DNA of 64,000 bases from a virus. The position numbers and the translations under genes were made by a program. How positions within the stretch are numbered: the stretch's first letter is position 1; the number at the start of each line of letters is the position of its first letter. Under the pieces are notes generated by a model that had not been told where the DNA came from, searched no databases, and saw only the letters and a list, made by a program, of their open reading frames with translations. The stretch covers positions 1-64,000 of the IMG/VR virus record IMGVR_UViG_3300002026_000029. One strand, 5' to 3'. Shown in pieces: positions 1 to 64,000 of the stretch.

Positions 1-1
1 C

Positions 2-61
2 GCTGTGTGTAGTGGTAAACGTAAATCACATGCAGGTTACCAGTGGCAGTACGCAGTGTAA
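2..61 (+). CDS. 3' end of a gene with a NUMOD1/IENR1-type DNA-binding motif (probable homing endonuclease), truncated by the window edge
   Basis: Frame 2 reads AVCSGKRKSHAGYQWQYAV*, matching the C-x-G-K-R-K-x-x-x-G-Y-x-W-x-Y NUMOD1 tail. Confidence 0.6.
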   Translation, partial: AVCSGKRKSHAGYQWQYAV

Positions 62-63
62 TG

Positions 64-72
64 TGCTATAAT
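64..72 (+). promoter_or_regulatory. Extended -10 sigma70-type promoter (TGCTATAAT)
   Basis: TGnTATAAT in an intergenic region upstream of an AAGGA RBS and ORF 150. The motif recurs before other late genes. Confidence 0.55.
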
Positions 73-149
73 CCCACCTACGGACTAGTTGCAATACTAG
101 GAACAATTAAGGCAATAGGTAACAACCTATCCAAATTAAAAGGAATACA

Positions 150-722
150 ATGAGTAAGATGTTTGAAGATATGACTAACGCAGAGCTAAAGGTAGCTTGT
201 GAAGATTTTGGTTTAGAAGTAGTAGCGAAGACACTAACACCTGTTAAAGCAGAGTACCTTGCTGTACTGAATGCATTTAAAGCTAAACAAGATATTATTC
301 ATATCAATAAGAAAGTGGATAATGAAGTGTTGGAGCCTGTAACAGATGGTTCTAAACGAAAACCTCAAAGTAAGTCACAACTAATTAAACTAGACTTATT
401 TAATAAGATTAGAGTTGTAGTTCATGATCAGCAAGAGTCTCAGACTAAAGATGAAATGATCTCCGTATCGTGGGGTAATAGAACTACTGGTGGTCAAACA
501 GATTTTGTAGACTTAAGTGGTGAACCTCAGTACATTAGACGCGGCGCTATATTGAATTTACAAGAAGCTACTATGGATGTACAAACTCCTAAGAATGGGA
601 ATAGTGGTGTTGATATTGGTAGAAAGAAAAGATTTATAGTCGTAGAAGTTGATAGTATGACTGAGGCTGAGTTAGATGCGTTAAAGAACAAGCAAACACT
701 TAGAACAGCTAAGTACGCTTAA
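150..722 (+). CDS. N4 gp55-like virion-module protein
   Basis: 190 aa with AAGGA RBS. KIRVVVH...ISVSWGN...KRFIVVEVDSMTEAELDALKNKQ resembles the conserved protein that follows the major capsid gene in N4-like phages. Confidence 0.55.
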   Translation: MSKMFEDMTNAELKVACEDFGLEVVAKTLTPVKAEYLAVLNAFKAKQDIIHINKKVDNEVLEPVTDGSKRKPQSKSQLIKLDLFNKIRVVVHDQQESQTKDEMISVSWGNRTTGGQTDFVDLSGEPQYIRRGAILNLQEATMDVQTPKNGNSGVDIGRKKRFIVVEVDSMTEAELDALKNKQTLRTAKYA

Positions 723-728
723 GTATAT

Positions 729-750
729 AGAGGCTTCTTAGGAAGCTTCT
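729..750 (+). terminator. Intergenic hairpin with TTAG loop (terminator or regulatory)
   Basis: AGAGGCTTC-TTAG-GAAGCTTCT directly after the stop of ORF 150-722. No strong U-tract. Confidence 0.45.
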
Positions 751-773
751 GGTATATTTAATAAAGGATTAAT

Positions 774-1142
774 ATGGCTACAGTAACAAAGTTCACAATC
801 TCTAAAGGGAATGCGTTGGAGTTCTATATAGTAATGAAGGAAGATGGTACTGTGCTGCCATTAGAACTTAGTGTAGCTGATGAATTTTATTATACACTGG
901 TCGATAAAGAGACTGATGAGAAGTATGCTGAAGATGTACCTATGGAAATTAGTGATCAAATAAATGGTGTTGTAAAAGGTACTATTACTGCTATTGTAAG
1001 TGCTACGTTACCTACTAAGAAGAGCAGTGCTGAGGATGGATTTATGCCACGTCCTAACCTTCGTATTATAGTGAATGGTGAAACAGAAGCACAAGGGCCA
1101 TTTGTAGCTGCGATTGACGACGTATATGTTGTTGTAGGATAA
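774..1142 (+). CDS. Putative tail/adaptor structural protein (BppU-N-like beta domain)
   Basis: 122 aa, beta-rich (FTISKGN..., GVVKGTITA), directly upstream of the tail fibre. Confidence 0.45.
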   Translation: MATVTKFTISKGNALEFYIVMKEDGTVLPLELSVADEFYYTLVDKETDEKYAEDVPMEISDQINGVVKGTITAIVSATLPTKKSSAEDGFMPRPNLRIIVNGETEAQGPFVAAIDDVYVVVG

Positions 1143-1144
1143 CT

Positions 1145-3982
1145 ATGAGCAATACAGTTGATATAGAAGTAGTTACACCAGTAACAGCACAAGCAGAAAT
1201 TCATAAATATACGCTAGTGAGTGATGATATTTATGTAAAGAGATATGATAGTTTTAATGTACCTGATTGGTATGAGAATATGATCCATGATATTATTGAT
1301 AGAAATTATAACGTTAATACTACCGGAGACATTATTGCATTTCTTTCTAATTTACAAGAAGGATACTCTCAAAGTTTAACTACCTTAAAGAATAAAGACG
1401 AAGTAATTAATGCAAGTCTAACTAGTTTGATTACCAAGAGTGACGTGGCTTTAGCAGGTATTGCAAATTTAGATATCACTAAGATATCTGCTGCTGATGC
1501 ACAAGCCATATCTAGAGATACTGTAGGAGCCTTCTTCACAACTGGTAATAGTACTAGTTCTGCATGGTTTACCAGTGAAGTTGATACGTATGCTAGTGCT
1601 ACTGAAGCTAACTCGACTAATATTGAAGTACTTAGTGTTGTACTAGATGGACAAACTGTAAGAATAGATACAATAGATGATGTTATTATAGAACTTGAGA
1701 GTACTACAACTACTTCTATTAGTAAGCTAGTTGACCTAGAGGCTGCTAGGGATGGAATGATAGAGGCATTCTATCAGGGAGCTGCTCCGAGTAGTGGGAT
1801 GAGTTATGGTGACTACTGGGTTGATATAGATAGTGGAACCCCATTTATTGTATACAGATATGAGAATGCAGATGGTAGTAGTAATACTCCATTGGGTTGG
1901 CAGGTAAACACAGGTGAAGCTGCTAAAGCATTCGCAGCGTCATACAACGCCCAATATACTGCTGATGGCAAGATAAAAGTCCATTACACTACATTGGCAA
2001 CAAGACCAATACTAACTACCTCCGATGTAGGAGATATGTGGGTTAGTTCTGATATAGTTACAAAAGGACTAACTAAAATATGGGAGGGAAACAGTTGGGA
2101 AGATGTAACAAACACTGCAGCAAACACAGCATATACATGGAGTGCTAAATCTGTAAAGAAACTCACAGGCGCGGATGGCTCTAATATGGGGTTTCAGTTA
2201 ATAAGTGCAGGCAGTACTAGTGCTCCTACAGCAGCAGAGAGATCATTCACTATAATAGCTGATACGTTTAAGGTAATAGGTGTTGAACAAGCAGTATGGA
2301 ATCCAATTACAGAGAAGTTTGATGTTAATGCTAATGCTAAGCATCCATTTACAGTTAATACAACTACAGGGGACATAAGTTTTAACGGTAAAGTATCCTT
2401 TAGTAATATAAAAGACCCTCCTACATTGGCCTCTACAAACACTAATATTAATGTAACCAATAATCTAGTACCTACTGCAGGATGGCAAGTTGGGGGGTAT
2501 GGTGATTATCAATTCTACGCCTCTCCTACATACTATAGAGATATTGGTGCAGGAACAGTAGCTGAGGATGAGCTTCTATTAAATGCGGGGGATGAGGTGT
2601 ATGATCCATATATAGCAGATATGACAATACCTTATCAGCTATCTTACGCATTCAAAGGAGCTAATATAGGCTCCTTCATAACTGTTATTGGACTGACTCC
2701 TACTGCAATAGATATCCTACCGTCTAGTTTAATCATAGACCCGACTAAATGGTATATAGTACAGTTTAATGTACTACCTAATGGGACTACTGCTACAAGT
2801 ACAGGATTTATTAGAGAAGCTGTAAGTTTATTTCAAATAGCTAATATAACAGATGTAGTATTACCTCTGGGTATTGAGAAGTTTCTGATGGGATTTATAG
2901 CTACTGCAGATACATATATATCTAGAGTAAGTATCACATATCTAAATTCAACTACTCCATCAACTACTGCTGTAACTATTGATAACATCGGTTCGGTTAT
3001 TAGAGCTACTACAACTACTATTGATGGACCGAGCATATCTACTGGAGCTATTACGGCTAATCAAATAGATGTAAATTCTATAACAGTAGATAAACTTGAT
3101 TTTAGTACCGCTAGTAATCGTAATGCATTTGCTTCTATAATAGGTTCAGCAATGCTTGAGTACACAACATTTCTATCCCAATTCTTTTCAATAGCTAATA
3201 TCGGAGGGGTAGGATCTGTAAAAACACAGCAAGACAGGGTTAGTATATGTATAGATGATAAAACATGGTTCTCTGTATACAGAGAGAATAATGATTTAGT
3301 ACTATGGGTGTATGGAACAGATCCTAGTGAGACAAAGATTGGATGGAACTGTGATAATTCTCAAGGAAATACACATAGAATTACATATACTACAGAAGAG
3401 ATTACTTTATCTAGTGCTATAACTATAACGGCTTCAGATTATGTAAATGACTTTTTTCATAAGAATTTAGGATCCACCTATAATTGGACATATAGTAGTT
3501 TTAATGATGTTCCTTTATATGAAAATAGATCAACTAAAAAATCTTCTTGGATTCAGAGTTCGGGAGGGTCTACATCGGTAGCATACACCTACAGTATGCT
3601 TGGAGTCATAATATCAAATACTATATCAACTATAGTATATGATAGTGTTAATGGGGGGTTGGCAAGTAAAATAGGTAAAGAGTATACCATTAATTTTAAC
3701 TCTTCTGGAGACGCAACTGTTCTACTTCCAATAGGTGTATATGCTGTTAAACCAGGACAAACAATACTTATTCAGGATAATTCTATAATTGTGATGGGTT
3801 CTCCGAGTGAGGTACCTGTGCAAGCGGTGGTGTATAATACTGACACAGCAATATCTAGTACATTCGTAAGTGTATCTGATAGCAGTATTATTTCCTTAGT
3901 AGTAAGTGGATGGGGGCCTGTGGATGCAAGGTATGTAAGACCTACAGTAGCAACAACAATAATTGTGATAAAGGTAGGATAA
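1145..3982 (+). CDS. Tail fibre / host specificity protein
   Basis: 945 aa, Thr/Ser-rich. GDYWVD and GDMWV repeats, IIADTFKV...PFTV...SFNGKVSF segment typical of J-like fibres, and GAITANQIDVNSITVDKL repeats. Confidence 0.75.
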   Translation: MSNTVDIEVVTPVTAQAEIHKYTLVSDDIYVKRYDSFNVPDWYENMIHDIIDRNYNVNTTGDIIAFLSNLQEGYSQSLTTLKNKDEVINASLTSLITKSDVALAGIANLDITKISAADAQAISRDTVGAFFTTGNSTSSAWFTSEVDTYASATEANSTNIEVLSVVLDGQTVRIDTIDDVIIELESTTTTSISKLVDLEAARDGMIEAFYQGAAPSSGMSYGDYWVDIDSGTPFIVYRYENADGSSNTPLGWQVNTGEAAKAFAASYNAQYTADGKIKVHYTTLATRPILTTSDVGDMWVSSDIVTKGLTKIWEGNSWEDVTNTAANTAYTWSAKSVKKLTGADGSNMGFQLISAGSTSAPTAAERSFTIIADTFKVIGVEQAVWNPITEKFDVNANAKHPFTVNTTTGDISFNGKVSFSNIKDPPTLASTNTNINVTNNLVPTAGWQVGGYGDYQFYASPTYYRDIGAGTVAEDELLLNAGDEVYDPYIADMTIPYQLSYAFKGANIGSFITVIGLTPTAIDILPSSLIIDPTKWYIVQFNVLPNGTTATSTGFIREAVSLFQIANITDVVLPLGIEKFLMGFIATADTYISRVSITYLNSTTPSTTAVTIDNIGSVIRATTTTIDGPSISTGAITANQIDVNSITVDKLDFSTASNRNAFASIIGSAMLEYTTFLSQFFSIANIGGVGSVKTQQDRVSICIDDKTWFSVYRENNDLVLWVYGTDPSETKIGWNCDNSQGNTHRITYTTEEITLSSAITITASDYVNDFFHKNLGSTYNWTYSSFNDVPLYENRSTKKSSWIQSSGGSTSVAYTYSMLGVIISNTISTIVYDSVNGGLASKIGKEYTINFNSSGDATVLLPIGVYAVKPGQTILIQDNSIIVMGSPSEVPVQAVVYNTDTAISSTFVSVSDSSIISLVVSGWGPVDARYVRPTVATTIIVIKVG

Positions 3983-3988
3983 ATATAA

Positions 3989-5332
3989 ATGCATTTAGAT
4001 CTAACAACATTAAAGCCTGCTAAGGTAGGTACCTCAGAAATAGCTACAAAAAGTGATGTGCATACAGCTAGTATGTATTTAGGAGAATTTACTGAATTAC
4101 CTCCACAAATCGTAATACAGTTAAACGGGACTCAGTACACAATCAAATCAGGAGATACCTGTAAGAATCTGACTGATGGAAACATGTATTTCTATAACGG
4201 AGTTACTTGGGTTGCCATGCTTGCTCAAGGACAAGTGAAAGGGATATGTTTTTTACGCAGTGCTACTCAACCTACAGTACCTATAGGAGGCTCTTTTCTA
4301 AATCCTACTGCAGATGGATGGAATGATGGAGTTCCTACTGGTACCAGTCCTTTATACATGTGTAGTAGAACCTTCACAAGTGACACACTAACTCCGCAAG
4401 ACACCGAATGGACAACTCCTGTATTAACTTCATCTTTAGGACAAGGTGCTAAGACACAGTTTAGTATAGATGGAAATACTTTATGGCATGATACTCCTGC
4501 AATGGAGGATGACTATATGCGAATTGGTACTAGTAATGATAATGGTGTGACATGGACTTATGTAGGATCTGTGAAGATTAAAGGGGAAGTTGGAGCTACA
4601 GGAGCTACAGGAGCTACAGGAGCTACAGGAGCTACAGGAGCTGCTGGAACTGATGGAGCTGATGGAGCTGATGGAAGCCGGGGGGCAGGTTGGTTTAGTG
4701 GGACAAGTACCGCAAGTGCTTGGAATGATACAACTGCTAATAGTGTTATTAGTAATATTGGACTAATAAAAGTTTTGCAAGATCGTGTAACCCTTTCTAA
4801 ATCTACTCCTACTGCTTGGAGTACTACAAAATACTGGAGCGGGTCTAGTTGGATAGCAGCTGAGATGGTTATCAATGGTAATCTGGTTGTTACTGGTACT
4901 GTTCTTGCCAGCAGTATAAAAGCAGGGCATATTGGTACTGCTGTAAGTAGTTCTGCAAATACAGGTGTTTCTGCACTTGCTACGTTTGGAACTGCTATTT
5001 CATCGAGTGCTACAACTATTACTTTGTTAACATACGTTAATAGCTCTAATACAGCGGTAAACGTGCTTATTACAGCAATAGGAAGAACTGGGGTGGTGTC
5101 TGGAAACCCTGTGGCAACTACTACAGGATTCGCTTTATTCCAAAATACAGTTTCTATAAAAGATAATGGGTGGACTCCTGCAACGGAGGATACTAAAGCA
5201 TTATGTGTAGTTGCTACAGTTGCTGCTTATAGTAGCGCCACATTTAAACTTTTGGCAGCTAAAAGTGACGATAATTGTGCCGTTGGCGCAAATATGACTC
5301 TTAGTTGTATCGGCCTAGCAACAGGGAGCTAA
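3989..5332 (+). CDS. Tail fibre protein with collagen-like repeat
   Basis: 447 aa with (GAT)n G-X-Y collagen stretch and VINGNLVVTGTV motif. Confidence 0.75.
   Translation: MHLDLTTLKPAKVGTSEIATKSDVHTASMYLGEFTELPPQIVIQLNGTQYTIKSGDTCKNLTDGNMYFYNGVTWVAMLAQGQVKGICFLRSATQPTVPIGGSFLNPTADGWNDGVPTGTSPLYMCSRTFTSDTLTPQDTEWTTPVLTSSLGQGAKTQFSIDGNTLWHDTPAMEDDYMRIGTSNDNGVTWTYVGSVKIKGEVGATGATGATGATGATGAAGTDGADGADGSRGAGWFSGTSTASAWNDTTANSVISNIGLIKVLQDRVTLSKSTPTAWSTTKYWSGSSWIAAEMVINGNLVVTGTVLASSIKAGHIGTAVSSSANTGVSALATFGTAISSSATTITLLTYVNSSNTAVNVLITAIGRTGVVSGNPVATTTGFALFQNTVSIKDNGWTPATEDTKALCVVATVAAYSSATFKLLAAKSDDNCAVGANMTLSCIGLATGS
4592..4672 (+). repeat. 9-bp tandem repeat encoding collagen-like G-X-Y
   Basis: GGAGCTACA x5 exact (4592-4636) followed by GGAGCTGCT, GGAACTGAT and GGAGCTGAT x2. 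Confidence 0.95.
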
Positions 5333-5334
5333 TT

Positions 5335-5730
5335 ATGATAGTAGAAATATATGATGTCAATGGTATGTATAATCGTTCAATAGTTGGAGATGAGTTTCAG
5401 TGTATAGCTAATGTACTTAATGGGGAGACGTTTAAAGAAGTAGAGACTATTAGAGTAGAGTCGTTAATTAATGAACGTGCTCATTTAAAGTCTGTGAAAA
5501 TGTATGATGTTGATACTATTATGGTTACTACTTCTAGAGGTAAGGTTTTCGATGGAGATGAAACTTCGCAGGGTAGAATACTGAGAGCGATTCAAATATC
5601 GGCAATTACTGGGCAGACTACTACACAATGGAAGTTAGCGGATAATACTATTGTAGAGGTAACAATTGACGATCTAAAAGAAGCACTAGCCTTAGCGGGA
5701 CAAGAGATGTCTAGAATATGGTTGCAGTAG
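5335..5730 (+). CDS. DUF4376-like tail fibre assembly protein
   Basis: FDGDETSQGRI...WKLADNTIVEVT..DLKEALALA signature, directly after the fibre gene. ATG at 5335 preferred over the track start. Confidence 0.7.
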   Translation: MIVEIYDVNGMYNRSIVGDEFQCIANVLNGETFKEVETIRVESLINERAHLKSVKMYDVDTIMVTTSRGKVFDGDETSQGRILRAIQISAITGQTTTQWKLADNTIVEVTIDDLKEALALAGQEMSRIWLQ

Positions 5731-5736
5731 CTTCTG

Positions 5737-5745
5737 TGTTATAAT
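5737..5745 (+). promoter_or_regulatory. Extended -10 promoter (TGTTATAAT)
   Basis: Intergenic TGnTATAAT upstream of ORF 5838. Confidence 0.5.
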
Positions 5746-5837
5746 TTCAACAATATCTAAAAGGATAAAATATAGCAACTGCCACACACCCACGAGTTAA
5801 GCTAAACAATTTCAATAATAAACACAAGGATAAATAA

Positions 5838-6656
5838 ATGCCAATATGTACAACAACACTACCAAGAGCAACACTTGCTGATGGTACACTAGACGTAGTA
5901 ACTAAATTTAGAGTACTATCAGAAGCGGCTTTAGCAACTGATAGTATCTATATGAGAGCAAAGGATACATTCAAAGAACTCTTTGATCGTAACGGGATGA
6001 CTCATGAGGAGTATGCAACTCATGCTAGTGCATTCATAAGTCAATTAGCTAGTACTACTACACAGAGTGCTATGCAAGCTGCTATGCAGTGGGCTAAAGA
6101 AGAGAAAGATGGTGCTTATTCATTAGCACTGGTAAAAGCTAATATTGAACTTACGCAGGCACAACGTGAGTTAGTTGCTGATAATATATGTAAGACGAAG
6201 TCGGAGACTGCATTGATCTGTGCTAATATCACAGCAACGTTATCAGGGTCTATTCGAGATAACGGTAGAGTTGAAACACTAGGTGCTGATGGGTGTACAC
6301 CACTGTCGTTATATAATGAGGGTATTAAGTTTGCCCAGTTAAAAGGGCAAGAAGCTCAATTGTATAGTGTATTAGCTGATGCTTATAGGAAGTCAGGAGT
6401 AGTTACTATTGGTATTGATACAGATGGACAGATCAAGGCTCTTAGTGGTGATACTAAAGGGTATACAGATGCACAAGAGAAGTTTGCGTTACGTCAGATA
6501 ACTTCATTTGAAGATAGTAAACGTAACCATGCGGCTAATGCAGTATCAACCCTAATTGGTCAATTACTATCAACTGATATCGCACCAAGTGCTGCGTATG
6601 TTGAACAATGGAATAATGCTATTGCGTATTTAACTACAAATAGTCCAGCTAGTTAA
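5838..6656 (+). CDS. Virion structural protein (N4 gp54-like position)
   Basis: 272 aa, helical, with RBS AAGGA. Position between fibres and ejection proteins matches N4-like synteny. Confidence 0.5.
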   Translation: MPICTTTLPRATLADGTLDVVTKFRVLSEAALATDSIYMRAKDTFKELFDRNGMTHEEYATHASAFISQLASTTTQSAMQAAMQWAKEEKDGAYSLALVKANIELTQAQRELVADNICKTKSETALICANITATLSGSIRDNGRVETLGADGCTPLSLYNEGIKFAQLKGQEAQLYSVLADAYRKSGVVTIGIDTDGQIKALSGDTKGYTDAQEKFALRQITSFEDSKRNHAANAVSTLIGQLLSTDIAPSAAYVEQWNNAIAYLTTNSPAS

Positions 6657-6662
6657 CCACAA

Positions 6663-8882
6663 ATGAGTTTTGTGTACAGGGACTATGCAGGACCTAGAGT
6701 AGTTGCTAATAATGTTGCTATACTGAAGAAGTCCTTGTTTAGTAAGTTGTGCTCCCAAACAAGTGTTGATGGAGTACAAGTATTTGACAAGATAATCTTT
6801 TACAATGGTGATAATAGTGTTGTAAGTAAGGATAGTACGTTTATACGCTTGTTACAGTTACTTGGTATGAAGAGAAAGGAATTAGTTGACATTGATCATA
6901 TATGGGATTTAGCTCAGATATGGTTTTACCTTGACTCTACTAAGTATAAGTTTGATGATAGAGATAAAGCCTTTTTAACTAATAAGCTTAACTATGAATA
7001 CTTAGATCAGATGACAACATTACCTGAAGTACACCCTTACTATAGGTATACAACGTATGTTACAGCAGGTGATGTAGTGGCAACACTACCAGTTGGTGGT
7101 GTATACACATTCTCTACTGGGTCCAGTGTTAGTGGCGATGGGTATTACTCCATTACACCAACAGGTGTTATTAGTATTACCGAAGCTGGTATTGAGGCTA
7201 ATGTTAATATAGTTATGTATGGTGATTCACTAGGGTACCAAATGTATAGTGTGAAGAAAGTCTTATCAGATGTTACTACATATACTGATATTTATTTACA
7301 ACCACAAAGAGAGTACATAGATATAAAGATAACGTTAGGTGGTGTTAATATTAATATGCCAGCTGATAGTGGTTTTACGCCTACGAGTGGTGGTGTTCCT
7401 AATATGTTTGCAGATCTACCTACTATTAGGGGTATAGTTGAATCTAATCCAGTTGGACTATTGGGTGGTATTAGCACAAGTCGTATAACAACTCCATCAT
7501 TTAATAGTGTAGTTCGATATGGATCTAATAAGTTATCTAATGTAGTTGGAGTAGCATCAGTTGATCCAATATATGGTAACGCTAGTGATACTATTGCACT
7601 ACTGGATAATGGTGAGTTGTTCACAGTTGAGAGTGCGTGCTTTAATGAGAAGATTGGGTATACCTCTGTGCCTTATTACGGAGGAAATGCACGAGGTACT
7701 GTAGTAAAGCAAGTGTCGTATAATATGTACTATGAGTATACAAAGAGATACAGAGTTAATCACGTGTATGCTACTGATACATCAGTGGCTATTGTCACTG
7801 CATTCAATGCATACCAATCAATTGTTGCATCAGCTTCTACTGGTAAGTTACCACTTAGTACTACTAGATGGAATGCTATAATTATGCCTCGTGTTAGGGC
7901 AGCCATTAATAACTCAGCTAATACTAACGCTATATCACAAATGATCCATAACTTGACACGTGACTCATTGCTGTTTAATGACAATGCCTTTTATAAGGGT
8001 AAGCTACGAGTTGATACCTTTAATGCTATGAAAGCATCAGAGTTTAATGTTATCTTCTCATCATGCTTTGCTCTTGATTATAAACGGGAGAAAAAGAATG
8101 ATGGAGGTATGTGGGGTAAAATAATTGCTATTGTTATTATTATTGTAGCTATAGTGATTGTAGTGGCATTTTCAATGATTGGTATGCCGGCCATTGGACT
8201 TACAATTGCTAGTTTATTCCTAACAGTAGCAGGTGCAGTGTATGCTAAGAACTTTCCAGGTGCAACTGGCGCCATAAAGATGATAGGTACTTGTGCTCAA
8301 TGGACTGGATATGCAGCTATGGCATTTGGTATTGCTAACATTGCACAAGGACTAATAGAGCAACTCTCGACTAAAGTAGCTATAGATGCCGCTGTAGAAG
8401 CTGGCCGGATGACACTTGTTGAAGCAGCCATGGTAATGCCCCACATATACTTTGAAGTAGCAGTCTTAAGCTTACAGTTAGTTGCTACAACAGCTGGTGT
8501 ATTAGTTATGGCTGGTGTCGGGGATGATAAGTTTAAAAAAGATATGATGCTAGTAGGTGGTGTTGCTGCACTACTTGCTGGTGGTGCTATGTTTTATAGT
8601 ACAATAGGTACTACATCAGATTCAGTCATGAAAGATGTTGCAGGGTATCTTTCATTAGCTAATGACGGGTTAAAGGTCTACTCTGCAATCAATTTGTATA
8701 CTACGGACTATGAGCAGTTAGCGACTGAAGAGCAAGCAACTAAGGAAGATGGTGTAGAGGCTCTATTTGATCTAAGAGAGTTATCTATGGAGAATGATGC
8801 TCTACTTCATATGCATAACCTAAAAGAAAGTTCTTTTGGTGGAAATAAGACAGAATACCTAATAAGTCAGACTATGGCGTAG
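6663..8882 (+). CDS. Virion protein with C-terminal transmembrane helices (N4 gp53-like; putative ejection channel)
   Basis: 739 aa. Strongly hydrophobic stretch IIAIVIIIVAIVIVVAF followed by several further TM-like helices. Confidence 0.55.
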   Translation: MSFVYRDYAGPRVVANNVAILKKSLFSKLCSQTSVDGVQVFDKIIFYNGDNSVVSKDSTFIRLLQLLGMKRKELVDIDHIWDLAQIWFYLDSTKYKFDDRDKAFLTNKLNYEYLDQMTTLPEVHPYYRYTTYVTAGDVVATLPVGGVYTFSTGSSVSGDGYYSITPTGVISITEAGIEANVNIVMYGDSLGYQMYSVKKVLSDVTTYTDIYLQPQREYIDIKITLGGVNINMPADSGFTPTSGGVPNMFADLPTIRGIVESNPVGLLGGISTSRITTPSFNSVVRYGSNKLSNVVGVASVDPIYGNASDTIALLDNGELFTVESACFNEKIGYTSVPYYGGNARGTVVKQVSYNMYYEYTKRYRVNHVYATDTSVAIVTAFNAYQSIVASASTGKLPLSTTRWNAIIMPRVRAAINNSANTNAISQMIHNLTRDSLLFNDNAFYKGKLRVDTFNAMKASEFNVIFSSCFALDYKREKKNDGGMWGKIIAIVIIIVAIVIVVAFSMIGMPAIGLTIASLFLTVAGAVYAKNFPGATGAIKMIGTCAQWTGYAAMAFGIANIAQGLIEQLSTKVAIDAAVEAGRMTLVEAAMVMPHIYFEVAVLSLQLVATTAGVLVMAGVGDDKFKKDMMLVGGVAALLAGGAMFYSTIGTTSDSVMKDVAGYLSLANDGLKVYSAINLYTTDYEQLATEEQATKEDGVEALFDLRELSMENDALLHMHNLKESSFGGNKTEYLISQTMA

Positions 8883-8891
8883 TGTTAACTA

Positions 8892-8900
8892 TGCTATACT
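8892..8900 (+). promoter_or_regulatory. Extended -10 promoter (TGCTATACT)
   Basis: Intergenic, upstream of the AAAAGGA RBS of ORF 8931. Confidence 0.45.
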
Positions 8901-8930
8901 TCGTAAATTTAAGAATAAAAGGAATTATTA

Positions 8931-9362
8931 ATGGGTGAAATTGAAAATAATGCAGGACAAGCATCAAGCTCTTCATGGTTTGATTCATGGTTTGGTGATA
9001 GTGATAAGCTAGGTGCAAATGGACTTACACAGACTACTACTGACTATAGTAAGTCTATTCTCGCTTTACAAGAGAAACACCCTGGAGCTAGTCAAACTGA
9101 GCTGGCAGCAATGCTAGAAGCATCTAAACCAAAGGACACCTTCCTGGGTATGGGTAAAGGTACGCTGGAAGGAGTAACTGGTTTCGCTTCAACTTTAGCC
9201 ACAGGGTTCGATATATATGATAAACTATGGGGCGATACGGCTAGTCTAAATAAGCAACGTAAAGATATATACAACCAACAAATTGCCTCTAATAATGCTG
9301 CTGCAAAGGCAAAGGCAAACTTTGTGACTAACATTAATGCATCTGGCTTGGGTAAGTTATAG
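8931..9362 (+). CDS. Small internal virion/ejection protein
   Basis: 143 aa, Gly/Ala/Ser-rich and Cys-free, with a Q/N/A coiled-coil tail, in the ejection-protein block. Confidence 0.5.
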   Translation: MGEIENNAGQASSSSWFDSWFGDSDKLGANGLTQTTTDYSKSILALQEKHPGASQTELAAMLEASKPKDTFLGMGKGTLEGVTGFASTLATGFDIYDKLWGDTASLNKQRKDIYNQQIASNNAAAKAKANFVTNINASGLGKL

Positions 9363-9404
9363 TCTGAGTTATAAATACATATAAAATAAGGATGGTGTCA
9401 TACT

Positions 9405-11417
9405 ATGGCAAGATTTACAGAAGACTTTTCATTTAATGGTGGAACTATTGGGCCTAGTATGACTGATATCATTAGTAAAGGTATTGGTGGTATATTAGAA
9501 AGACGTGCCGCACAGATTGGTGAGGATGAGAGAAGAGCTCACGTAGAAGCGTTAGCTCGCGGAGAATTGGCCTATGCACATGAAAGAGACGCTAATGGCG
9601 ATGTGTTAGCTGCTAAGGCTGTTCAATATAAAGCAGAGCAAGATGCACTTAATAGACAAGAAGACGCTAACGCTTTGGCTCTTGCAGCTAAAACAAACAA
9701 GGCTACTAACGAAGCAATACTTGCGGCTACTAACCCTGAGGAATACAAAAAAATAGTCATTGATGCACAGAAAGAGTCTGTTGATCTAGGTAGGGCATCA
9801 CTTGCTGCAGATGTTGAGAGTGCAAGTAGAGATGTAGTCGAGCTAGATAAGAATGTTGCTCTGACTCAGGCATCACTTGATGAAGCTGTTAATATTGGAG
9901 CCAATCTAAATAAGGTTGCTCTAGCTAAGGCAACACTGGCTGAAGAGGTTAAGAGTGCAGGTATAGCTGCCACCAAGCTAAAGGATGCTAATACGACACT
10001 GAATGACTTTAATACAGCAGTGAAGGATAAGAAGATCTATAACCCTAAAGTGGAATCTGTCGAGTGGTTACAAAAGGCTTTAAATGACCCACTAGCAGAC
10101 CATAATAAGGTTGCGACTATTAAGAATAATCTAGTAACACAAGAGCTTAATCAAGATGAGTATGATTTAAAGGTACAGATAGCTAATACACCTGATGCTG
10201 TGCCTAAGGATGTGTTTGTACATATTGATAGTGGTATTCCAATATTTGTAGATAGAGGCGAAAAGGTTCCTCCTGGTTTTGTCACACAAGCGGTCTTTAC
10301 TGTTAAACATAAGAACGATAATAATAATGCTTCTGGTGATAAAAGTAAGTCAATAATTAATACAGATGGTTCTATTAATAAGGCAAACCTAGTTTCTTCT
10401 AATCCAGCATATGTTAAGACTATTAAGGAGTATTCTTCTACATTTGTAAAAACAAACGAAAGTGACTTACATAATACTTCAGACCTTGTATCAAAGTTGG
10501 ATAGACTCCAAATGCTAACTGGATCGAGCAGCGAGGCTATAATGGCTCTGTTAACGCAGGTCGGTGATAATGGATGGCTATTTGGTGTTGGTACTGGGAC
10601 TATTAACCAAGCAGCCTTGAAGAAAGCACTTGAAGGACAATATTCTGTTGTGCGTCATGGTAATGAGATTGTAAAGATAGAGTCATACAAAGCCTACCAG
10701 AATTTAGATACTAAGGATAAATCTGGACAACCATTTTACAACGTTGAGGCTATTGGTGACACACGTAGGTTAGTTCAAAATCCTAATTACAAAGGTGAAA
10801 ACACTCAACCTGTGAATATGACCGAACTACAAGAAAGTATTGCTAACGAGGCTGATACTACGTATGGAAAATATTCACTGGACGCAAAGAGTATTGTTAA
10901 TATTGGTAATAAGGAAGGCCTACGTCCAGATATTTATCTGGATACTAATGGGAATCTTACTGGTGGTATTGGACATAAACTAAATAAGTATGAAGCCAAC
11001 AAGTACCCAAAAGGTACAATTATTCCAATTGCAGAAATTCAAAAGTGGTTCAAAAAAGACATATCAATTGCAACTGAAGCCGCTTTAGAACAGAGTAAAA
11101 AACTAGGTATAAATCTAGAATCACCTATAGGTGCTGCATTGATTGGGGTGAATTTTCAATTAGGTCAAAATTGGAACTCATCAAAGGCAGGAACAAGTGG
11201 GCATGTTAAGACATGGCTCGCGTTACAGAATAAAGACTATAACACTGCTGTTAAGGAGTTAAAGTCTTCTGCTTGGTATAGACAAACACCTGACCGAGTT
11301 GCTGACTTAATCCAAGCAATTAAACTACAGAAAATTTCTGATGCTAGAGATGCACAGCGCAAACTAGCCAAAAGCCAAGGCACCAATCATATTCGTGACG
11401 CCCTACTATTTATGTAA
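9405..11417 (+). CDS. Internal virion protein with C-terminal T4-lysozyme-like (GH24) muramidase
   Basis: 670 aa. Ala-rich coiled coil, then KEGLRPDIYLDTNGNLTGGIGH (E-x8-D-x5-T) and FQLG...KSSAWYRQTPDRV. Confidence 0.8.
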   Translation: MARFTEDFSFNGGTIGPSMTDIISKGIGGILERRAAQIGEDERRAHVEALARGELAYAHERDANGDVLAAKAVQYKAEQDALNRQEDANALALAAKTNKATNEAILAATNPEEYKKIVIDAQKESVDLGRASLAADVESASRDVVELDKNVALTQASLDEAVNIGANLNKVALAKATLAEEVKSAGIAATKLKDANTTLNDFNTAVKDKKIYNPKVESVEWLQKALNDPLADHNKVATIKNNLVTQELNQDEYDLKVQIANTPDAVPKDVFVHIDSGIPIFVDRGEKVPPGFVTQAVFTVKHKNDNNNASGDKSKSIINTDGSINKANLVSSNPAYVKTIKEYSSTFVKTNESDLHNTSDLVSKLDRLQMLTGSSSEAIMALLTQVGDNGWLFGVGTGTINQAALKKALEGQYSVVRHGNEIVKIESYKAYQNLDTKDKSGQPFYNVEAIGDTRRLVQNPNYKGENTQPVNMTELQESIANEADTTYGKYSLDAKSIVNIGNKEGLRPDIYLDTNGNLTGGIGHKLNKYEANKYPKGTIIPIAEIQKWFKKDISIATEAALEQSKKLGINLESPIGAALIGVNFQLGQNWNSSKAGTSGHVKTWLALQNKDYNTAVKELKSSAWYRQTPDRVADLIQAIKLQKISDARDAQRKLAKSQGTNHIRDALLFM

Positions 11418-11421
11418 ATAC

Positions 11422-11430
11422 CGCTATAAT
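11422..11430 (+). promoter_or_regulatory. -10 promoter (CGCTATAAT) upstream of the vRNAP gene trio
   Basis: Intergenic, with TAAGGA RBS downstream. Confidence 0.45.
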
Positions 11431-11456
11431 TCCATATTAACTATTAAGGATTATAG

Positions 11457-14400
11457 ATGGCTTATATACCAGCACCTAGTATTATTCCAACACTAGAAAC
11501 ACTAAAGACCTACACACCAGGTCTTGGTGTTGTCCCCACTAAACAAGACATCAAAGCTAACGCAGTAGCTGCTGCTTATGAAGAGAAGCTATCAGACCTA
11601 TCCCAATACTCAGTTGCAAAAATAGTTATTGGCGAAGATGCTGATACACTTATTATTAATAATGATGTTAAGTCTACTCGTATTAGAGGTATAGACGCTA
11701 TGGAAGTCGACCATGGTGATAAGTGGTTGAGTCAGCCTAGTAATCGTCGTCACGTTGATCAACAAAAGATTGTACTCGCAGGTATACTAGGTAAACCTGT
11801 TAGTCTAATCACAGATCAAGATGTATTTGATTACGGTAAACAACAACGGGATAATGTAGCCACTGCATTAGGTGGTACACCTACTAGCCAACTACCTATT
11901 CTGGCACTAGTAGAACAGACAATGAATGCTGATCTATCAGCTTCTGAACAGAAGAATTTGTATGGTAGAACCTTAGGCACTGTACGTCCATTGATTGGCC
12001 CTTATACTAATAATGCTGGTGTAGAGGTACTACCTAGTAATCAAGTCTGGGGTTCATCACATCAGTACTCTAAGGCGAGTCCTTACGACTATGATGTTAT
12101 GACTACTCCTGGTGAATCTAAAATACTAGCTGGTTACTCAGACCCTAATTTAACGGATACCTCTATGGCTTACAATGAAGGGCGTAAGGGTAGTATATCT
12201 AATCTAGTAGACGGACTGCAGTATGGTGTAAGTAGAACAGCTGGTGGTATAGTTGATGCCATAGTTGATGCTGGTATTAGATTAGGTAAAGAAACAGCTA
12301 AAAGTATTAAAGGCATCACAGAGGATGAAGCAAATGAAATCCTTAATAGTAAACTTAAAAATACTATGTTTGCTAATGCTATTGATGTTAGAGGAAACTT
12401 TATAGGAGCTGATATTCTTAAGAAAGCTGAGACTTATGGCTTTGATGATAGTGTAGTTAAAAACGAGATGAATAACTTGGCCGCTGCTTGGAATACTGGG
12501 ACTGTTGCTGATAAAGCAGCTGCACTTCTTAGTGTAGCATGGAATGCTGGTCCTGAATTAGTAGTGTCTAGTGCTGGAGAGTTTCTAATTGGTCCTCTTG
12601 GAAAGCTTGGTCTAGTACTTAATACAGCAAACTACTCTAATCAGATATTAGAAGATGTTAAAGGCGAAGTAACTAACGAACGACGCTTTGTAGCTATGAT
12701 TGGTGGTACTGCAATGGCATTAATAAACAAAGCTGCTGTCGATGAAGCCTTTGGTAATACACAGCTAGTAAAATCTGCATTAGGGTCAGTGTTTAAAACA
12801 GAGTCTAAGACAGCTGCTGTAGCTGCTCTGCGAGGCCTTGCACGTATTGGTGTTATGGCAGGTGGTAAAGCTACTTATGAAGGTCTAGAAGAGGTTGTAC
12901 AAGAATCTATTAGTAAATTTATATCGAAGTATGGTACTGAAGCACAACATGAACTGACAGATGGCACATTAGGTACTGAACTATTCCAAGCGTTTGGTGG
13001 AGGGTTTGGAGCAGGTGCTGCGATTAGTGTTGGTAAGGATATACTACCTGGAATGCCATCACTTAGTCGTGCACAGAAAGATAAAGAAGGAGTTGTACCA
13101 ACATTTGTTGAGACTGCAGTAGCCGCTAATCCTAATGTACCAAAGGGTGATATTGAGACTGCATATAAGGCTATGCAAGAGGGCACCATATTACATGATG
13201 GTAACGTAGCTGTCGATGAGGGTAGTCCTACTGTTACTAGAGATGCCTACGTAGCAGTGTTGAATGCAACTACTGGTGATGAGACATCAACTATAGCTAA
13301 TTCAGGCACTGTTAATCCAACAACTGGTGCTGTTGAGACAGATGCTGAGATACAGAATATTAGTAGTGCATTTGATGCTGCATATAAAGAAGTGGTAGCC
13401 AATATTACATTAGCTAAGACCGCCCTAACACCAGCTAATATAGGTAATTTTACAGAAAATATTCATGAGTATATATTTGAATTACAAGATATTAAAGATG
13501 CAATGGTTGTATATGCTGCTAAAACTGGTATACCAATTACGGAGAAGATTAAAGCTATTGACGCTAAGATAGAACGCTTAATACCTGTGGCAAAGATGAA
13601 TACAGTAGATGAGTTGTCTGGTATTTTACAGGATACTACGCTTACAGTTCCATCAAAGATAGCTACTATTCTAGGAAGTTCAAATGTAACTCCTGTTCAG
13701 GTTAGTGAAGCTATTAAGTTAGCTAGTGAGCATAATACCTCTGATGCAGCTGATAAAGTAGATGATCTTGATATGACCTTGTTGTATTTACAAAAGACTG
13801 CTATGGACGCAGGTAACACTGGTGATAGAGTTAAGCGCGAGAAGTTACTAGGAGGTGGTAGTAAAGCATCTCTTGCATCATATGTAGAATTAGTACGTAA
13901 AGGTAGTAAAGATGCCCTAAAGTATATAAATACATTTGTTGGTAGTCAACGAGCTAAACTAGAAGCGTACAATACTGCTATTGCACAATGGGAAGCTGAT
14001 AATAATATTGACTCAAGTTTATCGACTGATAAGAAGGCTGAGTTAATCAGCAAATTACCAGCGGAGGTAAAAAGTAATATATCTATAAAATATGGGACTA
14101 CTACGTATAATGAGAAACGTGATGCTAAAAATGCAATCCTAAGTGCACTTGATCTTAGAGATACCATAGCGAAAGAGCAGAATCTACTAGAGCAATTATT
14201 AAACTTATCTAATAGTAAATTTGCTTCATCACCAAAGACTGCTGAAAAGAGACAGAAGAAAACTGATGGTAAGGTTAGCCACTTTCCAGTAGCTGGTCCT
14301 GAAATTACCAGTGAGGAAATAGACTTGGCTGAGATGGAGGCTGCACAGCCTACTATTACTGAGTATACTAAGCCTAATGAGCAAGAAGCTGAATCAACTG

Positions 14401-14906
14401 ATAATGCTATGGATGGAAGTGATGAACTTGTTACTAAACAGAAAGCATCATCAGAGTCCACTACAGAGCCTGTAGCTGCTAAAGTAGTTTCAGATGATGA
14501 AGTTGTTGCAGAGAATGGTAAAGAGATTGTAGAGGCTGCAAAGCAGGCTGATTACGAGAAGTTAGCTGACGAGCATGCTATGGAAGATGTAGAGGAGACT
14601 ACTACAGAGGTTAAGCAAGATTTAGATGCAGAAGTAATTGTTAAAGAAGCTGCTGATACTACTGGTATTAAGAAGGCTGCATTCAGTAAGACTAAGAAGC
14701 CAACTACTTATGAGTATAACACTACGGCAGCTAGTATCAATATTGCCAATGAGCTTAGAAACCCTATAGGATCAGCCGATAGTGTTTCACTTGATACTAC
14801 TGAGGTTGGAAATCCATCTAAAAATGATATAATTTCAGCTACAAAGTCACTACAGACTGTGGCTCCGATTATTGCAGCTAAAATAACTAGAGCGTGTAAT
14901 ACTTAG
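11457..14906 (+). CDS. Large ejection protein, equivalent to the N-terminal part of N4-type vRNAP, with N-terminal SNase-like domain
   Basis: 1149 aa. GEDADTL...RIRGIDAMEV...LYGRTLG resembles thermonuclease motifs. EGLEEVVQE and GGGFGAG segments are typical of ejection proteins. Single Cys at position -3. Confidence 0.6.
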   Translation: MAYIPAPSIIPTLETLKTYTPGLGVVPTKQDIKANAVAAAYEEKLSDLSQYSVAKIVIGEDADTLIINNDVKSTRIRGIDAMEVDHGDKWLSQPSNRRHVDQQKIVLAGILGKPVSLITDQDVFDYGKQQRDNVATALGGTPTSQLPILALVEQTMNADLSASEQKNLYGRTLGTVRPLIGPYTNNAGVEVLPSNQVWGSSHQYSKASPYDYDVMTTPGESKILAGYSDPNLTDTSMAYNEGRKGSISNLVDGLQYGVSRTAGGIVDAIVDAGIRLGKETAKSIKGITEDEANEILNSKLKNTMFANAIDVRGNFIGADILKKAETYGFDDSVVKNEMNNLAAAWNTGTVADKAAALLSVAWNAGPELVVSSAGEFLIGPLGKLGLVLNTANYSNQILEDVKGEVTNERRFVAMIGGTAMALINKAAVDEAFGNTQLVKSALGSVFKTESKTAAVAALRGLARIGVMAGGKATYEGLEEVVQESISKFISKYGTEAQHELTDGTLGTELFQAFGGGFGAGAAISVGKDILPGMPSLSRAQKDKEGVVPTFVETAVAANPNVPKGDIETAYKAMQEGTILHDGNVAVDEGSPTVTRDAYVAVLNATTGDETSTIANSGTVNPTTGAVETDAEIQNISSAFDAAYKEVVANITLAKTALTPANIGNFTENIHEYIFELQDIKDAMVVYAAKTGIPITEKIKAIDAKIERLIPVAKMNTVDELSGILQDTTLTVPSKIATILGSSNVTPVQVSEAIKLASEHNTSDAADKVDDLDMTLLYLQKTAMDAGNTGDRVKREKLLGGGSKASLASYVELVRKGSKDALKYINTFVGSQRAKLEAYNTAIAQWEADNNIDSSLSTDKKAELISKLPAEVKSNISIKYGTTTYNEKRDAKNAILSALDLRDTIAKEQNLLEQLLNLSNSKFASSPKTAEKRQKKTDGKVSHFPVAGPEITSEEIDLAEMEAAQPTITEYTKPNEQEAESTDNAMDGSDELVTKQKASSESTTEPVAAKVVSDDEVVAENGKEIVEAAKQADYEKLADEHAMEDVEETTTEVKQDLDAEVIVKEAADTTGIKKAAFSKTKKPTTYEYNTTAASINIANELRNPIGSADSVSLDTTEVGNPSKNDIISATKSLQTVAPIIAAKITRACNT

Positions 14907-14926
14907 TGTAATATTAAAGGATTAAA

Positions 14927-17900
14927 ATGTCATGTGAACTAACAGAAACAATAAGAGATATAACTAGACTTAAGAAGGCAGAAGGTAACAGTGCTAATAA
15001 GGCTAATACACTCAAGTCACTGGAGAACTTACGTGATACACTCCTGGCCGCTAAGTATGCAGAGACTACGAAGAATGCTACTATAGATATTAAACTTCCG
15101 GTCAAGGAAGCTGTAGACAAGATGCTAGAAGAAGATGTAATCTATAATGAGCTTGTTCAGAACTATAAAGATAGTAAGGTAGCTGTTACAGAGGCCTTTA
15201 GTAAGTTCAATAGTAATAAAACTATGTCTAAAGATAGCACAGTAAAAGGTAGTAGTAAAAAAGCTGGTGATAAAAAAGATGGTACTAATACGCTAAATAA
15301 GTCTGAGAAGGCTCTTGTCACACTGAATGAATACATTACTACAGTACAGGAAAAGTTAGAGTATACAGCAACTGCAGCGGATAAAGCTTCTAGCAAAGCA
15401 GCTAGAGACTACTGGAGTGATAGTAACGATATAATAGCTGCTGAGATGAGTGAACTACAAAATACAGTTAAATCCTTAAAGGCCTTAATAAAGTATTCTA
15501 AGAGTAATATCACACGTGGAAATACATTGTTTGAGGCTGCTCAAAAAGCTATAGAAGTAAGTATAGCAGCTAAAGAAGCCATTACTGAGTATAGAAATGT
15601 GTTTACAACTGGTGGTAATATTCTTCTATGGGTTAAGAATAATAGTCGTAAGACTAAGCATGCTACGGATGTTGATGCTATTACAATTGCTGATTACTTC
15701 ACAGCTAAAAGTACATCTATAGATTTACTAAATGTAGGCAAGAGAATTAAGACGGCATTGTCAATTACTACAGGAGATAGATCTACTAAGAATCATAATA
15801 TAGCTAAGGCTAGGGATATGATTAAAGTAGTATTAGCTGGTGTTCTTAAATTTACTAAGTCAATAGATGTAGGAACATCAAAGTTACATATAGGTGACTA
15901 TATCTCAACTGATGCTAAAGTAAAGGGATTCCAAAATGTTGGTAGGCTACTGTACACACTGGTACCATATAATCCAGAAACTAAACTACCTGACCATAAT
16001 GTTGTTAATCAAGAGGTAGCTAAAGCTATAGCAATATGTTCCTTAGATTGGGCAGCTAACATAGGTGGTAGGAATAGAGCATTCAATAGATCTGATGATG
16101 ATGCAAAAAGAATGCTAAATAAAAATACTAATGATGTGCTATCAGCAGAAGAGCGTGATATTATTAATAGGTTTGATGGGTTACAGGACTCTAGTGCAAT
16201 AATACTTGGTAAGATGATATTTGATATGTTAGGTTTAAAAACAAAGCCTTCAACAGATGGTATAAATAATGAAAGAATTGAGGCTAAACTACAACTGGAG
16301 CTAGGACTAATAGCACTTAAGTCATTAGAGTATTCTGGTATATTAAAGCTCCACACCTCAAAAGATAGATTGCCTAAACAAGATATGGATGATGTTGTAA
16401 TAGAGGCATTAGCTAATAAAGAATTCGTTGAAGGGTATGCAACTCCATATGAGTCACTGTATGGTGAATCAACTACAGGTAAGAATAATTTAGTATCTAC
16501 ATTTAGCTTTACAGCACCAAATGGTGCCTCATTATACGAGAGATTTGATAAAGATGCTACTAATGGTAATCAAATAGTAACTGGTGGTACAGAGACTGCT
16601 ATAGTAGACCTTTATGATGTACTCGGTTATACACCACAGTTAACTGGACCATACTTTACAGAAGGTACAAATAAGACTAATAGAGATGATATTGTTAATC
16701 AAGGCATCAGTCGTAAAGTAGGAGAGACTCCAGAAGTACAAAAGGATGCTATTGAGAATTCGGAAGATACTCCAAGAACATTTGATGAAAACTTTCTTGA
16801 GTTAATTGATGTAATAATTGACGAGATATCTATTGATGGGTTATATAGAGAGTTAGGATGGAAGGATGTTGATACTGCGTATATTGATGATAGAACAGCT
16901 GTAAGAGGTAAGAACTTAGCCATAGAAAGATCTATGAAGTATTTGCAAGAGACTCGTAAGACTCTAAATGAGCTTGGTAAGTCTAAGATGTGGTTTAAAT
17001 GGTATGTTGTGACTAATGGACGATTTGGTATTAAGTCTAATACATTTAATGTACAAGATCAAAAGCTCCATAGAAACTCAGTAAATACTGAAATGATTGC
17101 TGTTACTAAGGGCTCTGTAGAAGAAGATTTACTAATACTTGCTATGGCACAAGGGTTTCATATTTCAGTAGATAAGCAAACATTTGTGCAGTCTAAGAAG
17201 GAGTTCGTTAAGTTATCAAAAGAGATAGATAAGATACTTGGAGCTAGTGTTGAGGACTTCACTTCAGAAGCTGTTACTAAGGCGTTCCGGTTTGTAAACT
17301 CTAAAACATCTGAGCCTGAGCATGCACTACGAGCTCTATCAGAGTATATCCAGTATAGAGCTTGGAATGAGAATGGAGCTACAGAACCGTTAATAACTGG
17401 TATTACATTAGAGACGGATGCTGTTACATCTGGGTATATTTTAAAGTTATTACAGATGCCTATTTTCAAGACAGATGGCATACTTAATATGGAGAAAGTA
17501 ATAGCTCATTTAGCTAAGGGTGGTGTTTTTAAGCATGAAGTAGATGCTGATGGTAATACGATAAATCAGTCTTATGAAGAATGGAAGATGGAGCCTACAA
17601 ATAAGGACTCATATGAGACTGTAGCCAGTGCATTTGGTAAGCAGTTGCATGAGGCAACACAATCTGAGAACCTATCGTATAGAATTGGTAAACCAAATGT
17701 TAAGTTTACAAGCTTATCTACTAAAGAGAAAGATAATCTTAATAAAATAGCTATAGAAGAGCAAATTAAAGTTGTAGCAATTATGGCTGTATTAGGCGAA
17801 ACAAAAGTAAAAGATTCAATTATACAAATATCAAGATCCTTCATGAAGAACCCTTTCATGGTATTTAACTACGGTTCAGCTATTAACTCAATAGTTAAGT

Positions 17901-20900
17901 CACTGTCAAATACTGCAGTTGAGAACCTTAATGGCCTTATGACTAAAGCGGCTAATAGAGATTACCCGTCTAAAGCATCTGATGGTGGTGAAGTTACTAC
18001 TACTGAAGCAAAGAACAAGGCTATAGCTGAGGCTGATGCAGCAATGACTATATTAGTTGATGCAATATTAGCATCAGCATTTGGACGAAATAATGATACG
18101 CGAGCTGCCTCTACTGAGCGTACAATACAGTTTGTCAAACAGTTGGATGCTGCATATAAAGAAGATCCAATGTCATTACTGGAGTTTAAGATACCAAAAG
18201 ACATTCGTAAGCTAGTATTTGAAGCGACTCAACGTACTATTAAGGAGCCATTAACAGCTACATTTAAGTCTGAGTATGGAGAGTTTCTAGAGGCTGGTAA
18301 GACAATTAACTCTGCTATGGTTATGTTGATGAGAGCAGCTACACCTAAGATAGAGGCTGCCATTGATGCACAGATTAATAATATTCATACACAGGCTATA
18401 AAAGATGGCACAGTATCACCTAAGTCAAAACCTAGACCTCTAACTAATCGTGAGATAGATGAGATAATATTAGACTTAAGGGACACACTACCAGTGCTGA
18501 ACATGCCATTAGGTGATGGTGATAAAAGTAAGATACTACTAGCTGCTGAAGATGCAGGGGAGTATAATATTAATACAGTATTGAATGTTGATACTACATC
18601 TGGTTTTACGTTTGAAGATACGCCTGCACTACGAGGAACTAGTAGGTTGTACAAGTTGGTTGAGAAATACACTAGTGGAGCCGTAATTCCAATTCACTTT
18701 ATGGATGGATCTATTCAATCACGTGTATTGAGTGTGTTTAAAGCACTAGGAGTACATGATGCTAACTTATTCACATTGAAGGATGCAGTACCAGGTACTA
18801 AGGCCTATAACAAAGCTGTTATAGAATTGGCTAAATCTTACTCTCTTACTACTGAAGTATTGAATAGTGTGACTACATCACTGAATACATTGAGTACACC
18901 TGAGTTAGAGGCTCTGGACGATAATTACTTAAATGAGTTTGTTAAGAAAAAAATTACGAGTATTGTACATGCAGTTGCTAAAACTAATGCTGTTAATAGT
19001 ACTAAGTTGCGTACTATTTTAGTAGATAGTATCCCTAAAATAATTATGACAATTAAAAATCAAGCTCCATTAATGCCAATTGTTACTGCTAATGAGGAGT
19101 TATATAGAGAGGCTGTAGCCGACGTATTACTACAAGTAGTGTATGAACTTCAAAGTGCACCTACTGTAAATGATATGTTTATAGCTGTTGTTGAGTTACA
19201 AAAAAGTAGTGAGGAAGGACGTGATGCATTATTTAATGGAGATGCACTCTATGTAGAACATGCTGCCTTAGAAGGCGCTGCTTATGTAGCAGAAAAGACA
19301 ACATATACTAAACAGATTCCCATTGACAAATCTCCTACTCTAGCTTCATACCTAGGTACTTTTAAGGGGATTGTTTCAGAATGGTATTTAGCACATAGTG
19401 CTGATGAGCTTGGACGAACTATAAGTACTGTGGTTACACCACTGAAGCCAGCTGTAAAAACTAACACTACACAGGGTAGTATAAACATATACTCAACAGA
19501 TAAGAATGGGTATGAAGGTTTAAGTAATTTAGTCGCTGGTCCAGTTGAGAGACTTGGTATAGTATATAAAACAGTTGAAGCTGCTTTCCAAGCAACTAAG
19601 GCTAAGTATCTCGGTGATGTAGCTGCTGCTGCTAGAATTATTGATGCTAGTACAGGTGCACAAGCTAAACAACTAGGTGATCCAAGCGGAATTATAAAGG
19701 TAGGTAGTAATACAAAGACGTTAAAAGATTGGGACAACGTGGCAACAAAAACAATGAAACTTATACTGAGTCATTACTATAATAATGATAATAAAGCTGC
19801 AGAATTATTGTTGTCAACAGGTAATTCTACCCTTACACATACACAAGATAAAGGTAAATGGGCTACCATATTTCCACAATTACTTATGGAGATTCGTAGT
19901 GAGTTACAAAACGATACTACCAAAAACAAACCTGTAGTAGACTACGTAGCTAAAGTAAGAGAAGTAAATAAAGGAACTACTGCTGACAAACATACAGAAA
20001 AAGAAGTGGCTAAGGCTAGTATGGCAAACAAGTACATAGGGTTTGGGAGTGCTAACAGCTCTACACATAGGTATGCAGGAGTATATGGAAATAACGCTAA
20101 TAGGACAGACTATGTAGCTAATGATATTGTATGGGTATCAAGTAATGGAAGAAGAACTGGCAGGGTTAATCCGGTTCAATCTGGTAAACTAGTTAATGGG
20201 TATCAGATTCTTGATAATGCTATAGAAGCAGGTGCAACAATTGTAATGGATACTGAAGCACATTTAGCTAATAGTAGTACATACAACATAGGTGAGACGG
20301 CTTTAGCTGATTATATGGTTACTAAAGGGTATAGTAGGGTAACAGAGAATAAGGCTGGAGTATGGAGACCTAATAAAGATGCAGAATTATTGTTGTCAAC
20401 AGGTAATGCTACAATTACACATACAAATGAGACTCCTATTCCTACAAGTAAGTACAGCGTACCTGAGAACATAACAGAGTTAAAGCCTAACGAGGTATTC
20501 GTATTTGGGTCTAACCAGCAAGGTCGCCACGGTAAGGGTGCCGCACTTACCGCTAAGCAGAAGTTTGGAGCTGAGCAAGGTAAAGGTGAGGGAGAGTTTG
20601 GTAATACGTATGCATTACCAACTAAATCTACACCAGATGTGACATTAACTATAGAGGAAGTTACTACAGGTGTAAACAAGTTTCTTGCACATGCTGCTAA
20701 GAATCTTGATAAGATGTACTTAGTTACTGCGATAGGTACTGGGTTAGCTGGTATGATGGCCGAGGATATTGCACCACTGTTTAAAGAGGCTGGTGACAAT
20801 GTTAAGCTTCCTAAGGCCTGGGAAAATATTTCAATGGCTACTCCTACTGCAGGTACTCCTAATGACATAGCACCAATCCCATTCAAATTGAAGATAGCTG

Positions 20901-23392
20901 GTGATGAGATTAATCTAATGAGCGTAATAGGATTTCAAGACGGTAGATTGGCACAAGCAGATGCTAATGATATAATCTATATAAAGAAAGGGCTAACTGT
21001 AGAAGAAGTCCTTGAGTATCTTACAGGCGGAGACAGTAAGACTGCCATACAAAAGAAAGTAATTACAGAATATATGAAGGTACAAGGTATTGATCTAATA
21101 GCTACTATAGAGCGTATGACAGATGCCCAAGTGAAGAAGTTCATAGCAGCACATGAATATGTACATATACTGCAAAAAAGAGCTAATGGTGGTAACCTAA
21201 AAGATGCCTACTATGCTGATAATAAGCAAACACTGGCTGGAGATATGGCCGATACAGCTAATAGATTCTTGAGCGATAGTGCTATAAAGTTTGAAGCAGA
21301 CGCTAATACCAGAGGACTAGAGCTTATAGGAATAGTTCCTATAAGAATAGAAGATGATATATCTCCATTGGATGTAGATAAGATGGCAGTAACGGACATA
21401 ATTACTAATGAGTTACAGGGATCAACGCTTTATGCTGATGTAGTTAAAATCCTTGAGAGTGTAGTGGTCAATAAAATTAAATATGGCTTACGTACAATGC
21501 ATTCTGATAGTAAGTATGGAAATCCATTTGTCACTGAGAAAGCTTATGAAATCAACAGTAAAGGGTATACCTACATAGGTGGAAACGAACAAGTGAGTGT
21601 TGCTTACTATAATTGGCTTAAGGATAATACTCTACCTGCACAGGCTGAGAAGTATAGACCACTCCTTGATAAAGCAAGAGTTGAAATTCTTAACAATTTA
21701 GAAGCCGTGCGTTCCGCCGCTAAGGAAGGAGGTATAGGATTCCACTACACTGGTACAGCCAAAACTGGAGTTAGTCACGTTAGTGCATTGATAGCTATAG
21801 CTAATGATGGTAAGGTAGATACTGATGGTAATGGGGTATTGGTGCAAGTACAAAAAGACTCTAATCCTACAATAGTGCCTGGTGAGACTACTACACCTGC
21901 TAAATCTACTAAAAAAAGTGGAGATACTAAGTACGAGTTATTCCCTGGTGTTTATGCTAACGAAGGGCAAGTAGCTGCGATAGATGTATTAACTGACTTT
22001 TTAAAGGGTAATGAGACAGAGTATGTGTTAAAAGGCAGAGGTGGTACTGGTAAGACAACTATTGTTAATAAGGTATTAGAGAATGTAGGGTTATTATACT
22101 CTGAGGTATACTTTACCACTATCACTCATAAAGCTAAGCAGGTAATAGAAGCGGCTAATAAGAATAGCAGGTATGCTAAAAGTCCATATGCTGTTACCCA
22201 GTCAAGCTTATTCAAGTTTGGCAAACCATTAAAGAATAAGATACAGATAGAGTCACCTAAGGTAATTGTAGTTGATGAGGCGTCTATGGTTAACGAAAAG
22301 ATTATTCAAGATATCCTAGATACTGCTAAAGACATTAATGCTAAGGTACTATTTATGGGTGACAATGTACAGTTACAGCCTGTTACAGGTAGTATCCCTG
22401 GAGCTAGTAGCCCTATATTTGATAGTGAACTACATCCTAATGTGGTAGAACTAGAGGAGCGTATGCGTCAAGGAGAAGAGTCCCCAATACTACCTATTAC
22501 AGATATGCTTGCTAACTTTGTGGAGGGTAATGGTGATGTATCATTTGATGGTGTGTCTCACGTTACTCCTAAAGGCACTGTTGAGTACATGGAATCTGGA
22601 GATGTAACAACATCAGAGTTTGTTAAAGACTTTAAGAAGGCTCCTAGAGAGACTAGATATATATGGTACAACAATGATTTACACAAAAATACTACTAAAT
22701 TAGTTGAGCAGATTAGAGTAGGGTTGTATGGTAAGCGCGCTGAAATGAAATATGTTAAAGGTGAGCAGATAATACTAGGTGGTAACTATGGTAATAAAGG
22801 TAAGGGGGAATTCACCGCTTTTAATAGTGAAGAATTCACAGTTAGTAATGTAACTACTGCACATAGTGCGACTGTAAAGTATACTGAGTATATTAACGGG
22901 AAGTCTTTTAATAACCAGTATACATATAATAAGCCTGTGTATCATGTAGAGGCAACTAGTAACTCAAGCGGTAAGACTATTGTACTAGTATCTCCTCAGG
23001 AATCATTCGCTACAGCGACACAAGGCTTATCCAATACTATTAAAGAAGAGTTTGCACAGATTGCATATGCGTATGTAATTAGCTCACACAAAGCTCAAGG
23101 TAGTACATATAAGACTGTGTATACGGATGTAGCTAATATCTTAAGAGCCCCTGGGCAGAATTCTATTGATCAAGTTAAGAGTTTATACGTAGCTACATCT
23201 AGACCTACTGATAAGTTAGTACTAGTTAATGCTGGGGAGTTTATTACTAAAGAGTATGTATCAGCCATTGATACAGTACAGGATTCAGCTATAATAACAC
23301 CAATTAAAAATAAGACAGTGTTAGATGGTTACTCCAAGCAGGCTTCTGAGGCTGTTAATAAGATACTAGATAGTACATGTAAAGGAAATTAA
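14927..23392 (+). CDS. Virion-encapsidated single-subunit RNA polymerase (N4 vRNAP-like) fused to cargo domains and a C-terminal Dda/RecD-like SF1B helicase
   Basis: 2821 aa. Motif A LETDAVTSG (~17411), motif B RSFMKNPFMVFNYG (~17834), motif C GVHDA (~18750). Helicase Walker A GRGGTGKT (~22034), VVDEAS, MGDNVQLQP, HKAQGSTY, LYVATSR. Confidence 0.85.
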   Translation: MSCELTETIRDITRLKKAEGNSANKANTLKSLENLRDTLLAAKYAETTKNATIDIKLPVKEAVDKMLEEDVIYNELVQNYKDSKVAVTEAFSKFNSNKTMSKDSTVKGSSKKAGDKKDGTNTLNKSEKALVTLNEYITTVQEKLEYTATAADKASSKAARDYWSDSNDIIAAEMSELQNTVKSLKALIKYSKSNITRGNTLFEAAQKAIEVSIAAKEAITEYRNVFTTGGNILLWVKNNSRKTKHATDVDAITIADYFTAKSTSIDLLNVGKRIKTALSITTGDRSTKNHNIAKARDMIKVVLAGVLKFTKSIDVGTSKLHIGDYISTDAKVKGFQNVGRLLYTLVPYNPETKLPDHNVVNQEVAKAIAICSLDWAANIGGRNRAFNRSDDDAKRMLNKNTNDVLSAEERDIINRFDGLQDSSAIILGKMIFDMLGLKTKPSTDGINNERIEAKLQLELGLIALKSLEYSGILKLHTSKDRLPKQDMDDVVIEALANKEFVEGYATPYESLYGESTTGKNNLVSTFSFTAPNGASLYERFDKDATNGNQIVTGGTETAIVDLYDVLGYTPQLTGPYFTEGTNKTNRDDIVNQGISRKVGETPEVQKDAIENSEDTPRTFDENFLELIDVIIDEISIDGLYRELGWKDVDTAYIDDRTAVRGKNLAIERSMKYLQETRKTLNELGKSKMWFKWYVVTNGRFGIKSNTFNVQDQKLHRNSVNTEMIAVTKGSVEEDLLILAMAQGFHISVDKQTFVQSKKEFVKLSKEIDKILGASVEDFTSEAVTKAFRFVNSKTSEPEHALRALSEYIQYRAWNENGATEPLITGITLETDAVTSGYILKLLQMPIFKTDGILNMEKVIAHLAKGGVFKHEVDADGNTINQSYEEWKMEPTNKDSYETVASAFGKQLHEATQSENLSYRIGKPNVKFTSLSTKEKDNLNKIAIEEQIKVVAIMAVLGETKVKDSIIQISRSFMKNPFMVFNYGSAINSIVKSLSNTAVENLNGLMTKAANRDYPSKASDGGEVTTTEAKNKAIAEADAAMTILVDAILASAFGRNNDTRAASTERTIQFVKQLDAAYKEDPMSLLEFKIPKDIRKLVFEATQRTIKEPLTATFKSEYGEFLEAGKTINSAMVMLMRAATPKIEAAIDAQINNIHTQAIKDGTVSPKSKPRPLTNREIDEIILDLRDTLPVLNMPLGDGDKSKILLAAEDAGEYNINTVLNVDTTSGFTFEDTPALRGTSRLYKLVEKYTSGAVIPIHFMDGSIQSRVLSVFKALGVHDANLFTLKDAVPGTKAYNKAVIELAKSYSLTTEVLNSVTTSLNTLSTPELEALDDNYLNEFVKKKITSIVHAVAKTNAVNSTKLRTILVDSIPKIIMTIKNQAPLMPIVTANEELYREAVADVLLQVVYELQSAPTVNDMFIAVVELQKSSEEGRDALFNGDALYVEHAALEGAAYVAEKTTYTKQIPIDKSPTLASYLGTFKGIVSEWYLAHSADELGRTISTVVTPLKPAVKTNTTQGSINIYSTDKNGYEGLSNLVAGPVERLGIVYKTVEAAFQATKAKYLGDVAAAARIIDASTGAQAKQLGDPSGIIKVGSNTKTLKDWDNVATKTMKLILSHYYNNDNKAAELLLSTGNSTLTHTQDKGKWATIFPQLLMEIRSELQNDTTKNKPVVDYVAKVREVNKGTTADKHTEKEVAKASMANKYIGFGSANSSTHRYAGVYGNNANRTDYVANDIVWVSSNGRRTGRVNPVQSGKLVNGYQILDNAIEAGATIVMDTEAHLANSSTYNIGETALADYMVTKGYSRVTENKAGVWRPNKDAELLLSTGNATITHTNETPIPTSKYSVPENITELKPNEVFVFGSNQQGRHGKGAALTAKQKFGAEQGKGEGEFGNTYALPTKSTPDVTLTIEEVTTGVNKFLAHAAKNLDKMYLVTAIGTGLAGMMAEDIAPLFKEAGDNVKLPKAWENISMATPTAGTPNDIAPIPFKLKIAGDEINLMSVIGFQDGRLAQADANDIIYIKKGLTVEEVLEYLTGGDSKTAIQKKVITEYMKVQGIDLIATIERMTDAQVKKFIAAHEYVHILQKRANGGNLKDAYYADNKQTLAGDMADTANRFLSDSAIKFEADANTRGLELIGIVPIRIEDDISPLDVDKMAVTDIITNELQGSTLYADVVKILESVVVNKIKYGLRTMHSDSKYGNPFVTEKAYEINSKGYTYIGGNEQVSVAYYNWLKDNTLPAQAEKYRPLLDKARVEILNNLEAVRSAAKEGGIGFHYTGTAKTGVSHVSALIAIANDGKVDTDGNGVLVQVQKDSNPTIVPGETTTPAKSTKKSGDTKYELFPGVYANEGQVAAIDVLTDFLKGNETEYVLKGRGGTGKTTIVNKVLENVGLLYSEVYFTTITHKAKQVIEAANKNSRYAKSPYAVTQSSLFKFGKPLKNKIQIESPKVIVVDEASMVNEKIIQDILDTAKDINAKVLFMGDNVQLQPVTGSIPGASSPIFDSELHPNVVELEERMRQGEESPILPITDMLANFVEGNGDVSFDGVSHVTPKGTVEYMESGDVTTSEFVKDFKKAPRETRYIWYNNDLHKNTTKLVEQIRVGLYGKRAEMKYVKGEQIILGGNYGNKGKGEFTAFNSEEFTVSNVTTAHSATVKYTEYINGKSFNNQYTYNKPVYHVEATSNSSGKTIVLVSPQESFATATQGLSNTIKEEFAQIAYAYVISSHKAQGSTYKTVYTDVANILRAPGQNSIDQVKSLYVATSRPTDKLVLVNAGEFITKEYVSAIDTVQDSAIITPIKNKTVLDGYSKQASEAVNKILDSTCKGN
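19789..19843 (+). repeat. 55-bp direct repeat copy 1 within the vRNAP gene
   Basis: 51/55 identical to 20371-20425; encodes NKAAELLLSTGNSTLTHT. Confidence 0.9.
20371..20425 (+). repeat. 55-bp direct repeat copy 2 within the vRNAP gene
   Basis: Encodes NKDAELLLSTGNATITHT. Confidence 0.9.
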
Positions 23393-26300
23393 TGAGCTGT
23401 GATCTAAAACAAACTACTATAACCAACTTAACTAAGGTGTTTATGCGAGATTTACGAGGTAGTGGATTAAGTCATGATGAACTAAAGGCTAAAGCATCTA
23501 GTGATGCTGTCGCTATAGTAGAGGCTCGCTATGCTAATGAGGTAGAAGAATTTGCTGCTGAGGCTGATGCTAGAGCAGCACTTCCTGGAGGTGTTGTTTT
23601 AGAGCTTAATGCAGAAAAGCCTACTGTTTACAGTCCTAGATCTAAATCACAAGTAAGACTTACAGTCACAGAAGTTAATAATAATAAAGTGTACGGGACT
23701 ATTGGTAAAGGTACTACTGTGTTTAGTTATACACCAGGGTTACTAACGTTAAATCAGAAAGACGCACAGACAATTATTAACAAGTATACTGTAACACCTA
23801 TAGCATCTGAGGCTATTAGTAGTAATGCTACTGATATTACTCCAGCGTCACCTAGTAAGCAATCAACTGTGGCTGTTAGTAAAGAAGTACAGCTGTTAAA
23901 TGAGCAGTATCTTGCAAACCCAACTTCAGAGAATAAGACTAAGCTAATGAATGCAGAGATAGCACATGGGTACCGTAATACTAAAGGTGAGCTATTAGTC
24001 AAGTTTACTGCTCAGAAAGAACTAATTAAAAGTGCTGATATAACTACTGAAGTTACCGATGAAGGTTTTAATGAGCTATATGTTGATACTGATGGAACTA
24101 TTAGTAAGAGTGCTAATTTAAACAAAGCCTTTATAGCTGCTGATAAGATTAATATGGGTGAAAATTTCGATGAAAGTCATAGTGAGGATTTGACTGCTTT
24201 ATTAGCTAATATAGAAGCACTTGTATATGAGATCAATGATAAAGAAGTTAAGTTAAAACCTATAACACTTAAAGATGCTACTGATCCTACAGGTAATACA
24301 GGAGCTGCTGGTTCATGGAACCCTAATACAGATGTTATTGAATTGTATACGGATACTCATGGAGCTGGTGCAGACTTTAGAAACAACTTCTCAATGACAA
24401 ACCAAGAGGTTTATGCTCATGAGATGATTCATGCTGTAATGGATTTTATCTTTAATAAAGATAACGCTAAAGTTGGTAAATCAACTACTATTACTTCACT
24501 TAAAAGTAGCCTTGAGTCACTGTTTGCGAAAGCATCTAAAGAGAGTACATGGAAGACACTACTACCTGGCATTGATGATAATGTAGTATACACAGAGCAA
24601 CAGAAGTTACAAGCTCAAGTTAAATGGCAGTATATATTCCGTAATCCACATGGGTATGGACTACATGAGTTTATGGCTAGTATAATGACCAACTCTATGT
24701 TTAGAGAAGGTATGAAATCTATTGGTAGTTTATCAACAGTTATTGATACTGAAGATAATTTAGCAGATCAGATTAGAGCGTGGTTTAATAAAATATTTGA
24801 GAAACTATTTGGGTATATGACTAATAAGAGAGATAATACAATCACTAAAGAAGGCACTAGACTTATAATTGATCTAATGAGAGCTAATTACAATGCAGTT
24901 GAAAGAGTTAGTATGGTGCAGGTTATCAAGTCAGTTGATAATGTGTACGATTTAGCTGTTAATAAGATGGATGTGGCTAATGAGAGTTTTAAGAAGCTTA
25001 CTGACCCATTTGTAAGAGTTATTGATTCTCTTGAAGATACAATTAATGGCAAGGCTAGTAAACACTTAAGTTTAGACATGTTAAAGGAGTTTACACTTCT
25101 AAGAGATGAGCTTGTCACAAAATTAACTAAGATTAATACTAGACCAGATAACTCAGGTTCTAGCTTTGTTAATGGGTTTAGACAGGTAATTAAAATGATC
25201 TATAAGCTAGGTGTATTTATTACTGCTATGCCTGCGTTGTTTAAGATGCGAAAGCTAGTTAAAGGCTCTAAGTATGATAAGAATGTTGGTAAGTATTTTA
25301 CTAAGATAATCAATGACTTTTTAACTGCTATTGGATTAGCTGAAGAAAATGGCTTTAGAGTTATGTTACGTGACTTTATTGATAGACCAGGACTATATAA
25401 CTTCTTAGCAGATTCATTGTTGAGACTAACCCATGCTGTTGATGTAGTAAGAGAGACTACATTTACGGCTGTAAAGGGTGAGTTACTAGGTGGTTATGAG
25501 GGAATTCATATGGATAATGATTTGCTCAATCTACGTAACAATGAGGCCCATCTAGACGTTATTCTACGAACAGACCTACAAGTACTAGGGTTAGATGCTG
25601 AAGGGCTCCTAGAGCTCCTACGTAACCCTGATGAGGTAAAGGCTAAGATAGCTGAGTTATCAGTAGGGTTGCATAAGCAAGTTATTAAGGGTGCTAAACA
25701 GTTGGCTAAGGGGATGGTTACTGGAGTTGGTGTTACAAGTAATGCTGAGAATGTTGCTAGAAGCTTTGGATTTGAATACCAGACCGCAGTAGATCCAGAT
25801 ATTATTATGCAGACAGATAAGCTAATAACATATTTGGCTTTGGATATTACAGCTGTAGAATCAAAGGCACAGATGGTATCGTTCTTAGATGGTTCAGAGT
25901 ATAAGAATTATTCAAATACTATTTGGCGTAAGATTGCTAAGAAGAATGGTATTAAAGCACGCAGTGCTCTTACACAGGAGCAATATACTGAAGTAGTGAC
26001 TAATGGTATGAACTTATTTCTTATGCGTGCTATAGGCCTTAATGCGGCTTCTAAAGAGGAAATGGCTGCTACTCCACATTTACGTATCAAGGGATATGTA
26101 AAAGATGTGTACAGAACTAAAGATACAATTGAAATGTTACCTATGTCTAAGATAAAAGAGCATGAGGCTAACGGGTATGTATTATTAACAAAGATGCCTA
26201 ATGTAGTTATTACAACTGATGAATATGGTATGTTTGTGAATAAGATGCCTGCAATTAAGAGAGCTAATGGAACACTAGGGTTACAGGACAGTAAGGCTAG

Positions 26301-27816
26301 AGGTTTAACGTTGAGAGATTTAATCCATAGAGAGTCTAACGATGCAGATATAATGTGGGATGATACTAAGAAAAGACGTACATTTGAAAGTATTTTACCA
26401 CAGATGGTAGCTCAGTATCATAAAAATCCAGAGTCAACGCCAATGTCACCAATGTATGATGCTAATGGTAGAATTGTAGACTTTAGATATAACATGAGTA
26501 TTGCTGATAAGAAGAAATACTTAGACCTAGATACACGTGGTATTGATAACATGGCTAGATCATATAGTACTATGGGCACTGCAAAGACTACAGCGGCACA
26601 TAACCATGAAGTAGTTGATCTTCTAGTAGATGATTACTTAAATAATTATACTGGAAATGAAGAGTCATACGTAGTTATTAAGCCATTAACTCTTACTGCC
26701 CTTGATTATGAGTTAGAAACTTATTCTACAGAAGCTATGACAGAGGCTGAAAAGTATAGCCACTATTGGGCTAGATTACCAAAGGATACAAAGGAGTATG
26801 CAACTAAGAAGTTTGCTGGTAAGCAGTTAATACTACGTAAAGAGTTTTTGACCATAGCTTTTGGTGATGATGATTTTAGTATTACACAATTAAAGATGTT
26901 TAATAAGACTAAGCCAAAGACTAAGATACTAATTCGTCAGATTGAGAGTGGTTGGCAAGATTTAATGCAGATTGCTAAAAGTAACATTGTTATTAAGACA
27001 CCTGCTGTTTTCACTGGTAATATATGGTCAAACTTAAAGATATTAGTTTACGTAGGTGTTCATCCAATTAAAGGTGCTGAACTAATGTTATTGGCTTCAA
27101 AAGAGTTAAAGAGATATGAGACTGATAATGCTGAGTTGGGTAAGTTAAAGAGAGATCGTCTTAGTGGTATAAAAGATTTAGATGTTAGAATTACTGAGAT
27201 AGAAGCTAAGATGAAAGAGAATTTAGTTTACCCTTTAATTACAGCAGGATTGTATCAGTCGATAGTAGAAGATGTTACTACTAGTACTAAGTTGAATACT
27301 GTTGGGCAATACTTTGATGATAAGCTTAATAAGTATGTGACTAATGACACTGCTAACTCAGTGATACAAATGCTATTCATGACTCAGAAGACTAAGCCTT
27401 ATCAACAAATGTTAAAGCTGACACAAGTATCAGACTTCTACTTTAGATTTGCTCAGTACTATGATGCAATTGATAATAAAGGCCATAGCCCTGAGAGAGC
27501 ACTACGAGATGCTATTGATAACTATATTAACTATGAAGTTCCATTAGAGAAACATGTAAGATATATGGATACTATTGGTTCATGGTTCTTTATAAAATAC
27601 TTTGTTAAAGTACAGCGAGTTATAAAGAAGTTTGCCACTCAACACCCACTTAAGATGGCTACTGACTTAATGTTACAGCAATTCGCATGGGGTGATACTG
27701 AGGGAGTTGAGAATAGTTTCTGGGCAACTAAGATATGGAGTAAGATTCTACCATTTAATCAGTACAGTAACCTTAAACAAGTTATTGTGCCATCTGGAGC
27801 TGATTTAGTTCTATAA
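23392..27816 (+). CDS. Large ejection protein equivalent to the C-terminal part of N4-type vRNAP, with zincin HExxH domain
   Basis: 1474 aa. YAHEMIHA...LHEFMA zincin motif. C-terminal VYPLITAGLYQSI, TQVSDFYFRF and NYINYE...YMDTIGSWFF resemble the N4 vRNAP C-terminal domain. TAATG overlap with the previous gene; single Cys at position 3. Confidence 0.7.
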   Translation: MSCDLKQTTITNLTKVFMRDLRGSGLSHDELKAKASSDAVAIVEARYANEVEEFAAEADARAALPGGVVLELNAEKPTVYSPRSKSQVRLTVTEVNNNKVYGTIGKGTTVFSYTPGLLTLNQKDAQTIINKYTVTPIASEAISSNATDITPASPSKQSTVAVSKEVQLLNEQYLANPTSENKTKLMNAEIAHGYRNTKGELLVKFTAQKELIKSADITTEVTDEGFNELYVDTDGTISKSANLNKAFIAADKINMGENFDESHSEDLTALLANIEALVYEINDKEVKLKPITLKDATDPTGNTGAAGSWNPNTDVIELYTDTHGAGADFRNNFSMTNQEVYAHEMIHAVMDFIFNKDNAKVGKSTTITSLKSSLESLFAKASKESTWKTLLPGIDDNVVYTEQQKLQAQVKWQYIFRNPHGYGLHEFMASIMTNSMFREGMKSIGSLSTVIDTEDNLADQIRAWFNKIFEKLFGYMTNKRDNTITKEGTRLIIDLMRANYNAVERVSMVQVIKSVDNVYDLAVNKMDVANESFKKLTDPFVRVIDSLEDTINGKASKHLSLDMLKEFTLLRDELVTKLTKINTRPDNSGSSFVNGFRQVIKMIYKLGVFITAMPALFKMRKLVKGSKYDKNVGKYFTKIINDFLTAIGLAEENGFRVMLRDFIDRPGLYNFLADSLLRLTHAVDVVRETTFTAVKGELLGGYEGIHMDNDLLNLRNNEAHLDVILRTDLQVLGLDAEGLLELLRNPDEVKAKIAELSVGLHKQVIKGAKQLAKGMVTGVGVTSNAENVARSFGFEYQTAVDPDIIMQTDKLITYLALDITAVESKAQMVSFLDGSEYKNYSNTIWRKIAKKNGIKARSALTQEQYTEVVTNGMNLFLMRAIGLNAASKEEMAATPHLRIKGYVKDVYRTKDTIEMLPMSKIKEHEANGYVLLTKMPNVVITTDEYGMFVNKMPAIKRANGTLGLQDSKARGLTLRDLIHRESNDADIMWDDTKKRRTFESILPQMVAQYHKNPESTPMSPMYDANGRIVDFRYNMSIADKKKYLDLDTRGIDNMARSYSTMGTAKTTAAHNHEVVDLLVDDYLNNYTGNEESYVVIKPLTLTALDYELETYSTEAMTEAEKYSHYWARLPKDTKEYATKKFAGKQLILRKEFLTIAFGDDDFSITQLKMFNKTKPKTKILIRQIESGWQDLMQIAKSNIVIKTPAVFTGNIWSNLKILVYVGVHPIKGAELMLLASKELKRYETDNAELGKLKRDRLSGIKDLDVRITEIEAKMKENLVYPLITAGLYQSIVEDVTTSTKLNTVGQYFDDKLNKYVTNDTANSVIQMLFMTQKTKPYQQMLKLTQVSDFYFRFAQYYDAIDNKGHSPERALRDAIDNYINYEVPLEKHVRYMDTIGSWFFIKYFVKVQRVIKKFATQHPLKMATDLMLQQFAWGDTEGVENSFWATKIWSKILPFNQYSNLKQVIVPSGADLVL

Positions 27817-27830
27817 GAGTAGAAATACTC
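27817..27830. terminator. Short hairpin at the convergence of the two genome arms
   Basis: GAGTA-GAAA-TACTC between convergent stops at 27816 and 27839. Confidence 0.35.
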
Positions 27831-27838
27831 ATGTAGAA

Positions 27839-29317
27839 CTAGTTATATATAATTGCTCTAGACCCGTCACTCAAGAACTCAGTAGCTCCTATTAATTCAA
27901 CCATAGCCCTCGAACAGGCTACATATGCTAGTAATAACTCTTCCTGGTGCTTCTTGATCATAACTTCTTTTGCATTCTTACCGCGTGCCTTCTCAAGCTT
28001 TATACTAATCAATGCCTTTGTTACAGCTACGCTAATGTCAGGTGCTAATTCCACTGAGGAAAACTCAAGCCCTTTAGATGAGTGCCCTGTAGATAGTGTG
28101 AGGTTACATGGATACTTATTACACTCTTTTGCATAGTCTGTTAGAATATTTAGTTCTGCAGCACCATGAGTGCTAATTACATTAAGAGCACGTTTTAACT
28201 CCTCATCATCCTTACTAGCTGCAACTAGATACTTACTTACTTTAGGGTACTGTCCCTGTAGGTATGGGTTTGATTCCCAATACTTACGTAGCTTTTCAAT
28301 ATGCTTGTAGGCAGCATTAGTAATTGGCTTACCATTGTCAATATTTACTAGTATTAGTGGTAGTTCTAGTAATGTTTCAATAGGACGTGTGGTATGAAAT
28401 GGAATAGAGTTACTCATTAATTCAAACATCTTGATAACAAGGTATGAATTGTTACGGGCAATATACGCTTTAGATGTTATTAGCATTTCATCCTTAGCAT
28501 AGTCACGACCTACAAACTCAAATGAAGAGTCTAAGTTATTCTGCATAAATGTTTGTATCTTAAGTGCGATAGGTGCAGATACTCTAAATGATTGAGTTAG
28601 TTTAGTAGTGATGCCTTCACCAGCCATTGCTTTAAATCCATTTATAGTTCCATTGAAAGAATATATATTTTGAAACTGATCACCAACTACTATTTTCTTT
28701 GGTGCTTGTATAAGTTTAAATATTTCTAGTGTAACTGCATTTATATCACCACCCTCATCTAGCATTAGTATAGAGACAGTTGGAGGTGGTATTGAACCAG
28801 TTGCAAGTAACACATGATAAAACTTTAAGTAGAAGTTATGAGGACATTGTATTTCACCAGTAGACATTAAGTCAAGGTGATCACATACATTATTAGCTGC
28901 ATAAGATGTTATATTGATTGATTTAAAGTACTCCAATGGGTCAGTGTAGCTGGAGTTAAGAAAGTCATTTAAGACTGTTACTATTGAAGCCTTTTCTGCA
29001 TATGAAGCTCTAGGCAGTCGGACATCACGAGGATTAAACCAGCCCACCTTTAACCCATACTGCCTTACAGTGCTTGCGTATGCTAAAGAGTGAGTTGTGG
29101 TGCATTTTACACCAGTCCCTTTAAACTTAGTAGTTGCTTCTTCAGCAATAGCTTTGTTGTACGCTAGATAGAGACCATTAGTTATGTTCAAGTCTTTGGC
29201 AATTTGAATTAGGGTGTGAGTCTTACCTGAACCAGCGCAGGCTGGTACTAGTACTAATGATACATCCTCTCGAAGTAGAGTATCTATAACGTGTTGTTGT
29301 TGCTTAGTTGAAGCCAT
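27839..29317 (-). CDS. UvrD/Rep-family SF1 DNA helicase
   Basis: ACAGSGKT, YLAYNKAI, TTHSLAY, LDEGGD, VGDQFQNIY, LTQSFR, HSSKGLEF, YVACSRA. Confidence 0.9.
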   Translation of the reverse strand: MASTKQQQHVIDTLLREDVSLVLVPACAGSGKTHTLIQIAKDLNITNGLYLAYNKAIAEEATTKFKGTGVKCTTTHSLAYASTVRQYGLKVGWFNPRDVRLPRASYAEKASIVTVLNDFLNSSYTDPLEYFKSINITSYAANNVCDHLDLMSTGEIQCPHNFYLKFYHVLLATGSIPPPTVSILMLDEGGDINAVTLEIFKLIQAPKKIVVGDQFQNIYSFNGTINGFKAMAGEGITTKLTQSFRVSAPIALKIQTFMQNNLDSSFEFVGRDYAKDEMLITSKAYIARNNSYLVIKMFELMSNSIPFHTTRPIETLLELPLILVNIDNGKPITNAAYKHIEKLRKYWESNPYLQGQYPKVSKYLVAASKDDEELKRALNVISTHGAAELNILTDYAKECNKYPCNLTLSTGHSSKGLEFSSVELAPDISVAVTKALISIKLEKARGKNAKEVMIKKHQEELLLAYVACSRAMVELIGATEFLSDGSRAIIYN

Positions 29318-29337
29318 ATTAATCCTTTAAGTATAAT

Positions 29338-29360
29338 AAGACTACCCTAAGGTAGCCCTA
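29338..29360 (-). terminator. Intergenic hairpin with TTAG loop
   Basis: Minus strand GGGCTACC-TTAG-GGTAGTCT. Confidence 0.45.
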
Positions 29361-29385
29361 TATAATTAACATTATTTAACAGATA

Positions 29386-29595
29386 CTAACTGTGTTTAGT
29401 AAGATTTAATCTACTAAATAACCAGTCTACGTAGTACCCTTTTAAAATCTTCTCATTAGCACGAGAGATTCTACGGTGTAGTAATTCATACTGGCGTAGG
29501 ATAGCATTACGTGACGTTAGTGGTGTAGGTGTAGTAGTAGTATCAGCGATACCACCGTCCGCAATGTCGTCATCTAAAATAACGTTAGTGTTCAT
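29386..29595 (-). CDS. Hypothetical protein
   Basis: Co-oriented ORF overlapping the upstream stop; start MNTNVIL preferred. Confidence 0.5.
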   Translation of the reverse strand: MNTNVILDDDIADGGIADTTTTPTPLTSRNAILRQYELLHRRISRANEKILKGYYVDWLFSRLNLTKHS

Positions 29596-30073
29596 TTTGT
29601 TCCTTAATTGCTGGACGTTCATCCAAGATTTTTTGTAATTTTACTTCAGGACCAGTCCAGTCTATAGGCTTTAACTGTTTACCAAGTTCGTCTTTAGGTC
29701 CACCAATTTTAGCCATGTTGCAGGTAGCCACAACATCGAAGCCTCTTTCAATCTGGTCTACTGATAAACGCATCTTAGCCAGCTTACCAATGTTAAACCA
29801 TACACCATCAATAGCTTTATCAAATTCAGCTACTTCAGATGGCATTTTGAGATTACGTTGCTCCATACCTTGTCTAATTTGGTTGAGAAAGCTTAATGCA
29901 ACCATACGTGCTGTTGCTTTATGAGCGTTTACATCCTCTGGGTTGTTGAATACTTCCTCAAAGCCTTCTAAGGCTTCTTCGATGATGTATGCAGTCTCTA
30001 AGAAGCTATCCATACCTTTACCAAGTAGGCCAGCTTCTTCATTGAACTTGTAGATATCTGATACTATTCGCAT
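29585..30073 (-). CDS. MazG-like (PRA-PH type) nucleotide pyrophosphohydrolase
   Basis: YIIEEALE...AEFDKAIDGVWF..G...VATCNMAK...DELGKQLKP..W.GPE. Confidence 0.75.
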   Translation of the reverse strand: MRIVSDIYKFNEEAGLLGKGMDSFLETAYIIEEALEGFEEVFNNPEDVNAHKATARMVALSFLNQIRQGMEQRNLKMPSEVAEFDKAIDGVWFNIGKLAKMRLSVDQIERGFDVVATCNMAKIGGPKDELGKQLKPIDWTGPEVKLQKILDERPAIKEQNEH

Positions 30074-30366
30074 TTTTTAGCACTTAATGTATTAAACAAC
30101 GATATTACTTGTGTAAGTGTTAATAGTTCTTGTGCATCATCTAAATCAATGTCACCAGTTAGAAGTTTATCTAATGTAGTGTGTATAATAAACTCTAACT
30201 TCTCTGTTATTGTACCTTCTAGTACTAGATCTTCTGATACAGTATCTATATGATTATCACTAGCCGCATCTGTGTTTAGGCGCTCAGTGTTGAATAGTTT
30301 TGATAGCAACTCTCTAAAGGCTACGTCTGATTTTGTTTGTGTTTCTTTGAATGCCATTATAGTCAT
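30064..30366 (-). CDS. Hypothetical protein
   Basis: 100-aa co-oriented ORF in operon. Confidence 0.55.
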   Translation of the reverse strand: MTIMAFKETQTKSDVAFRELLSKLFNTERLNTDAASDNHIDTVSEDLVLEGTITEKLEFIIHTTLDKLLTGDIDLDDAQELLTLTQVISLFNTLSAKKCE

Positions 30367-30371
30367 TCTCC

Positions 30372-30698
30372 TTATTCAAATAGTCGATCAAACCTAGCAA
30401 ATATATCACTAGGTTGTTGGGAAGCAGTAGTATTACCATTAGCAGTGCTAGTGGTAGGTGACTCACCTTCCAAGATTTGTAATTTAATTGGATACCATAT
30501 AAGGTATAAGCTGATTAGTGTTGAACCGGCGGTAGCACTTACTACTCCTAGTATAGTCCCACCGAAAAATATGTTTAGTATGAACAGTAGACCTAAGTCT
30601 ACAACTACATCTATATAATTTCCACGGTTCCACTTTATCCGTACTATAATAAACTGAAAGAGTACGGCTAGTCCTAGAAGTACTACCATTATTCCCAT
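30372..30698 (-). CDS. Small membrane protein
   Basis: Three hydrophobic segments in the first 70 aa. Confidence 0.6.
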   Translation of the reverse strand: MGIMVVLLGLAVLFQFIIVRIKWNRGNYIDVVVDLGLLFILNIFFGGTILGVVSATAGSTLISLYLIWYPIKLQILEGESPTTSTANGNTTASQQPSDIFARFDRLFE

Positions 30699-32080
30699 TA
30701 GTCTACCTTAGCAAAGAGTTTCTCTGCATACTCAGCGAAATCAGAACGTACAACTCTGTTGAGTGGTACTACATGTCTATTTATCTTATCGCCTGTTTTA
30801 GTTGCACAATCATGTAGGATCACACTTAAGCCATTAGTAAACTTAGTCATGTTAGGATTGTCAATTTGTTTGTTTGAACCGATTAGTATAACCTTACAGT
30901 TCTTACCTATACGTGTCAATGCTTTTTGTAGTGATGGTTTTGATGCATTCTGAACTTCATCATAGATGAATATTGCATCTTTGAATGTGCGTCCACGCAT
31001 ACCAAGTCCAGTCATTGGTGTTATATGATAATCTTTAACCATCTTTTCAATATGTTCTGCTACCTTATCCTCAAAATCTATACCAACTACTTTACCTGCT
31101 TTAGGGTCTTTAAAGCGGGCTCTAGCAATATAGTCTAGTGAGTCATAGAGTGGATGAAAGTAAATAGCATTCTTTTCTTCTGCGGTTCCTGGTAGAAATC
31201 CGACTTCCTCAATAGCCTCTACATCGTTGATTGATGATCTGACATAGATGATTGATGTGTATGGTGTTGTTTTGTCTTTTATGAGCTGTATGGCACTTGA
31301 TAAACTTACTAAAGTTTTACCTGAACCAGCCAAGGCTTCACAAACTACTAAATCAATTGAAGGATCTAGTATTACTTTTGTGAGTAGAAGTTGATCAGCA
31401 CCTTGTGGATTAACATCTTGTTTTCTAAGGCGGTCTTCAGTTTCTTTACCTAGAATAGTTATAGTTTCATTGTCTATAGTAGCTAGTTTGATATGGTCAC
31501 TATCTGGCGTTGTAAACTTGTAGTTATAGTGTTCAATCAAATGGGACGGGTCAATGTCAATAATGCTTTTACCATGGAGAGCACGAAATGTTGCATCATC
31601 AACTTCTAGTGTACGTGTAAATTCATAGTCTACCTTGTCTACTACTTTAAAGTCAGTAACTTTTAGACCAACAGCTAGCCCTCTGAATCTTACCATGGCG
31701 TCATTAGACATTACTATGGTTTCTCCGCCCAAAATACCACTAGTGGCAACTGCCAGTATTTTTTGATCATTTTTACTATCTGAAGATGTGTCAATGTTAT
31801 AGTGTAGTAAGCTGACTACTTTAATAGCAATACCTTCTAAAGCTAATGTAGTAACTGTGCCTAATTTTGATGTTACTGTTTCCACTACAGTAGCTTTTGC
31901 TAGCAATCTGCTAATAGCTCTAGATTGAAAGGCCAGCTCATTGAGTCCACTTTTCTTCGAGTCTAACTCTTCCAGTACTGTCTCTGGCAAGACTATTGTA
32001 ACATCTTCTCGCCTTCCTAGTATTAGTAAATTATTATGGTCTAATAATAATATATTTGTATCTAACAATAAGTTATACAT
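30698..32080 (-). CDS. phoH: PhoH-family ATPase with N-terminal PIN domain
   Basis: LLDTNILL...VLEELD (PIN); ALAGSGKT, GFLPG, MRGRTF, DEVQN, LTRIG, GSNKQID, RSDFA. Confidence 0.9.
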   Translation of the reverse strand: MYNLLLDTNILLLDHNNLLILGRREDVTIVLPETVLEELDSKKSGLNELAFQSRAISRLLAKATVVETVTSKLGTVTTLALEGIAIKVVSLLHYNIDTSSDSKNDQKILAVATSGILGGETIVMSNDAMVRFRGLAVGLKVTDFKVVDKVDYEFTRTLEVDDATFRALHGKSIIDIDPSHLIEHYNYKFTTPDSDHIKLATIDNETITILGKETEDRLRKQDVNPQGADQLLLTKVILDPSIDLVVCEALAGSGKTLVSLSSAIQLIKDKTTPYTSIIYVRSSINDVEAIEEVGFLPGTAEEKNAIYFHPLYDSLDYIARARFKDPKAGKVVGIDFEDKVAEHIEKMVKDYHITPMTGLGMRGRTFKDAIFIYDEVQNASKPSLQKALTRIGKNCKVILIGSNKQIDNPNMTKFTNGLSVILHDCATKTGDKINRHVVPLNRVVRSDFAEYAEKLFAKVD

Positions 32081-32090
32081 TATACTCCTT

Positions 32091-32300
32091 TTAAGTATCT
32101 AAACAAAGTATATCTTCACTAAATAGTTCAGTATTTCCACTACTAAGTAATGGTGCTCCTGTGTATTTAAATTCCTTATACTTAGTTAATATTTCTTTTT
32201 CTTTAGCTCGGCACTCACTTCCGACTTCATAGTACCATACTTTTATAACTTTTAATTGGGTAAACAATCTTAAACTAAAATTAATTAAGTACGTGTCATT
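32091..32300 (-). pseudogene. Remnant C-terminus of a GIY-YIG/T5orf172-like homing endonuclease
   Basis: EKEILTKYKEFKYTG...SGNTELFSEDILCLD tail. The natural ATG gives only MTRT*, and the N-terminal catalytic part is missing. Confidence 0.45.
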
Positions 32301-32907
32301 ATTTTCCCTTTTTACTTGCAACAATAGCTTCTAAGCCTTCAATATCACCTAGTTCACGAGCTTTCCAGCGAGCTAAAAGCTCTGCTTTGCCCATCCATAG
32401 GTCTTTACCTGCTATTACTAATTCCATCTCATGTGTAGTTAAAAACCCATCATAGATTTCTGCAAATGCTTTGTTAAGTTCTGCATCAGTAAAGTCCATC
32501 TGGGCCTTCATTTCGTGCCCTTTACCTTGTGCTCCGCCACTGTAGTTGTGAATCATAAATTGAACATAATCAGCTACTTCAATTGTAGCACAACTCATAG
32601 TGATTATAGTTGCCACTGATGCCACAGTACCTGATAGTTTAGCGTTAACTGCTGCTTTAGTATTACGCAAAGCGTCTACTATCATAAATCCTGAGTCAAC
32701 ATATCCTCCACCATTATTAATAATTAAATTACATGTATCACCTTCGTAAGCAGTGCGTAGTGTGTGACATAGTTTATTGTATTCACTTGGAGCTTCAATT
32801 TGGTCTGTTAGATATACATCTGTATGACGACCAGTGGTAATAATAGGGACGTAATCATCCCAGACAGACATCTTTGGAGGTAATTGTGGTACTTGCATTT
32901 CAAACAT
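32299..32907 (-). CDS. ClpP-like serine protease
   Basis: INNGGGYV, VASVATII (Ser), FMIHNYSGG (His), GKDLWM. Confidence 0.8.
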   Translation of the reverse strand: MFEMQVPQLPPKMSVWDDYVPIITTGRHTDVYLTDQIEAPSEYNKLCHTLRTAYEGDTCNLIINNGGGYVDSGFMIVDALRNTKAAVNAKLSGTVASVATIITMSCATIEVADYVQFMIHNYSGGAQGKGHEMKAQMDFTDAELNKAFAEIYDGFLTTHEMELVIAGKDLWMGKAELLARWKARELGDIEGLEAIVASKKGK

Positions 32908-32916
32908 ATAGTTCCT

Positions 32917-33174
32917 TTAAAGTTGTGATGGTGTGCCATAGACTCCAGTTAGTTGTGCAATACGCTCTTGGCATACGTGTATAATTTTTTGGTAGTCTAG
33001 TTTGCGAGAGTCCCCTTCTTTTGTGCGTAGAACTCTTTTTATGATATCTGCATCCCAAGGATTTAAAGAGTATTCTCTCCAAATATCCCAAGGCTGTATT
33101 CTGTGTGTTGAGTAGTCAGATGCTCCAACGTGCATTTGTTTGTGTACTGGTATGTCATTCAATAGCTTCGCCAT
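32917..33174 (-). CDS. DUF3310 / T7 gp1.7-like nucleotide kinase domain protein
   Basis: VGASDY...IQPWDIW...LNPWDADIIKRVLR.K...DYQKIIH. Confidence 0.7.
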   Translation of the reverse strand: MAKLLNDIPVHKQMHVGASDYSTHRIQPWDIWREYSLNPWDADIIKRVLRTKEGDSRKLDYQKIIHVCQERIAQLTGVYGTPSQL

Positions 33175-34291
33175 TAGAGTCAACCTTTCTAAATATTATA
33201 CCAACTGGTTTAAGTGGGATACCATCAGCAGAGTATGTTTCAAACTCAACCTTTAACCACTTACCAATATAGCTATCAGCATTAGCTGCCATATCAAGAC
33301 GTTGCTCATTAGTACCTATAAGTTTAACCTTGAATTGTTTTAGCATAGTGTTTAGACCTGCAGTAGGTTTACCAGGAATTGGTATCCAAGAGCCATCTAC
33401 AGAACATCTGAAAACAGCATGGCCGTTCTTGTCTATGTCATAACCTATAACCTCAAACTCAAGATCAATAGGCATTTTGTACTTGAACACATCAAGACTT
33501 CTAGTGTTGTACTTGTATAGGCCAGTACGGTTACGTACTATTAAGCCCTCATAACCAACGGCTACAACATCATCATGTTGTTGAACTACATCGTCTTCAT
33601 CTTCTGCTATACCTACATTGATAGTTACTATAGTTTTTAACTTAAGTTCTGCAACTGATGGGTATAGTATTTTACAACGCTGTTCATAAGAGCCTTCAGC
33701 TGTTGGAAAGTCAAATATATGAAATACTAGAGATGGTGTAAGTTCATTTGGTTTAAGAGTAGCAGCCATAATGTCTTGTAAGTGCTGACCATGGCAGTAC
33801 ATCTCACCATTGATTGAGTGGCCATCTAAATGTTTAAGAAGCTTAATGGCTTCCTCACGTTGATGGGCTGGGACAGGATACTCTTCACCACCACGAGATA
33901 GAAGTTTAAGTTCACCTTCTACTAGACGATACTCACAGTTTACACCGTTGAGTTTTACACTAGTGAAACATGGATACTTGACTTTCTTCTTGTGGTCATG
34001 AAAGTTACTTACTTTCATTGGCAGCATAGCTGTAACAGGTGCGGTAGGAGAGGTAGAATAGTTAGTTTTACACTTCTTAGTCCATACAGCATTTGCTTCA
34101 ATAGTCGCTTGTTGCTGTGCTGATGTTTCGTTAGCCTTACCTATATTCTTTGGTGTGCATACAGTAGTTTTACTCTGTATCTTACCATTTAATTGCCCCC
34201 ATTCTACCGTATACTTATCATCAATAATAGTGATGTCAAATATTTGAATGGCTCCACTGGTAGCAGTTTTGAATAGTCTAGTTAATATCAT
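33155..34291 (-). CDS. ATP-dependent DNA ligase
   Basis: SVKLNGVN (motif I Lys), NGEMY, FHIFD, GYEGLIVR, FKYK, DGIPLKPV. ATG at 34291 has an RBS. Confidence 0.9.
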   Translation of the reverse strand: MILTRLFKTATSGAIQIFDITIIDDKYTVEWGQLNGKIQSKTTVCTPKNIGKANETSAQQQATIEANAVWTKKCKTNYSTSPTAPVTAMLPMKVSNFHDHKKKVKYPCFTSVKLNGVNCEYRLVEGELKLLSRGGEEYPVPAHQREEAIKLLKHLDGHSINGEMYCHGQHLQDIMAATLKPNELTPSLVFHIFDFPTAEGSYEQRCKILYPSVAELKLKTIVTINVGIAEDEDDVVQQHDDVVAVGYEGLIVRNRTGLYKYNTRSLDVFKYKMPIDLEFEVIGYDIDKNGHAVFRCSVDGSWIPIPGKPTAGLNTMLKQFKVKLIGTNEQRLDMAANADSYIGKWLKVEFETYSADGIPLKPVGIIFRKVDSNGEAIE

Positions 34292-34472
34292 TGGAATCCT
34301 TTTTGCGTACTTCAATTAGAAGTATTGATTGGTATGGTATGAAGATAATAATATCAGGAAAGCCAACTTCAGTACAGGTTATACCTGCACTTTCATACTC
34401 AACGTCAATAGAACGAACTACATCAATAGGTTTATGAGAATTGAGGTGAATTATGTATGAGTTTACTATCAT
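34278..34472 (-). CDS. Hypothetical protein
   Basis: ATGA overlap with the nrdB stop; 64 aa. Confidence 0.5.
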   Translation of the reverse strand: MIVNSYIIHLNSHKPIDVVRSIDVEYESAGITCTEVGFPDIIIFIPYQSILLIEVRKKDSNDIN

Positions 34473-35566
34473 GTCTGTACTTTGAATGAGGCCCAATCAT
34501 CTTCTGAAATGGCTTTGTTCAAAGAGCCTAGTAGGTAATTAACCCCATCGGCTTCATTAAGAGCTACTTGTAGATTACCAATATTTGTATATTTAGTAGC
34601 CCATGCACATGGGTTCATCTTTACTTCATCTACTACTAGATTTAAACCGATTGCTGTAGCTGCTTTGTATAAGTTATAACGTGCATACTCTTTAAGAATA
34701 TTAGCATTTAACCCCAATAACTTAGCATCACCATCAAATAAGTAGTCAATCCAAATCATATCAGCTTCTAATGCTGTACGATACATTGCACGGATTTCTT
34801 CTTTATTTGTTTCAAATATATGTCTCCACTCATCGTCTTTCTTTAGTCTATTGATTAAGTATTGAGTCATAACTTTGTGTTCTTGTTCATCTATACTAAT
34901 TTTAGATAAGGCTTTACAACTACTTTCCATCATTCCATTTTCTGCAAAAGCAAAGGTAGTAATGAATGAAGTTTGAAATAAACCAGCTTCCAAAATGTTT
35001 AAGGCATAAAGGGATAGTACTAAAGACTTTTTATGTGCTTCTAAATTGTAGTCTAATGTTGATAGTTCTCTCATGGCATTAAGCTTAACTGTATCATTGA
35101 ACTTAGAGATAATCATAGTAGCACGATCTAAGATATGTGGATTGATGATGATGTCGTCAAATATCTTTGTAGCATTAACAGGTAACGCCTTGATAATCTC
35201 AGCGTACGCATTTGAGTGAATATCTTCAAAGAACCCGTGTACAGTCCACCATGACTCTAAATGTGGGTTAGTAGTTATAGGTTTGAAGACTTCTAATACA
35301 GTACGGGTTGCAATTGAATCTAGTACTGTTTGGAACTTTAAGTTCTTTAAGAAAAGTTCTTGTAGTCCCTTTGGCATAGCATCAAAATCTTTAGCATCTT
35401 GATTGTAGCTAAAGTCATTTTTAAACCACATAAGACCTAAGGCCTTATCAGTACGCTTTTGTATCCACTGCTCTATATTGAGGTCTAGACGGGCTACGTT
35501 ACGACCAGAGCCAAAGAATAATGGCTCTTTAGTGAAGTCTATGTTTTCTGTTGTAAATATACTCAT
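34469..35566 (-). CDS. nrdB: Ribonucleotide reductase class Ia beta subunit
   Basis: NLKFQTVLDS, FEDIHSNAY (radical Tyr), NILEAGLFQTSF, IDEQEH. ATGA overlap with nrdA. Confidence 0.92.
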   Translation of the reverse strand: MSIFTTENIDFTKEPLFFGSGRNVARLDLNIEQWIQKRTDKALGLMWFKNDFSYNQDAKDFDAMPKGLQELFLKNLKFQTVLDSIATRTVLEVFKPITTNPHLESWWTVHGFFEDIHSNAYAEIIKALPVNATKIFDDIIINPHILDRATMIISKFNDTVKLNAMRELSTLDYNLEAHKKSLVLSLYALNILEAGLFQTSFITTFAFAENGMMESSCKALSKISIDEQEHKVMTQYLINRLKKDDEWRHIFETNKEEIRAMYRTALEADMIWIDYLFDGDAKLLGLNANILKEYARYNLYKAATAIGLNLVVDEVKMNPCAWATKYTNIGNLQVALNEADGVNYLLGSLNKAISEDDWASFKVQT

Positions 35567-37782
35567 ACCGCGCATCCTTCTCCACCGCATGATGTAGGCG
35601 TATCATCATCAGCTGATTTTGTATTGTTATAATATAATGTTTTAATACCATAATACTTAGCAAAGTATAGATCAGCGATTAGATCCTTTTGTGGGATTTT
35701 ATCTTCTGGGTATAGTTCTGGATTGTAGAATGTATTAGCACTGGTTGATTGGTCGATCCACTTTTGAGTAACAGCAACTTGGCGTAAGAAGTCTTTGGTA
35801 ATTGGTCTATCAAATGAACAATCGTAGTTCTGTGATAGTTTTATTGCCTCAGGAGCTACTTGCAACATTGTATTGGTCTTACTACCTTTTATGGTAAGAA
35901 GATTGCGGATTGGATCCAAGCTACTAGTTTGATTACCTACAATAGAGCTAGACTCAGATGGTGGCACCATTGAAAGTGCTGCATTGGCTAAGCCATGTGT
36001 TACTATTGATGTACGTAGAGATTCCCAATCTAGGGAAGTTGTAAACGGTACAAGTTCATCAACAGTTTTCTTATAGCGATCTATCGGTAAGATCCCTAAT
36101 GAATAAGTAGTCTTGTGAAATAGTGGTATAGGACCGAACTCTTTAGCTACATTGTTAGAAGCTGTTAGTAGGCCAAATTGGAAATGTTCCATCCATGTGT
36201 CGTGTAATTTAAGAGCAGCTGGAGAGCCGTAACGTACACCATTCTTAGCTAGATAGTAGGCGTGATTACTCATACCAATACCTAAGCTAGCATATTGATC
36301 TACGAACGCGTTAGCTGCAGCTGTAGGATGATTTTGACGCGTGATAATGTTGTTCAATCCACGAACTACTACATCAGTTAAATCTGGTAAGTCTTCTAAT
36401 GATACATCAGCTTGATTAATGTTTGTAAGAATACATACACCAATATCAGGTTCTAATGATAGAGTGCTTATAGGCTTAGTAGGTGATAAGAATTCTACAC
36501 AGATATTACTTTGTGTAATTGGTTCTGTATATGAGCAATTGGTATTAGCTTCATCAATGTTGAGGACATAGAATACACCATTCTCAAAGCGTTCAGTTGT
36601 GAATATGTCAAGTAGATCACGTGCTGGTATCTGTGACGAGTATAGACCAGCTGCCTCTAGTTTTTCATACAAGGCAGTAAACTCAGCTACTTTGTTACTA
36701 TTGAACAAAGTTATTAGTTCCTGGTGTTGACGTGGACTAAATAGGGAAATTAACGTACCAGCTTTAGCTCTGTCATAGACAAGTTGATTGAATTTAATCC
36801 CATGTTTTAGATCATTTATTCTTTTTACAACTTCAGTACGAGGTGACTTAATTGCTAGAATAGTTTCAATCTCAGGATCAAAGAAGTTTATATACGTAAC
36901 TGCTTGACCGCGTCTCCCCATTTGAGTGGATGTTTGTATATCAGCATCAATAGCACGCATCAGTGGTATTTTACCTGAATGACGTATGGCACCACCTTTT
37001 ACAGGATCGTTGATAGAGGCAACACTTGATATGTCAATTCCAATTCCAGCTCCAGCAACTGTATGCTTTATAATAGCAGATTTACCTGCTGTCCAAGAAT
37101 CAATTGAGTCACCTATGTTTATAGTTATGCAGGAGGCGTAGTCACAACTAGGAGTTCGTAGGGCTTTCATCATTGGAGTTGGTAGACTTATTTTAAATGT
37201 TGACAGAGCGTTATACACTTTTGTAATGTAGATATTACGGTTTTTGTAGTCTCTAAACATATCCATAGCAATAGCCATAAACATGTGTTGTGGTGATTCT
37301 ATACACCGTCCATTATCAAATATAGCATATTTGTCTAGGAGTTGATCTAATCCAGCATGTGAAAATAGTAAGTCACGTGAGTGGTCTATAATAGTTTCAA
37401 AATAGATAAACTCTTCTTCTGAGAAGTCTTGGTAGAGCTCTTTTCTGTATAGACCACTTAAGCAGTTAATTTTAACAGCATCTCTGAATACAATCGGATC
37501 TACAGCATTGAATGCGTTAGAGTACACTTCTTGTAACAGTAGATTTGCTGCAACATAGGAATAGTTAGGAGAACGTAAAGTTATCATGTCCTTTGCTGTT
37601 TTTATCATAACCTTGTGGATTATACTTGTAGGTATGCCATCGTAGAAATGCAATTTAGCAGCTAATGCTATTTCTGATACAGAAACTCCTGATAGGCCTT
37701 CTACAGCCCATTCTAGTGAGTTATGCACTTTATCTATATCTAGGGGCTCTAGTACACCATTTCGTTTTGTTACATGTATCAT
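35563..37782 (-). CDS. nrdA: Ribonucleotide reductase class Ia alpha subunit with ATP cone
   Basis: VTKRNG ATP cone, ISLPTP, ASC, QSNICVE, C-terminal CGGEGCAV Cys pair. Confidence 0.95.
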   Translation of the reverse strand: MIHVTKRNGVLEPLDIDKVHNSLEWAVEGLSGVSVSEIALAAKLHFYDGIPTSIIHKVMIKTAKDMITLRSPNYSYVAANLLLQEVYSNAFNAVDPIVFRDAVKINCLSGLYRKELYQDFSEEEFIYFETIIDHSRDLLFSHAGLDQLLDKYAIFDNGRCIESPQHMFMAIAMDMFRDYKNRNIYITKVYNALSTFKISLPTPMMKALRTPSCDYASCITINIGDSIDSWTAGKSAIIKHTVAGAGIGIDISSVASINDPVKGGAIRHSGKIPLMRAIDADIQTSTQMGRRGQAVTYINFFDPEIETILAIKSPRTEVVKRINDLKHGIKFNQLVYDRAKAGTLISLFSPRQHQELITLFNSNKVAEFTALYEKLEAAGLYSSQIPARDLLDIFTTERFENGVFYVLNIDEANTNCSYTEPITQSNICVEFLSPTKPISTLSLEPDIGVCILTNINQADVSLEDLPDLTDVVVRGLNNIITRQNHPTAAANAFVDQYASLGIGMSNHAYYLAKNGVRYGSPAALKLHDTWMEHFQFGLLTASNNVAKEFGPIPLFHKTTYSLGILPIDRYKKTVDELVPFTTSLDWESLRTSIVTHGLANAALSMVPPSESSSIVGNQTSSLDPIRNLLTIKGSKTNTMLQVAPEAIKLSQNYDCSFDRPITKDFLRQVAVTQKWIDQSTSANTFYNPELYPEDKIPQKDLIADLYFAKYYGIKTLYYNNTKSADDDTPTSCGGEGCAV

Positions 37783-37801
37783 ATAGTTCCTTTAGTATTA
37801 A

Positions 37802-37975
37802 CTAAGCTTTATCAGCTTCAACTAGTTCAGTACGCACTGCTGTGACACACTTTTTAATATCCCCTAGAAGTTTACGGATACGTCCACTTTCAGCCTTAGT
37901 AGGTTTGTTGTAGTATGCTTCCATACGGTTTGATACATCGTTGATTAGAGCTCTCATGTGTGTAAATTCGTTCAT
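37802..37975 (-). CDS. Small basic histone-H1-like (Hc1-type) protein, not in the ORF track
   Basis: 57 aa MNEFTHMRAL...KPTKAESGRIRKLLGDIKKCVTAVRTELVEADKA with AAGGA RBS. Confidence 0.55.
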   Translation of the reverse strand: MNEFTHMRALINDVSNRMEAYYNKPTKAESGRIRKLLGDIKKCVTAVRTELVEADKA

Positions 37976-38024
37976 ATATGAATCCTTATTTTGTGTGTTG
38001 TGTATTGTAGTGAAAATAAAGAGC

Positions 38025-38212
38025 GTACATCAGTAGTGTATTACTTCTGAGTAGAGGCCCGATGTGTAATGTAGTATAAGGCTATTTACCGTGATGTACT
38101 ACAATGGCAGGCTTATCCATTAGAGTCTCACTCTCCATGGAATAAGCCATGATATCCTAGTTTGCTGGTGATAAGTGTCACTGTTACTCTCAGTCTCCAG
38201 CCACCTGTAGTA
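38025..38212 (-). ncRNA. Putative structured RNA (multi-stem) in intergenic region
   Basis: Nested helices TACTACAGGTGGC/GCCATTGTAGTA, GCTGG/CCAGC, GGCTTAT-TCCAT/ATGGA-TAAGCC and GTACATCA/TGATGTAC. Confidence 0.4.
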
Positions 38213-38383
38213 TTATAGTCTTAGCATGACTTTACTGTAGCAACCCATCAAACTACAGTCTATATTTATATATTGGATACCAACTCTTTTAAGGTCATAC
38301 ATGGCTTGGACCACTAGTCTTATATACTTGTCAGTTACATCTGGATCTGTCTTCATTAGATCTGTTACTATTGTTTGTAGCAT
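38213..38383 (-). CDS. Hypothetical 56-aa protein, not in the ORF track
   Basis: MLQTIVTDLMKTD...; TAATG coupling to the RNA ligase stop. Confidence 0.4.
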   Translation of the reverse strand: MLQTIVTDLMKTDPDVTDKYIRLVVQAMYDLKRVGIQYINIDCSLMGCYSKVMLRL

Positions 38384-39468
38384 TAGTATTGCTTAATGCT
38401 ATCTAAGTAATATGTTTTAACAATGTTTGTCACATACTTTTTTAACTTATCAAACTCTACATTAGCTGCACTAATAGTATGGATTTCTTCTTTGACTACG
38501 TCATTGAGTACCCACCTTATTACTTCACCTATATGCTTTACTTCAGTAGCGTTAGTCTCACTAATAGCTTGATTAAGTCTCCACTCAGGTGTTATTTGAG
38601 AAGCTATTAAGTCAAGCTTAATCATTTCTTCTGAGGATAAAGGATCTTGTGTTTGAGGTGTTTTAGGCTTGCCACCATGGAGTAGGCCCTTAGCTTTTAG
38701 ACGATAAGTTGGATGATCACCGTGTGAAAGGCAGTATAAGTATACACCTTCACCTACATTATCTGGTTTGTTATGGTAGGTGGCGATAGGAGATGCTGCC
38801 TCTACTGTAGCTACTAACTCTTCAAGTTTAGTTACACATTGATCAGGATTGTTAAAGTCTAATACAATTGTGTAGTTTCTAAACGTAGTCATGTTATAGA
38901 TTGACACAAGTTTATCCTGTAAACTCATAGTTGATACAAGGCGAAATGAGTCGTCACTGTTATCAACGACACGTGCATACTTAAATATATATGCACCCTT
39001 TGGTGTACCTGAACAAGCAGCATTACCTTTTTGAATATTTTCCCCAGCCCACTCACAGTCAATGACTAATGTATGGGTCTGCAAATTCAGTGTGTGTAAG
39101 TTTACAAGTGCTGTTATGATGTGAATCCAGCTGCTTTCTGTTTTAGAGACAAAAGCTGCCATACCGTTTTGATCACCTAATATAGTTCGGATGTGATTAC
39201 GTCCTTGTACCCATAACTCACCGTTAGTGTAACATACAGCCATATTCTCACCATGGAGCTTCTCAGTTCCAGTGAATGTAAGAATAGGTAGTGTTACCTG
39301 GTATTCATTTAGTAAGATAATCTGCTCTTCTGTTGGAGGTAGTCCTAGCTCTGGATTATAACCAGCATATGCGTGTCTACCATGTTTGTCAGTATTACGT
39401 AGTACTTCACCATATAAATTAGAAAATGATTTAGTTTCTCCAAAATGGAGATGTCTACGCAAGCTCAT
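38383..39468 (-). CDS. RNA ligase (Rnl2-like nucleotidyltransferase)
   Basis: FTGTEKLHGEN (motif I), DCEWAGENIQKG, VGEGV, LKAKG. Confidence 0.8.
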   Translation of the reverse strand: MSLRRHLHFGETKSFSNLYGEVLRNTDKHGRHAYAGYNPELGLPPTEEQIILLNEYQVTLPILTFTGTEKLHGENMAVCYTNGELWVQGRNHIRTILGDQNGMAAFVSKTESSWIHIITALVNLHTLNLQTHTLVIDCEWAGENIQKGNAACSGTPKGAYIFKYARVVDNSDDSFRLVSTMSLQDKLVSIYNMTTFRNYTIVLDFNNPDQCVTKLEELVATVEAASPIATYHNKPDNVGEGVYLYCLSHGDHPTYRLKAKGLLHGGKPKTPQTQDPLSSEEMIKLDLIASQITPEWRLNQAISETNATEVKHIGEVIRWVLNDVVKEEIHTISAANVEFDKLKKYVTNIVKTYYLDSIKQY

Positions 39469-40121
39469 TACTTAGCGCCTGGAAAGCCCGTTGCTTTCTT
39501 AGCTCCTGGGAAGCCTGCAGCTTTTATTGGTGCAGAACCTTTTGTAGCTGAATCAGATTGTTGTTTCTTTTTCCAAGCAGCTACTGATTCTGCAGTTAAG
39601 CCATCCTCATAACGTACTTCTGTTGCAACTGCAGTATCTTTTTCAAGACGAGTACCAATATCTTTGTTTGTAATCATCTCAGAACCTGATGCACCATCAG
39701 ACTGACGGTAGAAGCGACGAACTGATGTATCTTCTTGAATATCACCCTTATACATTCTGTAGCCAAATTGTATCCATACTTTAACAGGTACATTAGTTAA
39801 TTCAGGAATACAGTTTAACTCTTTTGCACCCTTTTTAAATGTGACTGTTGTAGGTTCTGGGTCTGATAACTCATCTTCACCAACTACGGTTGCTAGAGCT
39901 TCTAAGATCTTATACCCAAATGTTGGTTGACCATTAGTTCCTAGGATATTGTTATTGTAAGCCATTAACTTGTCAAAGAAGTAGTTTACACTTACTGCTC
40001 CGTTAGTTGTGTTTACCACTTCTACATGCTTAAGTGTTACATCGTAAATACCTGATTTAGTAATGTATCCGCTTTCACCTTCTTGTTGTACGTCGTCTTT
40101 GTTAATTATCATAAATGCCAT
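39468..40121 (-). CDS. Putative single-stranded DNA-binding protein (DUF669-like)
   Basis: GYITKSGIYDVTL...NGA OB-like N-terminus; follows the Sak4 and exonuclease genes. Confidence 0.55.
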   Translation of the reverse strand: MAFMIINKDDVQQEGESGYITKSGIYDVTLKHVEVVNTTNGAVSVNYFFDKLMAYNNNILGTNGQPTFGYKILEALATVVGEDELSDPEPTTVTFKKGAKELNCIPELTNVPVKVWIQFGYRMYKGDIQEDTSVRRFYRQSDGASGSEMITNKDIGTRLEKDTAVATEVRYEDGLTAESVAAWKKKQQSDSATKGSAPIKAAGFPGAKKATGFPGAK

Positions 40122-40143
40122 TGTTTTTCCTTGTTATTTAATG

Positions 40144-40806
40144 TTATAGTAGAAAGCTTGTAGCTTCTACTTTTGAGGCTGTCAACTTTGCAATATGCTC
40201 GTTGATATCATAGTGTGTACTATCTACAGAGTCTTCAAGACCAAGTAGTGTTGTTCGGCATGGAAATTTCATCGACTTCTGGTGTACTACATATGATGAT
40301 GATTTCTTTTCAATAAACACAGCATCATTAGTGATACTTAACCACGACCCTGATTTACCAAATTGCCCTGTTGCTGGGATTATGTGTCTAGCTGTGTCAG
40401 CATCAAATACTGTATGGGCTACAATTACAACGTTAATACCATTAGCAATTAGTACATCTTCCACATAGGCATTAAGATTTAAGGTATCTCTGTTGTTATT
40501 TTTGTGAACATCAAACCCCTTATAGTTATTATCATTAAAAGCACTCATTGCAGTGTAGAACTGTGTAACTGTGTCAATTACTACTGTTGCTGGCAGTTTC
40601 TTAAACTTATCTTGGTATACACCGAGTTTCTCGTTTATCTGACTAATTAGTGCATCTATACCATGAAATTCAGTTACATTAATGTGTGGTACTGCAAAAC
40701 CATATTCCTTTCTATCCATATTTATTACTAGAGCATCTGTTATCGTAGATACTAAAGTAGATTTACCTGTATTTTCAAATCCTGAAACTAATAATTTTAT
40801 AGCCAT
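40144..40806 (-). CDS. Sak4-like AAA ssDNA annealing protein
   Basis: SGFENTGKST, TVVIDTVT, VVIVAH. Confidence 0.8.
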   Translation of the reverse strand: MAIKLLVSGFENTGKSTLVSTITDALVINMDRKEYGFAVPHINVTEFHGIDALISQINEKLGVYQDKFKKLPATVVIDTVTQFYTAMSAFNDNNYKGFDVHKNNNRDTLNLNAYVEDVLIANGINVVIVAHTVFDADTARHIIPATGQFGKSGSWLSITNDAVFIEKKSSSYVVHQKSMKFPCRTTLLGLEDSVDSTHYDINEHIAKLTASKVEATSFLL

Positions 40807-40880
40807 TGATTCTCCTTATTGTGGTAACTAGCCACGTAATTGATTTGATAGTTTAGTGACATTCTCTGGTCATTGTCATG

Positions 40881-41426
40881 CTAACTGAACATACAGTTTC
40901 GTGTAATATCTATATAGCCATTAGTAGGCTTAACAAGTACTACTTCTAGTGTATGTCCACACCAGGTTGAACGCCTAGAATCGTTTGTATGATAATCACC
41001 ACCACCTGCTGAGGATGTTTCAGAGTTACATAATAATGGAATTGGATGGATTAGCCATTCATTATAGCTTTGACTTAATGCCATTATTACTTTTAAAGTA
41101 TTCATGTCTATGAATGTCTTATTTGTGTGGTTAAGTATGTAATAGCCTGCATTTAGTTTGTTAAGAGCTAGCTTCTTAGACACAGCTAATTCTATATCTA
41201 CTGAAGCTGTATCCCAGCTTAGGCTGGTCACACCTTCATCAGCTTTGTGGTAATCACATAACCATGTGACTTTTGCAGGCTTATTACGGAGTAGTGCCAT
41301 AATGCTAGTGCAGTAGGTATTCTCCATGAAGCTGTGCTCCATTAACTTAGCACCATTACCAGTAGAGTGTACATCATACATTCTAGGTTTGTCAGTGGTT
41401 AAAACTGCTTGATAATACGCACCCAT
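40881..41426 (-). CDS. Conserved phage hypothetical protein
   Basis: MGAYY...GAKLMEHS...IHPIPLL...GGGDY pattern seen in phage proteins. Confidence 0.65.
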   Translation of the reverse strand: MGAYYQAVLTTDKPRMYDVHSTGNGAKLMEHSFMENTYCTSIMALLRNKPAKVTWLCDYHKADEGVTSLSWDTASVDIELAVSKKLALNKLNAGYYILNHTNKTFIDMNTLKVIMALSQSYNEWLIHPIPLLCNSETSSAGGGDYHTNDSRRSTWCGHTLEVVLVKPTNGYIDITRNCMFS

Positions 41427-42265
41427 TATTCTGGTCTTGGTACATCGTTTTTCTTCATTCTATAATCACACATAAGTAGATACTGTATGTCTTCGTAGTC
41501 ATTAAAGCACTGAACGGAGTCTGCTATTAAGTTTAAGATGCCATGAATAAATTCATAAGCATTATCATCAAATGGTAATAAGAATCTTTCAGTTCTTACA
41601 CCAATAGTCTTAGTTGGCTGTACTGCGTAGCATAGTTCAACTTGAGATATCTTAATACCTTTTTGATGTAGAATATAAGCGTAGGTGTATGCCTGTAATT
41701 TGTAAGCATAGGAGAAGTTTGTTGGCTTAGTACTTGCAGTCTTGTAATCACGTACAGTAAGACACCCAATAGAATTCTCCAGGGTGTCGTTAGGTGCTGT
41801 TGATGTTATTGCATCATATGTTCCACCAACGAAGATACCTGGTCTGAGTTCATGCAATATAAAGTTCTCAGTAGCTACTGTATGTGCTGGTAACACGTAG
41901 TCTTTTATGAGTGCTTCTGCCATTGGCTTCCACAATGAGTGGATCTTACTAATATCATATTCCTCATTGTTACTGTGTGAGTCGATATACAGCTCCACTG
42001 CTTCTTGCAATGCATCACTATCGTGCTTAGTGCCACTCATCTTAGCATTAGCTATTATTTCAGCACAATGGTGTACAACGGTTCCTAGTACAGTACTGGT
42101 AGTACCAGTGAACTTTTTAGGTCTTCCTAGTAAATTTTCATAATACCAGTTAGTCTTATCTGAAAAGAACTTCTCCACACTTGATGGTGATATCTTGAAA
42201 TCTCCTGGTCTTAATAAGTCCATACCTGTATAGTAGTTTCCTACTGTGTAGTCTACTTCTTTCAT
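41426..42265 (-). CDS. PD-(D/E)XK (Cas4-like) exonuclease
   Basis: ISPSS, LGTVVH, GGTYD, VRDYKT, YKLQAYTYA. Confidence 0.85.
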   Translation of the reverse strand: MKEVDYTVGNYYTGMDLLRPGDFKISPSSVEKFFSDKTNWYYENLLGRPKKFTGTTSTVLGTVVHHCAEIIANAKMSGTKHDSDALQEAVELYIDSHSNNEEYDISKIHSLWKPMAEALIKDYVLPAHTVATENFILHELRPGIFVGGTYDAITSTAPNDTLENSIGCLTVRDYKTASTKPTNFSYAYKLQAYTYAYILHQKGIKISQVELCYAVQPTKTIGVRTERFLLPFDDNAYEFIHGILNLIADSVQCFNDYEDIQYLLMCDYRMKKNDVPRPE

Positions 42266-42361
42266 TGTGTCTCCTCTTGGTTGATATTAAATATACTAGT
42301 TAACGTATCTTCAATTATGGTTAGTATATAGTAATAGTATAGCCCAATATGTGAAAGTATG

Positions 42362-42871
42362 TTATCCATTTTTAATCTCTCTTATATAAATTTCAACCCT
42401 AGGGTTGTCTTTGTCTTGTGTGCCTACATAGAACGCTTCTTTAATACAGTACAGGACATTATCATTTTTAACAGTTCCTGCCTTCTGAGCAGCATCTAAG
42501 AAGTACTTAGACATTAGTGCTCCTACATTTAGTAGGTCACTTACCTTGCTCTTGTAGTAGTAGACGTATGCAACTTCGTACTTGCCTTTAAGTGTAAATC
42601 CAGATGCTATGAGCTTTGGTACAATTAAGTCACTGTATCTCTGCTTAACATCATTCTGAATATAGTAATGAGCAGTACGCAACCAATTCATACCAACAAG
42701 GAATGTCTTAGGTTTCTTAGACTTGAAAGTTTGAGTGTAGTAACATGGAACACTGATGTGCAAATGTACTATATCTCGTCCAGGAGCCTTAGCAATGTCA
42801 TACACTTGTAAGGTATCGTCTAAAGTCTCTTCGATGCTTGTACCAGTCTTAACGGCTATCTTAGAGTCCAT
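42362..42871 (-). CDS. RusA-like Holliday junction resolvase
   Basis: SDLLN...KYFLDA...KNDN...DKDNPRVEI. Confidence 0.75.
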   Translation of the reverse strand: MDSKIAVKTGTSIEETLDDTLQVYDIAKAPGRDIVHLHISVPCYYTQTFKSKKPKTFLVGMNWLRTAHYYIQNDVKQRYSDLIVPKLIASGFTLKGKYEVAYVYYYKSKVSDLLNVGALMSKYFLDAAQKAGTVKNDNVLYCIKEAFYVGTQDKDNPRVEIYIREIKNG

Positions 42872-43500
42872 CAGTGTAGTACATATGCCACTGGCGTATT
42901 AGTGTAACACATAGTACAAGATTCACATGACTTCTGCCCAGAATGAGCTGTTACTGGGCATATGTAGATACCACGTTTAGTGGCTTCTGGTATATCAGTT
43001 ATGTTAATTACGTAGGAGTTTACTCCAGGCCGTTCCAGCTTTGATAAGCCTATGTTGTCTGCTGAGTATCTAACAGCTACATTAGGTAGCTCTTTAATGC
43101 GCTGTATGATAGAATGTATAGCAGGTATCTTAAAAGATCGCGTTGGTAACCAATGAGTCACGTTTGGTGTAAAGCTAATTACTTGTAATACTTTAGTGGC
43201 TAACTCAGGAGTTTCTAGATCGCCAGAGTCAAACCAACGAAAGTAGTCAAACTTACTTATTTTAGCAACCATACGGTCGGTCCAATCGGCTTTATGGTAA
43301 TCTTCGTGATTAGTCTGCCTTGCAGCTTTAACCACAGGAAATCTATACATTCCTTTAGTAGCGTAGCAGTTTTGACATACTTCTACTACAGTTCCATCAG
43401 AGGTTTTACTTCCAGGGCAAGATTTTCGTGCTTCTAAACTCCAACATCCTACACGTTTTCCTATAATCTTCATCTTTGATGGCTTACTTATTTTTATCAC
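42871..43500 (-). CDS. Gp88-family Cys-rich protein (possible Fe-S/radical-SAM-related)
   Basis: SCPG...VCQNCYA, YFRWFDSGD, HWLPTR, C-terminal CP...CESCTMC. Confidence 0.7.
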   Translation of the reverse strand: MIKISKPSKMKIIGKRVGCWSLEARKSCPGSKTSDGTVVEVCQNCYATKGMYRFPVVKAARQTNHEDYHKADWTDRMVAKISKFDYFRWFDSGDLETPELATKVLQVISFTPNVTHWLPTRSFKIPAIHSIIQRIKELPNVAVRYSADNIGLSKLERPGVNSYVINITDIPEATKRGIYICPVTAHSGQKSCESCTMCYTNTPVAYVLH

Positions 43501-43735
43501 TTAATACCCTTAATGTATAAATACCTTTCATTAGTTTATCTCTAGTGGTACCAAGGTTTTCACGTAAAAATATATTACGGTACTTACCTGTAGTAGCACT
43601 GTAGTTCCATGCTTTGTGTAATACGATACCAGTAGGTGTCTTGGATACTATTGGTGTATCATAACTAAATAGTGTAGATGTTTCACCATCGTGAACAATA
43701 ATTTGGTTTACTTTTAATGTCTCAATTTTTACCAT
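43484..43735 (-). CDS. Conserved phage hypothetical protein
   Basis: LFSYDTPI...WNYSATTGKYRNIFL pattern. Confidence 0.6.
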   Translation of the reverse strand: MVKIETLKVNQIIVHDGETSTLFSYDTPIVSKTPTGIVLHKAWNYSATTGKYRNIFLRENLGTTRDKLMKGIYTLRVLSDKNK

Positions 43736-43877
43736 AATGTTTATCCTCCGTTTTATCCCAGTAGGCCAAACAGACGCTATCAGTTTCCATATAGCCTTGT
43801 GTGCTAAAGAAGAACATACGAATCTCTTCTAGCTCTTCTTGTGTTAAGTCTTCTAACTTCTTCTTAATGTTATACAT
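43722..43877 (-). CDS. Hypothetical 51-aa protein, not in the ORF track
   Basis: MYNIKKKLEDL... with AAAGGA RBS. Confidence 0.4.
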   Translation of the reverse strand: MYNIKKKLEDLTQEELEEIRMFFFSTQGYMETDSVCLAYWDKTEDKHYGKN

Positions 43878-44098
43878 TATTATCCTTTAAATTCATCTAC
43901 TAGATACTTCACTAAACGATCTACGTCGTTAATAGTAAAGCACCCATACATGTATTGTTTGTTGCTGAGAATACTTTGAAAGGTTACTTCTCTCAGCTAT
44001 AAGTTTAACCAGGTAGTTTCTTTCTGCTTTACGTAACTAACAAATGATGGTGTAACAGTTTATATTTAGGGTCAATCATGATACAATGGACGACCACA

Positions 44099-44122
44099 TA
44101 GAGCCCTACTAATAGAACTCTA
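44099..44122 (-). terminator. Intergenic hairpin with TTAG loop
   Basis: Minus strand TAGAGTTCTA-TTAG-TAGGGCTCTA after the primase stop. Confidence 0.45.
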
Positions 44123-44130
44123 GTGATTGT

Positions 44131-45051
44131 CTATATGGCAGTTAGTACTGTAGACTGTAATCTGCTAAGTGGCATACTATGATCCCAGAAGTTATTTATA
44201 CTATAAACTAGGTCTGTAATATAGTCCTTAGAAGCACCTAATTCCTTTGCTAAAGAGATAGCACCTAAGAGTCGGTTAGTACCAACTCCAGGAGGTGACT
44301 CATATGCAAAGTTAAATGTTTGCATTGGAGATGCTAATTGAGATACAGCACTACCAGAGGAGATAATTGCTTGTCGCTTATCTTCGATAGCTGCAGCCTG
44401 CATTTGAGCAATTTTAAGGTACATAGAAGGGTCTAATGGCATCTTGTCTATAGTAGAATATACATTTCTGTTTGCGTAGCTGTAGTACACCTGTGAGCGT
44501 CCTAGCGAGTCTACTTTAAGTCCAAATTGATTTCCTATAGCACGTATAAATGGCTTCCATAATTCTTCAGATACCTGTACTGAACGTGACAGTTCTATGA
44601 AGATTCTGTACTTATACGCATTATCAGGATTGGAAGTTCTAGCAATGTGATGGTTTGTTGTATGAAGCACTTTATGCATTTCCTGATCAGTTAATGAGGT
44701 TGTATCAATATCTAAGCAGACCCAGGAGATATCAGGGAATAAGTTACTCTTACCACGTATTAGCCCATATGCATGTGGATGTTTTGTAGTGTCATATATA
44801 GCACCTTCGAGTGCAGACTTATATCTAAATGGTGTGAAGCCATAATCACCTGAGAGAATGTTTGCTAAAGCACTGAAGGATTGTTTACTATAAGAGAATC
44901 CATAGACAGCATTCCAGCTTACCTGAGCTTTTAAATTACTTATTATATCATGTGACTTATTTAATGTGATGGCTTGCTGAAGGGCGGAATTATCTACAGG
45001 TATAAAAGATATTCCATGACGCGCATAGTGTGTAGTGGGAGTACCATCCAT
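44131..45051 (-). CDS. Primase (AEP-like, DxD motif) with helical C-terminal domain
   Basis: WVCLDIDT, HHIARTS...KYRIFI. Confidence 0.65.
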   Translation of the reverse strand: MDGTPTTHYARHGISFIPVDNSALQQAITLNKSHDIISNLKAQVSWNAVYGFSYSKQSFSALANILSGDYGFTPFRYKSALEGAIYDTTKHPHAYGLIRGKSNLFPDISWVCLDIDTTSLTDQEMHKVLHTTNHHIARTSNPDNAYKYRIFIELSRSVQVSEELWKPFIRAIGNQFGLKVDSLGRSQVYYSYANRNVYSTIDKMPLDPSMYLKIAQMQAAAIEDKRQAIISSGSAVSQLASPMQTFNFAYESPPGVGTNRLLGAISLAKELGASKDYITDLVYSINNFWDHSMPLSRLQSTVLTAI

Positions 45052-45066
45052 ATAAGCTCCTATTGA

Positions 45067-46470
45067 TTATGCTAATTCATCTTTGTCATATGCAACTATT
45101 CCAGCATCTAGAAAGAAGTGAATGTATTTGTCTGAGACAACATACTTACTATCATCAGCACTATTAGCTAAATCAACTAATTCTATTAGTTTACGTTCTG
45201 ATCCAGCACCTTGTATAAATCCAGCCTTTCGTAGTTGATGGATACTCATTGAAGCGAAGCCACCTTGCTGTATGCTATGCATATAGTTAATAAATAACTC
45301 ATATGGTTCTTTATTTAATTCAACTTCAAAACTATCTAGATCATCAACAAAGAGCTCTATAAAGTTTATAGCTTCTATGAAGTTAGGTCCAGTCATTACT
45401 GTAGAGCCTTCTAAGATAGCAAGAGCACCTGCAATCTTTAAGGCCGCCCATTGTCTATGCTGACGATGAAGTTTGGCTAGAGGAGCTAATGAAGATATCT
45501 TATTAGATAAGATTTCATTGTAGTTCTTGTAATCCGAGAATAGATCTTCAACGTCGGTAGTAACTGTTAAGTCATCATGTGATGTTGTATGAACCAGTGA
45601 TGTGAACCATGGTGTGAATGTACTAGCAACTTCCTTTACACGGATTGCTTCATCTCTGTCATATAGACGAGATTCTTCAATGGACGTGAATTGAGGGTCT
45701 TTAGCATCTTCTTTTGAGAAGCAGACTATTGAACGTCGTGCTAGTTTTGAGCTAGCCTCATCTAAGAACTTTTTCTTAACAGCTTCGTTGTAGATAAAGC
45801 CATATGAGCTACCAAATAAAAGAGCACTAACTGGTAGATTGTGAACTGCTTCACCCTGACTCTCATCAGATTTTAAAGCTTTAACTGGTAGGCTACCGGC
45901 ATCGTATAGAATAGATAGCGCTGTAAGAAGCTCCATCAAATCTTTAGATGAAGCTAGCTCTGATGAGAGCTCATCAACATATAAAGTACCAGCACCTAGT
46001 TCACCAGACTCTAAACCATTTAAGTGCTTAATCCAACCTGGAAGGGTTGAGATAGCAACTACTAAATCTCGTGGTTTAGAATAGAAATCTTTCCATTTTG
46101 TAACTGGTTTCCCAGCATCCTCAGCAGCTTGCACTGCCATTAGTTTTGCATGGGCTATTCGATCTACATCAATTAGTTTGAGAGCTGGTGTTAGTATGCT
46201 TTTTATAGCACTTAATGACCTTCCTTTACCTGAACCACTACCACCAATTAGTATGCTGATAGTGTTTATTGGTATAGATATTCCATGCCAGTTTATATTC
46301 TTTCTTAAGTGACCTGCAAATGTAACTAGTTCACTTGCTGTCATTAAAGCTCTCATTTTAGGCTCAATATTACGTGATACTACCTTTTCAGCTGCCTCAA
46401 ATACTTTTGGTAACTTAGGGTCTAAGCCTCCGGCAGCCTTTAGAGACTCTTCATACATAGTATGTTGCAT
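45067..46470 (-). CDS. Primase-associated P-loop helicase (DUF3987-like)
   Basis: GGSGSGKG, LYVDEL, LARR, ALKIAGALA. Confidence 0.7.
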   Translation of the reverse strand: MQHTMYEESLKAAGGLDPKLPKVFEAAEKVVSRNIEPKMRALMTASELVTFAGHLRKNINWHGISIPINTISILIGGSGSGKGRSLSAIKSILTPALKLIDVDRIAHAKLMAVQAAEDAGKPVTKWKDFYSKPRDLVVAISTLPGWIKHLNGLESGELGAGTLYVDELSSELASSKDLMELLTALSILYDAGSLPVKALKSDESQGEAVHNLPVSALLFGSSYGFIYNEAVKKKFLDEASSKLARRSIVCFSKEDAKDPQFTSIEESRLYDRDEAIRVKEVASTFTPWFTSLVHTTSHDDLTVTTDVEDLFSDYKNYNEILSNKISSLAPLAKLHRQHRQWAALKIAGALAILEGSTVMTGPNFIEAINFIELFVDDLDSFEVELNKEPYELFINYMHSIQQGGFASMSIHQLRKAGFIQGAGSERKLIELVDLANSADDSKYVVSDKYIHFFLDAGIVAYDKDELA

Positions 46471-46480
46471 ATGTGTTCCT

Positions 46481-47614
46481 TTAGTTTGATTGCTGATTAC
46501 GTACTAACGCTTGACTAACTGTATTTCTAGATATTTCACCATACTCTTTGTGTAGTGTAATGGATTTCATTGATTGTTTGCTACGGTAGCCTTGGCCTGT
46601 GTGCCATGCGTCTTTAGCTGTTAGGGTATTGAATGTTTCAACAACGCAGTTAGTAAATTCCTTCACTTGCTGGTGATGCACGTGACCTAAATAAAAGTAA
46701 CGGTGTTCAGAAGCTGACCATTGATTCTTACAGTCTACTGACATAATCTCACCTAGTTTCTCCGCTTTAACAGTGTGACCATGCGTTATTCCAATTAGGT
46801 TTTTACCAAATACATGGTACATAAACATTGATGGAGTATCGTGAACAATAACTCTAGGATCATTACGAAACCAAGCTTTAACAAAGCTAGTTACGTAGAG
46901 GCTTGAGTGGGCATTGTGATTACCAATTGCTGAACGCCAATGGACTACGTTATGTTTCTGTAGAGCTTTTTCAATAAGGGAGACAGCTATATCTAGACCA
47001 GCTTGAATAATCTTAGCAAATCTACTATCAACATCAACACGAGTACCTTTGGTAGTTGTGTTGTCTTGTGAGTCCATATGATAGAAGTCCCCTGTATCAA
47101 TGATAAAGGCTTCCTCTGATGGATGGGCTTGCTCTACTAAGAGATCAATAGCTGATAACAAGTCTGCAACACAGATGGTTGTATCATAGTCCTCACCAGA
47201 CTCGCGTCCCCAACTTAGAAGTCCTATATGGGCATCTCCAATAGCATAGATACTCATTGTCTGAGAATCTACTTTTGAAGGGCTAGTTATTACTTTAGTA
47301 GCAACTATTCTTGGGTTATCAATAAACTCGTTTACTGCAAGTTTAAAGGACTCAAGTTCATTTGCTTTTGACTTGTCTTCTTTTACCCATTGTATTTTAA
47401 TGTTACCATGTTCATCGTATAAGGTTGATGTGCCTTTTACACTGAGTGTGGTAGCTGATTTCTTTGTTAATGTAGTTAGACGTGCACTTAGTGCCTGACG
47501 TAACACATTAAATTTCCTAGCTATTGCAGCTATTGATACTCCGGCTCTGTACTGTACTAGTATTTCATCCCAGTTATCATCCATTATCTTAGTTGTATTT
47601 TTATTCTTACTCAT
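46481..47614 (-). CDS. Calcineurin-like metallophosphoesterase with N-terminal HTH
   Basis: GDAHIG, GDFYH, GNHN, THGH, GHVHH; N-terminal SIAAIARKFNV HTH. Confidence 0.8.
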   Translation of the reverse strand: MSKNKNTTKIMDDNWDEILVQYRAGVSIAAIARKFNVLRQALSARLTTLTKKSATTLSVKGTSTLYDEHGNIKIQWVKEDKSKANELESFKLAVNEFIDNPRIVATKVITSPSKVDSQTMSIYAIGDAHIGLLSWGRESGEDYDTTICVADLLSAIDLLVEQAHPSEEAFIIDTGDFYHMDSQDNTTTKGTRVDVDSRFAKIIQAGLDIAVSLIEKALQKHNVVHWRSAIGNHNAHSSLYVTSFVKAWFRNDPRVIVHDTPSMFMYHVFGKNLIGITHGHTVKAEKLGEIMSVDCKNQWSASEHRYFYLGHVHHQQVKEFTNCVVETFNTLTAKDAWHTGQGYRSKQSMKSITLHKEYGEISRNTVSQALVRNQQSN

Positions 47615-47904
47615 GTCGTTCCTTGTGTTGAAGTTACCACGTTATCTAGGGTAACTTTATTAATAAAATTAGCTGTTGATACAAAATCAGCAGAGATACG
47701 AGTTGTGCTGCGGTAGTTAGCTATTAGCTTAGTAGTTAGTGGTCTGTACAGTTCACAGTATACAAATAATGGCTGTGTAAAATCTCTACGCATGTAATTA
47801 TCCCAAAAGGATTTATTAACTGTTTTCATTACTTTTTTTACTGTATGCACTGACGTTTCCCTATTAATAAGATTTATTAGTATTGCTATTTCAAAAGCTG
47901 TCAT
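47611..47904 (-). CDS. Hypothetical protein, MTxFExAI N-terminal family
   Basis: Begins MTAFEIAI. Confidence 0.55.
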   Translation of the reverse strand: MTAFEIAILINLINRETSVHTVKKVMKTVNKSFWDNYMRRDFTQPLFVYCELYRPLTTKLIANYRSTTRISADFVSTANFINKVTLDNVVTSTQGTT

Positions 47905-47931
47905 TATTATTCCTAGACTTGTAGTATATGA

Positions 47932-49365
47932 TTAATGTGTTTCTGCCCATGAGTGTCCAACACTGAAGTCCGCTTCTATCCGTATATTCATGTTAAACTG
48001 TTCTTGTATCATATTACAGCCCTCAACCATAATATTGCCTAGTTTATTTGCAAATGGTATTACGACGCTGCATTGATACTCATCATGTACAAATGCATTC
48101 TGTACCCAGAGACCACCATGTTTAAATCCTACGGAATTGGCAAGGGAATGGTAGTTAACCATCCATTTCTTTGCAATAATTCCAGCTGACCCTTGAAGTA
48201 GTAGGTTTAATGCAGAATGTGGCGACCTAGACGTTAGCTCACGTCCGTCAATGGCAGTTATAGATCCTTTTTCTTTAGACTGTTTTTGACAGTCTTTTAT
48301 TAGCTCATTTATACCTGTTAGATTTTTAAGGAATGTATTAGCTACTTGTTCTCCGTAAATTGTTTCGTACACTAGACGCTCTGTGTACAGTACGTATTGA
48401 TTTTTCCTGAGAGGGAAGTATTTGGTGTCTCCAATTGTTACAAGCCGTTTCTCAATCTTTTTCTTTGCTGTTGTATACTCTTTAGTTGTAAAGGATAACA
48501 GTAAGTGAGGGGCATTTGGCTTAAGTTCAATACCGGTTTCCGTTGTTGTAGTATTAGTCCAGTGAATTTCTAATTTAGACGTAAGTATATTACCTCTAAT
48601 TGAGCTTCCTTGACCATATAGGTAGCCGAAAAAGAAAGATTTACTAGCAGTTCTAGCTGTTTTCATGTCTTTAGTAGCGGTTTTCTCGTCCCACTCTCTA
48701 TCGTCTAGTGTCCAGAAACCAGCAAGCTTTGCATGGTAGAAATGAAGATCCTTAGATAGGGCTATATTAGCATACTTACCACCATCATAGGGAGCTAAGT
48801 AATGTGCTAATACACGTATCTCGATATTCTTTAAGTCTGCCCCTACCATAACCATACCAGGTGGAGCACAGAATACTTCTCGATGGCGTTTGTCCTTACT
48901 GACTTGTGCAAGATTTGGCTTACTATGCGTAGCTCTATGTGTTGTAGCACCAATTAAGTCCACGCGGTGATGAATAGAATGAGTAGCTGGATTAAAGTAT
49001 CGTAACCAACCACCTTTTTCACCACCAATCTGGGATTGATCTTTTATTACTTTTAGGTACCGTTTAAGTAATTGTCCAGATGGGTGTTCCATTTCTTCTA
49101 GAGATTCAACATCAGCTTTCTTGTTACCATTTTTAGTATAGTAAGGGAATACAAAGTTGTAATCCTCTTCCATCCACTGTATGATATTATCACGGGATCC
49201 AGGACTAAACGCTTCATAGCTTATTGACTGATATTGCCCATGTCGCGTTACTACTATTGTACTCATAGGAGTGCTGAACCACTTAATCTTTTTAACACCA
49301 ATTAATTTTTTAGTTCCATTAGCATAGGTTTTCTGAATTGGTATTGTGTATGGTGCAAGAATCAT
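47932..49365 (-). CDS. Family A (T7 gp5-like) DNA polymerase, polymerase-domain half
   Basis: FSPGSRDNI, THRATHSKPNLAQV, GADLKNIEIR (motif A), RTASKSFFFGYLYG (motif B), LNLLLQGSAG, VHDEYQ (motif C). Confidence 0.92.
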   Translation of the reverse strand: MILAPYTIPIQKTYANGTKKLIGVKKIKWFSTPMSTIVVTRHGQYQSISYEAFSPGSRDNIIQWMEEDYNFVFPYYTKNGNKKADVESLEEMEHPSGQLLKRYLKVIKDQSQIGGEKGGWLRYFNPATHSIHHRVDLIGATTHRATHSKPNLAQVSKDKRHREVFCAPPGMVMVGADLKNIEIRVLAHYLAPYDGGKYANIALSKDLHFYHAKLAGFWTLDDREWDEKTATKDMKTARTASKSFFFGYLYGQGSSIRGNILTSKLEIHWTNTTTTETGIELKPNAPHLLLSFTTKEYTTAKKKIEKRLVTIGDTKYFPLRKNQYVLYTERLVYETIYGEQVANTFLKNLTGINELIKDCQKQSKEKGSITAIDGRELTSRSPHSALNLLLQGSAGIIAKKWMVNYHSLANSVGFKHGGLWVQNAFVHDEYQCSVVIPFANKLGNIMVEGCNMIQEQFNMNIRIEADFSVGHSWAETH

Positions 49366-49367
49366 AA

Positions 49368-50075
49368 TCAGCTACTGGTAGGCTTTTGACTTAATACTCG
49401 CTGGTGTACTGTAAGTGTATTAGTCAAAGCATTTTGCATTATAGTAATTGCGTCTGATGCTCCAGCCTCTAGTGTATCTAAGAGTGTCATCTCAGCATCG
49501 TTATAAAGGATGTCTAAATACTCTTCTAGTATTGTATACGTGGTTGTGATTGGTAATGAACGTTTCATTTCCTCAACCTGTAGTACCATAGTTAGTTTAC
49601 TTGCTGATTTAATCTTTGCTTGACTTAAAATACTATTATGAAATGCATCAGTATACATTCTATGAATAATTTCAAATGGATGGGTATTTGCCCCCACTAT
49701 CCGAGCAAAGCGCTTAATAATATCACCATTATTATTAGGAAAATCAATATAATTCACATACTCAAATATATTTAATATATCACTATGAGTGCTTGATCCG
49801 TTAGTGGTAATGTACACCAGTAGTTTATGATGGATGTCTATATTTGTCTTGTGAATGTATTCTGGAACAATAGTAGAACTTGTAGAGAGGCGATGTAGAG
49901 CAAATGTAAAACATTTGTAAGTATTTATTATTACTTCTTTATTATTATTAGTAATATCTTTCCATCTGTAACTAGCTAATATCCGTTCTAACTTTCGCAC
50001 TGTATGATCTAAGGATTTAAATGTTTTAGTTTTAGTTATTTCTTTGATTGATATTGCGTATTCAAAGTTTGTCAT
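49368..50075 (-). CDS. Hypothetical protein, MTxFEY family
   Basis: Begins MTNFEYAI. Confidence 0.6.
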   Translation of the reverse strand: MTNFEYAISIKEITKTKTFKSLDHTVRKLERILASYRWKDITNNNKEVIINTYKCFTFALHRLSTSSTIVPEYIHKTNIDIHHKLLVYITTNGSSTHSDILNIFEYVNYIDFPNNNGDIIKRFARIVGANTHPFEIIHRMYTDAFHNSILSQAKIKSASKLTMVLQVEEMKRSLPITTTYTILEEYLDILYNDAEMTLLDTLEAGASDAITIMQNALTNTLTVHQRVLSQKPTSS

Positions 50076-50421
50076 TGATAGTCCTTGTTATTATAAATGC
50101 TGCAACAGATGGATGCATCCATGGTGCGAGTATTGCCCTCTCAAATGCGGTACTGGTTAAGTTAAGCTCTGCACCTACTAAGGCTTTGTAGTCTTCTTTA
50201 TCAAGTTCAGTCATGTATGTTAGTAGTGCTTGGTTAACAAGTCTTCTTCGACGTAATGGAATAATCGTAGAAGGATGAAGTTTTAGCAGAAAACATAAGG
50301 CTTTAAGTGAGTAGAGATCTAAGCTGTGTTCTGTTAGTGTGTATACAAGAGAGTTCACGCTAGCTTTAGTTGTCAGTTTACTTATGGTTATTTTGTGGAT
50401 AGAGTATTCAAATTCAGTCAT
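50062..50421 (-). CDS. Hypothetical protein, MTxFEY family
   Basis: Begins MTEFEYSI, with AAGGA RBS. Confidence 0.6.
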   Translation of the reverse strand: MTEFEYSIHKITISKLTTKASVNSLVYTLTEHSLDLYSLKALCFLLKLHPSTIIPLRRRRLVNQALLTYMTELDKEDYKALVGAELNLTSTAFERAILAPWMHPSVAAFIITRTINDKL

Positions 50422-50430
50422 TTATATCCT

Positions 50431-51891
50431 TTACATAATTGATATGTTTGTACCTAGTACATGCATTGGGTTACTTCTAGTGGATACCCAATAGTTAGTA
50501 ATACGCTTCATTATTGGGTAGTTATTAAATACCTGCTCAATGTCTGAGTCGTTATCCGAAAAACTCATGTAGATAGTTTGTGAGGTATCTTTTATCTTTA
50601 AGCTTTCAATATGGTTAAATACACATGCATGACTAGTACCACCTGATGTGTACCTAGTTGCTAAGGCCTGTGTAAACAGAGGACTTTTACTAATGTCATA
50701 CTCATTTTGTATGTCAAAAGCATGAATTATTTTAGTATCATGTATGAGAACCGTTAATTTAGATATACGTTTAGACTCTGATTCAATTAGGTATAGTAAG
50801 CGTTGTAAGTCAGTTTTACTCATTGAGCCACTATGGTCAATAGATAATATTATTGCTACTTTATCATCAATAAATATCTTCTTTGGAGCTTTATAGATAT
50901 GACGGTACGTACTGTTTAGGTTAGCCCAAGTAGACATATAGTTATGTGTCTTATAGAATACTTTTTTCTTAAATGAAGCCTTTATACGTTTAAACCATCC
51001 TGTTTCAACTTTAATAGATGTAAATAAGTCTTCAAAGAGCTTACCTGTTGCAGTACCACGAGTGTTGTTTTGAATAATCTCACTGAGAGTTTCAGCAAGA
51101 GTTGCTAGAGCGTTATCTGCATCGTCGGTGGACGTAGTACACTTATCGCTAGTAGCTGTTCCATCAATAGCTTCCGCCATAGATGCTGTAGCTGATTTTG
51201 CAGCAGTTGGTTGTAGAGAGTCTTTACCATTGCATGACACAGAGCTCATAGTATCAGAGACTGGCTCGGTAGTAGTAGATGTATTACTTGATATCATCAA
51301 TTTTAGTATTTCGATATCTGATAATTTATCGGCATGATACTTTGAATTATACATGCTTAAAGCTTCAATCTCAGGCCATTTATTACGTGCGCTTTCATGT
51401 CCAGTAAGGAAGATATCTTTCAAGCTGTAATTGATAGCGTAGTCTTCAGCTACATTAATTATATGATGTGGATTTTCTATTGCACCAGCAATTCTAGTCA
51501 TCATATTTTCATAAGCTGATGTATTATGTTTACGTAGGATGTGTTGTAGTTCATGTAGGTATACAAAGCCAAGAAAGATACCATGGTTGGACAGAGCTTT
51601 ATAAATGGCTGTTAAGTCTTTTTCTGTGTAGTACACAAAGGTAAAATTTACTACAGTTGCTGCACCCATCTCAACATGGGCACCAAAGTATTTGCTAAAT
51701 GATATTAAGCTTTTATCTAGCTTAGGTAGTGGTGCTAGGGCTTTGCTTATAGTTACAATAATTGGTAGTTTTAAGAATAGACCTACACTGAGAATAGCTG
51801 TCTTATCCTTACCTAGGGCAAGGTTAGTACTTTTAGCCACTTCTTTGTAGATATAGTTTTCAGCATCGTGAATAAATTCTTGTGGTGTCAT
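50431..51891 (-). CDS. Metallopeptidase-like/VWA domain protein (DUF2201-like), MoxR partner
   Basis: LHELQH, NVAEDYAIN, MIDAS DHSGSMS, GGT, FSD. Confidence 0.8.
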   Translation of the reverse strand: MTPQEFIHDAENYIYKEVAKSTNLALGKDKTAILSVGLFLKLPIIVTISKALAPLPKLDKSLISFSKYFGAHVEMGAATVVNFTFVYYTEKDLTAIYKALSNHGIFLGFVYLHELQHILRKHNTSAYENMMTRIAGAIENPHHIINVAEDYAINYSLKDIFLTGHESARNKWPEIEALSMYNSKYHADKLSDIEILKLMISSNTSTTTEPVSDTMSSVSCNGKDSLQPTAAKSATASMAEAIDGTATSDKCTTSTDDADNALATLAETLSEIIQNNTRGTATGKLFEDLFTSIKVETGWFKRIKASFKKKVFYKTHNYMSTWANLNSTYRHIYKAPKKIFIDDKVAIILSIDHSGSMSKTDLQRLLYLIESESKRISKLTVLIHDTKIIHAFDIQNEYDISKSPLFTQALATRYTSGGTSHACVFNHIESLKIKDTSQTIYMSFSDNDSDIEQVFNNYPIMKRITNYWVSTRSNPMHVLGTNISIM

Positions 51892-51908
51892 AATATAGTT
51901 CCTTGATG

Positions 51909-52148
51909 TTATTGTGGTTCATGAAAACCATGAATAATATTGTGGTTCATGAAAAACATGAATAATATTGTGGATGGGGCACGAAGTAGTGGTGATCTCG
52001 AAATGTAGGCATATAGTTGGTGTTGAAGTTTTATGTGGGTAGTAGAGTTTTTAGTTAGCACAGTTGTGTATAATTCTAATTGTTCTACAGTAAGAGGTTG
52101 TTTACTTTGGATGCATTGTTCCATTATTCTGTATTCAAATGCATCCAT
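51909..52148 (-). CDS. Hypothetical protein, MxxFEY family
   Basis: Begins MDAFEYRI; the 3' end lies in a 28-bp tandem repeat. Confidence 0.5.
   Translation of the reverse strand: MDAFEYRIMEQCIQSKQPLTVEQLELYTTVLTKNSTTHIKLQHQLYAYISRSPLLRAPSTILFMFFMNHNIIHGFHEPQ
51910..51973. repeat. 28-bp tandem repeat (~2.3 copies) with internal palindrome
   Basis: TATTGTGGTTCATGAAAA(C/A)CATGAATAA x2 plus TATTGTGG. Confidence 0.9.
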
Positions 52149-52176
52149 TGTGTAGCCTTAGTATTGTTGTGTGGTA

Positions 52177-53376
52177 TTATTTACCAATAAAGTCTGCCGC
52201 TATTGCAAAGAATTTGTCACTATCTGCAAACTCTATAGCGTCCCATAACTTCTTATCTTTAGCACTTAGATTAGGGTAGTAAAGTGGATCACGTGGTGTA
52301 CCAAGTATCTTATCAACTATAGTTGACACACCCACTGAGATTACTTTATTATTTGCACGGGCATTTGCCTTTGCATGTAGTTCACCAACTAAGAATCCTA
52401 TAAAGTTACTTGATGTTATATTAGCATCTATTAGTCCGACTACGTAGGCAGCATCTTCAACTGTGTCACAGTAGTTAATGATGTAAGCATAGAGGATTTG
52501 GTCTATTGGTTTTAGTGAGGCAATGTTAATAGTTTCTTTCGCTTTTATCTTTGCTACAAAGTTAATCTTTTCAATGTACTCAATATGACGAGCTAGCTCA
52601 GCTGATGCTGCGTTAGATACTTTTTGTTTTGCAATGAAGAGACAGTTCTCTTGAATAAATGATTTGTCGTATAAGTCAAATTCATTTGCTAAATGTGTCC
52701 ATGATCTCGGTGTGCCAAACTGTTCAATCATAGTAGATTCTTCTTCTTGAACATACGTTGAATGGGCTTTTAAGAATGAGCTAATATAAAAATGTAGTCC
52801 TCTACCAAAGTTATCATACCAGTAGTTGAAATCAAATGGAACTGGAAGAATACCAATACGGTCTTTGATTGGAGAGTCAATACCTGAGAAGCCTGCTTCA
52901 TCAGAGTCATTCATTGCTCCCATAATGGCTACACGTGGATCTAGTCTATATGAACCTAACTTACGTTCACCAAGGAGTCCATAAAGGTAAGGAGCTACTG
53001 CCATGTTTACACGGTGTAGGTCATCAAGGAATAGGATACAGCCAGCCTTCCCGTCTTCAGTTGCTAGTCGATTAGCATTCTCAATAATTTGAGGTACTGA
53101 CCATACTGTAGCTTCAGAATTGACTGCACCAGTTGTTGAGTATTTATCCATATGATGTGCTGAGACGAAGTTTGGTAAGCCAGAAAGTTCTTCAGTTGCA
53201 AGTTCAGGTAATGATACCTGAATGATGTGCATGTTAAGGTCTTTAGCGATAGCTTTCATAGTTGCTGTTTTACCAATTCCTGGGGCTCCAGCAATACAGA
53301 TTCCACCACCAATGTCATGTCCACGTAGTTGCCCTAATATGTTTGTTGTAAGTATTATATTTGTTATTGGGTTCAT
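52177..53376 (-). CDS. MoxR-like AAA+ ATPase
   Basis: GAPGIGKT, ILFLDDL, GAMN, IKDR, TPRSW. Confidence 0.85.
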   Translation of the reverse strand: MNPITNIILTTNILGQLRGHDIGGGICIAGAPGIGKTATMKAIAKDLNMHIIQVSLPELATEELSGLPNFVSAHHMDKYSTTGAVNSEATVWSVPQIIENANRLATEDGKAGCILFLDDLHRVNMAVAPYLYGLLGERKLGSYRLDPRVAIMGAMNDSDEAGFSGIDSPIKDRIGILPVPFDFNYWYDNFGRGLHFYISSFLKAHSTYVQEEESTMIEQFGTPRSWTHLANEFDLYDKSFIQENCLFIAKQKVSNAASAELARHIEYIEKINFVAKIKAKETINIASLKPIDQILYAYIINYCDTVEDAAYVVGLIDANITSSNFIGFLVGELHAKANARANNKVISVGVSTIVDKILGTPRDPLYYPNLSAKDKKLWDAIEFADSDKFFAIAADFIGK

Positions 53377-53377
53377 T

Positions 53378-54454
53378 TTAATCCTTTAAATTAAGTAGTA
53401 TAGCGTTTATTGCTTGAGTTGCACAGACAGCGTCAGAGTTACCTACAGTAGTTTTAACAAGATCTTTATTACGTTCAAGTTCCTCATGTAGTTGTTTTAT
53501 AACCAAATCAAAATTTACAGCATGAGCAGGGTAGCGTAAGCGTGATGCTTCTAATACGGCTAATTTATCAAGAGTGAAATAGACATCTGATATCTTCCAC
53601 TCAGACTTACGCTCTATAGTTGTAACGTATGTATAGTCGTCACTATGGGTTAAGTAGTAGGAGTGTTGATAAAGTGGTATCCTATTAATACGTGCATAAG
53701 ACGTTATAAAGTAATTATCCATGAGTATATAGGAATTTTTAGCTGGAATCATGTTAAGGGCACTGGTATTAGTGTACATGCTAAGAATAGAAATTGATGC
53801 ATTAGGATTGCATAATTCAGGCATACGTGTGGTTACAAATTCAACTAGCTTTTGAGACTTAACTGGTGTTGCATTCCAAATTACAGTAACATATCTAATG
53901 TAAATACTATGAAGTGCTGTAAGTTTTTGTAACTTACCTAAGTAGCGTAGAGCGTTAGCACTTGTTAAGGGCTTTTTTAGGGCTTGAATATATTTAGTGA
54001 ATACAGCTAACGAAAATTCTGTTTGTTCCATACTGATAGTAATGGCTTCGTCTAACTTTAACATACTACGGCGCTTACGTTCTACTTCGTAAAACTTATG
54101 TGGTGTTATTTTCTTAAGTACAGGTAGTGAAAGTAATGATGTTACTTTTACTCTATCTTGGGCAACACTAAATAGGTGTCCAAAGCGTGATTTGATAGTT
54201 TGTACGATGTTATCTCTGTCATATCCAAAATTATATAACATTTTATATGATGATGATTGAGTGAATAGTACAAAGGCCTTAATAATTGGTTCTTCTTTCA
54301 TGAATATAGCCTGCACATCATCAGGTATTATAGCATAAGCACCATACTTAGTGTGAATGGTGTTAAGTTTATCCTGCACTTTAGTATTAGTATTTAGTTC
54401 ATGGATGTACTCTTCTAATGTACAAGTATTATCATCTAATGTTGATAGTGGCAT
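53378..54454 (-). CDS. Hypothetical protein, first gene of the AAA/VWA operon
   Basis: 358-aa ORF with AAGGA RBS. Confidence 0.7.
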   Translation of the reverse strand: MPLSTLDDNTCTLEEYIHELNTNTKVQDKLNTIHTKYGAYAIIPDDVQAIFMKEEPIIKAFVLFTQSSSYKMLYNFGYDRDNIVQTIKSRFGHLFSVAQDRVKVTSLLSLPVLKKITPHKFYEVERKRRSMLKLDEAITISMEQTEFSLAVFTKYIQALKKPLTSANALRYLGKLQKLTALHSIYIRYVTVIWNATPVKSQKLVEFVTTRMPELCNPNASISILSMYTNTSALNMIPAKNSYILMDNYFITSYARINRIPLYQHSYYLTHSDDYTYVTTIERKSEWKISDVYFTLDKLAVLEASRLRYPAHAVNFDLVIKQLHEELERNKDLVKTTVGNSDAVCATQAINAILLNLKD

Positions 54455-54518
54455 AGATAATTCCTTAATTTAAAATAATATAATTCTACTAATAGTGTTA
54501 TACTATTGTAATTGTTAA

Positions 54519-54548
54519 ACTATACAGCTAATCATATAGCTGTATAGT
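54519..54548. terminator. Strong intergenic hairpin
   Basis: ACTATACAGCTA-ATCATA-TAGCTGTATAGT, perfect 12-bp stem. Confidence 0.6.
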
Positions 54549-54590
54549 TACTAGGTAATATTTCCACTTGGTCTTTATACCTTATTTATA

Positions 54591-54896
54591 TTAACGATAT
54601 ATTTGACCGCGTAGAGTAATAGTTCCATCAATATTTATCGTTGGTGTTTCCCATGCTTTCTCAGCTGCTGTCTTAGCCCAATGTGCTTTGTTTGCTGCCG
54701 TTAGGTTTTGACGTGTACCACGCTGTACTCTTGCTATACCAGCCCATCTGTGTACAGTACTCTCTGAGATATTGTAGTCTGATGCGATTGTTCGCGCTGA
54801 TTTAGTTACAACTGTTTTGTATGCTTCTACAACTGCATTATGTAACTCTAATGGGTATACATTTCCGTTTTTAATCTTTCTTAATTTATTTCTCAT
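54591..54896 (-). CDS. HTH DNA-binding protein
   Basis: SARTIASDYNISESTVHRW. Confidence 0.7.
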   Translation of the reverse strand: MRNKLRKIKNGNVYPLELHNAVVEAYKTVVTKSARTIASDYNISESTVHRWAGIARVQRGTRQNLTAANKAHWAKTAAEKAWETPTINIDGTITLRGQIYR

Positions 54897-55566
54897 TGTT
54901 AATCCTTTTATTTAGTTCAATTATGATTGGAGCATTCACTAATTGGTATGAATCATTTAGTAGAGATGCACAGACATTTAATACAGACTCATGTACACGT
55001 TTACCGTAGGCTTCATGGATATGCCCTGATATATGTACATCTAATTTACGTAGTAACTTCTTCCGTTTAGCTAGTGATCGTGAACCAACATGTGGATCAC
55101 ACCCAAAAGCATTTTTTACTTTGTCATGGCACTTATAAGCAGGGCCGTGAGTGATTAGTATATTTGTGTCTAATGGGATACGTTCCCATAACTTTGCAAG
55201 TTCATCATCACTACTCATGAATGCCCAGTTGTAAAACTCATTTGAGTAAGGTGAACCATAGAATTTTATTCCATCAACTACTACACTTGAGTCTTGTAGA
55301 TAAGTTATTGTATGGTATTGACTAAGAAGTGCTCTGAATTCTACAGGGTAGTCTTCAACTTGTACCTCATGGTTACCTGCTATTATTATCTTATGTTTAA
55401 ATGGTTGTAAGATAAGCCAGTCAAAGAAGTCTTTTGTTTCTAGTAGTCCAAGATCATCACCACGTGTCCAGTCTCCGGCATGAACTAGAACATCAGCTTT
55501 ATAGGGCCGAAGGTCTAATTGAGTATGTCTTCCGTGAGTGTCACTAATACAGCATATTTGTAGCAT
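54886..55566 (-). CDS. Metallophosphoesterase (MPPED/239FB-like)
   Basis: ISDTH, HAGD, IAGNHE, LITHGP, GHIHE. Confidence 0.88.
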   Translation of the reverse strand: MLQICCISDTHGRHTQLDLRPYKADVLVHAGDWTRGDDLGLLETKDFFDWLILQPFKHKIIIAGNHEVQVEDYPVEFRALLSQYHTITYLQDSSVVVDGIKFYGSPYSNEFYNWAFMSSDDELAKLWERIPLDTNILITHGPAYKCHDKVKNAFGCDPHVGSRSLAKRKKLLRKLDVHISGHIHEAYGKRVHESVLNVCASLLNDSYQLVNAPIIIELNKRINNEK

Positions 55567-55916
55567 TAATTATCTCCATCCTCTAAATTAGTTTGTAGTA
55601 ACTTAAAAGCACGCATAAAATCTAACCGTACATTTACTTCAAATGTGCCACTTTGTGCGTACCTAGGTAGATCAGTTATTGGGTAGCCTTCATGAATGTA
55701 TTTATTGAATGCAACTTGGTAGAGTTTATAATAAGGTACTAATTGCTTTAACCGCTCGTAACTATTTGGACGCATATGAAATAACATTACATCAGTTTTT
55801 GTAAGGGCTTCAGTATCTGCCAGTCGGCGATACTTTGATATCAATTTTTTAAGTTCTTCACGTGAGGTAATGCTTTTAATTCTAACCTCTTCTATTGCGT
55901 ATTCAAATTCAGTCAT
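55566..55916 (-). CDS. Hypothetical protein, MTxFEY family
   Basis: Begins MTEFEYAI. Confidence 0.6.
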   Translation of the reverse strand: MTEFEYAIEEVRIKSITSREELKKLISKYRRLADTEALTKTDVMLFHMRPNSYERLKQLVPYYKLYQVAFNKYIHEGYPITDLPRYAQSGTFEVNVRLDFMRAFKLLQTNLEDGDN

Positions 55917-56300
55917 TTAAATGGCCTCTAGTGTATTAACTAAGTGAGGGTTATACTTATATAAGTCAACCTTAGAACGCTCCCTAGAGCCTTCTTGTGG
56001 AGTCTCAGGAGTGTATGTGAAATTAGCTTTAATGATGATCTTCTCATCATTAGTCCTGAATGCCAAAACAGATGAAGCTTCTAGTACTTTGGTGTACATA
56101 ATACCATCAATCTTGGTATTTAGTATAATATATCCTCTATAATCAACATAAGACTCTTCAAGATCTGTGTTGTCAATATCAAGTACTATTGTGAGGTAGT
56201 TAGGAAGACCCCAGTCTTTTATAGTTACCGTGAAGGGAATCTTTGTACTCACACAGTGTGTGAGTAGTTGATGGATAGTAGTTGTGATAATTTTATACAT
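55917..56300 (-). CDS. Hypothetical protein
   Basis: ATG at 56300 with TAAGGA RBS overlapping the stop of the exonuclease half of PolA. Confidence 0.6.
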   Translation of the reverse strand: MYKIITTTIHQLLTHCVSTKIPFTVTIKDWGLPNYLTIVLDIDNTDLEESYVDYRGYIILNTKIDGIMYTKVLEASSVLAFRTNDEKIIIKANFTYTPETPQEGSRERSKVDLYKYNPHLVNTLEAI

Positions 56301-56308
56301 GAGTGTCC

Positions 56309-57100
56309 TTACCATGGGGCTATATAGGTTGTGTTTGGGATATATTGTTTAATAGTAGATTTCTTTACATACTCTTTAACTGGGCCATTAGGTAGAAATT
56401 TTGGGTGGAAGGAGCGTGCCAGTTCAAGTGCAATATCTTGTTTTTCTTGGAGTAGCTCAGTATTTAGGATGCGAGCTTTGGTTATATCAAAGTAGAAGCC
56501 AAACGATGTTTGTTCTGCTATTATTATTGCAGCCTCATGTTCTAGTGTTATAACCTCTGGGAGTGGAAAGAATGATTTACTCTGTAAAAATAGTAGTAGA
56601 TCTGCTGTTAAATCCGTATCTTGTTTACAGTATGTAGCCATCTCTTTTGTAAGACCTGTATTAAACTCTTGAAATTCAATCTTATCATTGCCTAACCGCT
56701 TACCAAATGCTTTTAATGAGAATGAACCCCATATGTCTTTTGGTAGCCCTAGAGAAGCATCTATACTAATTAACTCATCAGCACTATACATTAGTTTAGA
56801 TAGTATTAACGTGTCATATGGGGTTGGTATAAGTGTAACTCCAATAACATGTCTAATAACTATATCATCAAAGCCAAGTCCATTGTGAGCACATCGTATA
56901 TCAGCTGTGTTGATTAAGTTTATAGCTTGGGTTAGTGAACCATCAGAATATGAAGTGTAATATTCGGTGAATAATTTAGCTGGTTGGGGTTCACCATCTA
57001 GTATCATTGTTACTGCAATACAGTAAATTTTAGTGATAGCATCAATTCCTGCATTAGTTATGAAAGGAGTCTCAATATCATACACTGCGATTGTTTGCAT
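56309..57100 (-). CDS. Family A DNA polymerase, 3'-5' exonuclease and first thumb helix half
   Basis: YDIET (ExoI), AHNGLGFD (ExoII), YCKQD (ExoIII), then LEHEAAIIIAEQTSFGFYFD, like T7 gp5. Confidence 0.88.
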   Translation of the reverse strand: MQTIAVYDIETPFITNAGIDAITKIYCIAVTMILDGEPQPAKLFTEYYTSYSDGSLTQAINLINTADIRCAHNGLGFDDIVIRHVIGVTLIPTPYDTLILSKLMYSADELISIDASLGLPKDIWGSFSLKAFGKRLGNDKIEFQEFNTGLTKEMATYCKQDTDLTADLLLFLQSKSFFPLPEVITLEHEAAIIIAEQTSFGFYFDITKARILNTELLQEKQDIALELARSFHPKFLPNGPVKEYVKKSTIKQYIPNTTYIAPW

Positions 57101-57116
57101 ATAAACTCCTTTGTAA

Positions 57117-57371
57117 TTAATGTGATGGTGTTATAATTTCACTTGTTTGGATTACACCCAGTACTTCTATAATAGAATCATACTTATCAGCTTTGATTCT
57201 TAATGCTTCTTTCTCTAAATCTACTACGGATGCAGTTGATTCATAGATGGCAATAATATCTTTAGCTTTGTAGTAGGCTACTACTAATGTGTCATATAAG
57301 GCTTCTTTTGACATAGTTTCATCAACTGATTGTTCTATATCATATATTTCGTTTAGTAGTTTAGCTATCAT
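57117..57371 (-). CDS. Hypothetical protein
   Basis: 84-aa co-oriented ORF. Confidence 0.55.
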   Translation of the reverse strand: MIAKLLNEIYDIEQSVDETMSKEALYDTLVVAYYKAKDIIAIYESTASVVDLEKEALRIKADKYDSIIEVLGVIQTSEIITPSH

Positions 57372-57594
57372 TTAGGTATCCTGTTAATTCTGTTAATAAT
57401 GAACGATTAAACTTTTGAGATTCTAGACTCTTAGTTATACGTTCAATGTCACGGGTCTTGTAGTCTTCACGTAAAAGTCTTGTTATTAAGACTTCACTCC
57501 AACTTATTTTTTGAGATATTGCTTCTTTATACTGCATTTCACTAAGTACATTAGCATTAAAGTCATCACCATAAATGTATGTAGCTTGTAGCAT
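57361..57594 (-). CDS. Hypothetical protein
   Basis: 77-aa co-oriented ORF. Confidence 0.55.
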   Translation of the reverse strand: MLQATYIYGDDFNANVLSEMQYKEAISQKISWSEVLITRLLREDYKTRDIERITKSLESQKFNRSLLTELTGYLNDS

Positions 57595-57767
57595 TAGCAG
57601 ACTTCTTCTAGTAACTCATAAAAGTAGTAATTGTGTCTAGCACACAAGGTTTTTATTCTTACTAATTCATCTGCAATTGAGAGAATTCCACATTCTTTTA
57701 TAAAGAAGTCATAATCTTCTTGAAGTTTTTTGTCATACAGATACGCTTCTTTTTCGTCGTTATTCAT
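57594..57767 (-). CDS. Hypothetical 57-aa protein, not in the ORF track
   Basis: MNNDEKEAYLY...EEVC*, with TAATG coupling to the next gene. Confidence 0.45.
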   Translation of the reverse strand: MNNDEKEAYLYDKKLQEDYDFFIKECGILSIADELVRIKTLCARHNYYFYELLEEVC

Positions 57768-57768
57768 G

Positions 57769-57972
57769 TTATTTTTCCTTTATTATTTGGATTTTCTGTA
57801 AATCGTCTGCACTGATGTACCCCTCAACATATACTAAGTGGTGTTCCATTTTATATTTAGCTACACCAGTTTGTTGACTATAAGCAAAAGTAAATAATAT
57901 GAGTACCACTATCATACTAAATACTATCACTACACCTTCACCGTCTACGTTTTGCATAAACCATTCTTTCAT
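57769..57972 (-). CDS. Small membrane protein
   Basis: One TM helix VVIVFSMIVVLILFTFAY. Confidence 0.55.
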   Translation of the reverse strand: MKEWFMQNVDGEGVVIVFSMIVVLILFTFAYSQQTGVAKYKMEHHLVYVEGYISADDLQKIQIIKEK

Positions 57973-57976
57973 TTTG

Positions 57977-58213
57977 TTATTCCTTTATCTCATCGTTGCA
58001 TAGTACTATATCTTCAACAGTTATGTCAAAGTCTTCTATGTTTTTAAAATATCTGTCTGGAATATTTACCGTGATTTTAAATCTGTCATAATCTGTTATC
58101 TTTGGTATAGGTAGATTAGTTGCTGTTAAGCTACTAAAATTCTCATTTCGGAGTTTACTTGCGTTATCTGTAATGTAATATTTTGACAAGTCCATGAATA
58201 ATTCTACTTTCAT
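57977..58213 (-). CDS. Hypothetical protein
   Basis: 78 aa with AAGGAG RBS. Confidence 0.55.
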   Translation of the reverse strand: MKVELFMDLSKYYITDNASKLRNENFSSLTATNLPIPKITDYDRFKITVNIPDRYFKNIEDFDITVEDIVLCNDEIKE

Positions 58214-58376
58214 TTAGTACTCCTTGGTTTGGTTACTTAATATAGTCATAATAAGTATAAGTACACCTATAATCCAAACACATAGAGTATGGTTATGTAT
58301 AACTGGTGTAGTTGCTGCAATAAATACCTGAAATAGTACGAGTAAAACTTGTATAAAAATAAATAACTTCTGCATA

Positions 58377-58988
58377 TTAATAATCCTCCACCTCTATTTC
58401 TGTGTCAAGCAGTCTTTTAAATTCTTTCGAAGTACTAATCATTGCTAAAAAGTCTGCATCATTTTTAAAATATCTAACATTATTAAACCAATACTGGCCA
58501 TTAAAATAAGCGTATTGTGCTATTTTAATCATCTTCTTTGGTTTAATTTTATAATCACAAGAAGCGATATTATTAACCTCTTCTGGTGAGCAGTTCAGTA
58601 TATTTATTAAATAATCTGTCATGTTTTTATTCACCATGGCTAAATTATCTATTTCTAGTTGTTTCTCGTGTTGCACGCTATTTTCTGTATAGTAAGTTTC
58701 AGCGTTTAATTCTTCAGCATACTTGTATGCATCTTCATAGCTATACTTACGAATACTTCGTTTAGACCACTCTAATACAGTGTCGTCATCTCTGACACAA
58801 CGGGTATAATTGCTGTAGTCACCATAAATGGTGTTGCTATATGTAAGTGACGCACTAGACCAAACCAAATAGCTTTTATCATGAACAGTAGATGTCCACG
58901 TCCAAGTATCTTTTATAGCATCATCAAATACGTATCCATTTAGAAAGTCTACTTTTTTAGTGGATAAACGCCAGTCGTTGTGTTTCAT
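58377..58988 (-). CDS. DUF1566/Lcl-like domain protein (circularly permuted) with C-terminal extension
   Basis: NDWRLS...WTWTST...VW...TRCVRD followed by LEWSK...YEDAYKYAEEL. Confidence 0.6.
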   Translation of the reverse strand: MKHNDWRLSTKKVDFLNGYVFDDAIKDTWTWTSTVHDKSYLVWSSASLTYSNTIYGDYSNYTRCVRDDDTVLEWSKRSIRKYSYEDAYKYAEELNAETYYTENSVQHEKQLEIDNLAMVNKNMTDYLINILNCSPEEVNNIASCDYKIKPKKMIKIAQYAYFNGQYWFNNVRYFKNDADFLAMISTSKEFKRLLDTEIEVEDY

Positions 58989-58997
58989 AATATTCCT

Positions 58998-59750
58998 TTA
59001 TGGTTTTACTTTATTATACAATGCTGGTTGATTAATTTGTAATAGCTCAAGCATCGCTGCACTGAGTTCTCTTATTTCTGCTTGAGCATGACTGTCTAAT
59101 CTGAGTTTGAAGTAGTTTTTTAGTCCTTCAGTTTCTCCCATCATGTAGAATTCTGTGTAGGTAACTTGAGGTAGAAATCTGGAAGCTACTTGTGTTTCAT
59201 TTGTGTCACATAGATCTGAATATAAATTTAGTGCATTGTCTATAATAGTTATAGCAGCGCCGTTCTTTCTTAGTTCTTCTGGAAACCAGAATTGAAAAGG
59301 AACTTTAGAGCCTTTAGTGTATCGTCTTGACATCTCAAGGTAAGAGAAGCTTCTATGTCTCATGAACTGAGACCTTACAAACATAGGTACCTTGATACGA
59401 AAGCAAGCAATGTTCTGCTTGTGAGCATCCACGTTATCTTTGTTTGAGTATCTTACTGAATAATCATCAGGAGAGTTTCTCATTGATGTTGTTATGCTAC
59501 AGTACGGGTAAGTATCAACAATAAATTCCCACAGGCTCTCATGTTTAATAGACTGCATACGTTTGTATAGAGCTTCTGGATTCTTAGCTTCTTCATTTCC
59601 GTATGCTAATGAAGCTAAGGTAGTAACAGTATGGATACGTTGTTCTTCTGACTCATTAGCATGTGATGCATCATATAATGATACTGCTCCTATGGAATCG
59701 TTGTATAGCTGTACTGTGGCTACTTTAGTGAATAGATTATCTTCTGTCAT
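58998..59750 (-). CDS. thyX: FAD-dependent thymidylate synthase
   Basis: HESLWE, RHRSFSYLEMSRRY signature, SRFLP, LRLDSHAQAEIR. Confidence 0.92.
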   Translation of the reverse strand: MTEDNLFTKVATVQLYNDSIGAVSLYDASHANESEEQRIHTVTTLASLAYGNEEAKNPEALYKRMQSIKHESLWEFIVDTYPYCSITTSMRNSPDDYSVRYSNKDNVDAHKQNIACFRIKVPMFVRSQFMRHRSFSYLEMSRRYTKGSKVPFQFWFPEELRKNGAAITIIDNALNLYSDLCDTNETQVASRFLPQVTYTEFYMMGETEGLKNYFKLRLDSHAQAEIRELSAAMLELLQINQPALYNKVKP

Positions 59751-59763
59751 TTGTTATTTCCTT

Positions 59764-60141
59764 TTATATCTCTGCTACAAACTCACAGCAAATGTGCTCT
59801 AGTAAGTAATTGTAGATTTTTGTACCTAATAGGTAATCAGCGTAATCTGAGGCATGTTTTTTCCATATAGCTGGTAATTCTGGATTGTACTCAGCCATAA
59901 TTTTATCATTGTAACATGTATTAGTACTAAAGAAAGCATTTAATAATAGTATGTTTTCTTCGCCTACTGCAGCTATAATATAATCCAGTTCTGCTCTAAC
60001 AGTATCAATATCTTTTTTTTTATAGTAGTAAGTTATGTAATTAGGTTCGTGTCCTTGTACTCCAAATCTATCTGCTGCATTTGAATACTGAACTCCAAAT
60101 AAAAACTTTCCTTCTATATCTCCTGAGTAGTATCTACCCAT
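59764..60141 (-). CDS. Conserved phage hypothetical protein
   Basis: MGRYYSGDIEGKF.FGVQ.S..ADRFG; ATG at 60141 with AGGAG RBS. Confidence 0.7.
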   Translation of the reverse strand: MGRYYSGDIEGKFLFGVQYSNAADRFGVQGHEPNYITYYYKKKDIDTVRAELDYIIAAVGEENILLLNAFFSTNTCYNDKIMAEYNPELPAIWKKHASDYADYLLGTKIYNYLLEHICCEFVAEI

Positions 60142-60285
60142 ATTATATCTCCTGTATACATATATATATATATCATCTAGCACATAACTTACACTTTACC
60201 ACAAATTCAAACGGTATCAGCAATATTATTTACTTTTTTTGCTTAATAGATGGTATCATATTATTGTCAAATATTTTATTTTTTT

Positions 60286-60650
60286 TTAGCTTATTCTTGT
60301 GTCATTATTTTCAGCTTTGTAATATACTTCAGTATCTAATGTTTTAGCATACTCTATTGCTTTATCATGAGTATATCCAGTGTCCGTTGACTTTGCCCAC
60401 TCTAGTCCAAATTTACCATCACGCACGCACCTAACATAATACTTATTAGATTTATAGTCGGTGCTGCCATTACCGTCGTTGAAATAGATAGTCCAAACAT
60501 AGCCCGCAGCGAAAACATCGGGCGAACTAGACCAATAATAGTCGGATCTAGTATCTTCTACATCAGAAGTAGGGCTATGTTTTTTATAGTTAACTAAAGT
60601 GAATAACTCCTTTATTGTAGGTAGTCTCCAATCGTTATATTTTCCATCAT
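60286..60650 (-). pseudogene. Circularly permuted DUF1566/Lcl domain gene lacking an in-frame ATG (frameshifted start), not in the ORF track
   Basis: NDWRLPTIKELFTL...YYWSSS...VWTIYFNDG...YYVRCVRDGKFGLEWAKS...AIEYAKTL. ATGs at 60647 and 60650 are one base out of frame. Confidence 0.7.
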
Positions 60651-60713
60651 TTATATTTTCTTCTAAAATCCACTGACATGATGCAAATATTGCATCTGGT
60701 TCTGTATCAAAAA

Positions 60714-60932
60714 CTATTCCATTAGCATCACCACATGTTTGCTGTAATTTTTCTCAGATAATACTCTACTTGTATTAATAATGAATTTATTACTAAATGC
60801 CCACTCTTTACACAAATGAATTAAATCGTGTGTAGATAAGTAGCATTCACCATTTGTGATTTGGTTAATCTTATAGTCTTTATAAGAACCTGCTATTCCA
60901 GTTACTGCTGTGAATAGTTCATCTGTTATCAT
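60714..60932 (-). CDS. Hypothetical protein, probably frameshifted
   Basis: HDLIHLCKEWA motif. Its expected C-terminal partner motif TEPDAIFASCQWIL lies in the -1 frame at ~60660-60710. Confidence 0.5.
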   Translation of the reverse strand: MITDELFTAVTGIAGSYKDYKINQITNGECYLSTHDLIHLCKEWAFSNKFIINTSRVLSEKNYSKHVVMLME

Positions 60933-61207
60933 AACGATTCCTTTGTGTTGAATATAATATAATGTGAGGGTAATGTTAAAATATCTTTTACTACATTTTG
61001 ATACTTTAACTTTTCTTCCAGTGTCTTGAAATGATCACTTTTATCAGAATATGTCATTTGCAATAATGTCCAAAGAGTATCTTTAGCTATAGTAAACCAG
61101 TTATCTTGTACGTTTATAGTATCACAATGAGCTTTAAATGTTTTGATTATTTTCGCATCAATACTGTTTGCATCAATTTCTATCATCGATATTTGAGTAG
61201 TTTTCAT
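60929..61207 (-). CDS. Hypothetical protein
   Basis: 92 aa with AAGGA RBS. Confidence 0.55.
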   Translation of the reverse strand: MKTTQISMIEIDANSIDAKIIKTFKAHCDTINVQDNWFTIAKDTLWTLLQMTYSDKSDHFKTLEEKLKYQNVVKDILTLPSHYIIFNTKESL

Positions 61208-61216
61208 CTTATTCCT

Positions 61217-61408
61217 TTAATTTAAGTCAGTACTATTTGTAAGCAATTGCTGAATTATATACTCAGTGCTGTACCAATTAGGGGTGTTATCAACGATTAA
61301 GTACACATATTCATGATTAAATTTATAATTATCTACTTTTAATACTTTATAAACTTTATAGGTCATATAGTTAAAACTAACCCAATCACCTACTTTAAAC
61401 TTATTCAT
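61217..61408 (-). CDS. Hypothetical protein (KFKVGD SH3/KOW-like start)
   Basis: MNKFKVGDWV. Confidence 0.5.
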   Translation of the reverse strand: MNKFKVGDWVSFNYMTYKVYKVLKVDNYKFNHEYVYLIVDNTPNWYSTEYIIQQLLTNSTDLN

Positions 61409-61413
61409 ACTAT

Positions 61414-61680
61414 TTACTGTACTTCTAAATGCTCGGTATACTTAACTTTGTATATCTCAAGTATTTTATTTGTTGTTTTGTCTAATTTTATAAGTCTATT
61501 GAATGTACATACATAAGCATTCTTGTAGCGTACTATGTCCTCAACATGATTTATTGACAGAACTACTATGAAATTATCATCATACCCTTCCCTATCATAG
61601 TAGAATCTAGCATAATAATTTGTGTAATCTATTTTTCTAAGTACACATATAATGTCTTCCCATGTTGGTGTATTCATCAT
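61414..61680 (-). CDS. Hypothetical protein
   Basis: 88 aa with AAAGGA RBS. Confidence 0.5.
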   Translation of the reverse strand: MMNTPTWEDIICVLRKIDYTNYYARFYYDREGYDDNFIVVLSINHVEDIVRYKNAYVCTFNRLIKLDKTTNKILEIYKVKYTEHLEVQ

Positions 61681-62059
61681 TTATCCTTTTTGTTTCTTCG
61701 ATTTTAACGTATAGATAATGTTCTTTTCCATTATTGTTACACTCCAGTTCTTTTTCTGTATACCATCCTAATAATAGTTCTGTTGCTCTCATTTCTGCAC
61801 CTTTGTAGTAATCTCCTATGGATGCTTTATTTTGTGAGCATTTAACAAGTCTATACCACTGATATTCGTAAACTGGTTCTGGTGGTTGTTTTAATAGACA
61901 TTTAGTAAAATCTCTCTCATACTTTACTAACCCTCTAACTGCTGCATGTGACCACATACATGGATATTTTGCACTGCTTACATCAAATTGTTCAGGTATG
62001 TGGTACCTGCACCCAATACAGAATGAGTAGTTACCTTTGTTTGTTGGCGTCACGGTCAT
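61637..62059 (-). CDS. Hypothetical protein (Cys-containing)
   Basis: 140 aa, CIGC..., PVYEYQW. Confidence 0.5.
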   Translation of the reverse strand: MTVTPTNKGNYSFCIGCRYHIPEQFDVSSAKYPCMWSHAAVRGLVKYERDFTKCLLKQPPEPVYEYQWYRLVKCSQNKASIGDYYKGAEMRATELLLGWYTEKELECNNNGKEHYLYVKIEETKRINDEYTNMGRHYMCT

Positions 62060-62125
62060 CCTTTATAATTTAAGTACTATAAGATAGCATTAATATGTTA
62101 TCTATAAAGGACTTTTAGTAGAGTT

Positions 62126-62209
62126 TGGTGGGTAAGCATCATTCAATTTTTTTGTACAGAAATCTCTTCCGTTATGAGCGGAAGGTGTTTACTATTAAGC
62201 TATGTGTCC
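62126..62209 (-). pseudogene. Degenerate tRNA-Met/Ile2 (CAT)
   Basis: GGACACA-TA-GCTT-AATAGT-AAAC and a perfect anticodon arm TTCCG-CTCATAA-CGGAA. The T arm is lost; ends in CCACCA. Confidence 0.55.
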
Positions 62210-62215
62210 TTATTG

Positions 62216-62294
62216 TGGTGAATACAGGTAGGATTTTCACCTACAATTCCTTAGCGTAAGCCATGGTGTTTCTAATTTTTAAACTACAGTATTC
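62216..62294 (-). tRNA. tRNA-like element with 8-bp acceptor, encoded CCA and non-canonical anticodon arm
   Basis: GAATACTG-TA-GTTT..AAAC-A-CCATGGC-TTAC-GCTAAGG-AATT-GTAGG-TGAAAAT-CCTAC-CTGTATTC-A-CCA. Confidence 0.55.
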
Positions 62295-62308
62295 CTATAT
62301 TTATATTT

Positions 62309-62389
62309 GTGTGAAGACTGGTAGGGCTCGAACCTGCAACCACCAAACCTAAGCAAGGTACTCTACCAATTGAGCTTATTACAGTCTTC
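62309..62389 (-). tRNA. tRNA-like element with 8-bp acceptor and non-canonical anticodon arm
   Basis: GAAGACTG..AGCTCAATTGGTAGAGT-ACCT-TGCTT-AGGT..GCAGG-TTCGAGC-CCTAC-CAGTCTTC-A. Confidence 0.55.
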
Positions 62390-62519
62390 ATATATTTAAT
62401 GCTTTGTGAAATACACAACATAATGGTGGTGTATTCTTACACAGGATTTGAACACACTTCTTGCTCTGGTATCTAGCCAATGTGTACTTCATTAAAAGTT
62501 AAATAACTTCTCAATGCAA

Positions 62520-62810
62520 TTATCTGTTAGTTGCAACAAAAAAAACAGATACACTAAATAAATTATTTAACTTAACATAGTATAGGGACTTCCACCATAT
62601 AACTTTAGATTTGTAGCATATATTATAAGCATCTAAACTCTTACTGTTGACATACCTTGTGTCTTTAAGCTTTGTACCATAAATACAAAACAATTCTTTT
62701 TGAAGAGTTTTTATACTTAAAGTATAGTATTTACCAGATTTCGTCACTATGTTAATTTTATAATAATTTGCTGTGTGTGTGTTATTTTGGAGTTGAACCA
62801 GAAAGTCCAT
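62520..62810 (-). CDS. Possible hypothetical protein (start doubtful)
   Basis: 96-aa ORF whose 5' end overlaps a T-loop RNA structure. Confidence 0.3.
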   Translation of the reverse strand: MDFLVQLQNNTHTANYYKINIVTKSGKYYTLSIKTLQKELFCIYGTKLKDTRYVNSKSLDAYNICYKSKVIWWKSLYYVKLNNLFSVSVFFVATNR

Positions 62811-63200
62811 AAGCGTTATCTCGCCAATAACACATCAAATACAGGACTTTCACCTGATGTTAAGGATAGCCTTTATCTCACTTATCTAGGTTTTGCTACG
62901 CAGGAACCTTAACCCATAGGATATTCGTTTAAGGTACGATGATTTGAACCTTTGGTAGTATTCTTTTATATAGCGTCGTACTGCTGGACAACGCTTAGAC
63001 GTACAGTTCTCAACACTGGTAGGAGGGCTACATATTATTTTACGCTCAACTTTTCGGATACTGTGTGAGCCTCATTGAGTAATGGTAGCACATTCTCAAC
63101 GCAGTCAGCTAGGCACGTTGTACCTATAGATTGCTTCTTAACTGGAATCAATACCCTAACAACCTACCTAAGCAATTTCAGTAGGCTGTAAGAGATATTG
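62778..63200 (-). ncRNA. Putative structured non-coding RNA region with multiple T-loop modules
   Basis: About 400 nt with no long ORF. T-loop hairpins TGG-TTCAACT-CCA and CAGG-TGAAAGT-CCTG, a GGTTCAAATC motif, and the closing helix TGTGTTATT/AATAACACA. Confidence 0.4.
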
Positions 63201-63210
63201 TGTATAGTAG

Positions 63211-63232
63211 TACTAGAGTGTACACTCTAGTA
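63211..63232. terminator. Perfect 22-bp palindrome after the ORF 63241 stop
   Basis: TACTAGAGTGTACACTCTAGTA. Confidence 0.55.
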
Positions 63233-63240
63233 ATTACTGA

Positions 63241-63906
63241 CTACTTCGCATTAAAACTTAATTCTGGGTAAACCTCAGCTTCAAATTTAGCTTTAAGATT
63301 AGTTAGGTTTCTATTTGCAGTCTCTGCTTTTATGTACTCCATAATAGATGCAGAAGCATCGTTTATATCGGATAAGAATCTAAGAGCTTTGGCATTCCCT
63401 GATGCATGAATAGGAGCTGCGATTATTGTATAAAATGGTTTCCAGTCTTCTAATAAGAAATAGGCTTGTGTCATCTTCTCAGTAAATTCAGTACGGCCTT
63501 CAGGATGAAGTTTTTGAGCCATGTATATGTCGTCTTCAGATAGGCTGTGCTCATCAAGTAACCATTCGTGTAGAGCTTTCTTTTTCATTGTTTCAATAGA
63601 TATTGCAGCATCACTCATTTTCTTAGGAAGAGTCCCTGTAGTTTCACATGCACGTTTAAGATTATCAGCTGTTGGCTTACCAAACTTAGCAAGACATACA
63701 TCCATTAAGGCCATTGCATCCTCAATGTTGTCCGGTATATACTCAGCTGCTGATAGAGATAAGGCAACATAGAATTTAGCTTTTATAGCTTCTAGTATAG
63801 GACGCTTTTGTAAGTATGAGATATACGTTTGTGCTGTTTCAGTTGTGTACCCTAAATCTGGGATAGCTTGATCGAAGCTCTGCTGAGAGAGATTAGTAAA
63901 TAGCAT
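63241..63906 (-). CDS. Hypothetical protein (may start further upstream)
   Basis: 221-aa co-oriented ORF. Confidence 0.6.
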   Translation of the reverse strand: MLFTNLSQQSFDQAIPDLGYTTETAQTYISYLQKRPILEAIKAKFYVALSLSAAEYIPDNIEDAMALMDVCLAKFGKPTADNLKRACETTGTLPKKMSDAAISIETMKKKALHEWLLDEHSLSEDDIYMAQKLHPEGRTEFTEKMTQAYFLLEDWKPFYTIIAAPIHASGNAKALRFLSDINDASASIMEYIKAETANRNLTNLKAKFEAEVYPELSFNAK

Positions 63907-64000
63907 GAAGAAGATTTCACCTCTACCATAATTTAACAGTTCCTGTGAAAAAATGTCAACTCGTTGTAGTTGTTCTTTTGCCCACTCTACATCTATTATA

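Follow-up and report, generated by a model that had tools for sequence, protein, structure and literature searches.

The virion RNA polymerase (vRNAP) of phage N4, gp50, is built of three globular units connected by flexible linkers at residues 907-1007 and 2102-2123; it is not ordered in the virion, where it resembles loosely folded beads on a string, N4 packages 4 +/- 1 copies of it, and the C1 subdomain of its C-terminal domain (CTD) presents an HExxH motif (PMC13434306). The CTD is the part required for encapsidation, according to a citation in PMC3821669. Split forms of this polymerase have been described in the cultured Alteromonas phages vB_AmaP_AD45-P1 to P4, of ~100 kb, in which Garcia-Heredia et al. 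(2013) verified the split by resequencing and observed both polypeptides on gels; AD45-P1 is the only gel report on a split N4-like vRNAP, with separate bands of 270 and 175 kDa and gel conditions unstated (PMC3821669). The same authors took the cysteine of these polypeptides as a sign that the protein is not injected, and left its terminal position unremarked (PMC3821669). The split locus of AD45-P1 is labelled 'potential frameshift' in RefSeq. Among crAss-like phages the virion RNA polymerase block is known both fused and split (10.1101/2020.03.07.982082), and crAss001 virions contain inter-subunit disulfides (PMC10172136). Finally, cryo-EM of the cyanopodophage A4 virion revealed gp26 and gp27 in an ordered pentameric pre-ejectosome ring around the portal axis, where the C-terminal helix of gp27 docks into gp26 and Cys1715 of gp27 is disulfide-bonded to Cys5 of gp26 (PNAS 2025, PMC12002296).

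We studied a distant N4-like phage in which the presumably injected vRNAP is encoded as three proteins, named here A, B and C. The window analysed was a stretch of 64,000 nucleotides (positions 1 to 64,000 of IMG/VR record IMGVR_UViG_3300002026_000029), and the features of the locus are listed in Table 1. The three ORFs occupy three different reading frames, with a gap of 20 nt between A and B and a TAATG overlap between B and C, and an AAGGA-type ribosome binding site (RBS) lies 5-8 nt upstream of each of the three starts; these results agree with a preliminary description of the locus as three genes, each with its own RBS and out of frame with one another. The two genes upstream follow the N4 order, i.e., a small gene and then one of about 650 aa: the 143-aa product would be a small ejection protein, judging from its size and position, and the 670-aa product matched PF00959 at residues 503-626 and also phrog_7.

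Table 1 Coordinates of the split vRNAP locus and its features in the window
Feature	Coordinates	Strand	Description
143-aa gene	8931..9362	+	N4 gp52 position; 0 Cys (ORF list, Cys count, N4 order gp52-gp51-gp50)
670-aa gene	9405..11417	+	N4 gp51 position; 0 Cys; C-terminal lysozyme domain
Piece A	11457..14906	+	1149 aa; N-terminal domain equivalent of vRNAP
A tail Cys C1147	14895..14897	+	Third residue from end (TRACNT, stop); sole Cys of A
Piece B	14927..23392	+	2821 aa; polymerase core and extra domains
B head Cys C3	14933..14935	+	MSCEL
N4-type (T7-like, single-subunit) RNA polymerase domain	15149..19309	+	B residues 75-1461; phrog_2206, phrog_414
B internal Cys C371	16037..16039	+	AICSL; not conserved
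NADAR domain	19520..19849	+	B residues 1532-1641, inserted past polymerase core; PF08719 (E 1e-10), phrog_1017
Dda/PIF1-like SF1 helicase domain	21959..23251	+	B residues 2345-2775, fused at B end; phrog_325 (E 5e-57), PF13604, PF13538
B tail Cys C2818	23378..23380	+	Fourth residue from end (STCKGN, stop)
Piece C	23392..27816	+	1474 aa; C-terminal domain equivalent of vRNAP
C head Cys C3	23398..23400	+	MSCDL; sole Cys of C
HExxH motif	24418..24432	+	C residues 343-347; zincin-like subdomain, resembles C1 of N4 CTD

Pfam and PHROG searches with piece A gave no match, and a profile built from its homologues aligned to the first ~430-640 residues of vRNAPs of the AB type or fully fused. The polymerase domain of B corresponded to positions 802-1981 of the 3406 in the phrog_2206 profile (E 4e-68), and residues 674-1435 of C to positions 2609-3366 of the same profile (E 2e-101). 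Piece C was 22-26% identical to Schitoviridae vRNAPs by tblastn, and in an alignment of 58 diverged CTD pieces H343, E344 and H347 were invariant or nearly so; typical CTD-only pieces have 1200-1450 aa, matching the 1377-aa CTD of N4. Compared with an N4-type vRNAP, then, this locus presents the T7-like core and the CTD with HExxH, and departs from it in the single chain of ~3,500 aa and in the absence of Cys. Homology, gene position and the scarcity of Cys suggest that A, B and C are all packaged in the capsid and ejected.

The three proteins together have 5 Cys in 5,444 residues (0.09%), as compared with 1.13% Cys in the minus-strand, non-virion genes of the window. Four of the five are located at facing termini and the outer ends are free of Cys, exactly where the preliminary description had placed them. 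In an alignment of 8 B pieces the only invariant Cys columns were C3 and C2818, and C3 of piece C was invariant in alignments A1, A3 and A7. The remaining B pieces had exactly two Cys each; C371 is an extra internal Cys, and a few relatives also carry one. All 6 A-type homologues had their sole Cys 0-3 residues from the end. The pairs A C1147/B C3 and B C2818/C C3 thus reproduce the terminal-Cys signature of A4.

This arrangement was found in every truly split relative inspected. The three genes were also present in four loci at 34-45% identity, with Cys counts of exactly 1, 2 and 1 at corresponding positions, and over 27 loci Cys occurred on both sides of the break in 37 of 37 split junctions, always 0-6 residues from the chain ends. 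The number of Cys always equalled the number of facing termini, and no Cys was present at the ends without a neighbour, namely the start of the first piece and the end of the last, in these 27 loci or in five crAss-like phages (phi14:2, crAss001, cr111_1, DAC17 and cr55_1). The rule was common to two-piece, three-piece and helicase-inserted layouts, and it followed the particular ends exposed by each split: B-type pieces had Cys at both ends; the AB-fused proteins of P0011, P0016 and Alteromonas phage AD45-P1 at the C-end only; the BC-fused protein of P0159 at the N-end only; and the fully fused P0017 and N4 gp50 had no Cys at all. In two-piece phages the facing pair was all the Cys present in ~3,900 residues, and at the AD45-P1 junction (HCKQ, stop, followed by MTIC) each Cys was the sole one of its protein. 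Where the helicase is a separate protein between the RNAP and CTD pieces (L030, L032, L034 and L039) it presented exactly two Cys, one per end. Among 116 diverged CTD-only pieces, each representing a cluster at 50% identity, a Cys was present within the first 7 residues in 106 and was the sole one in 101, with a total of 113 Cys in 166,093 residues.

Fused vRNAPs had no Cys in 24 of 26 cases, N4 gp50 among them; the other two, P0098 and P0108, had 5-12 internal Cys, showing that the purge is not absolute. N4 vRNAP was indeed free of Cys, and the expectation that split homologues keep the terminal Cys and fused ones lack it was largely borne out. On the well-supported branches of the CTD tree there were at least 7 changes between split and fused states, and in phylogenetically independent pairs Cys tracked the split 5 times and opposed it 0 times. 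Junction Cys were invariant at 18-45% protein identity, other Cys being nearly all purged; both TGT and TGC were in use, with 10-41 nt between the two codons and 199 nt at one junction, which indicates selection on the protein and not on a nucleotide motif. The presence of facing Cys in every true split relative examined is far beyond chance.

On these grounds, head-to-tail joining of A, B and C by their terminal Cys pairs is strongly supported by the sequence comparisons, and we think it probable that disulfides between the chains make the split polymerase continuous again, since split relatives keep the facing Cys and almost all fused ones have none. The breaks fall in or near the two variable inter-domain regions corresponding to the linker sites of N4 gp50 (NTD|RNAP and RNAP|CTD). 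The pieces have been purged of Cys like other tail-ejected Schitoviridae proteins, keeping one Cys at each terminus that faces a neighbour. Once assembly is complete, A would be bonded to B and B to C, in each case through the Cys near the C-terminus of the upstream piece and the one near the N-terminus of the downstream piece. Links so close to the chain ends imply a near-linear product with short overhangs that could pass through a tail channel of ~35 A. The reducing cytoplasm would then open the links, releasing the polymerase both from the N-terminal piece, which anchors to the membrane, and from the C-terminal piece. Bond formation in this phage would serve co-packaging or ordered ejection, with ordered threading followed by reductive release on entry. 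Counting against disulfide formation, the host cytoplasm, where assembly takes place, is a reducing compartment. A search for thiol oxidase, thioredoxin and glutaredoxin genes in the 90.8-kb record (~77% complete) found none.

Disulfides could also form and yet act within the capsid as staples of a structured pre-ejectosome or packaging complex, for stability and co-encapsidation, instead of making a threaded chain released by reduction. We regard this as unlikely, although the A4 gp27-gp26 disulfide does lie in an ordered ring, where it is said to stabilise a docked helix (PMC12002296), and the encapsidation requirement for the N4 CTD, as cited in PMC3821669, implies that pieces without a CTD would need a tie to it. 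The disorder of N4 vRNAP in the virion (PMC13434306) and the confinement of Cys to the last few residues, expected of a link passing a narrow channel and needless for a staple, point the other way. The same bond could serve both roles. A4 is the only case in which the disulfide was seen in the virion, and is the structural precedent for the putative A-B-C bonds; as the A4 bond staples a structured pentamer and not a loose thread, the threading function may not be transferable from it.

The pairing partner is not deducible from sequence alone, and several polymerase copies are packaged in N4, so one may consider terminal Cys that pair like with like (A-A, C-C or B polymers) or with another virion protein, or that serve as a cysteine switch for HExxH or as acylation sites. 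Such uses seem quite improbable. They do not account for a Cys count that equals the facing termini, for outer ends that never have Cys, or for two-piece phages with no Cys other than the facing ones; Cys also heads RNAP and helicase pieces, which have no HExxH, and the A4 pair, directly seen, is heterotypic (PMC12002296).

The preliminary description had offered a disulfide or a metal clasp as the joint between A, B and C. The pairing itself gained support from the 37 junctions and from A4, and the metal became the less likely part. Thiolates of two chains are able to bridge a metal such as Cu(I) or Zn, and the C-terminal piece does have a conserved HExxH zinc-type motif. The alignments, however, had a single Cys per terminus with no His, Asp, Glu or second Cys conserved beside it, which makes a metal clasp less likely than a disulfide; besides, Cys pairs also occur where no HExxH domain is near, at the A|B and RNAP|helicase junctions, and the identical signature in A4 was modelled as a disulfide (PMC12002296). 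We give metal bridging very little credence. A reusable docking module starting with MSC[E/D]L, also proposed, found no support beyond the Cys: nothing recurs at the heads other than M1, C3 and a hydrophobic residue at Cys+2, and head and tail regions were no more conserved than the remainder of the proteins, leaving a docking surface not definable from sequence.

That the pattern is a by-product of nucleotide constraints at translationally coupled junctions, a relic of the split or chance has a negligible probability: many junctions are indeed tightly coupled (TAATG overlaps), often with TGT between RBS and stop, but codon choice and spacing vary, the Cys persist at low protein identity despite the purge of others, and the first piece keeps its C-terminal Cys in crAss001 and DAC17 even though its gene and those of the other two lie on opposite strands. 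Trans-splicing by a split intein was rejected, since Cys at the extreme termini is the reverse of an intein layout; a domain search found no Hint/intein families in A, B or C.

More tentatively, terminal Cys pairs may serve short-tailed phages generally as a modular coupling device, making a redox-cleavable thread whose reduction is the release trigger; we hold this as a possibility only. If so, any injected protein (polymerase, helicase or other enzymes) could join the thread by acquiring Cys at its neighbour-facing ends, the device would be common to N4-like, crAss-like and A4-like phages or would have arisen repeatedly in them, and reduction in the host cytoplasm would free the enzymes from the membrane-anchored leading piece. 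The literature already describes split vRNAPs, ejection proteins free of Cys and a single disulfide of this kind, but not the general rule.

Compared with known systems, the locus shares with N4 gp50 and Pseudomonas phage DEV gp71 a homologous T7-like core and CTD in the order NTD-RNAP-CTD, and with Schitoviridae in general the purge of Cys from ejected proteins (N4 gp50, gp51 and gp52 have 0 Cys). In N4 and DEV, however, the vRNAP is one polypeptide of 3,400-3,500 aa without Cys, whereas in this phage it comes as three polypeptides with a Cys pair per break, and with NADAR and helicase domains added in the middle piece. In the AD45 phages the N4-like vRNAP is also split, but into two pieces (AB|C) and not three. 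The crAss-like block (phi14:2 gp67-gp66-gp65; crAss001 gp47-gp50-gp49) likewise comprises three very large virion proteins, the middle one being the polymerase; the suggested check of crAss-like cargo proteins gave the same 1-2-1 Cys at facing ends in all five phages, with MAC or MSC heads and tails ending in CK, and the last piece has an HExxH region in common with N4-like CTDs. Its catalytic domain is a two-barrel RNAP and not T7-like, and the middle pieces of the gut phages crAss001, cr111_1 and DAC17 have 1-3 extra internal Cys. A4 gp26-gp29 gave no significant match to profiles of A, B, C or the 58 CTD pieces, and gp26 and gp27 include no polymerase. Nevertheless, gp27 and gp26 are products of consecutive ejection-protein genes with the Cys signature of A|B and B|C: in the record of Anabaena phage A-4L the sole Cys of the 1717-aa protein is third from the end and the sole Cys of the 1114-aa protein is residue 5. 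To the authors of the A4 paper the disulfide is a local stabilising bond, with no rule connecting it to gene splitting (PMC12002296), and A4 has one link, as opposed to the chain of two proposed here.

Three genes of the window (A, B and C) encode an N4-type virion RNA polymerase (vRNAP). They lie in three different reading frames, with 20 nt between A and B and a TAATG overlap between B and C, and an AAGGA-type ribosome-binding site precedes every start. The preliminary description of three out-of-frame genes, each with its own ribosome-binding site, was thus correct. Residues 75-1461 of B matched positions 802-1981 of phrog_2206 (the PHROG family of N4-type vRNAPs), i.e., its central polymerase part, and residues 674-1435 of C matched positions 2609-3366, the C-terminal part of the profile. 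Piece A had no match among the family profiles; a profile of A homologues matched the first ~430-640 residues of fused vRNAPs and of those joining the N-terminal domain and the polymerase in one protein (AB-type). These matches make A, B and C the collinear counterparts of the N-terminal domain (NTD), polymerase (RNAP) and C-terminal domain (CTD) of N4 gp50, respectively. Three further domains follow the polymerase core of B and would be injected along with the polymerase: NADAR, a PHROG domain without a name (phrog_2072, residues 1846-1968) and a helicase of the Dda/PIF1-like type. This region is variable, as B relatives span 1322 to 2354 aa. The HExxH motif of C was invariant or nearly so in 58 diverged C-terminal pieces; its counterparts are the zincin-like C1 subdomain of N4 gp50 and, in crAss gp65, the reported "zincin-like protease". 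The places of N4 gp52 and gp51 are taken, upstream of A, by genes of 143 aa and 670 aa, the latter with a lysozyme domain.

Positions of the split polymerase genes and of regions within them
Feature	Window position	Strand	Description
Piece A	11457-14906	+	ORF, 1149 aa
Piece B	14927-23392	+	ORF, 2821 aa
Extra domains of B	19520-23251		B residues 1532-2775
Piece C	23392-27816	+	ORF, 1474 aa
HExxH motif of C	24418-24432		C residues 343-347

The source record is an uncultured virus contig of 90.8 kb (90,795 bp) with 37% G+C. A megablast search of its DNA against deposited phage records showed no close DNA relative, and single-protein locus searches gave 0 matches. Genomes of the split-polymerase phages of this clade (relatives' contigs of 96-118 kb) and of the AD45 phages measure ~90-118 kb, the classical N4-like genomes being clearly smaller (~70 kb).

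Counting cysteines in the three proteins gave one in A (residue 1147 of 1149), three in B (residues 3, 371 and 2818 of 2821) and one in C (residue 3). The total of 5 Cys in 5,444 residues (0.09%), four of them at the facing junctions, agrees with what had been claimed from the sequence. Cys makes up 1.13% on average in the window's minus-strand genes, and is absent from both upstream ejection-type genes as well as from N4 gp50 (3500 aa), gp51 and gp52. A Cys purge across the Schitoviridae ejection operon has been described in a published survey (PMC11445570).

The terminal cysteines were conserved in relatives carrying the split. C homologues with 42-48% identity had exactly one Cys apiece, at residue 3 or 4, except P0005, with Cys at residue 10, whose called start looks ~7 residues too far upstream. 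In four related viral contigs bearing the same three genes, A had one Cys 0-3 residues from its end, B had Cys at residue 3 and another 1-3 residues from the end, and C had one at residue 3-4. A search of 1.84 billion representative proteins with a CTD profile yielded 2,140 matches (E<1e-3), and we analysed the best 150. Among these best 150, 106 of the 116 CTD-only pieces had a Cys no later than residue 7 (residue 3 in 78, residue 4 in 20), and in 101 this was the sole Cys; all 116 together contained 113 Cys in 166,093 residues. Pieces lacking Cys were few, and they look N-terminally truncated or sit as fragments within fused clades. A survey of 60 further viral contigs provided 37 junctions, in 27 loci, with both sides readable, and Cys was present on both sides at all 37. 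The tail Cys was followed by 0-6 residues, most often one (..CK* was frequent), and the two Cys codons, TGT or TGC, were 10-41 nt apart (199 nt at one junction). With mixed codons and variable spacing, the constraint acts on the protein.

Fused homologues supported the expected absence of these cysteines. Two NTD+RNAP fusions (P0011 and P0016) had Cys only near the C-end, an RNAP+CTD fusion (P0159) only at residue 3, and the fully fused P0017 had none. Among the best 150 of the 2,140 CTD-profile matches, 24 of 26 fused proteins lacked Cys altogether. The two exceptions, P0098 (3546 aa) and P0108 (3339 aa), have 5 and 12 internal Cys, respectively, and group in one clade with the Cys-free P0133. 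The CTD tree showed at least 7 changes between split and fused states on well-supported branches; of the phylogenetically independent pairs, 5 had Cys associated with the split and 0 had the opposite association. Junction mapping in fused relatives gave only one clean case, in which the head MGCNIDSM of the split P0074 aligned to LGTDVESI of the fused P0063, with Thr in place of Cys. Note that three IMG/VR contigs (L043, L050 and L056) could be mistaken for splits without Cys, a reading that we rejected: they are fused-type genes with frameshifts inside domains, probably assembly errors. In L050 and L056 the break falls mid-polymerase domain with overlapping frames, and in L043 an ORF in the third frame bridges the gap. 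A weak match, P0018 (2071 aa, DarB-like antirestriction family phrog_10089), had 0 Cys in its 2,071 residues; it is related to DarB of P1-type phages, which is packaged in the capsid and injected.

The same arrangement extended to additional proteins. The helicase fused to the C-terminal end of B in the window occurs as a stand-alone protein of 816-1010 aa in four relatives (L030, L032, L034 and L039). Its gene lies between those of the polymerase piece and the C-terminal piece, and its only two Cys are at residue 4-5 and 3-6 residues from the end. A different middle piece of 776 aa in another relative (L028) likewise had two terminal Cys. A module can thus enter the array through fusion or as a link of its own, Cys-tipped at both ends. 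The pattern also recurred in crAss-like phages, for which the preliminary description had proposed a check. In phi14:2, Cys occurs only at the last residue of gp67, at residues 3 and 2179 of the 2180 of gp66, and at residue 3 of gp65. Facing-end Cys were also present in crAss001 gp47/gp50/gp49, cr111_1, DAC17 and cr55_1, with 1-3 extra internal Cys in crAss001 gp50, cr111_1 gp033, DAC17 58 and 57, and both cr55_1 pieces. An HExxH region is common to the last crAss piece and the N4-like CTDs. The first gene of crAss001 and of DAC17 runs in the opposite orientation to the other two, which rules out that the pattern is an artefact of gene-junction coupling.

The shared MSC[E/D]L start had been taken as a reusable docking module. 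This was not borne out: heads and tails had 24-29% identity, no higher than the rest of the proteins, and the sole recurring features of the heads were M1, the Cys and a hydrophobic residue at Cys+2. A cysteine switch acting on the HExxH domain was rejected because the RNAP and helicase heads, which have no HExxH, bear Cys too. Split inteins were likewise rejected, as the Cys are at the extreme termini and A, B and C contain no Hint/intein family. No member of the Erv1/ALR, thioredoxin or glutaredoxin families was detected in the phage record, although this search was weak, the record being ~77% complete and the Erv1 control silent everywhere.

Parts of this picture are already published: the split vRNAP (AD45 phages, 2013), the Cys purge of ejected proteins (N4, DEV) and a single terminal disulfide linking ejection proteins (A4, 2025). 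In the searchable literature we found no rule tying a facing Cys pair to every break and none to fusions, no extension of it to a helicase link or to crAss-like phages, and no Cys pair proposed as substitute for a peptide linker. The window is a further clear three-piece example. In AD45-P1 (L006) both polypeptides were seen on gels, under conditions not given, Cys was taken as evidence against injection, and the stop was confirmed by resequencing (PMC3821669). In RefSeq this polymerase (NC_021532.1, 90623-102305) has no CDS and is presented solely as a misc_feature, "potential frameshift". The split is kept in many relatives, and the RefSeq entry represents an annotation gap. The rule would mend annotations that call splits frameshifts, reverses the published argument that cysteine means not injected, and could predict from sequence alone which giant phage proteins are co-packaged and co-injected, and in which order.

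N4 and crAss-like phages must pass several copies of a protein of at least 380 kDa through a podovirus tail of ~35 Å. N4 gp50 has three globular units with flexible linkers between them (907-1007 and 2102-2123); it is loosely folded inside the capsid and must traverse the ~35 Å tail, and after ejection its polymerase remains membrane-tethered via the linker (PMC13434306). The N4 CTD of 1377 aa compares with 1200-1450 aa for typical separate pieces, which places the splits at or near these linkers. We propose that at each break a disulfide would stand in for the peptide linker, keeping the product nearly linear; Cys within a few residues of both new chain ends are expected if this is so. Cys pairs at the splits and nowhere else suggest that the ejected chain needs to be covalently continuous and that a peptide linker may be replaced in nature by a reducible bond, perhaps also offering a simple route to load foreign cargo into phage particles. 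It is plausible, too, that the linked pieces would be threaded out in order as a single chain and be released by cytoplasmic reduction.

We consider it likely that interchain A-B and B-C disulfides form in the virion, given the Cys placement, the inter-subunit disulfides present in crAss001 virions (PMC10172136) and the decisive precedent of cyanophage A4. Cryo-EM of the A4 virion showed the gp27 C-terminal helix docked in gp26, with a disulfide between gp27 Cys1715 and gp26 Cys5 (PMC12002296). In the genome of Anabaena phage A-4L (L072), these are the sole Cys of 1717-aa and 1114-aa proteins encoded by consecutive genes. A-4L gp28 (25321-28497, 1058 aa) has only two Cys, 1036 and 1039, near its C-end, and gp29 has none. 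The gp27-gp26 signature is the same as that of A-B and B-C, the bond having been seen directly in A4 whereas here it is predicted from sequence.

What the first reader, a model, noticed from the sequence alone, without database searches (positions are those of the whole stretch)
21930..23240. Dda/RecD-like SF1B helicase fused to the virion RNA polymerase
Seen: the last ~480 aa of the RNAP polypeptide carry a complete helicase motif set (GRGGTGKT, VVDEAS, GDNVQLQP, RMRQ, HKAQGSTY, LYVATSR). Established: N4 vRNAP transcribes ssDNA hairpin promoters and depends on host gyrase and SSB. Inference: a co-ejected helicase could melt templates itself, or act as a motor that pulls the genome into the cell. 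The genome already has a separate UvrD-like helicase (27839-29317) and a primase-associated helicase, so this copy probably has an entry-stage role.
Basis: partly seen in the sequence, partly recalled or inferred. Interest (0 to 1): 0.78.

Follow-up and report, generated by a model that had tools for sequence, protein, structure and literature searches.

The report
Helicase cassette in N4-type virion polymerase
An uncultured phage has an intact Dda-type DNA helicase on the end of the RNA polymerase it most likely injects with its DNA, and because the same helicase clade is also joined to the unrelated virion polymerases of crAss-like phages, it may open double-stranded DNA for polymerases that read only single strands.

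Summary
All six quoted motifs lie at aa 2370-2759 of a 2821-aa ORF (14927-23392). That region folds as a complete Dda-type SF1B helicase: pLDDT 85.8, and T4 Dda is the best PDB match.

The N4-type virion RNA polymerase is encoded here in three pieces:
- an NTD gene;
- a gene carrying the RNAP core, NADAR, A1S_2505 (N4 gp14 family), an HExxH domain, a DUF4326-like segment and the helicase;
- a CTD gene.

The join is not a chimera: a second assembly gives the same 2821-aa protein.

The helicase is an optional cassette. About 8% of long N4-type vRNAPs sampled carry it. The nearest cultured relative found (Alteromonas phage AD45-P1) has none, and no record among 50,697 GenBank phages joins the two. 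Where present, it usually sits between core and CTD.

In trees, vRNAP-linked helicases form one clade. One branch goes with N4-type polymerases, its sister with crAss-type (DFDxD) polymerases. Catalytic residues are invariant.

Both polymerase types transcribe single-stranded DNA but hardly any double-stranded DNA in vitro. My best reading, an inference, is a co-injected template opener.

This scan has reported the same thing on other DNA: many crAss-type cases and one N4-type case.

The parts
11457..14906 (+). vRNAP N-terminal-domain piece (1149 aa), a separate gene
   Evidence: aa 204-533 match the N-terminal part (aa 217-552) of P0121, whose RNAP core follows in the same polypeptide (E 6e-68). 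Six further relatives also match. It has its own RBS and stop.
14927..23392 (+). 2821-aa gene: RNAP core, cargo domains and helicase
   Evidence: Open frame. phrog_2206 and phrog_325 match the same protein. A second assembly has the same length.
15509..19309 (+). N4-type (T7-like) RNA polymerase core, aa ~195-1461
   Evidence: phrog_2206 profile positions 802-1981 of 3406, E 4e-68. Motifs: TxxGR aa 696, A aa 829, B (RxxxKx7YG) aa 970, C (HDA) aa 1277.
19520..19849 (+). NADAR domain, aa 1532-1641
   Evidence: Pfam PF08719: E 1e-10 on the whole protein and 4.7e-12 on the segment, both above the cut-off.
20462..20830 (+). A1S_2505 / N4 gp14-family domain, aa 1846-1968
   Evidence: phrog_2072, E 1.5e-37. 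NCBIfam NF049995, 129.6 bits against a cut-off of 45. The nearest Atlas cluster is 'N4 gp14 family protein', score 0.97.
20954..21346 (+). HExxH (zincin-like) domain; HEYVH at aa 2076
   Evidence: The motif is conserved as HELSH, HEVGH and HEYRH in P0144, P0096 and P0073. No Pfam hit; the fold was not tested.
21494..21826 (+). DUF4326-like conserved segment, aa ~2190-2300
   Evidence: Weak Pfam DUF4326 match (E 0.07). Conserved in P0140 and P0139.
21959..23251 (+). Dda-type SF1B helicase, aa 2345-2775
   Evidence: All motifs are present, the best fold match is T4 Dda, and the catalytic residues are invariant across 242 relatives.
23392..27816 (+). vRNAP C-terminal-domain piece (1474 aa), a separate gene that overlaps the helicase gene's stop (TAATG)
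   Evidence: phrog_2206 profile positions 2609-3366 of 3406, E 1.6e-101. RBS AAAGGA lies 5 nt upstream. The frame is closed 4 codons upstream, and the in-frame codon after TAA is TGA, so readthrough or frameshift cannot join the two genes.

Best explanation
WHAT IT IS (shown). The gene at 14927-23392 is the middle piece of a three-gene N4-type virion RNA polymerase. Its T7-like catalytic core is followed in the same polypeptide by about 1350 residues of add-on domains joined by linkers: NADAR, an unnamed domain, an A1S_2505/N4 gp14-family domain, an HExxH domain and a DUF4326-like segment. At the very end is a complete, catalytically intact Dda-type SF1B helicase. The whole block sits where N4 gp50 has its flexible RNAP-CTD hinge. 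It is an optional cassette that some N4-type polymerases carry and most lack. The helicase belongs to a clade specialised for life inside virion-RNAP genes, of both N4-type and crAss-type.

HOW IT WORKS (inferred). The piece is packed into the capsid with the NTD and CTD pieces and ejected with the leading DNA. In the cell the tethered helicase uses ATP to open the incoming duplex. This gives the polymerase the single-stranded template, and perhaps the extruded hairpin promoters, that in N4 are supplied by host gyrase and SSB. SF1B helicases move 5'->3'. A helicase on the non-template strand would therefore travel in the same direction as the polymerase.
For: IDENTITY.

REAL GENE. A second assembly gives the same protein. 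Base composition is even across the join.

TRIPARTITE LAYOUT.

RECURRENCE OF THE SAME PLACE IN THE GENE:
- One polypeptide with core, then helicase, then CTD: P0047 (4637 aa, 87 member sequences, phrog_2206 at 2223 bits), P0089, P0099 and P0116.
- Core then helicase then stop, as here: P0003, P0004, P0067 and P0158.
- Helicase then CTD: P0002 (55% identical helicase), P0006 and four more.
- Two representatives (P0215, P0252) and one IMG/VR locus (L008) have helicase, then core, then CTD.

ACTIVITY UNDER SELECTION. Walker A Lys, motif II D and E, motif III Q, and the motif IV and VI Arg are kept in 16 of 16 N4-type and 86 of 86 crAss-type embedded copies, at about 30-35% pairwise identity.

LINK WITH VIRION RNAPs:
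- 86 of 242 nearest relatives carry the crAss-type catalytic motif GSDFDxD. It is always upstream, with the helicase at the extreme C-terminus.
- In trees, the vRNAP-linked helicases form one clade (SH-aLRT 96). It has an N4-type branch (16 of 16) and a crAss-type sister branch (15 of 16). Isolates' stand-alone N4 gp37 and Dda helicases fall outside it.

SHARED NEED:
- phi14:2 gp66 transcribes single-stranded or denatured DNA; it does not transcribe double-stranded M13 DNA and only weakly its own native genome. Its eukaryotic relative QDE-1 needs a helicase and RPA (bioRxiv 10.1101/2020.03.07.982082).
- The template requirement of N4 vRNAP is established (Falco 1978, cited in PMC5512222).

NOT AN ESSENTIAL REPLICATION GENE. 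The nearest cultured relative found, AD45-P1, has no Dda-like helicase in its 103,910-bp genome.
Against: - Nothing shows that this piece is in the virion. It lacks in cis the CTD that N4 needs for encapsidation.
- The helicase is optional. About 3 of 39 long N4-type vRNAPs carry it, so the polymerase works without it in most phages.
- Its neighbours (NADAR, A1S_2505, zincin) look like anti-defence or DNA-care cargo. That fits a role unrelated to transcription.
- Dda-type helicases need a 5' single-stranded loading site. How one would arise on incoming duplex DNA is unknown.
- The genome record is about 77% complete by CheckV, so a second Dda-like helicase elsewhere cannot be excluded.
- The trees sample only the nearest relatives of this helicase.
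Confidence: 0.5

Rival explanations
1. Anti-defence or DNA-care cargo. The helicase is one of several pre-loaded effectors of a polyvalent protein. It works with NADAR and the A1S_2505 domain on the incoming DNA, for example by exposing ADP-ribosylated bases for repair or by stripping host proteins or nucleases. It has no role in transcription.
For: - It lies in a string of NADAR, A1S_2505 and HExxH domains.
- By single-sequence phmmer, NADAR occurs in 14 and the A1S_2505 domain in 11 of 120 helicase-bearing giant proteins (the query itself counted), in many directly upstream of the helicase.
- In classical N4-like phages the A1S_2505 gene lies within about 5 kb of the helicase gene. In crAss-like phage cr50_1 the two are adjacent domains.
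- The cassette is optional, as is typical of polyvalent-protein modules (PMC5512222).
Against: - The helicase is the constant partner of the RNAP, while NADAR and A1S_2505 come and go.
- This reading does not explain why this clade is tied to two unrelated RNAPs that both need single-stranded templates.
Confidence: 0.25
2. Replication or recombination helicase delivered early, or merely fused. It does what T4 Dda or N4 gp37 do at forks and origins. It may be released from the polyprotein by the HExxH domain, and need not be packaged.
For: - The nearest helicases in cultured phages are the replication-module helicases of N4-like phages (25-28% identity).
- The genome as held has no other Dda-like helicase.
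- An HExxH domain lies just upstream.
Against: - AD45-P1 replicates without any Dda-like helicase.
- The embedded helicases form their own clade, apart from N4 gp37 and Dda.
- The conserved place between RNAP core and CTD in single polypeptides (P0047 and others) means the helicase is packaged wherever the vRNAP is.
Confidence: 0.15
3. DNA-entry motor. The ejected helicase, anchored at the membrane through the vRNAP pieces, pulls the genome into the cell.
For: The 2026 N4 paper models vRNAP as staying anchored to the membrane after ejection (PMC13434306). That transcription helps to bring the N4 genome in is my recollection, not checked here.
Against: SF1B helicases translocate on single strands, not duplex DNA. 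Most N4-type phages lack the cassette. No sequence feature points to this role.
Confidence: 0.07
4. Artefact: an assembly chimera, a missed stop or frameshift, or a decaying pseudogene.
For: None found.
Against: - A second assembly gives an identical length and one substitution.
- There are 2821 open codons.
- All catalytic residues are kept.
- The same architecture occurs in relatives at only 37% identity (P0003 and P0004).
Confidence: 0.02

Closest known systems
Escherichia phage N4 gp50 virion RNA polymerase (Schitoviridae; NTD 1-906, RNAP 998-2103, CTD 2124-3500; PMC13434306)
   Same: It has the same T7-like core motifs, and homologous NTD and CTD (phrog_2206). Its 'beads-on-a-string' build matches. 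The cassette here sits at the equivalent of the RNAP-CTD hinge.
   Different: N4 gp50 is one polypeptide with no helicase, NADAR or A1S_2505 domain. In N4 the Dda-like helicase (gp37) and gp14 are separate non-structural genes. Here the vRNAP is three genes and carries about 1350 extra residues.
T4 Dda helicase (PDB 3UPU, 8GME) and RecD2 (3GPL), SF1B
   Same: All helicase motifs are present, and Dda is the best structural match.
   Different: Only 18% identity over the structural alignment. Here it is embedded at the end of a 2821-aa virion polymerase gene rather than being a free ~440-aa early protein.
crAss-type virion RNAP-helicase fusions, e.g. uncultured phage cr50_1 (MT774375) 4774-aa CDS annotated 'DNA helicase'
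   Same: The helicase is from the sister clade. The order is the same: RNAP, then A1S_2505, then helicase at the C-terminal end, followed by another large gene.
   Different: That polymerase is the unrelated two-barrel DFDxD type (phi14:2 gp66-like), not T7/N4-like.
Polyvalent proteins of phages and conjugative elements (Iyer et al. 2017, PMC5512222)
   Same: A giant multidomain protein inferred to enter with the DNA. [quoted passage not shown]
   Different: The paper lists SNF2 and UvrD-type helicases only. The terms 'Dda', 'SF1', 'RecD', 'Pif1' and 'NADAR' do not occur in its text.
Alteromonas phage vB_AmaP_AD45-P1 (NC_021532)
   Same: It is the nearest cultured relative found (UvrD-type helicase 41% identical). 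Its vRNAP is also split, into NTD+core (2514 aa) and CTD (1419 aa).
   Different: It has no cargo block and no Dda-like helicase anywhere in its genome. Its split is annotated as a 'potential frameshift'.

Membership tests
SF1B helicases (Dda / RecD2 / Pif1 type) | Motif I (Walker A, GxxGxGKT) and motif II (DExx) | tested here: met
   GRGGTGKT at aa 2370 and VVDEAS at aa 2448. These are invariant in alignment A1 and in 242 relatives.
SF1B helicases (Dda / RecD2 / Pif1 type) | Motifs III (GDxxQLxP), IV, V and VI with conserved Arg | tested here: met
   GDNVQLQP 2478, RMRQ 2512, HKAQGSTY 2721, LYVATSR 2753. Q2482, R2514 and R2759 are invariant.
SF1B helicases (Dda / RecD2 / Pif1 type) | Two RecA-like domains plus an SH3-like 2B domain; fold like Dda | tested here: met
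   AF2 model with pLDDT 85.8 and a beta-rich block at model residues 311-365. Foldseek: 3UPU at E 6e-25, then RecD2 and Pif1. The pin region (model residues 103-115) is low-confidence.
SF1B helicases (Dda / RecD2 / Pif1 type) | ATP-driven 5'->3' translocation and unwinding | not testable with these tools
   Needs biochemistry.
N4-type virion RNA polymerase (Schitoviridae gp50) | T7-like single-subunit core with motifs TxxGR, A, B and C | tested here: met
   phrog_2206, E 4e-68. Motifs at aa 696, 829, 970 and 1277.
N4-type virion RNA polymerase (Schitoviridae gp50) | One ~3500-aa polypeptide with NTD, core and CTD | tested here: not met
   Three genes, each with its own RBS and stop. They cannot be joined by readthrough or frameshift.
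N4-type virion RNA polymerase (Schitoviridae gp50) | Encapsidated and ejected with the DNA | not testable with these tools
   Inferred from homology and gene position only.
Polyvalent proteins (Iyer et al. 2017) | Many unrelated catalytic domains in one polypeptide of a phage or conjugative element, including a zincin | tested here: met
   At least five recognisable domains. A conserved HExxH is present, but its fold was not tested.
Polyvalent proteins (Iyer et al. 2017) | Delivered into the recipient cell with the DNA | not testable with these tools
   Inferred.

The most novel reading that the evidence does not exclude
One clade of Dda-like helicases has become the portable 'template opener' of virion-delivered RNA polymerases. 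It has moved between two unrelated polymerase types (N4/T7-like and crAss two-barrel) because both read only single-stranded DNA. The tethered helicase tracks 5'->3' on the non-template strand, in the same direction as the polymerase. This would make first transcription of the incoming duplex independent of host gyrase and SSB.
Probability: 0.35. Interest if true: 0.78.

Novelty: new variant of a known kind. Interest (0 to 1): 0.6.

Why it matters
How virion RNA polymerases that are almost inactive on double-stranded DNA start transcription on an incoming duplex genome is only partly understood. N4 relies on host gyrase and SSB. For crAss-like phages the answer is open.

A helicase hard-wired to the polymerase in some phages of both groups gives a direct, testable answer. 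It also provides a natural minimal system: core plus helicase in one 2821-aa protein.

The result further shows that N4-type vRNAP genes are modular. Their break points vary and their cargo can be swapped. This matters for annotating them: such genes are currently labelled 'frameshift', 'DNA helicase' or 'exodeoxyribonuclease V'.

Tried and rejected
- Megablast of the gene against 50,697 phage records found no match.
- Single-protein scans of IMG/VR with the RNAP core found nothing, and with the helicase found one distant locus. The alignment-based scan worked.
I therefore could not read the contigs of P0002, P0121 or P0047, and could not check whether those phages also keep a stand-alone helicase.
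- Single-sequence phmmer with the RNAP core missed all fused relatives. Iterated HMMs were needed.
- Readthrough or a -1 frameshift joining the helicase gene to the CTD gene was rejected. TGA follows TAA in frame, and the CTD frame has a stop 4 codons upstream of its ATG.
- I rejected the idea that this is a relocated orthologue of the N4 gp37 replication helicase. The isolates' helicases fall outside the clade, and AD45-P1 has none.
- The 'primase-associated helicase' was not confirmed.
- Folding the HExxH region was abandoned. Only three homologues were available, and the whole-protein alignment did not align the motif cleanly.
- A search for a repeated hairpin-promoter family gave only three weak candidates.
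- Literature searches found no paper that discusses a Dda-type helicase inside a virion RNAP. The figures of Yutin et al. 2021, which may show it for crAss-like phages, are not held.
Full report
THE OBSERVATION

The window is the first 64 kb of a 90,795-bp single-contig phage record. GC is about 36%, and CheckV estimates completeness at 77%.

ORF 14927-23392 (+) is open for 2821 codons. These correspond to nt 22034-23203.

- Pfam finds AAA_30, AAA_19, PIF1 and UvrD_C_2 over aa 2345-2767.
- PHROGs calls aa 2345-2775 a Dda-like helicase (phrog_325, E 5.5e-57). It calls aa 75-1461 of the same protein a virion RNA polymerase (phrog_2206, E 4e-68).
- By sequence, the solved relatives are DSH9, a Leptospirillum Dda, T4 Dda and RecD2.
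- An AlphaFold2 model built on 36 homologues has pLDDT 85.8 and pTM 0.83. Its best PDB matches are T4 Dda (3UPU, E 6e-25), DSH9, RecD2 and Pif1.

THE GENE IS REAL

A second, independent assembly (P0272) encodes the same 2821-aa protein with one substitution. Base composition is even across the region. Relatives whose helicases are only 37% identical have the same order: core, then helicase, then stop (P0003 and P0004).

WHAT SURROUNDS IT: A THREE-PIECE vRNAP

The RNAP match covers only profile positions 802-1981 of the 3406-position N4 vRNAP profile, which is the catalytic core. The core motifs TxxGR, A, B and C lie at aa 696, 829, 970 and 1277.

The next gene (23392-27816, 1474 aa) matches profile positions 2609-3366, the C-terminal domain, at E 1.6e-101. 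The preceding gene (11457-14906, 1149 aa) matches the N-terminal part of relatives in which that part is fused to the core.

Each piece has its own AAAGGA-type ribosome-binding site. The helicase gene ends ...AAT TAA TGA, and the CTD gene's ATG overlaps the TAA. The CTD frame has a stop four codons upstream. Neither readthrough nor a frameshift can join the two genes.

So the vRNAP, one 3500-aa chain in N4 (NTD 1-906, RNAP 998-2103, CTD 2124-3500; PMC13434306), is three genes here.

THE CARGO BLOCK

Between the core and the helicase lie about 880 residues of add-on domains:
- NADAR, aa 1532-1641 (above the Pfam cut-off).
- An unnamed domain, aa ~1700-1845, also found in other giant proteins.
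- An A1S_2505 / N4 gp14-family domain, aa 1846-1968 (phrog_2072 E 1.5e-37; NF049995 129.6 bits against a cut-off of 45).
- An HExxH domain whose motif is conserved in three homologues.
- A DUF4326-like segment.
- A low-complexity linker.

The whole block, including the helicase, sits where N4 has its RNAP-CTD hinge.

SURVEY OF RELATIVES

Two large searches with the helicase gave 242 non-redundant relatives. One was restricted to long proteins. The other was exhaustive and unbiased in length.

In the unbiased top 150, only 40 are stand-alone (650 aa or less).

With HMMs iterated locally, 17 of the 242, the window's own protein among them, also contain N4-type vRNAP parts:
- Core, then helicase, then CTD in one chain: P0047 (4637 aa, 87 member sequences, phrog_2206 at 2223 bits, with a weak, sub-threshold SprT-like zincin match after the helicase), P0089, P0099 and P0116.
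- Core, then helicase, then stop: this gene, P0003, P0004, P0067 and P0158.
- Helicase then CTD: P0002 (55% identical helicase), P0006, P0117, P0184, P0195 and P0250.
- Helicase, then core, then CTD: P0215 and P0252.

One IMG/VR locus, L008, has helicase, then core, then CTD in one 3902-aa frame.

So in most of these the cassette keeps its place between core and CTD, while the stop codons that cut the chain move.

THE CASSETTE IS OPTIONAL

- The closest relatives of this RNAP core (P0121-P0131) end right after the core and have no helicase.
- Only 3 of 39 long CTD-bearing vRNAPs carry helicase domains.
- No record among 50,697 GenBank phages has an N4-type RNAP and this helicase in one place.
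- Alteromonas phage AD45-P1 is the nearest cultured relative found (UvrD-type helicase 41% identical). Its vRNAP is split into 2514-aa and 1419-aa ORFs and annotated 'potential frameshift'. It has no cargo block and no Dda-like helicase in its whole genome.
- In this genome as held, the embedded copy is the only Dda-like helicase.
The 'primase-associated helicase' was not confirmed.

THE LINK WITH crAss-TYPE POLYMERASES

Eighty-six of the 242 relatives carry [GSA][ST]DFDxD, the catalytic motif of the two-barrel virion RNAP of crAss-like phages. The motif is always upstream of the helicase, and the helicase ends a median of 57 residues before the C-terminus. Four that I scanned match phrog_16227 'virion structural protein'.

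A deposited example is the 4774-aa CDS of crAss-like phage cr50_1, annotated 'DNA helicase'. It has DFDID at aa 3154, A1S_2505 at 4019-4154 and the helicase at 4170-4723.

TREES

- FastTree on all 242 rows: one group holds 14 of 16 N4-type copies and no crAss-type. Its sister holds 85 of 86 crAss-type copies and no N4-type.
- IQ-TREE (LG+C20+F+G4, PMSF) on 63 rows, rooted on isolates' stand-alone N4 gp37 and Dda helicases: one clade (SH-aLRT 96) splits into a crAss-type branch (15 of 16; support 92) and an N4-type branch (16 of 16; support 94). Most stand-alone helicases fall outside that clade.
- Caveats: only the nearest relatives of this helicase were sampled, some short rows may be gene fragments, and the root rests on five reference sequences.

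The catalytic residues (Walker A Lys, DE, motif III Gln, motif IV and VI Arg) are kept in all 16 N4-type and all 86 crAss-type embedded copies. The ATPase is therefore under purifying selection.

MECHANISM

Shown: an intact helicase is covalently joined to a virion-type RNAP core. This join recurs with two unrelated RNAP types.

Established from the literature:
- N4 vRNAP needs single-stranded template, and in vivo needs host gyrase and SSB (Falco 1978, cited in PMC5512222; the gyrase and SSB dependence is my own knowledge).
- phi14:2 gp66 transcribes single-stranded or denatured DNA well; it does not transcribe double-stranded M13 DNA and only weakly its own native genome. Its eukaryotic relative QDE-1 needs a helicase and RPA (bioRxiv 10.1101/2020.03.07.982082).
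- SF1B helicases move 5'->3' (my own knowledge).

Inferred: the piece is packaged and ejected, and the helicase opens the incoming duplex for the polymerase. On the non-template strand it would move in the same direction as the polymerase. I put this at about 0.5 overall. Identity is about 0.95. The transcription-coupled role is about 0.4-0.5.

Rivals:
- An anti-defence or DNA-care role together with NADAR and A1S_2505 (0.25).
- A replication or recombination helicase that is pre-loaded or merely fused (0.15).
- A DNA-entry motor (0.07).
- An artefact (0.02).

KNOWN OR NEW

Polyvalent proteins, and the fusion of N4-type RNAPs to zincin, lysozyme, ART and RNase domains, are described in PMC5512222. 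That paper names only SNF2 and UvrD-type helicases. The 2026 structural paper on N4 does not mention a helicase. My literature searches found no discussion of a Dda-type helicase inside a virion RNAP, although figures are not held.

Within this scan the same thing has been reported before on other DNA: many crAss-type cases and one N4-type case. I reached the same reading independently before seeing those notes.

I class this as a new variant of a known kind.

Noticed in passing
window 14898-14906, 14933-14935, 23378-23380, 23398-23400: The three vRNAP pieces (5444 aa in all) hold only five cysteines. Four of them sit 2-4 residues from the facing termini...RACNT* / MSCEL... and ...STCKGN* / MSCDL.... 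The two downstream pieces begin with the same MSC(E/D)L. This may mark disulfide links between the pieces.
   Followed up: partly
window 19787-19849 and 20369-20431: A 21-residue segment, AELLLSTGN(S/A)T(L/I)THT..., occurs twice (aa ~1621-1641 and ~1815-1835). The two copies flank the unnamed ~175-aa domain between NADAR and A1S_2505. It could be a split NADAR tail or a repeated joint at which cassettes are swapped.
   Followed up: no
genome positions 71865, 75346, 76805 (beyond the window; L003 7865, 11346, 12805): There are three CCCT-NNN-AGGG hairpins (5-bp stem with A/C before it, 3-nt loop) in the presumed early region, against 0.37 expected genome-wide. Two are intergenic and one lies inside a 106-aa ORF. 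They may be N4-style hairpin promoters for the vRNAP.
   Followed up: partly
L078 35624-47306 (Alteromonas phage AD45-P1, NC_021532 90623-102305): The region annotated 'potential frameshift: N4 gp50-like' is two clean ORFs: 2514 aa (NTD+core) and 1419 aa (CTD). It is a naturally split vRNAP in a cultured phage.
   Followed up: partly
L085 15826-30150 (uncultured crAss-like phage cr50_1, MT774375 65825-80149): A 4774-aa CDS annotated only as 'DNA helicase' carries the crAss-type RNAP motif DFDID at aa 3154, an A1S_2505 domain and the helicase at its end.
   Followed up: partly
window 9405-11417: A 670-aa ORF just upstream of the vRNAP pieces has a phage lysozyme domain at aa 503-626. By size and position it may be the counterpart of the N4 gp51-type ejection protein, with a wall-cutting domain.
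   Followed up: no
L084 (Sulfitobacter phage EE36phi1) and other classical N4-like phages: The A1S_2505/gp14-family gene (RefSeq: 'DprA-like') and the Dda-like helicase gene lie within about 5 kb of each other as separate non-structural genes. Here and in crAss-like phages the two are adjacent domains of the virion polymerase.
   Followed up: no
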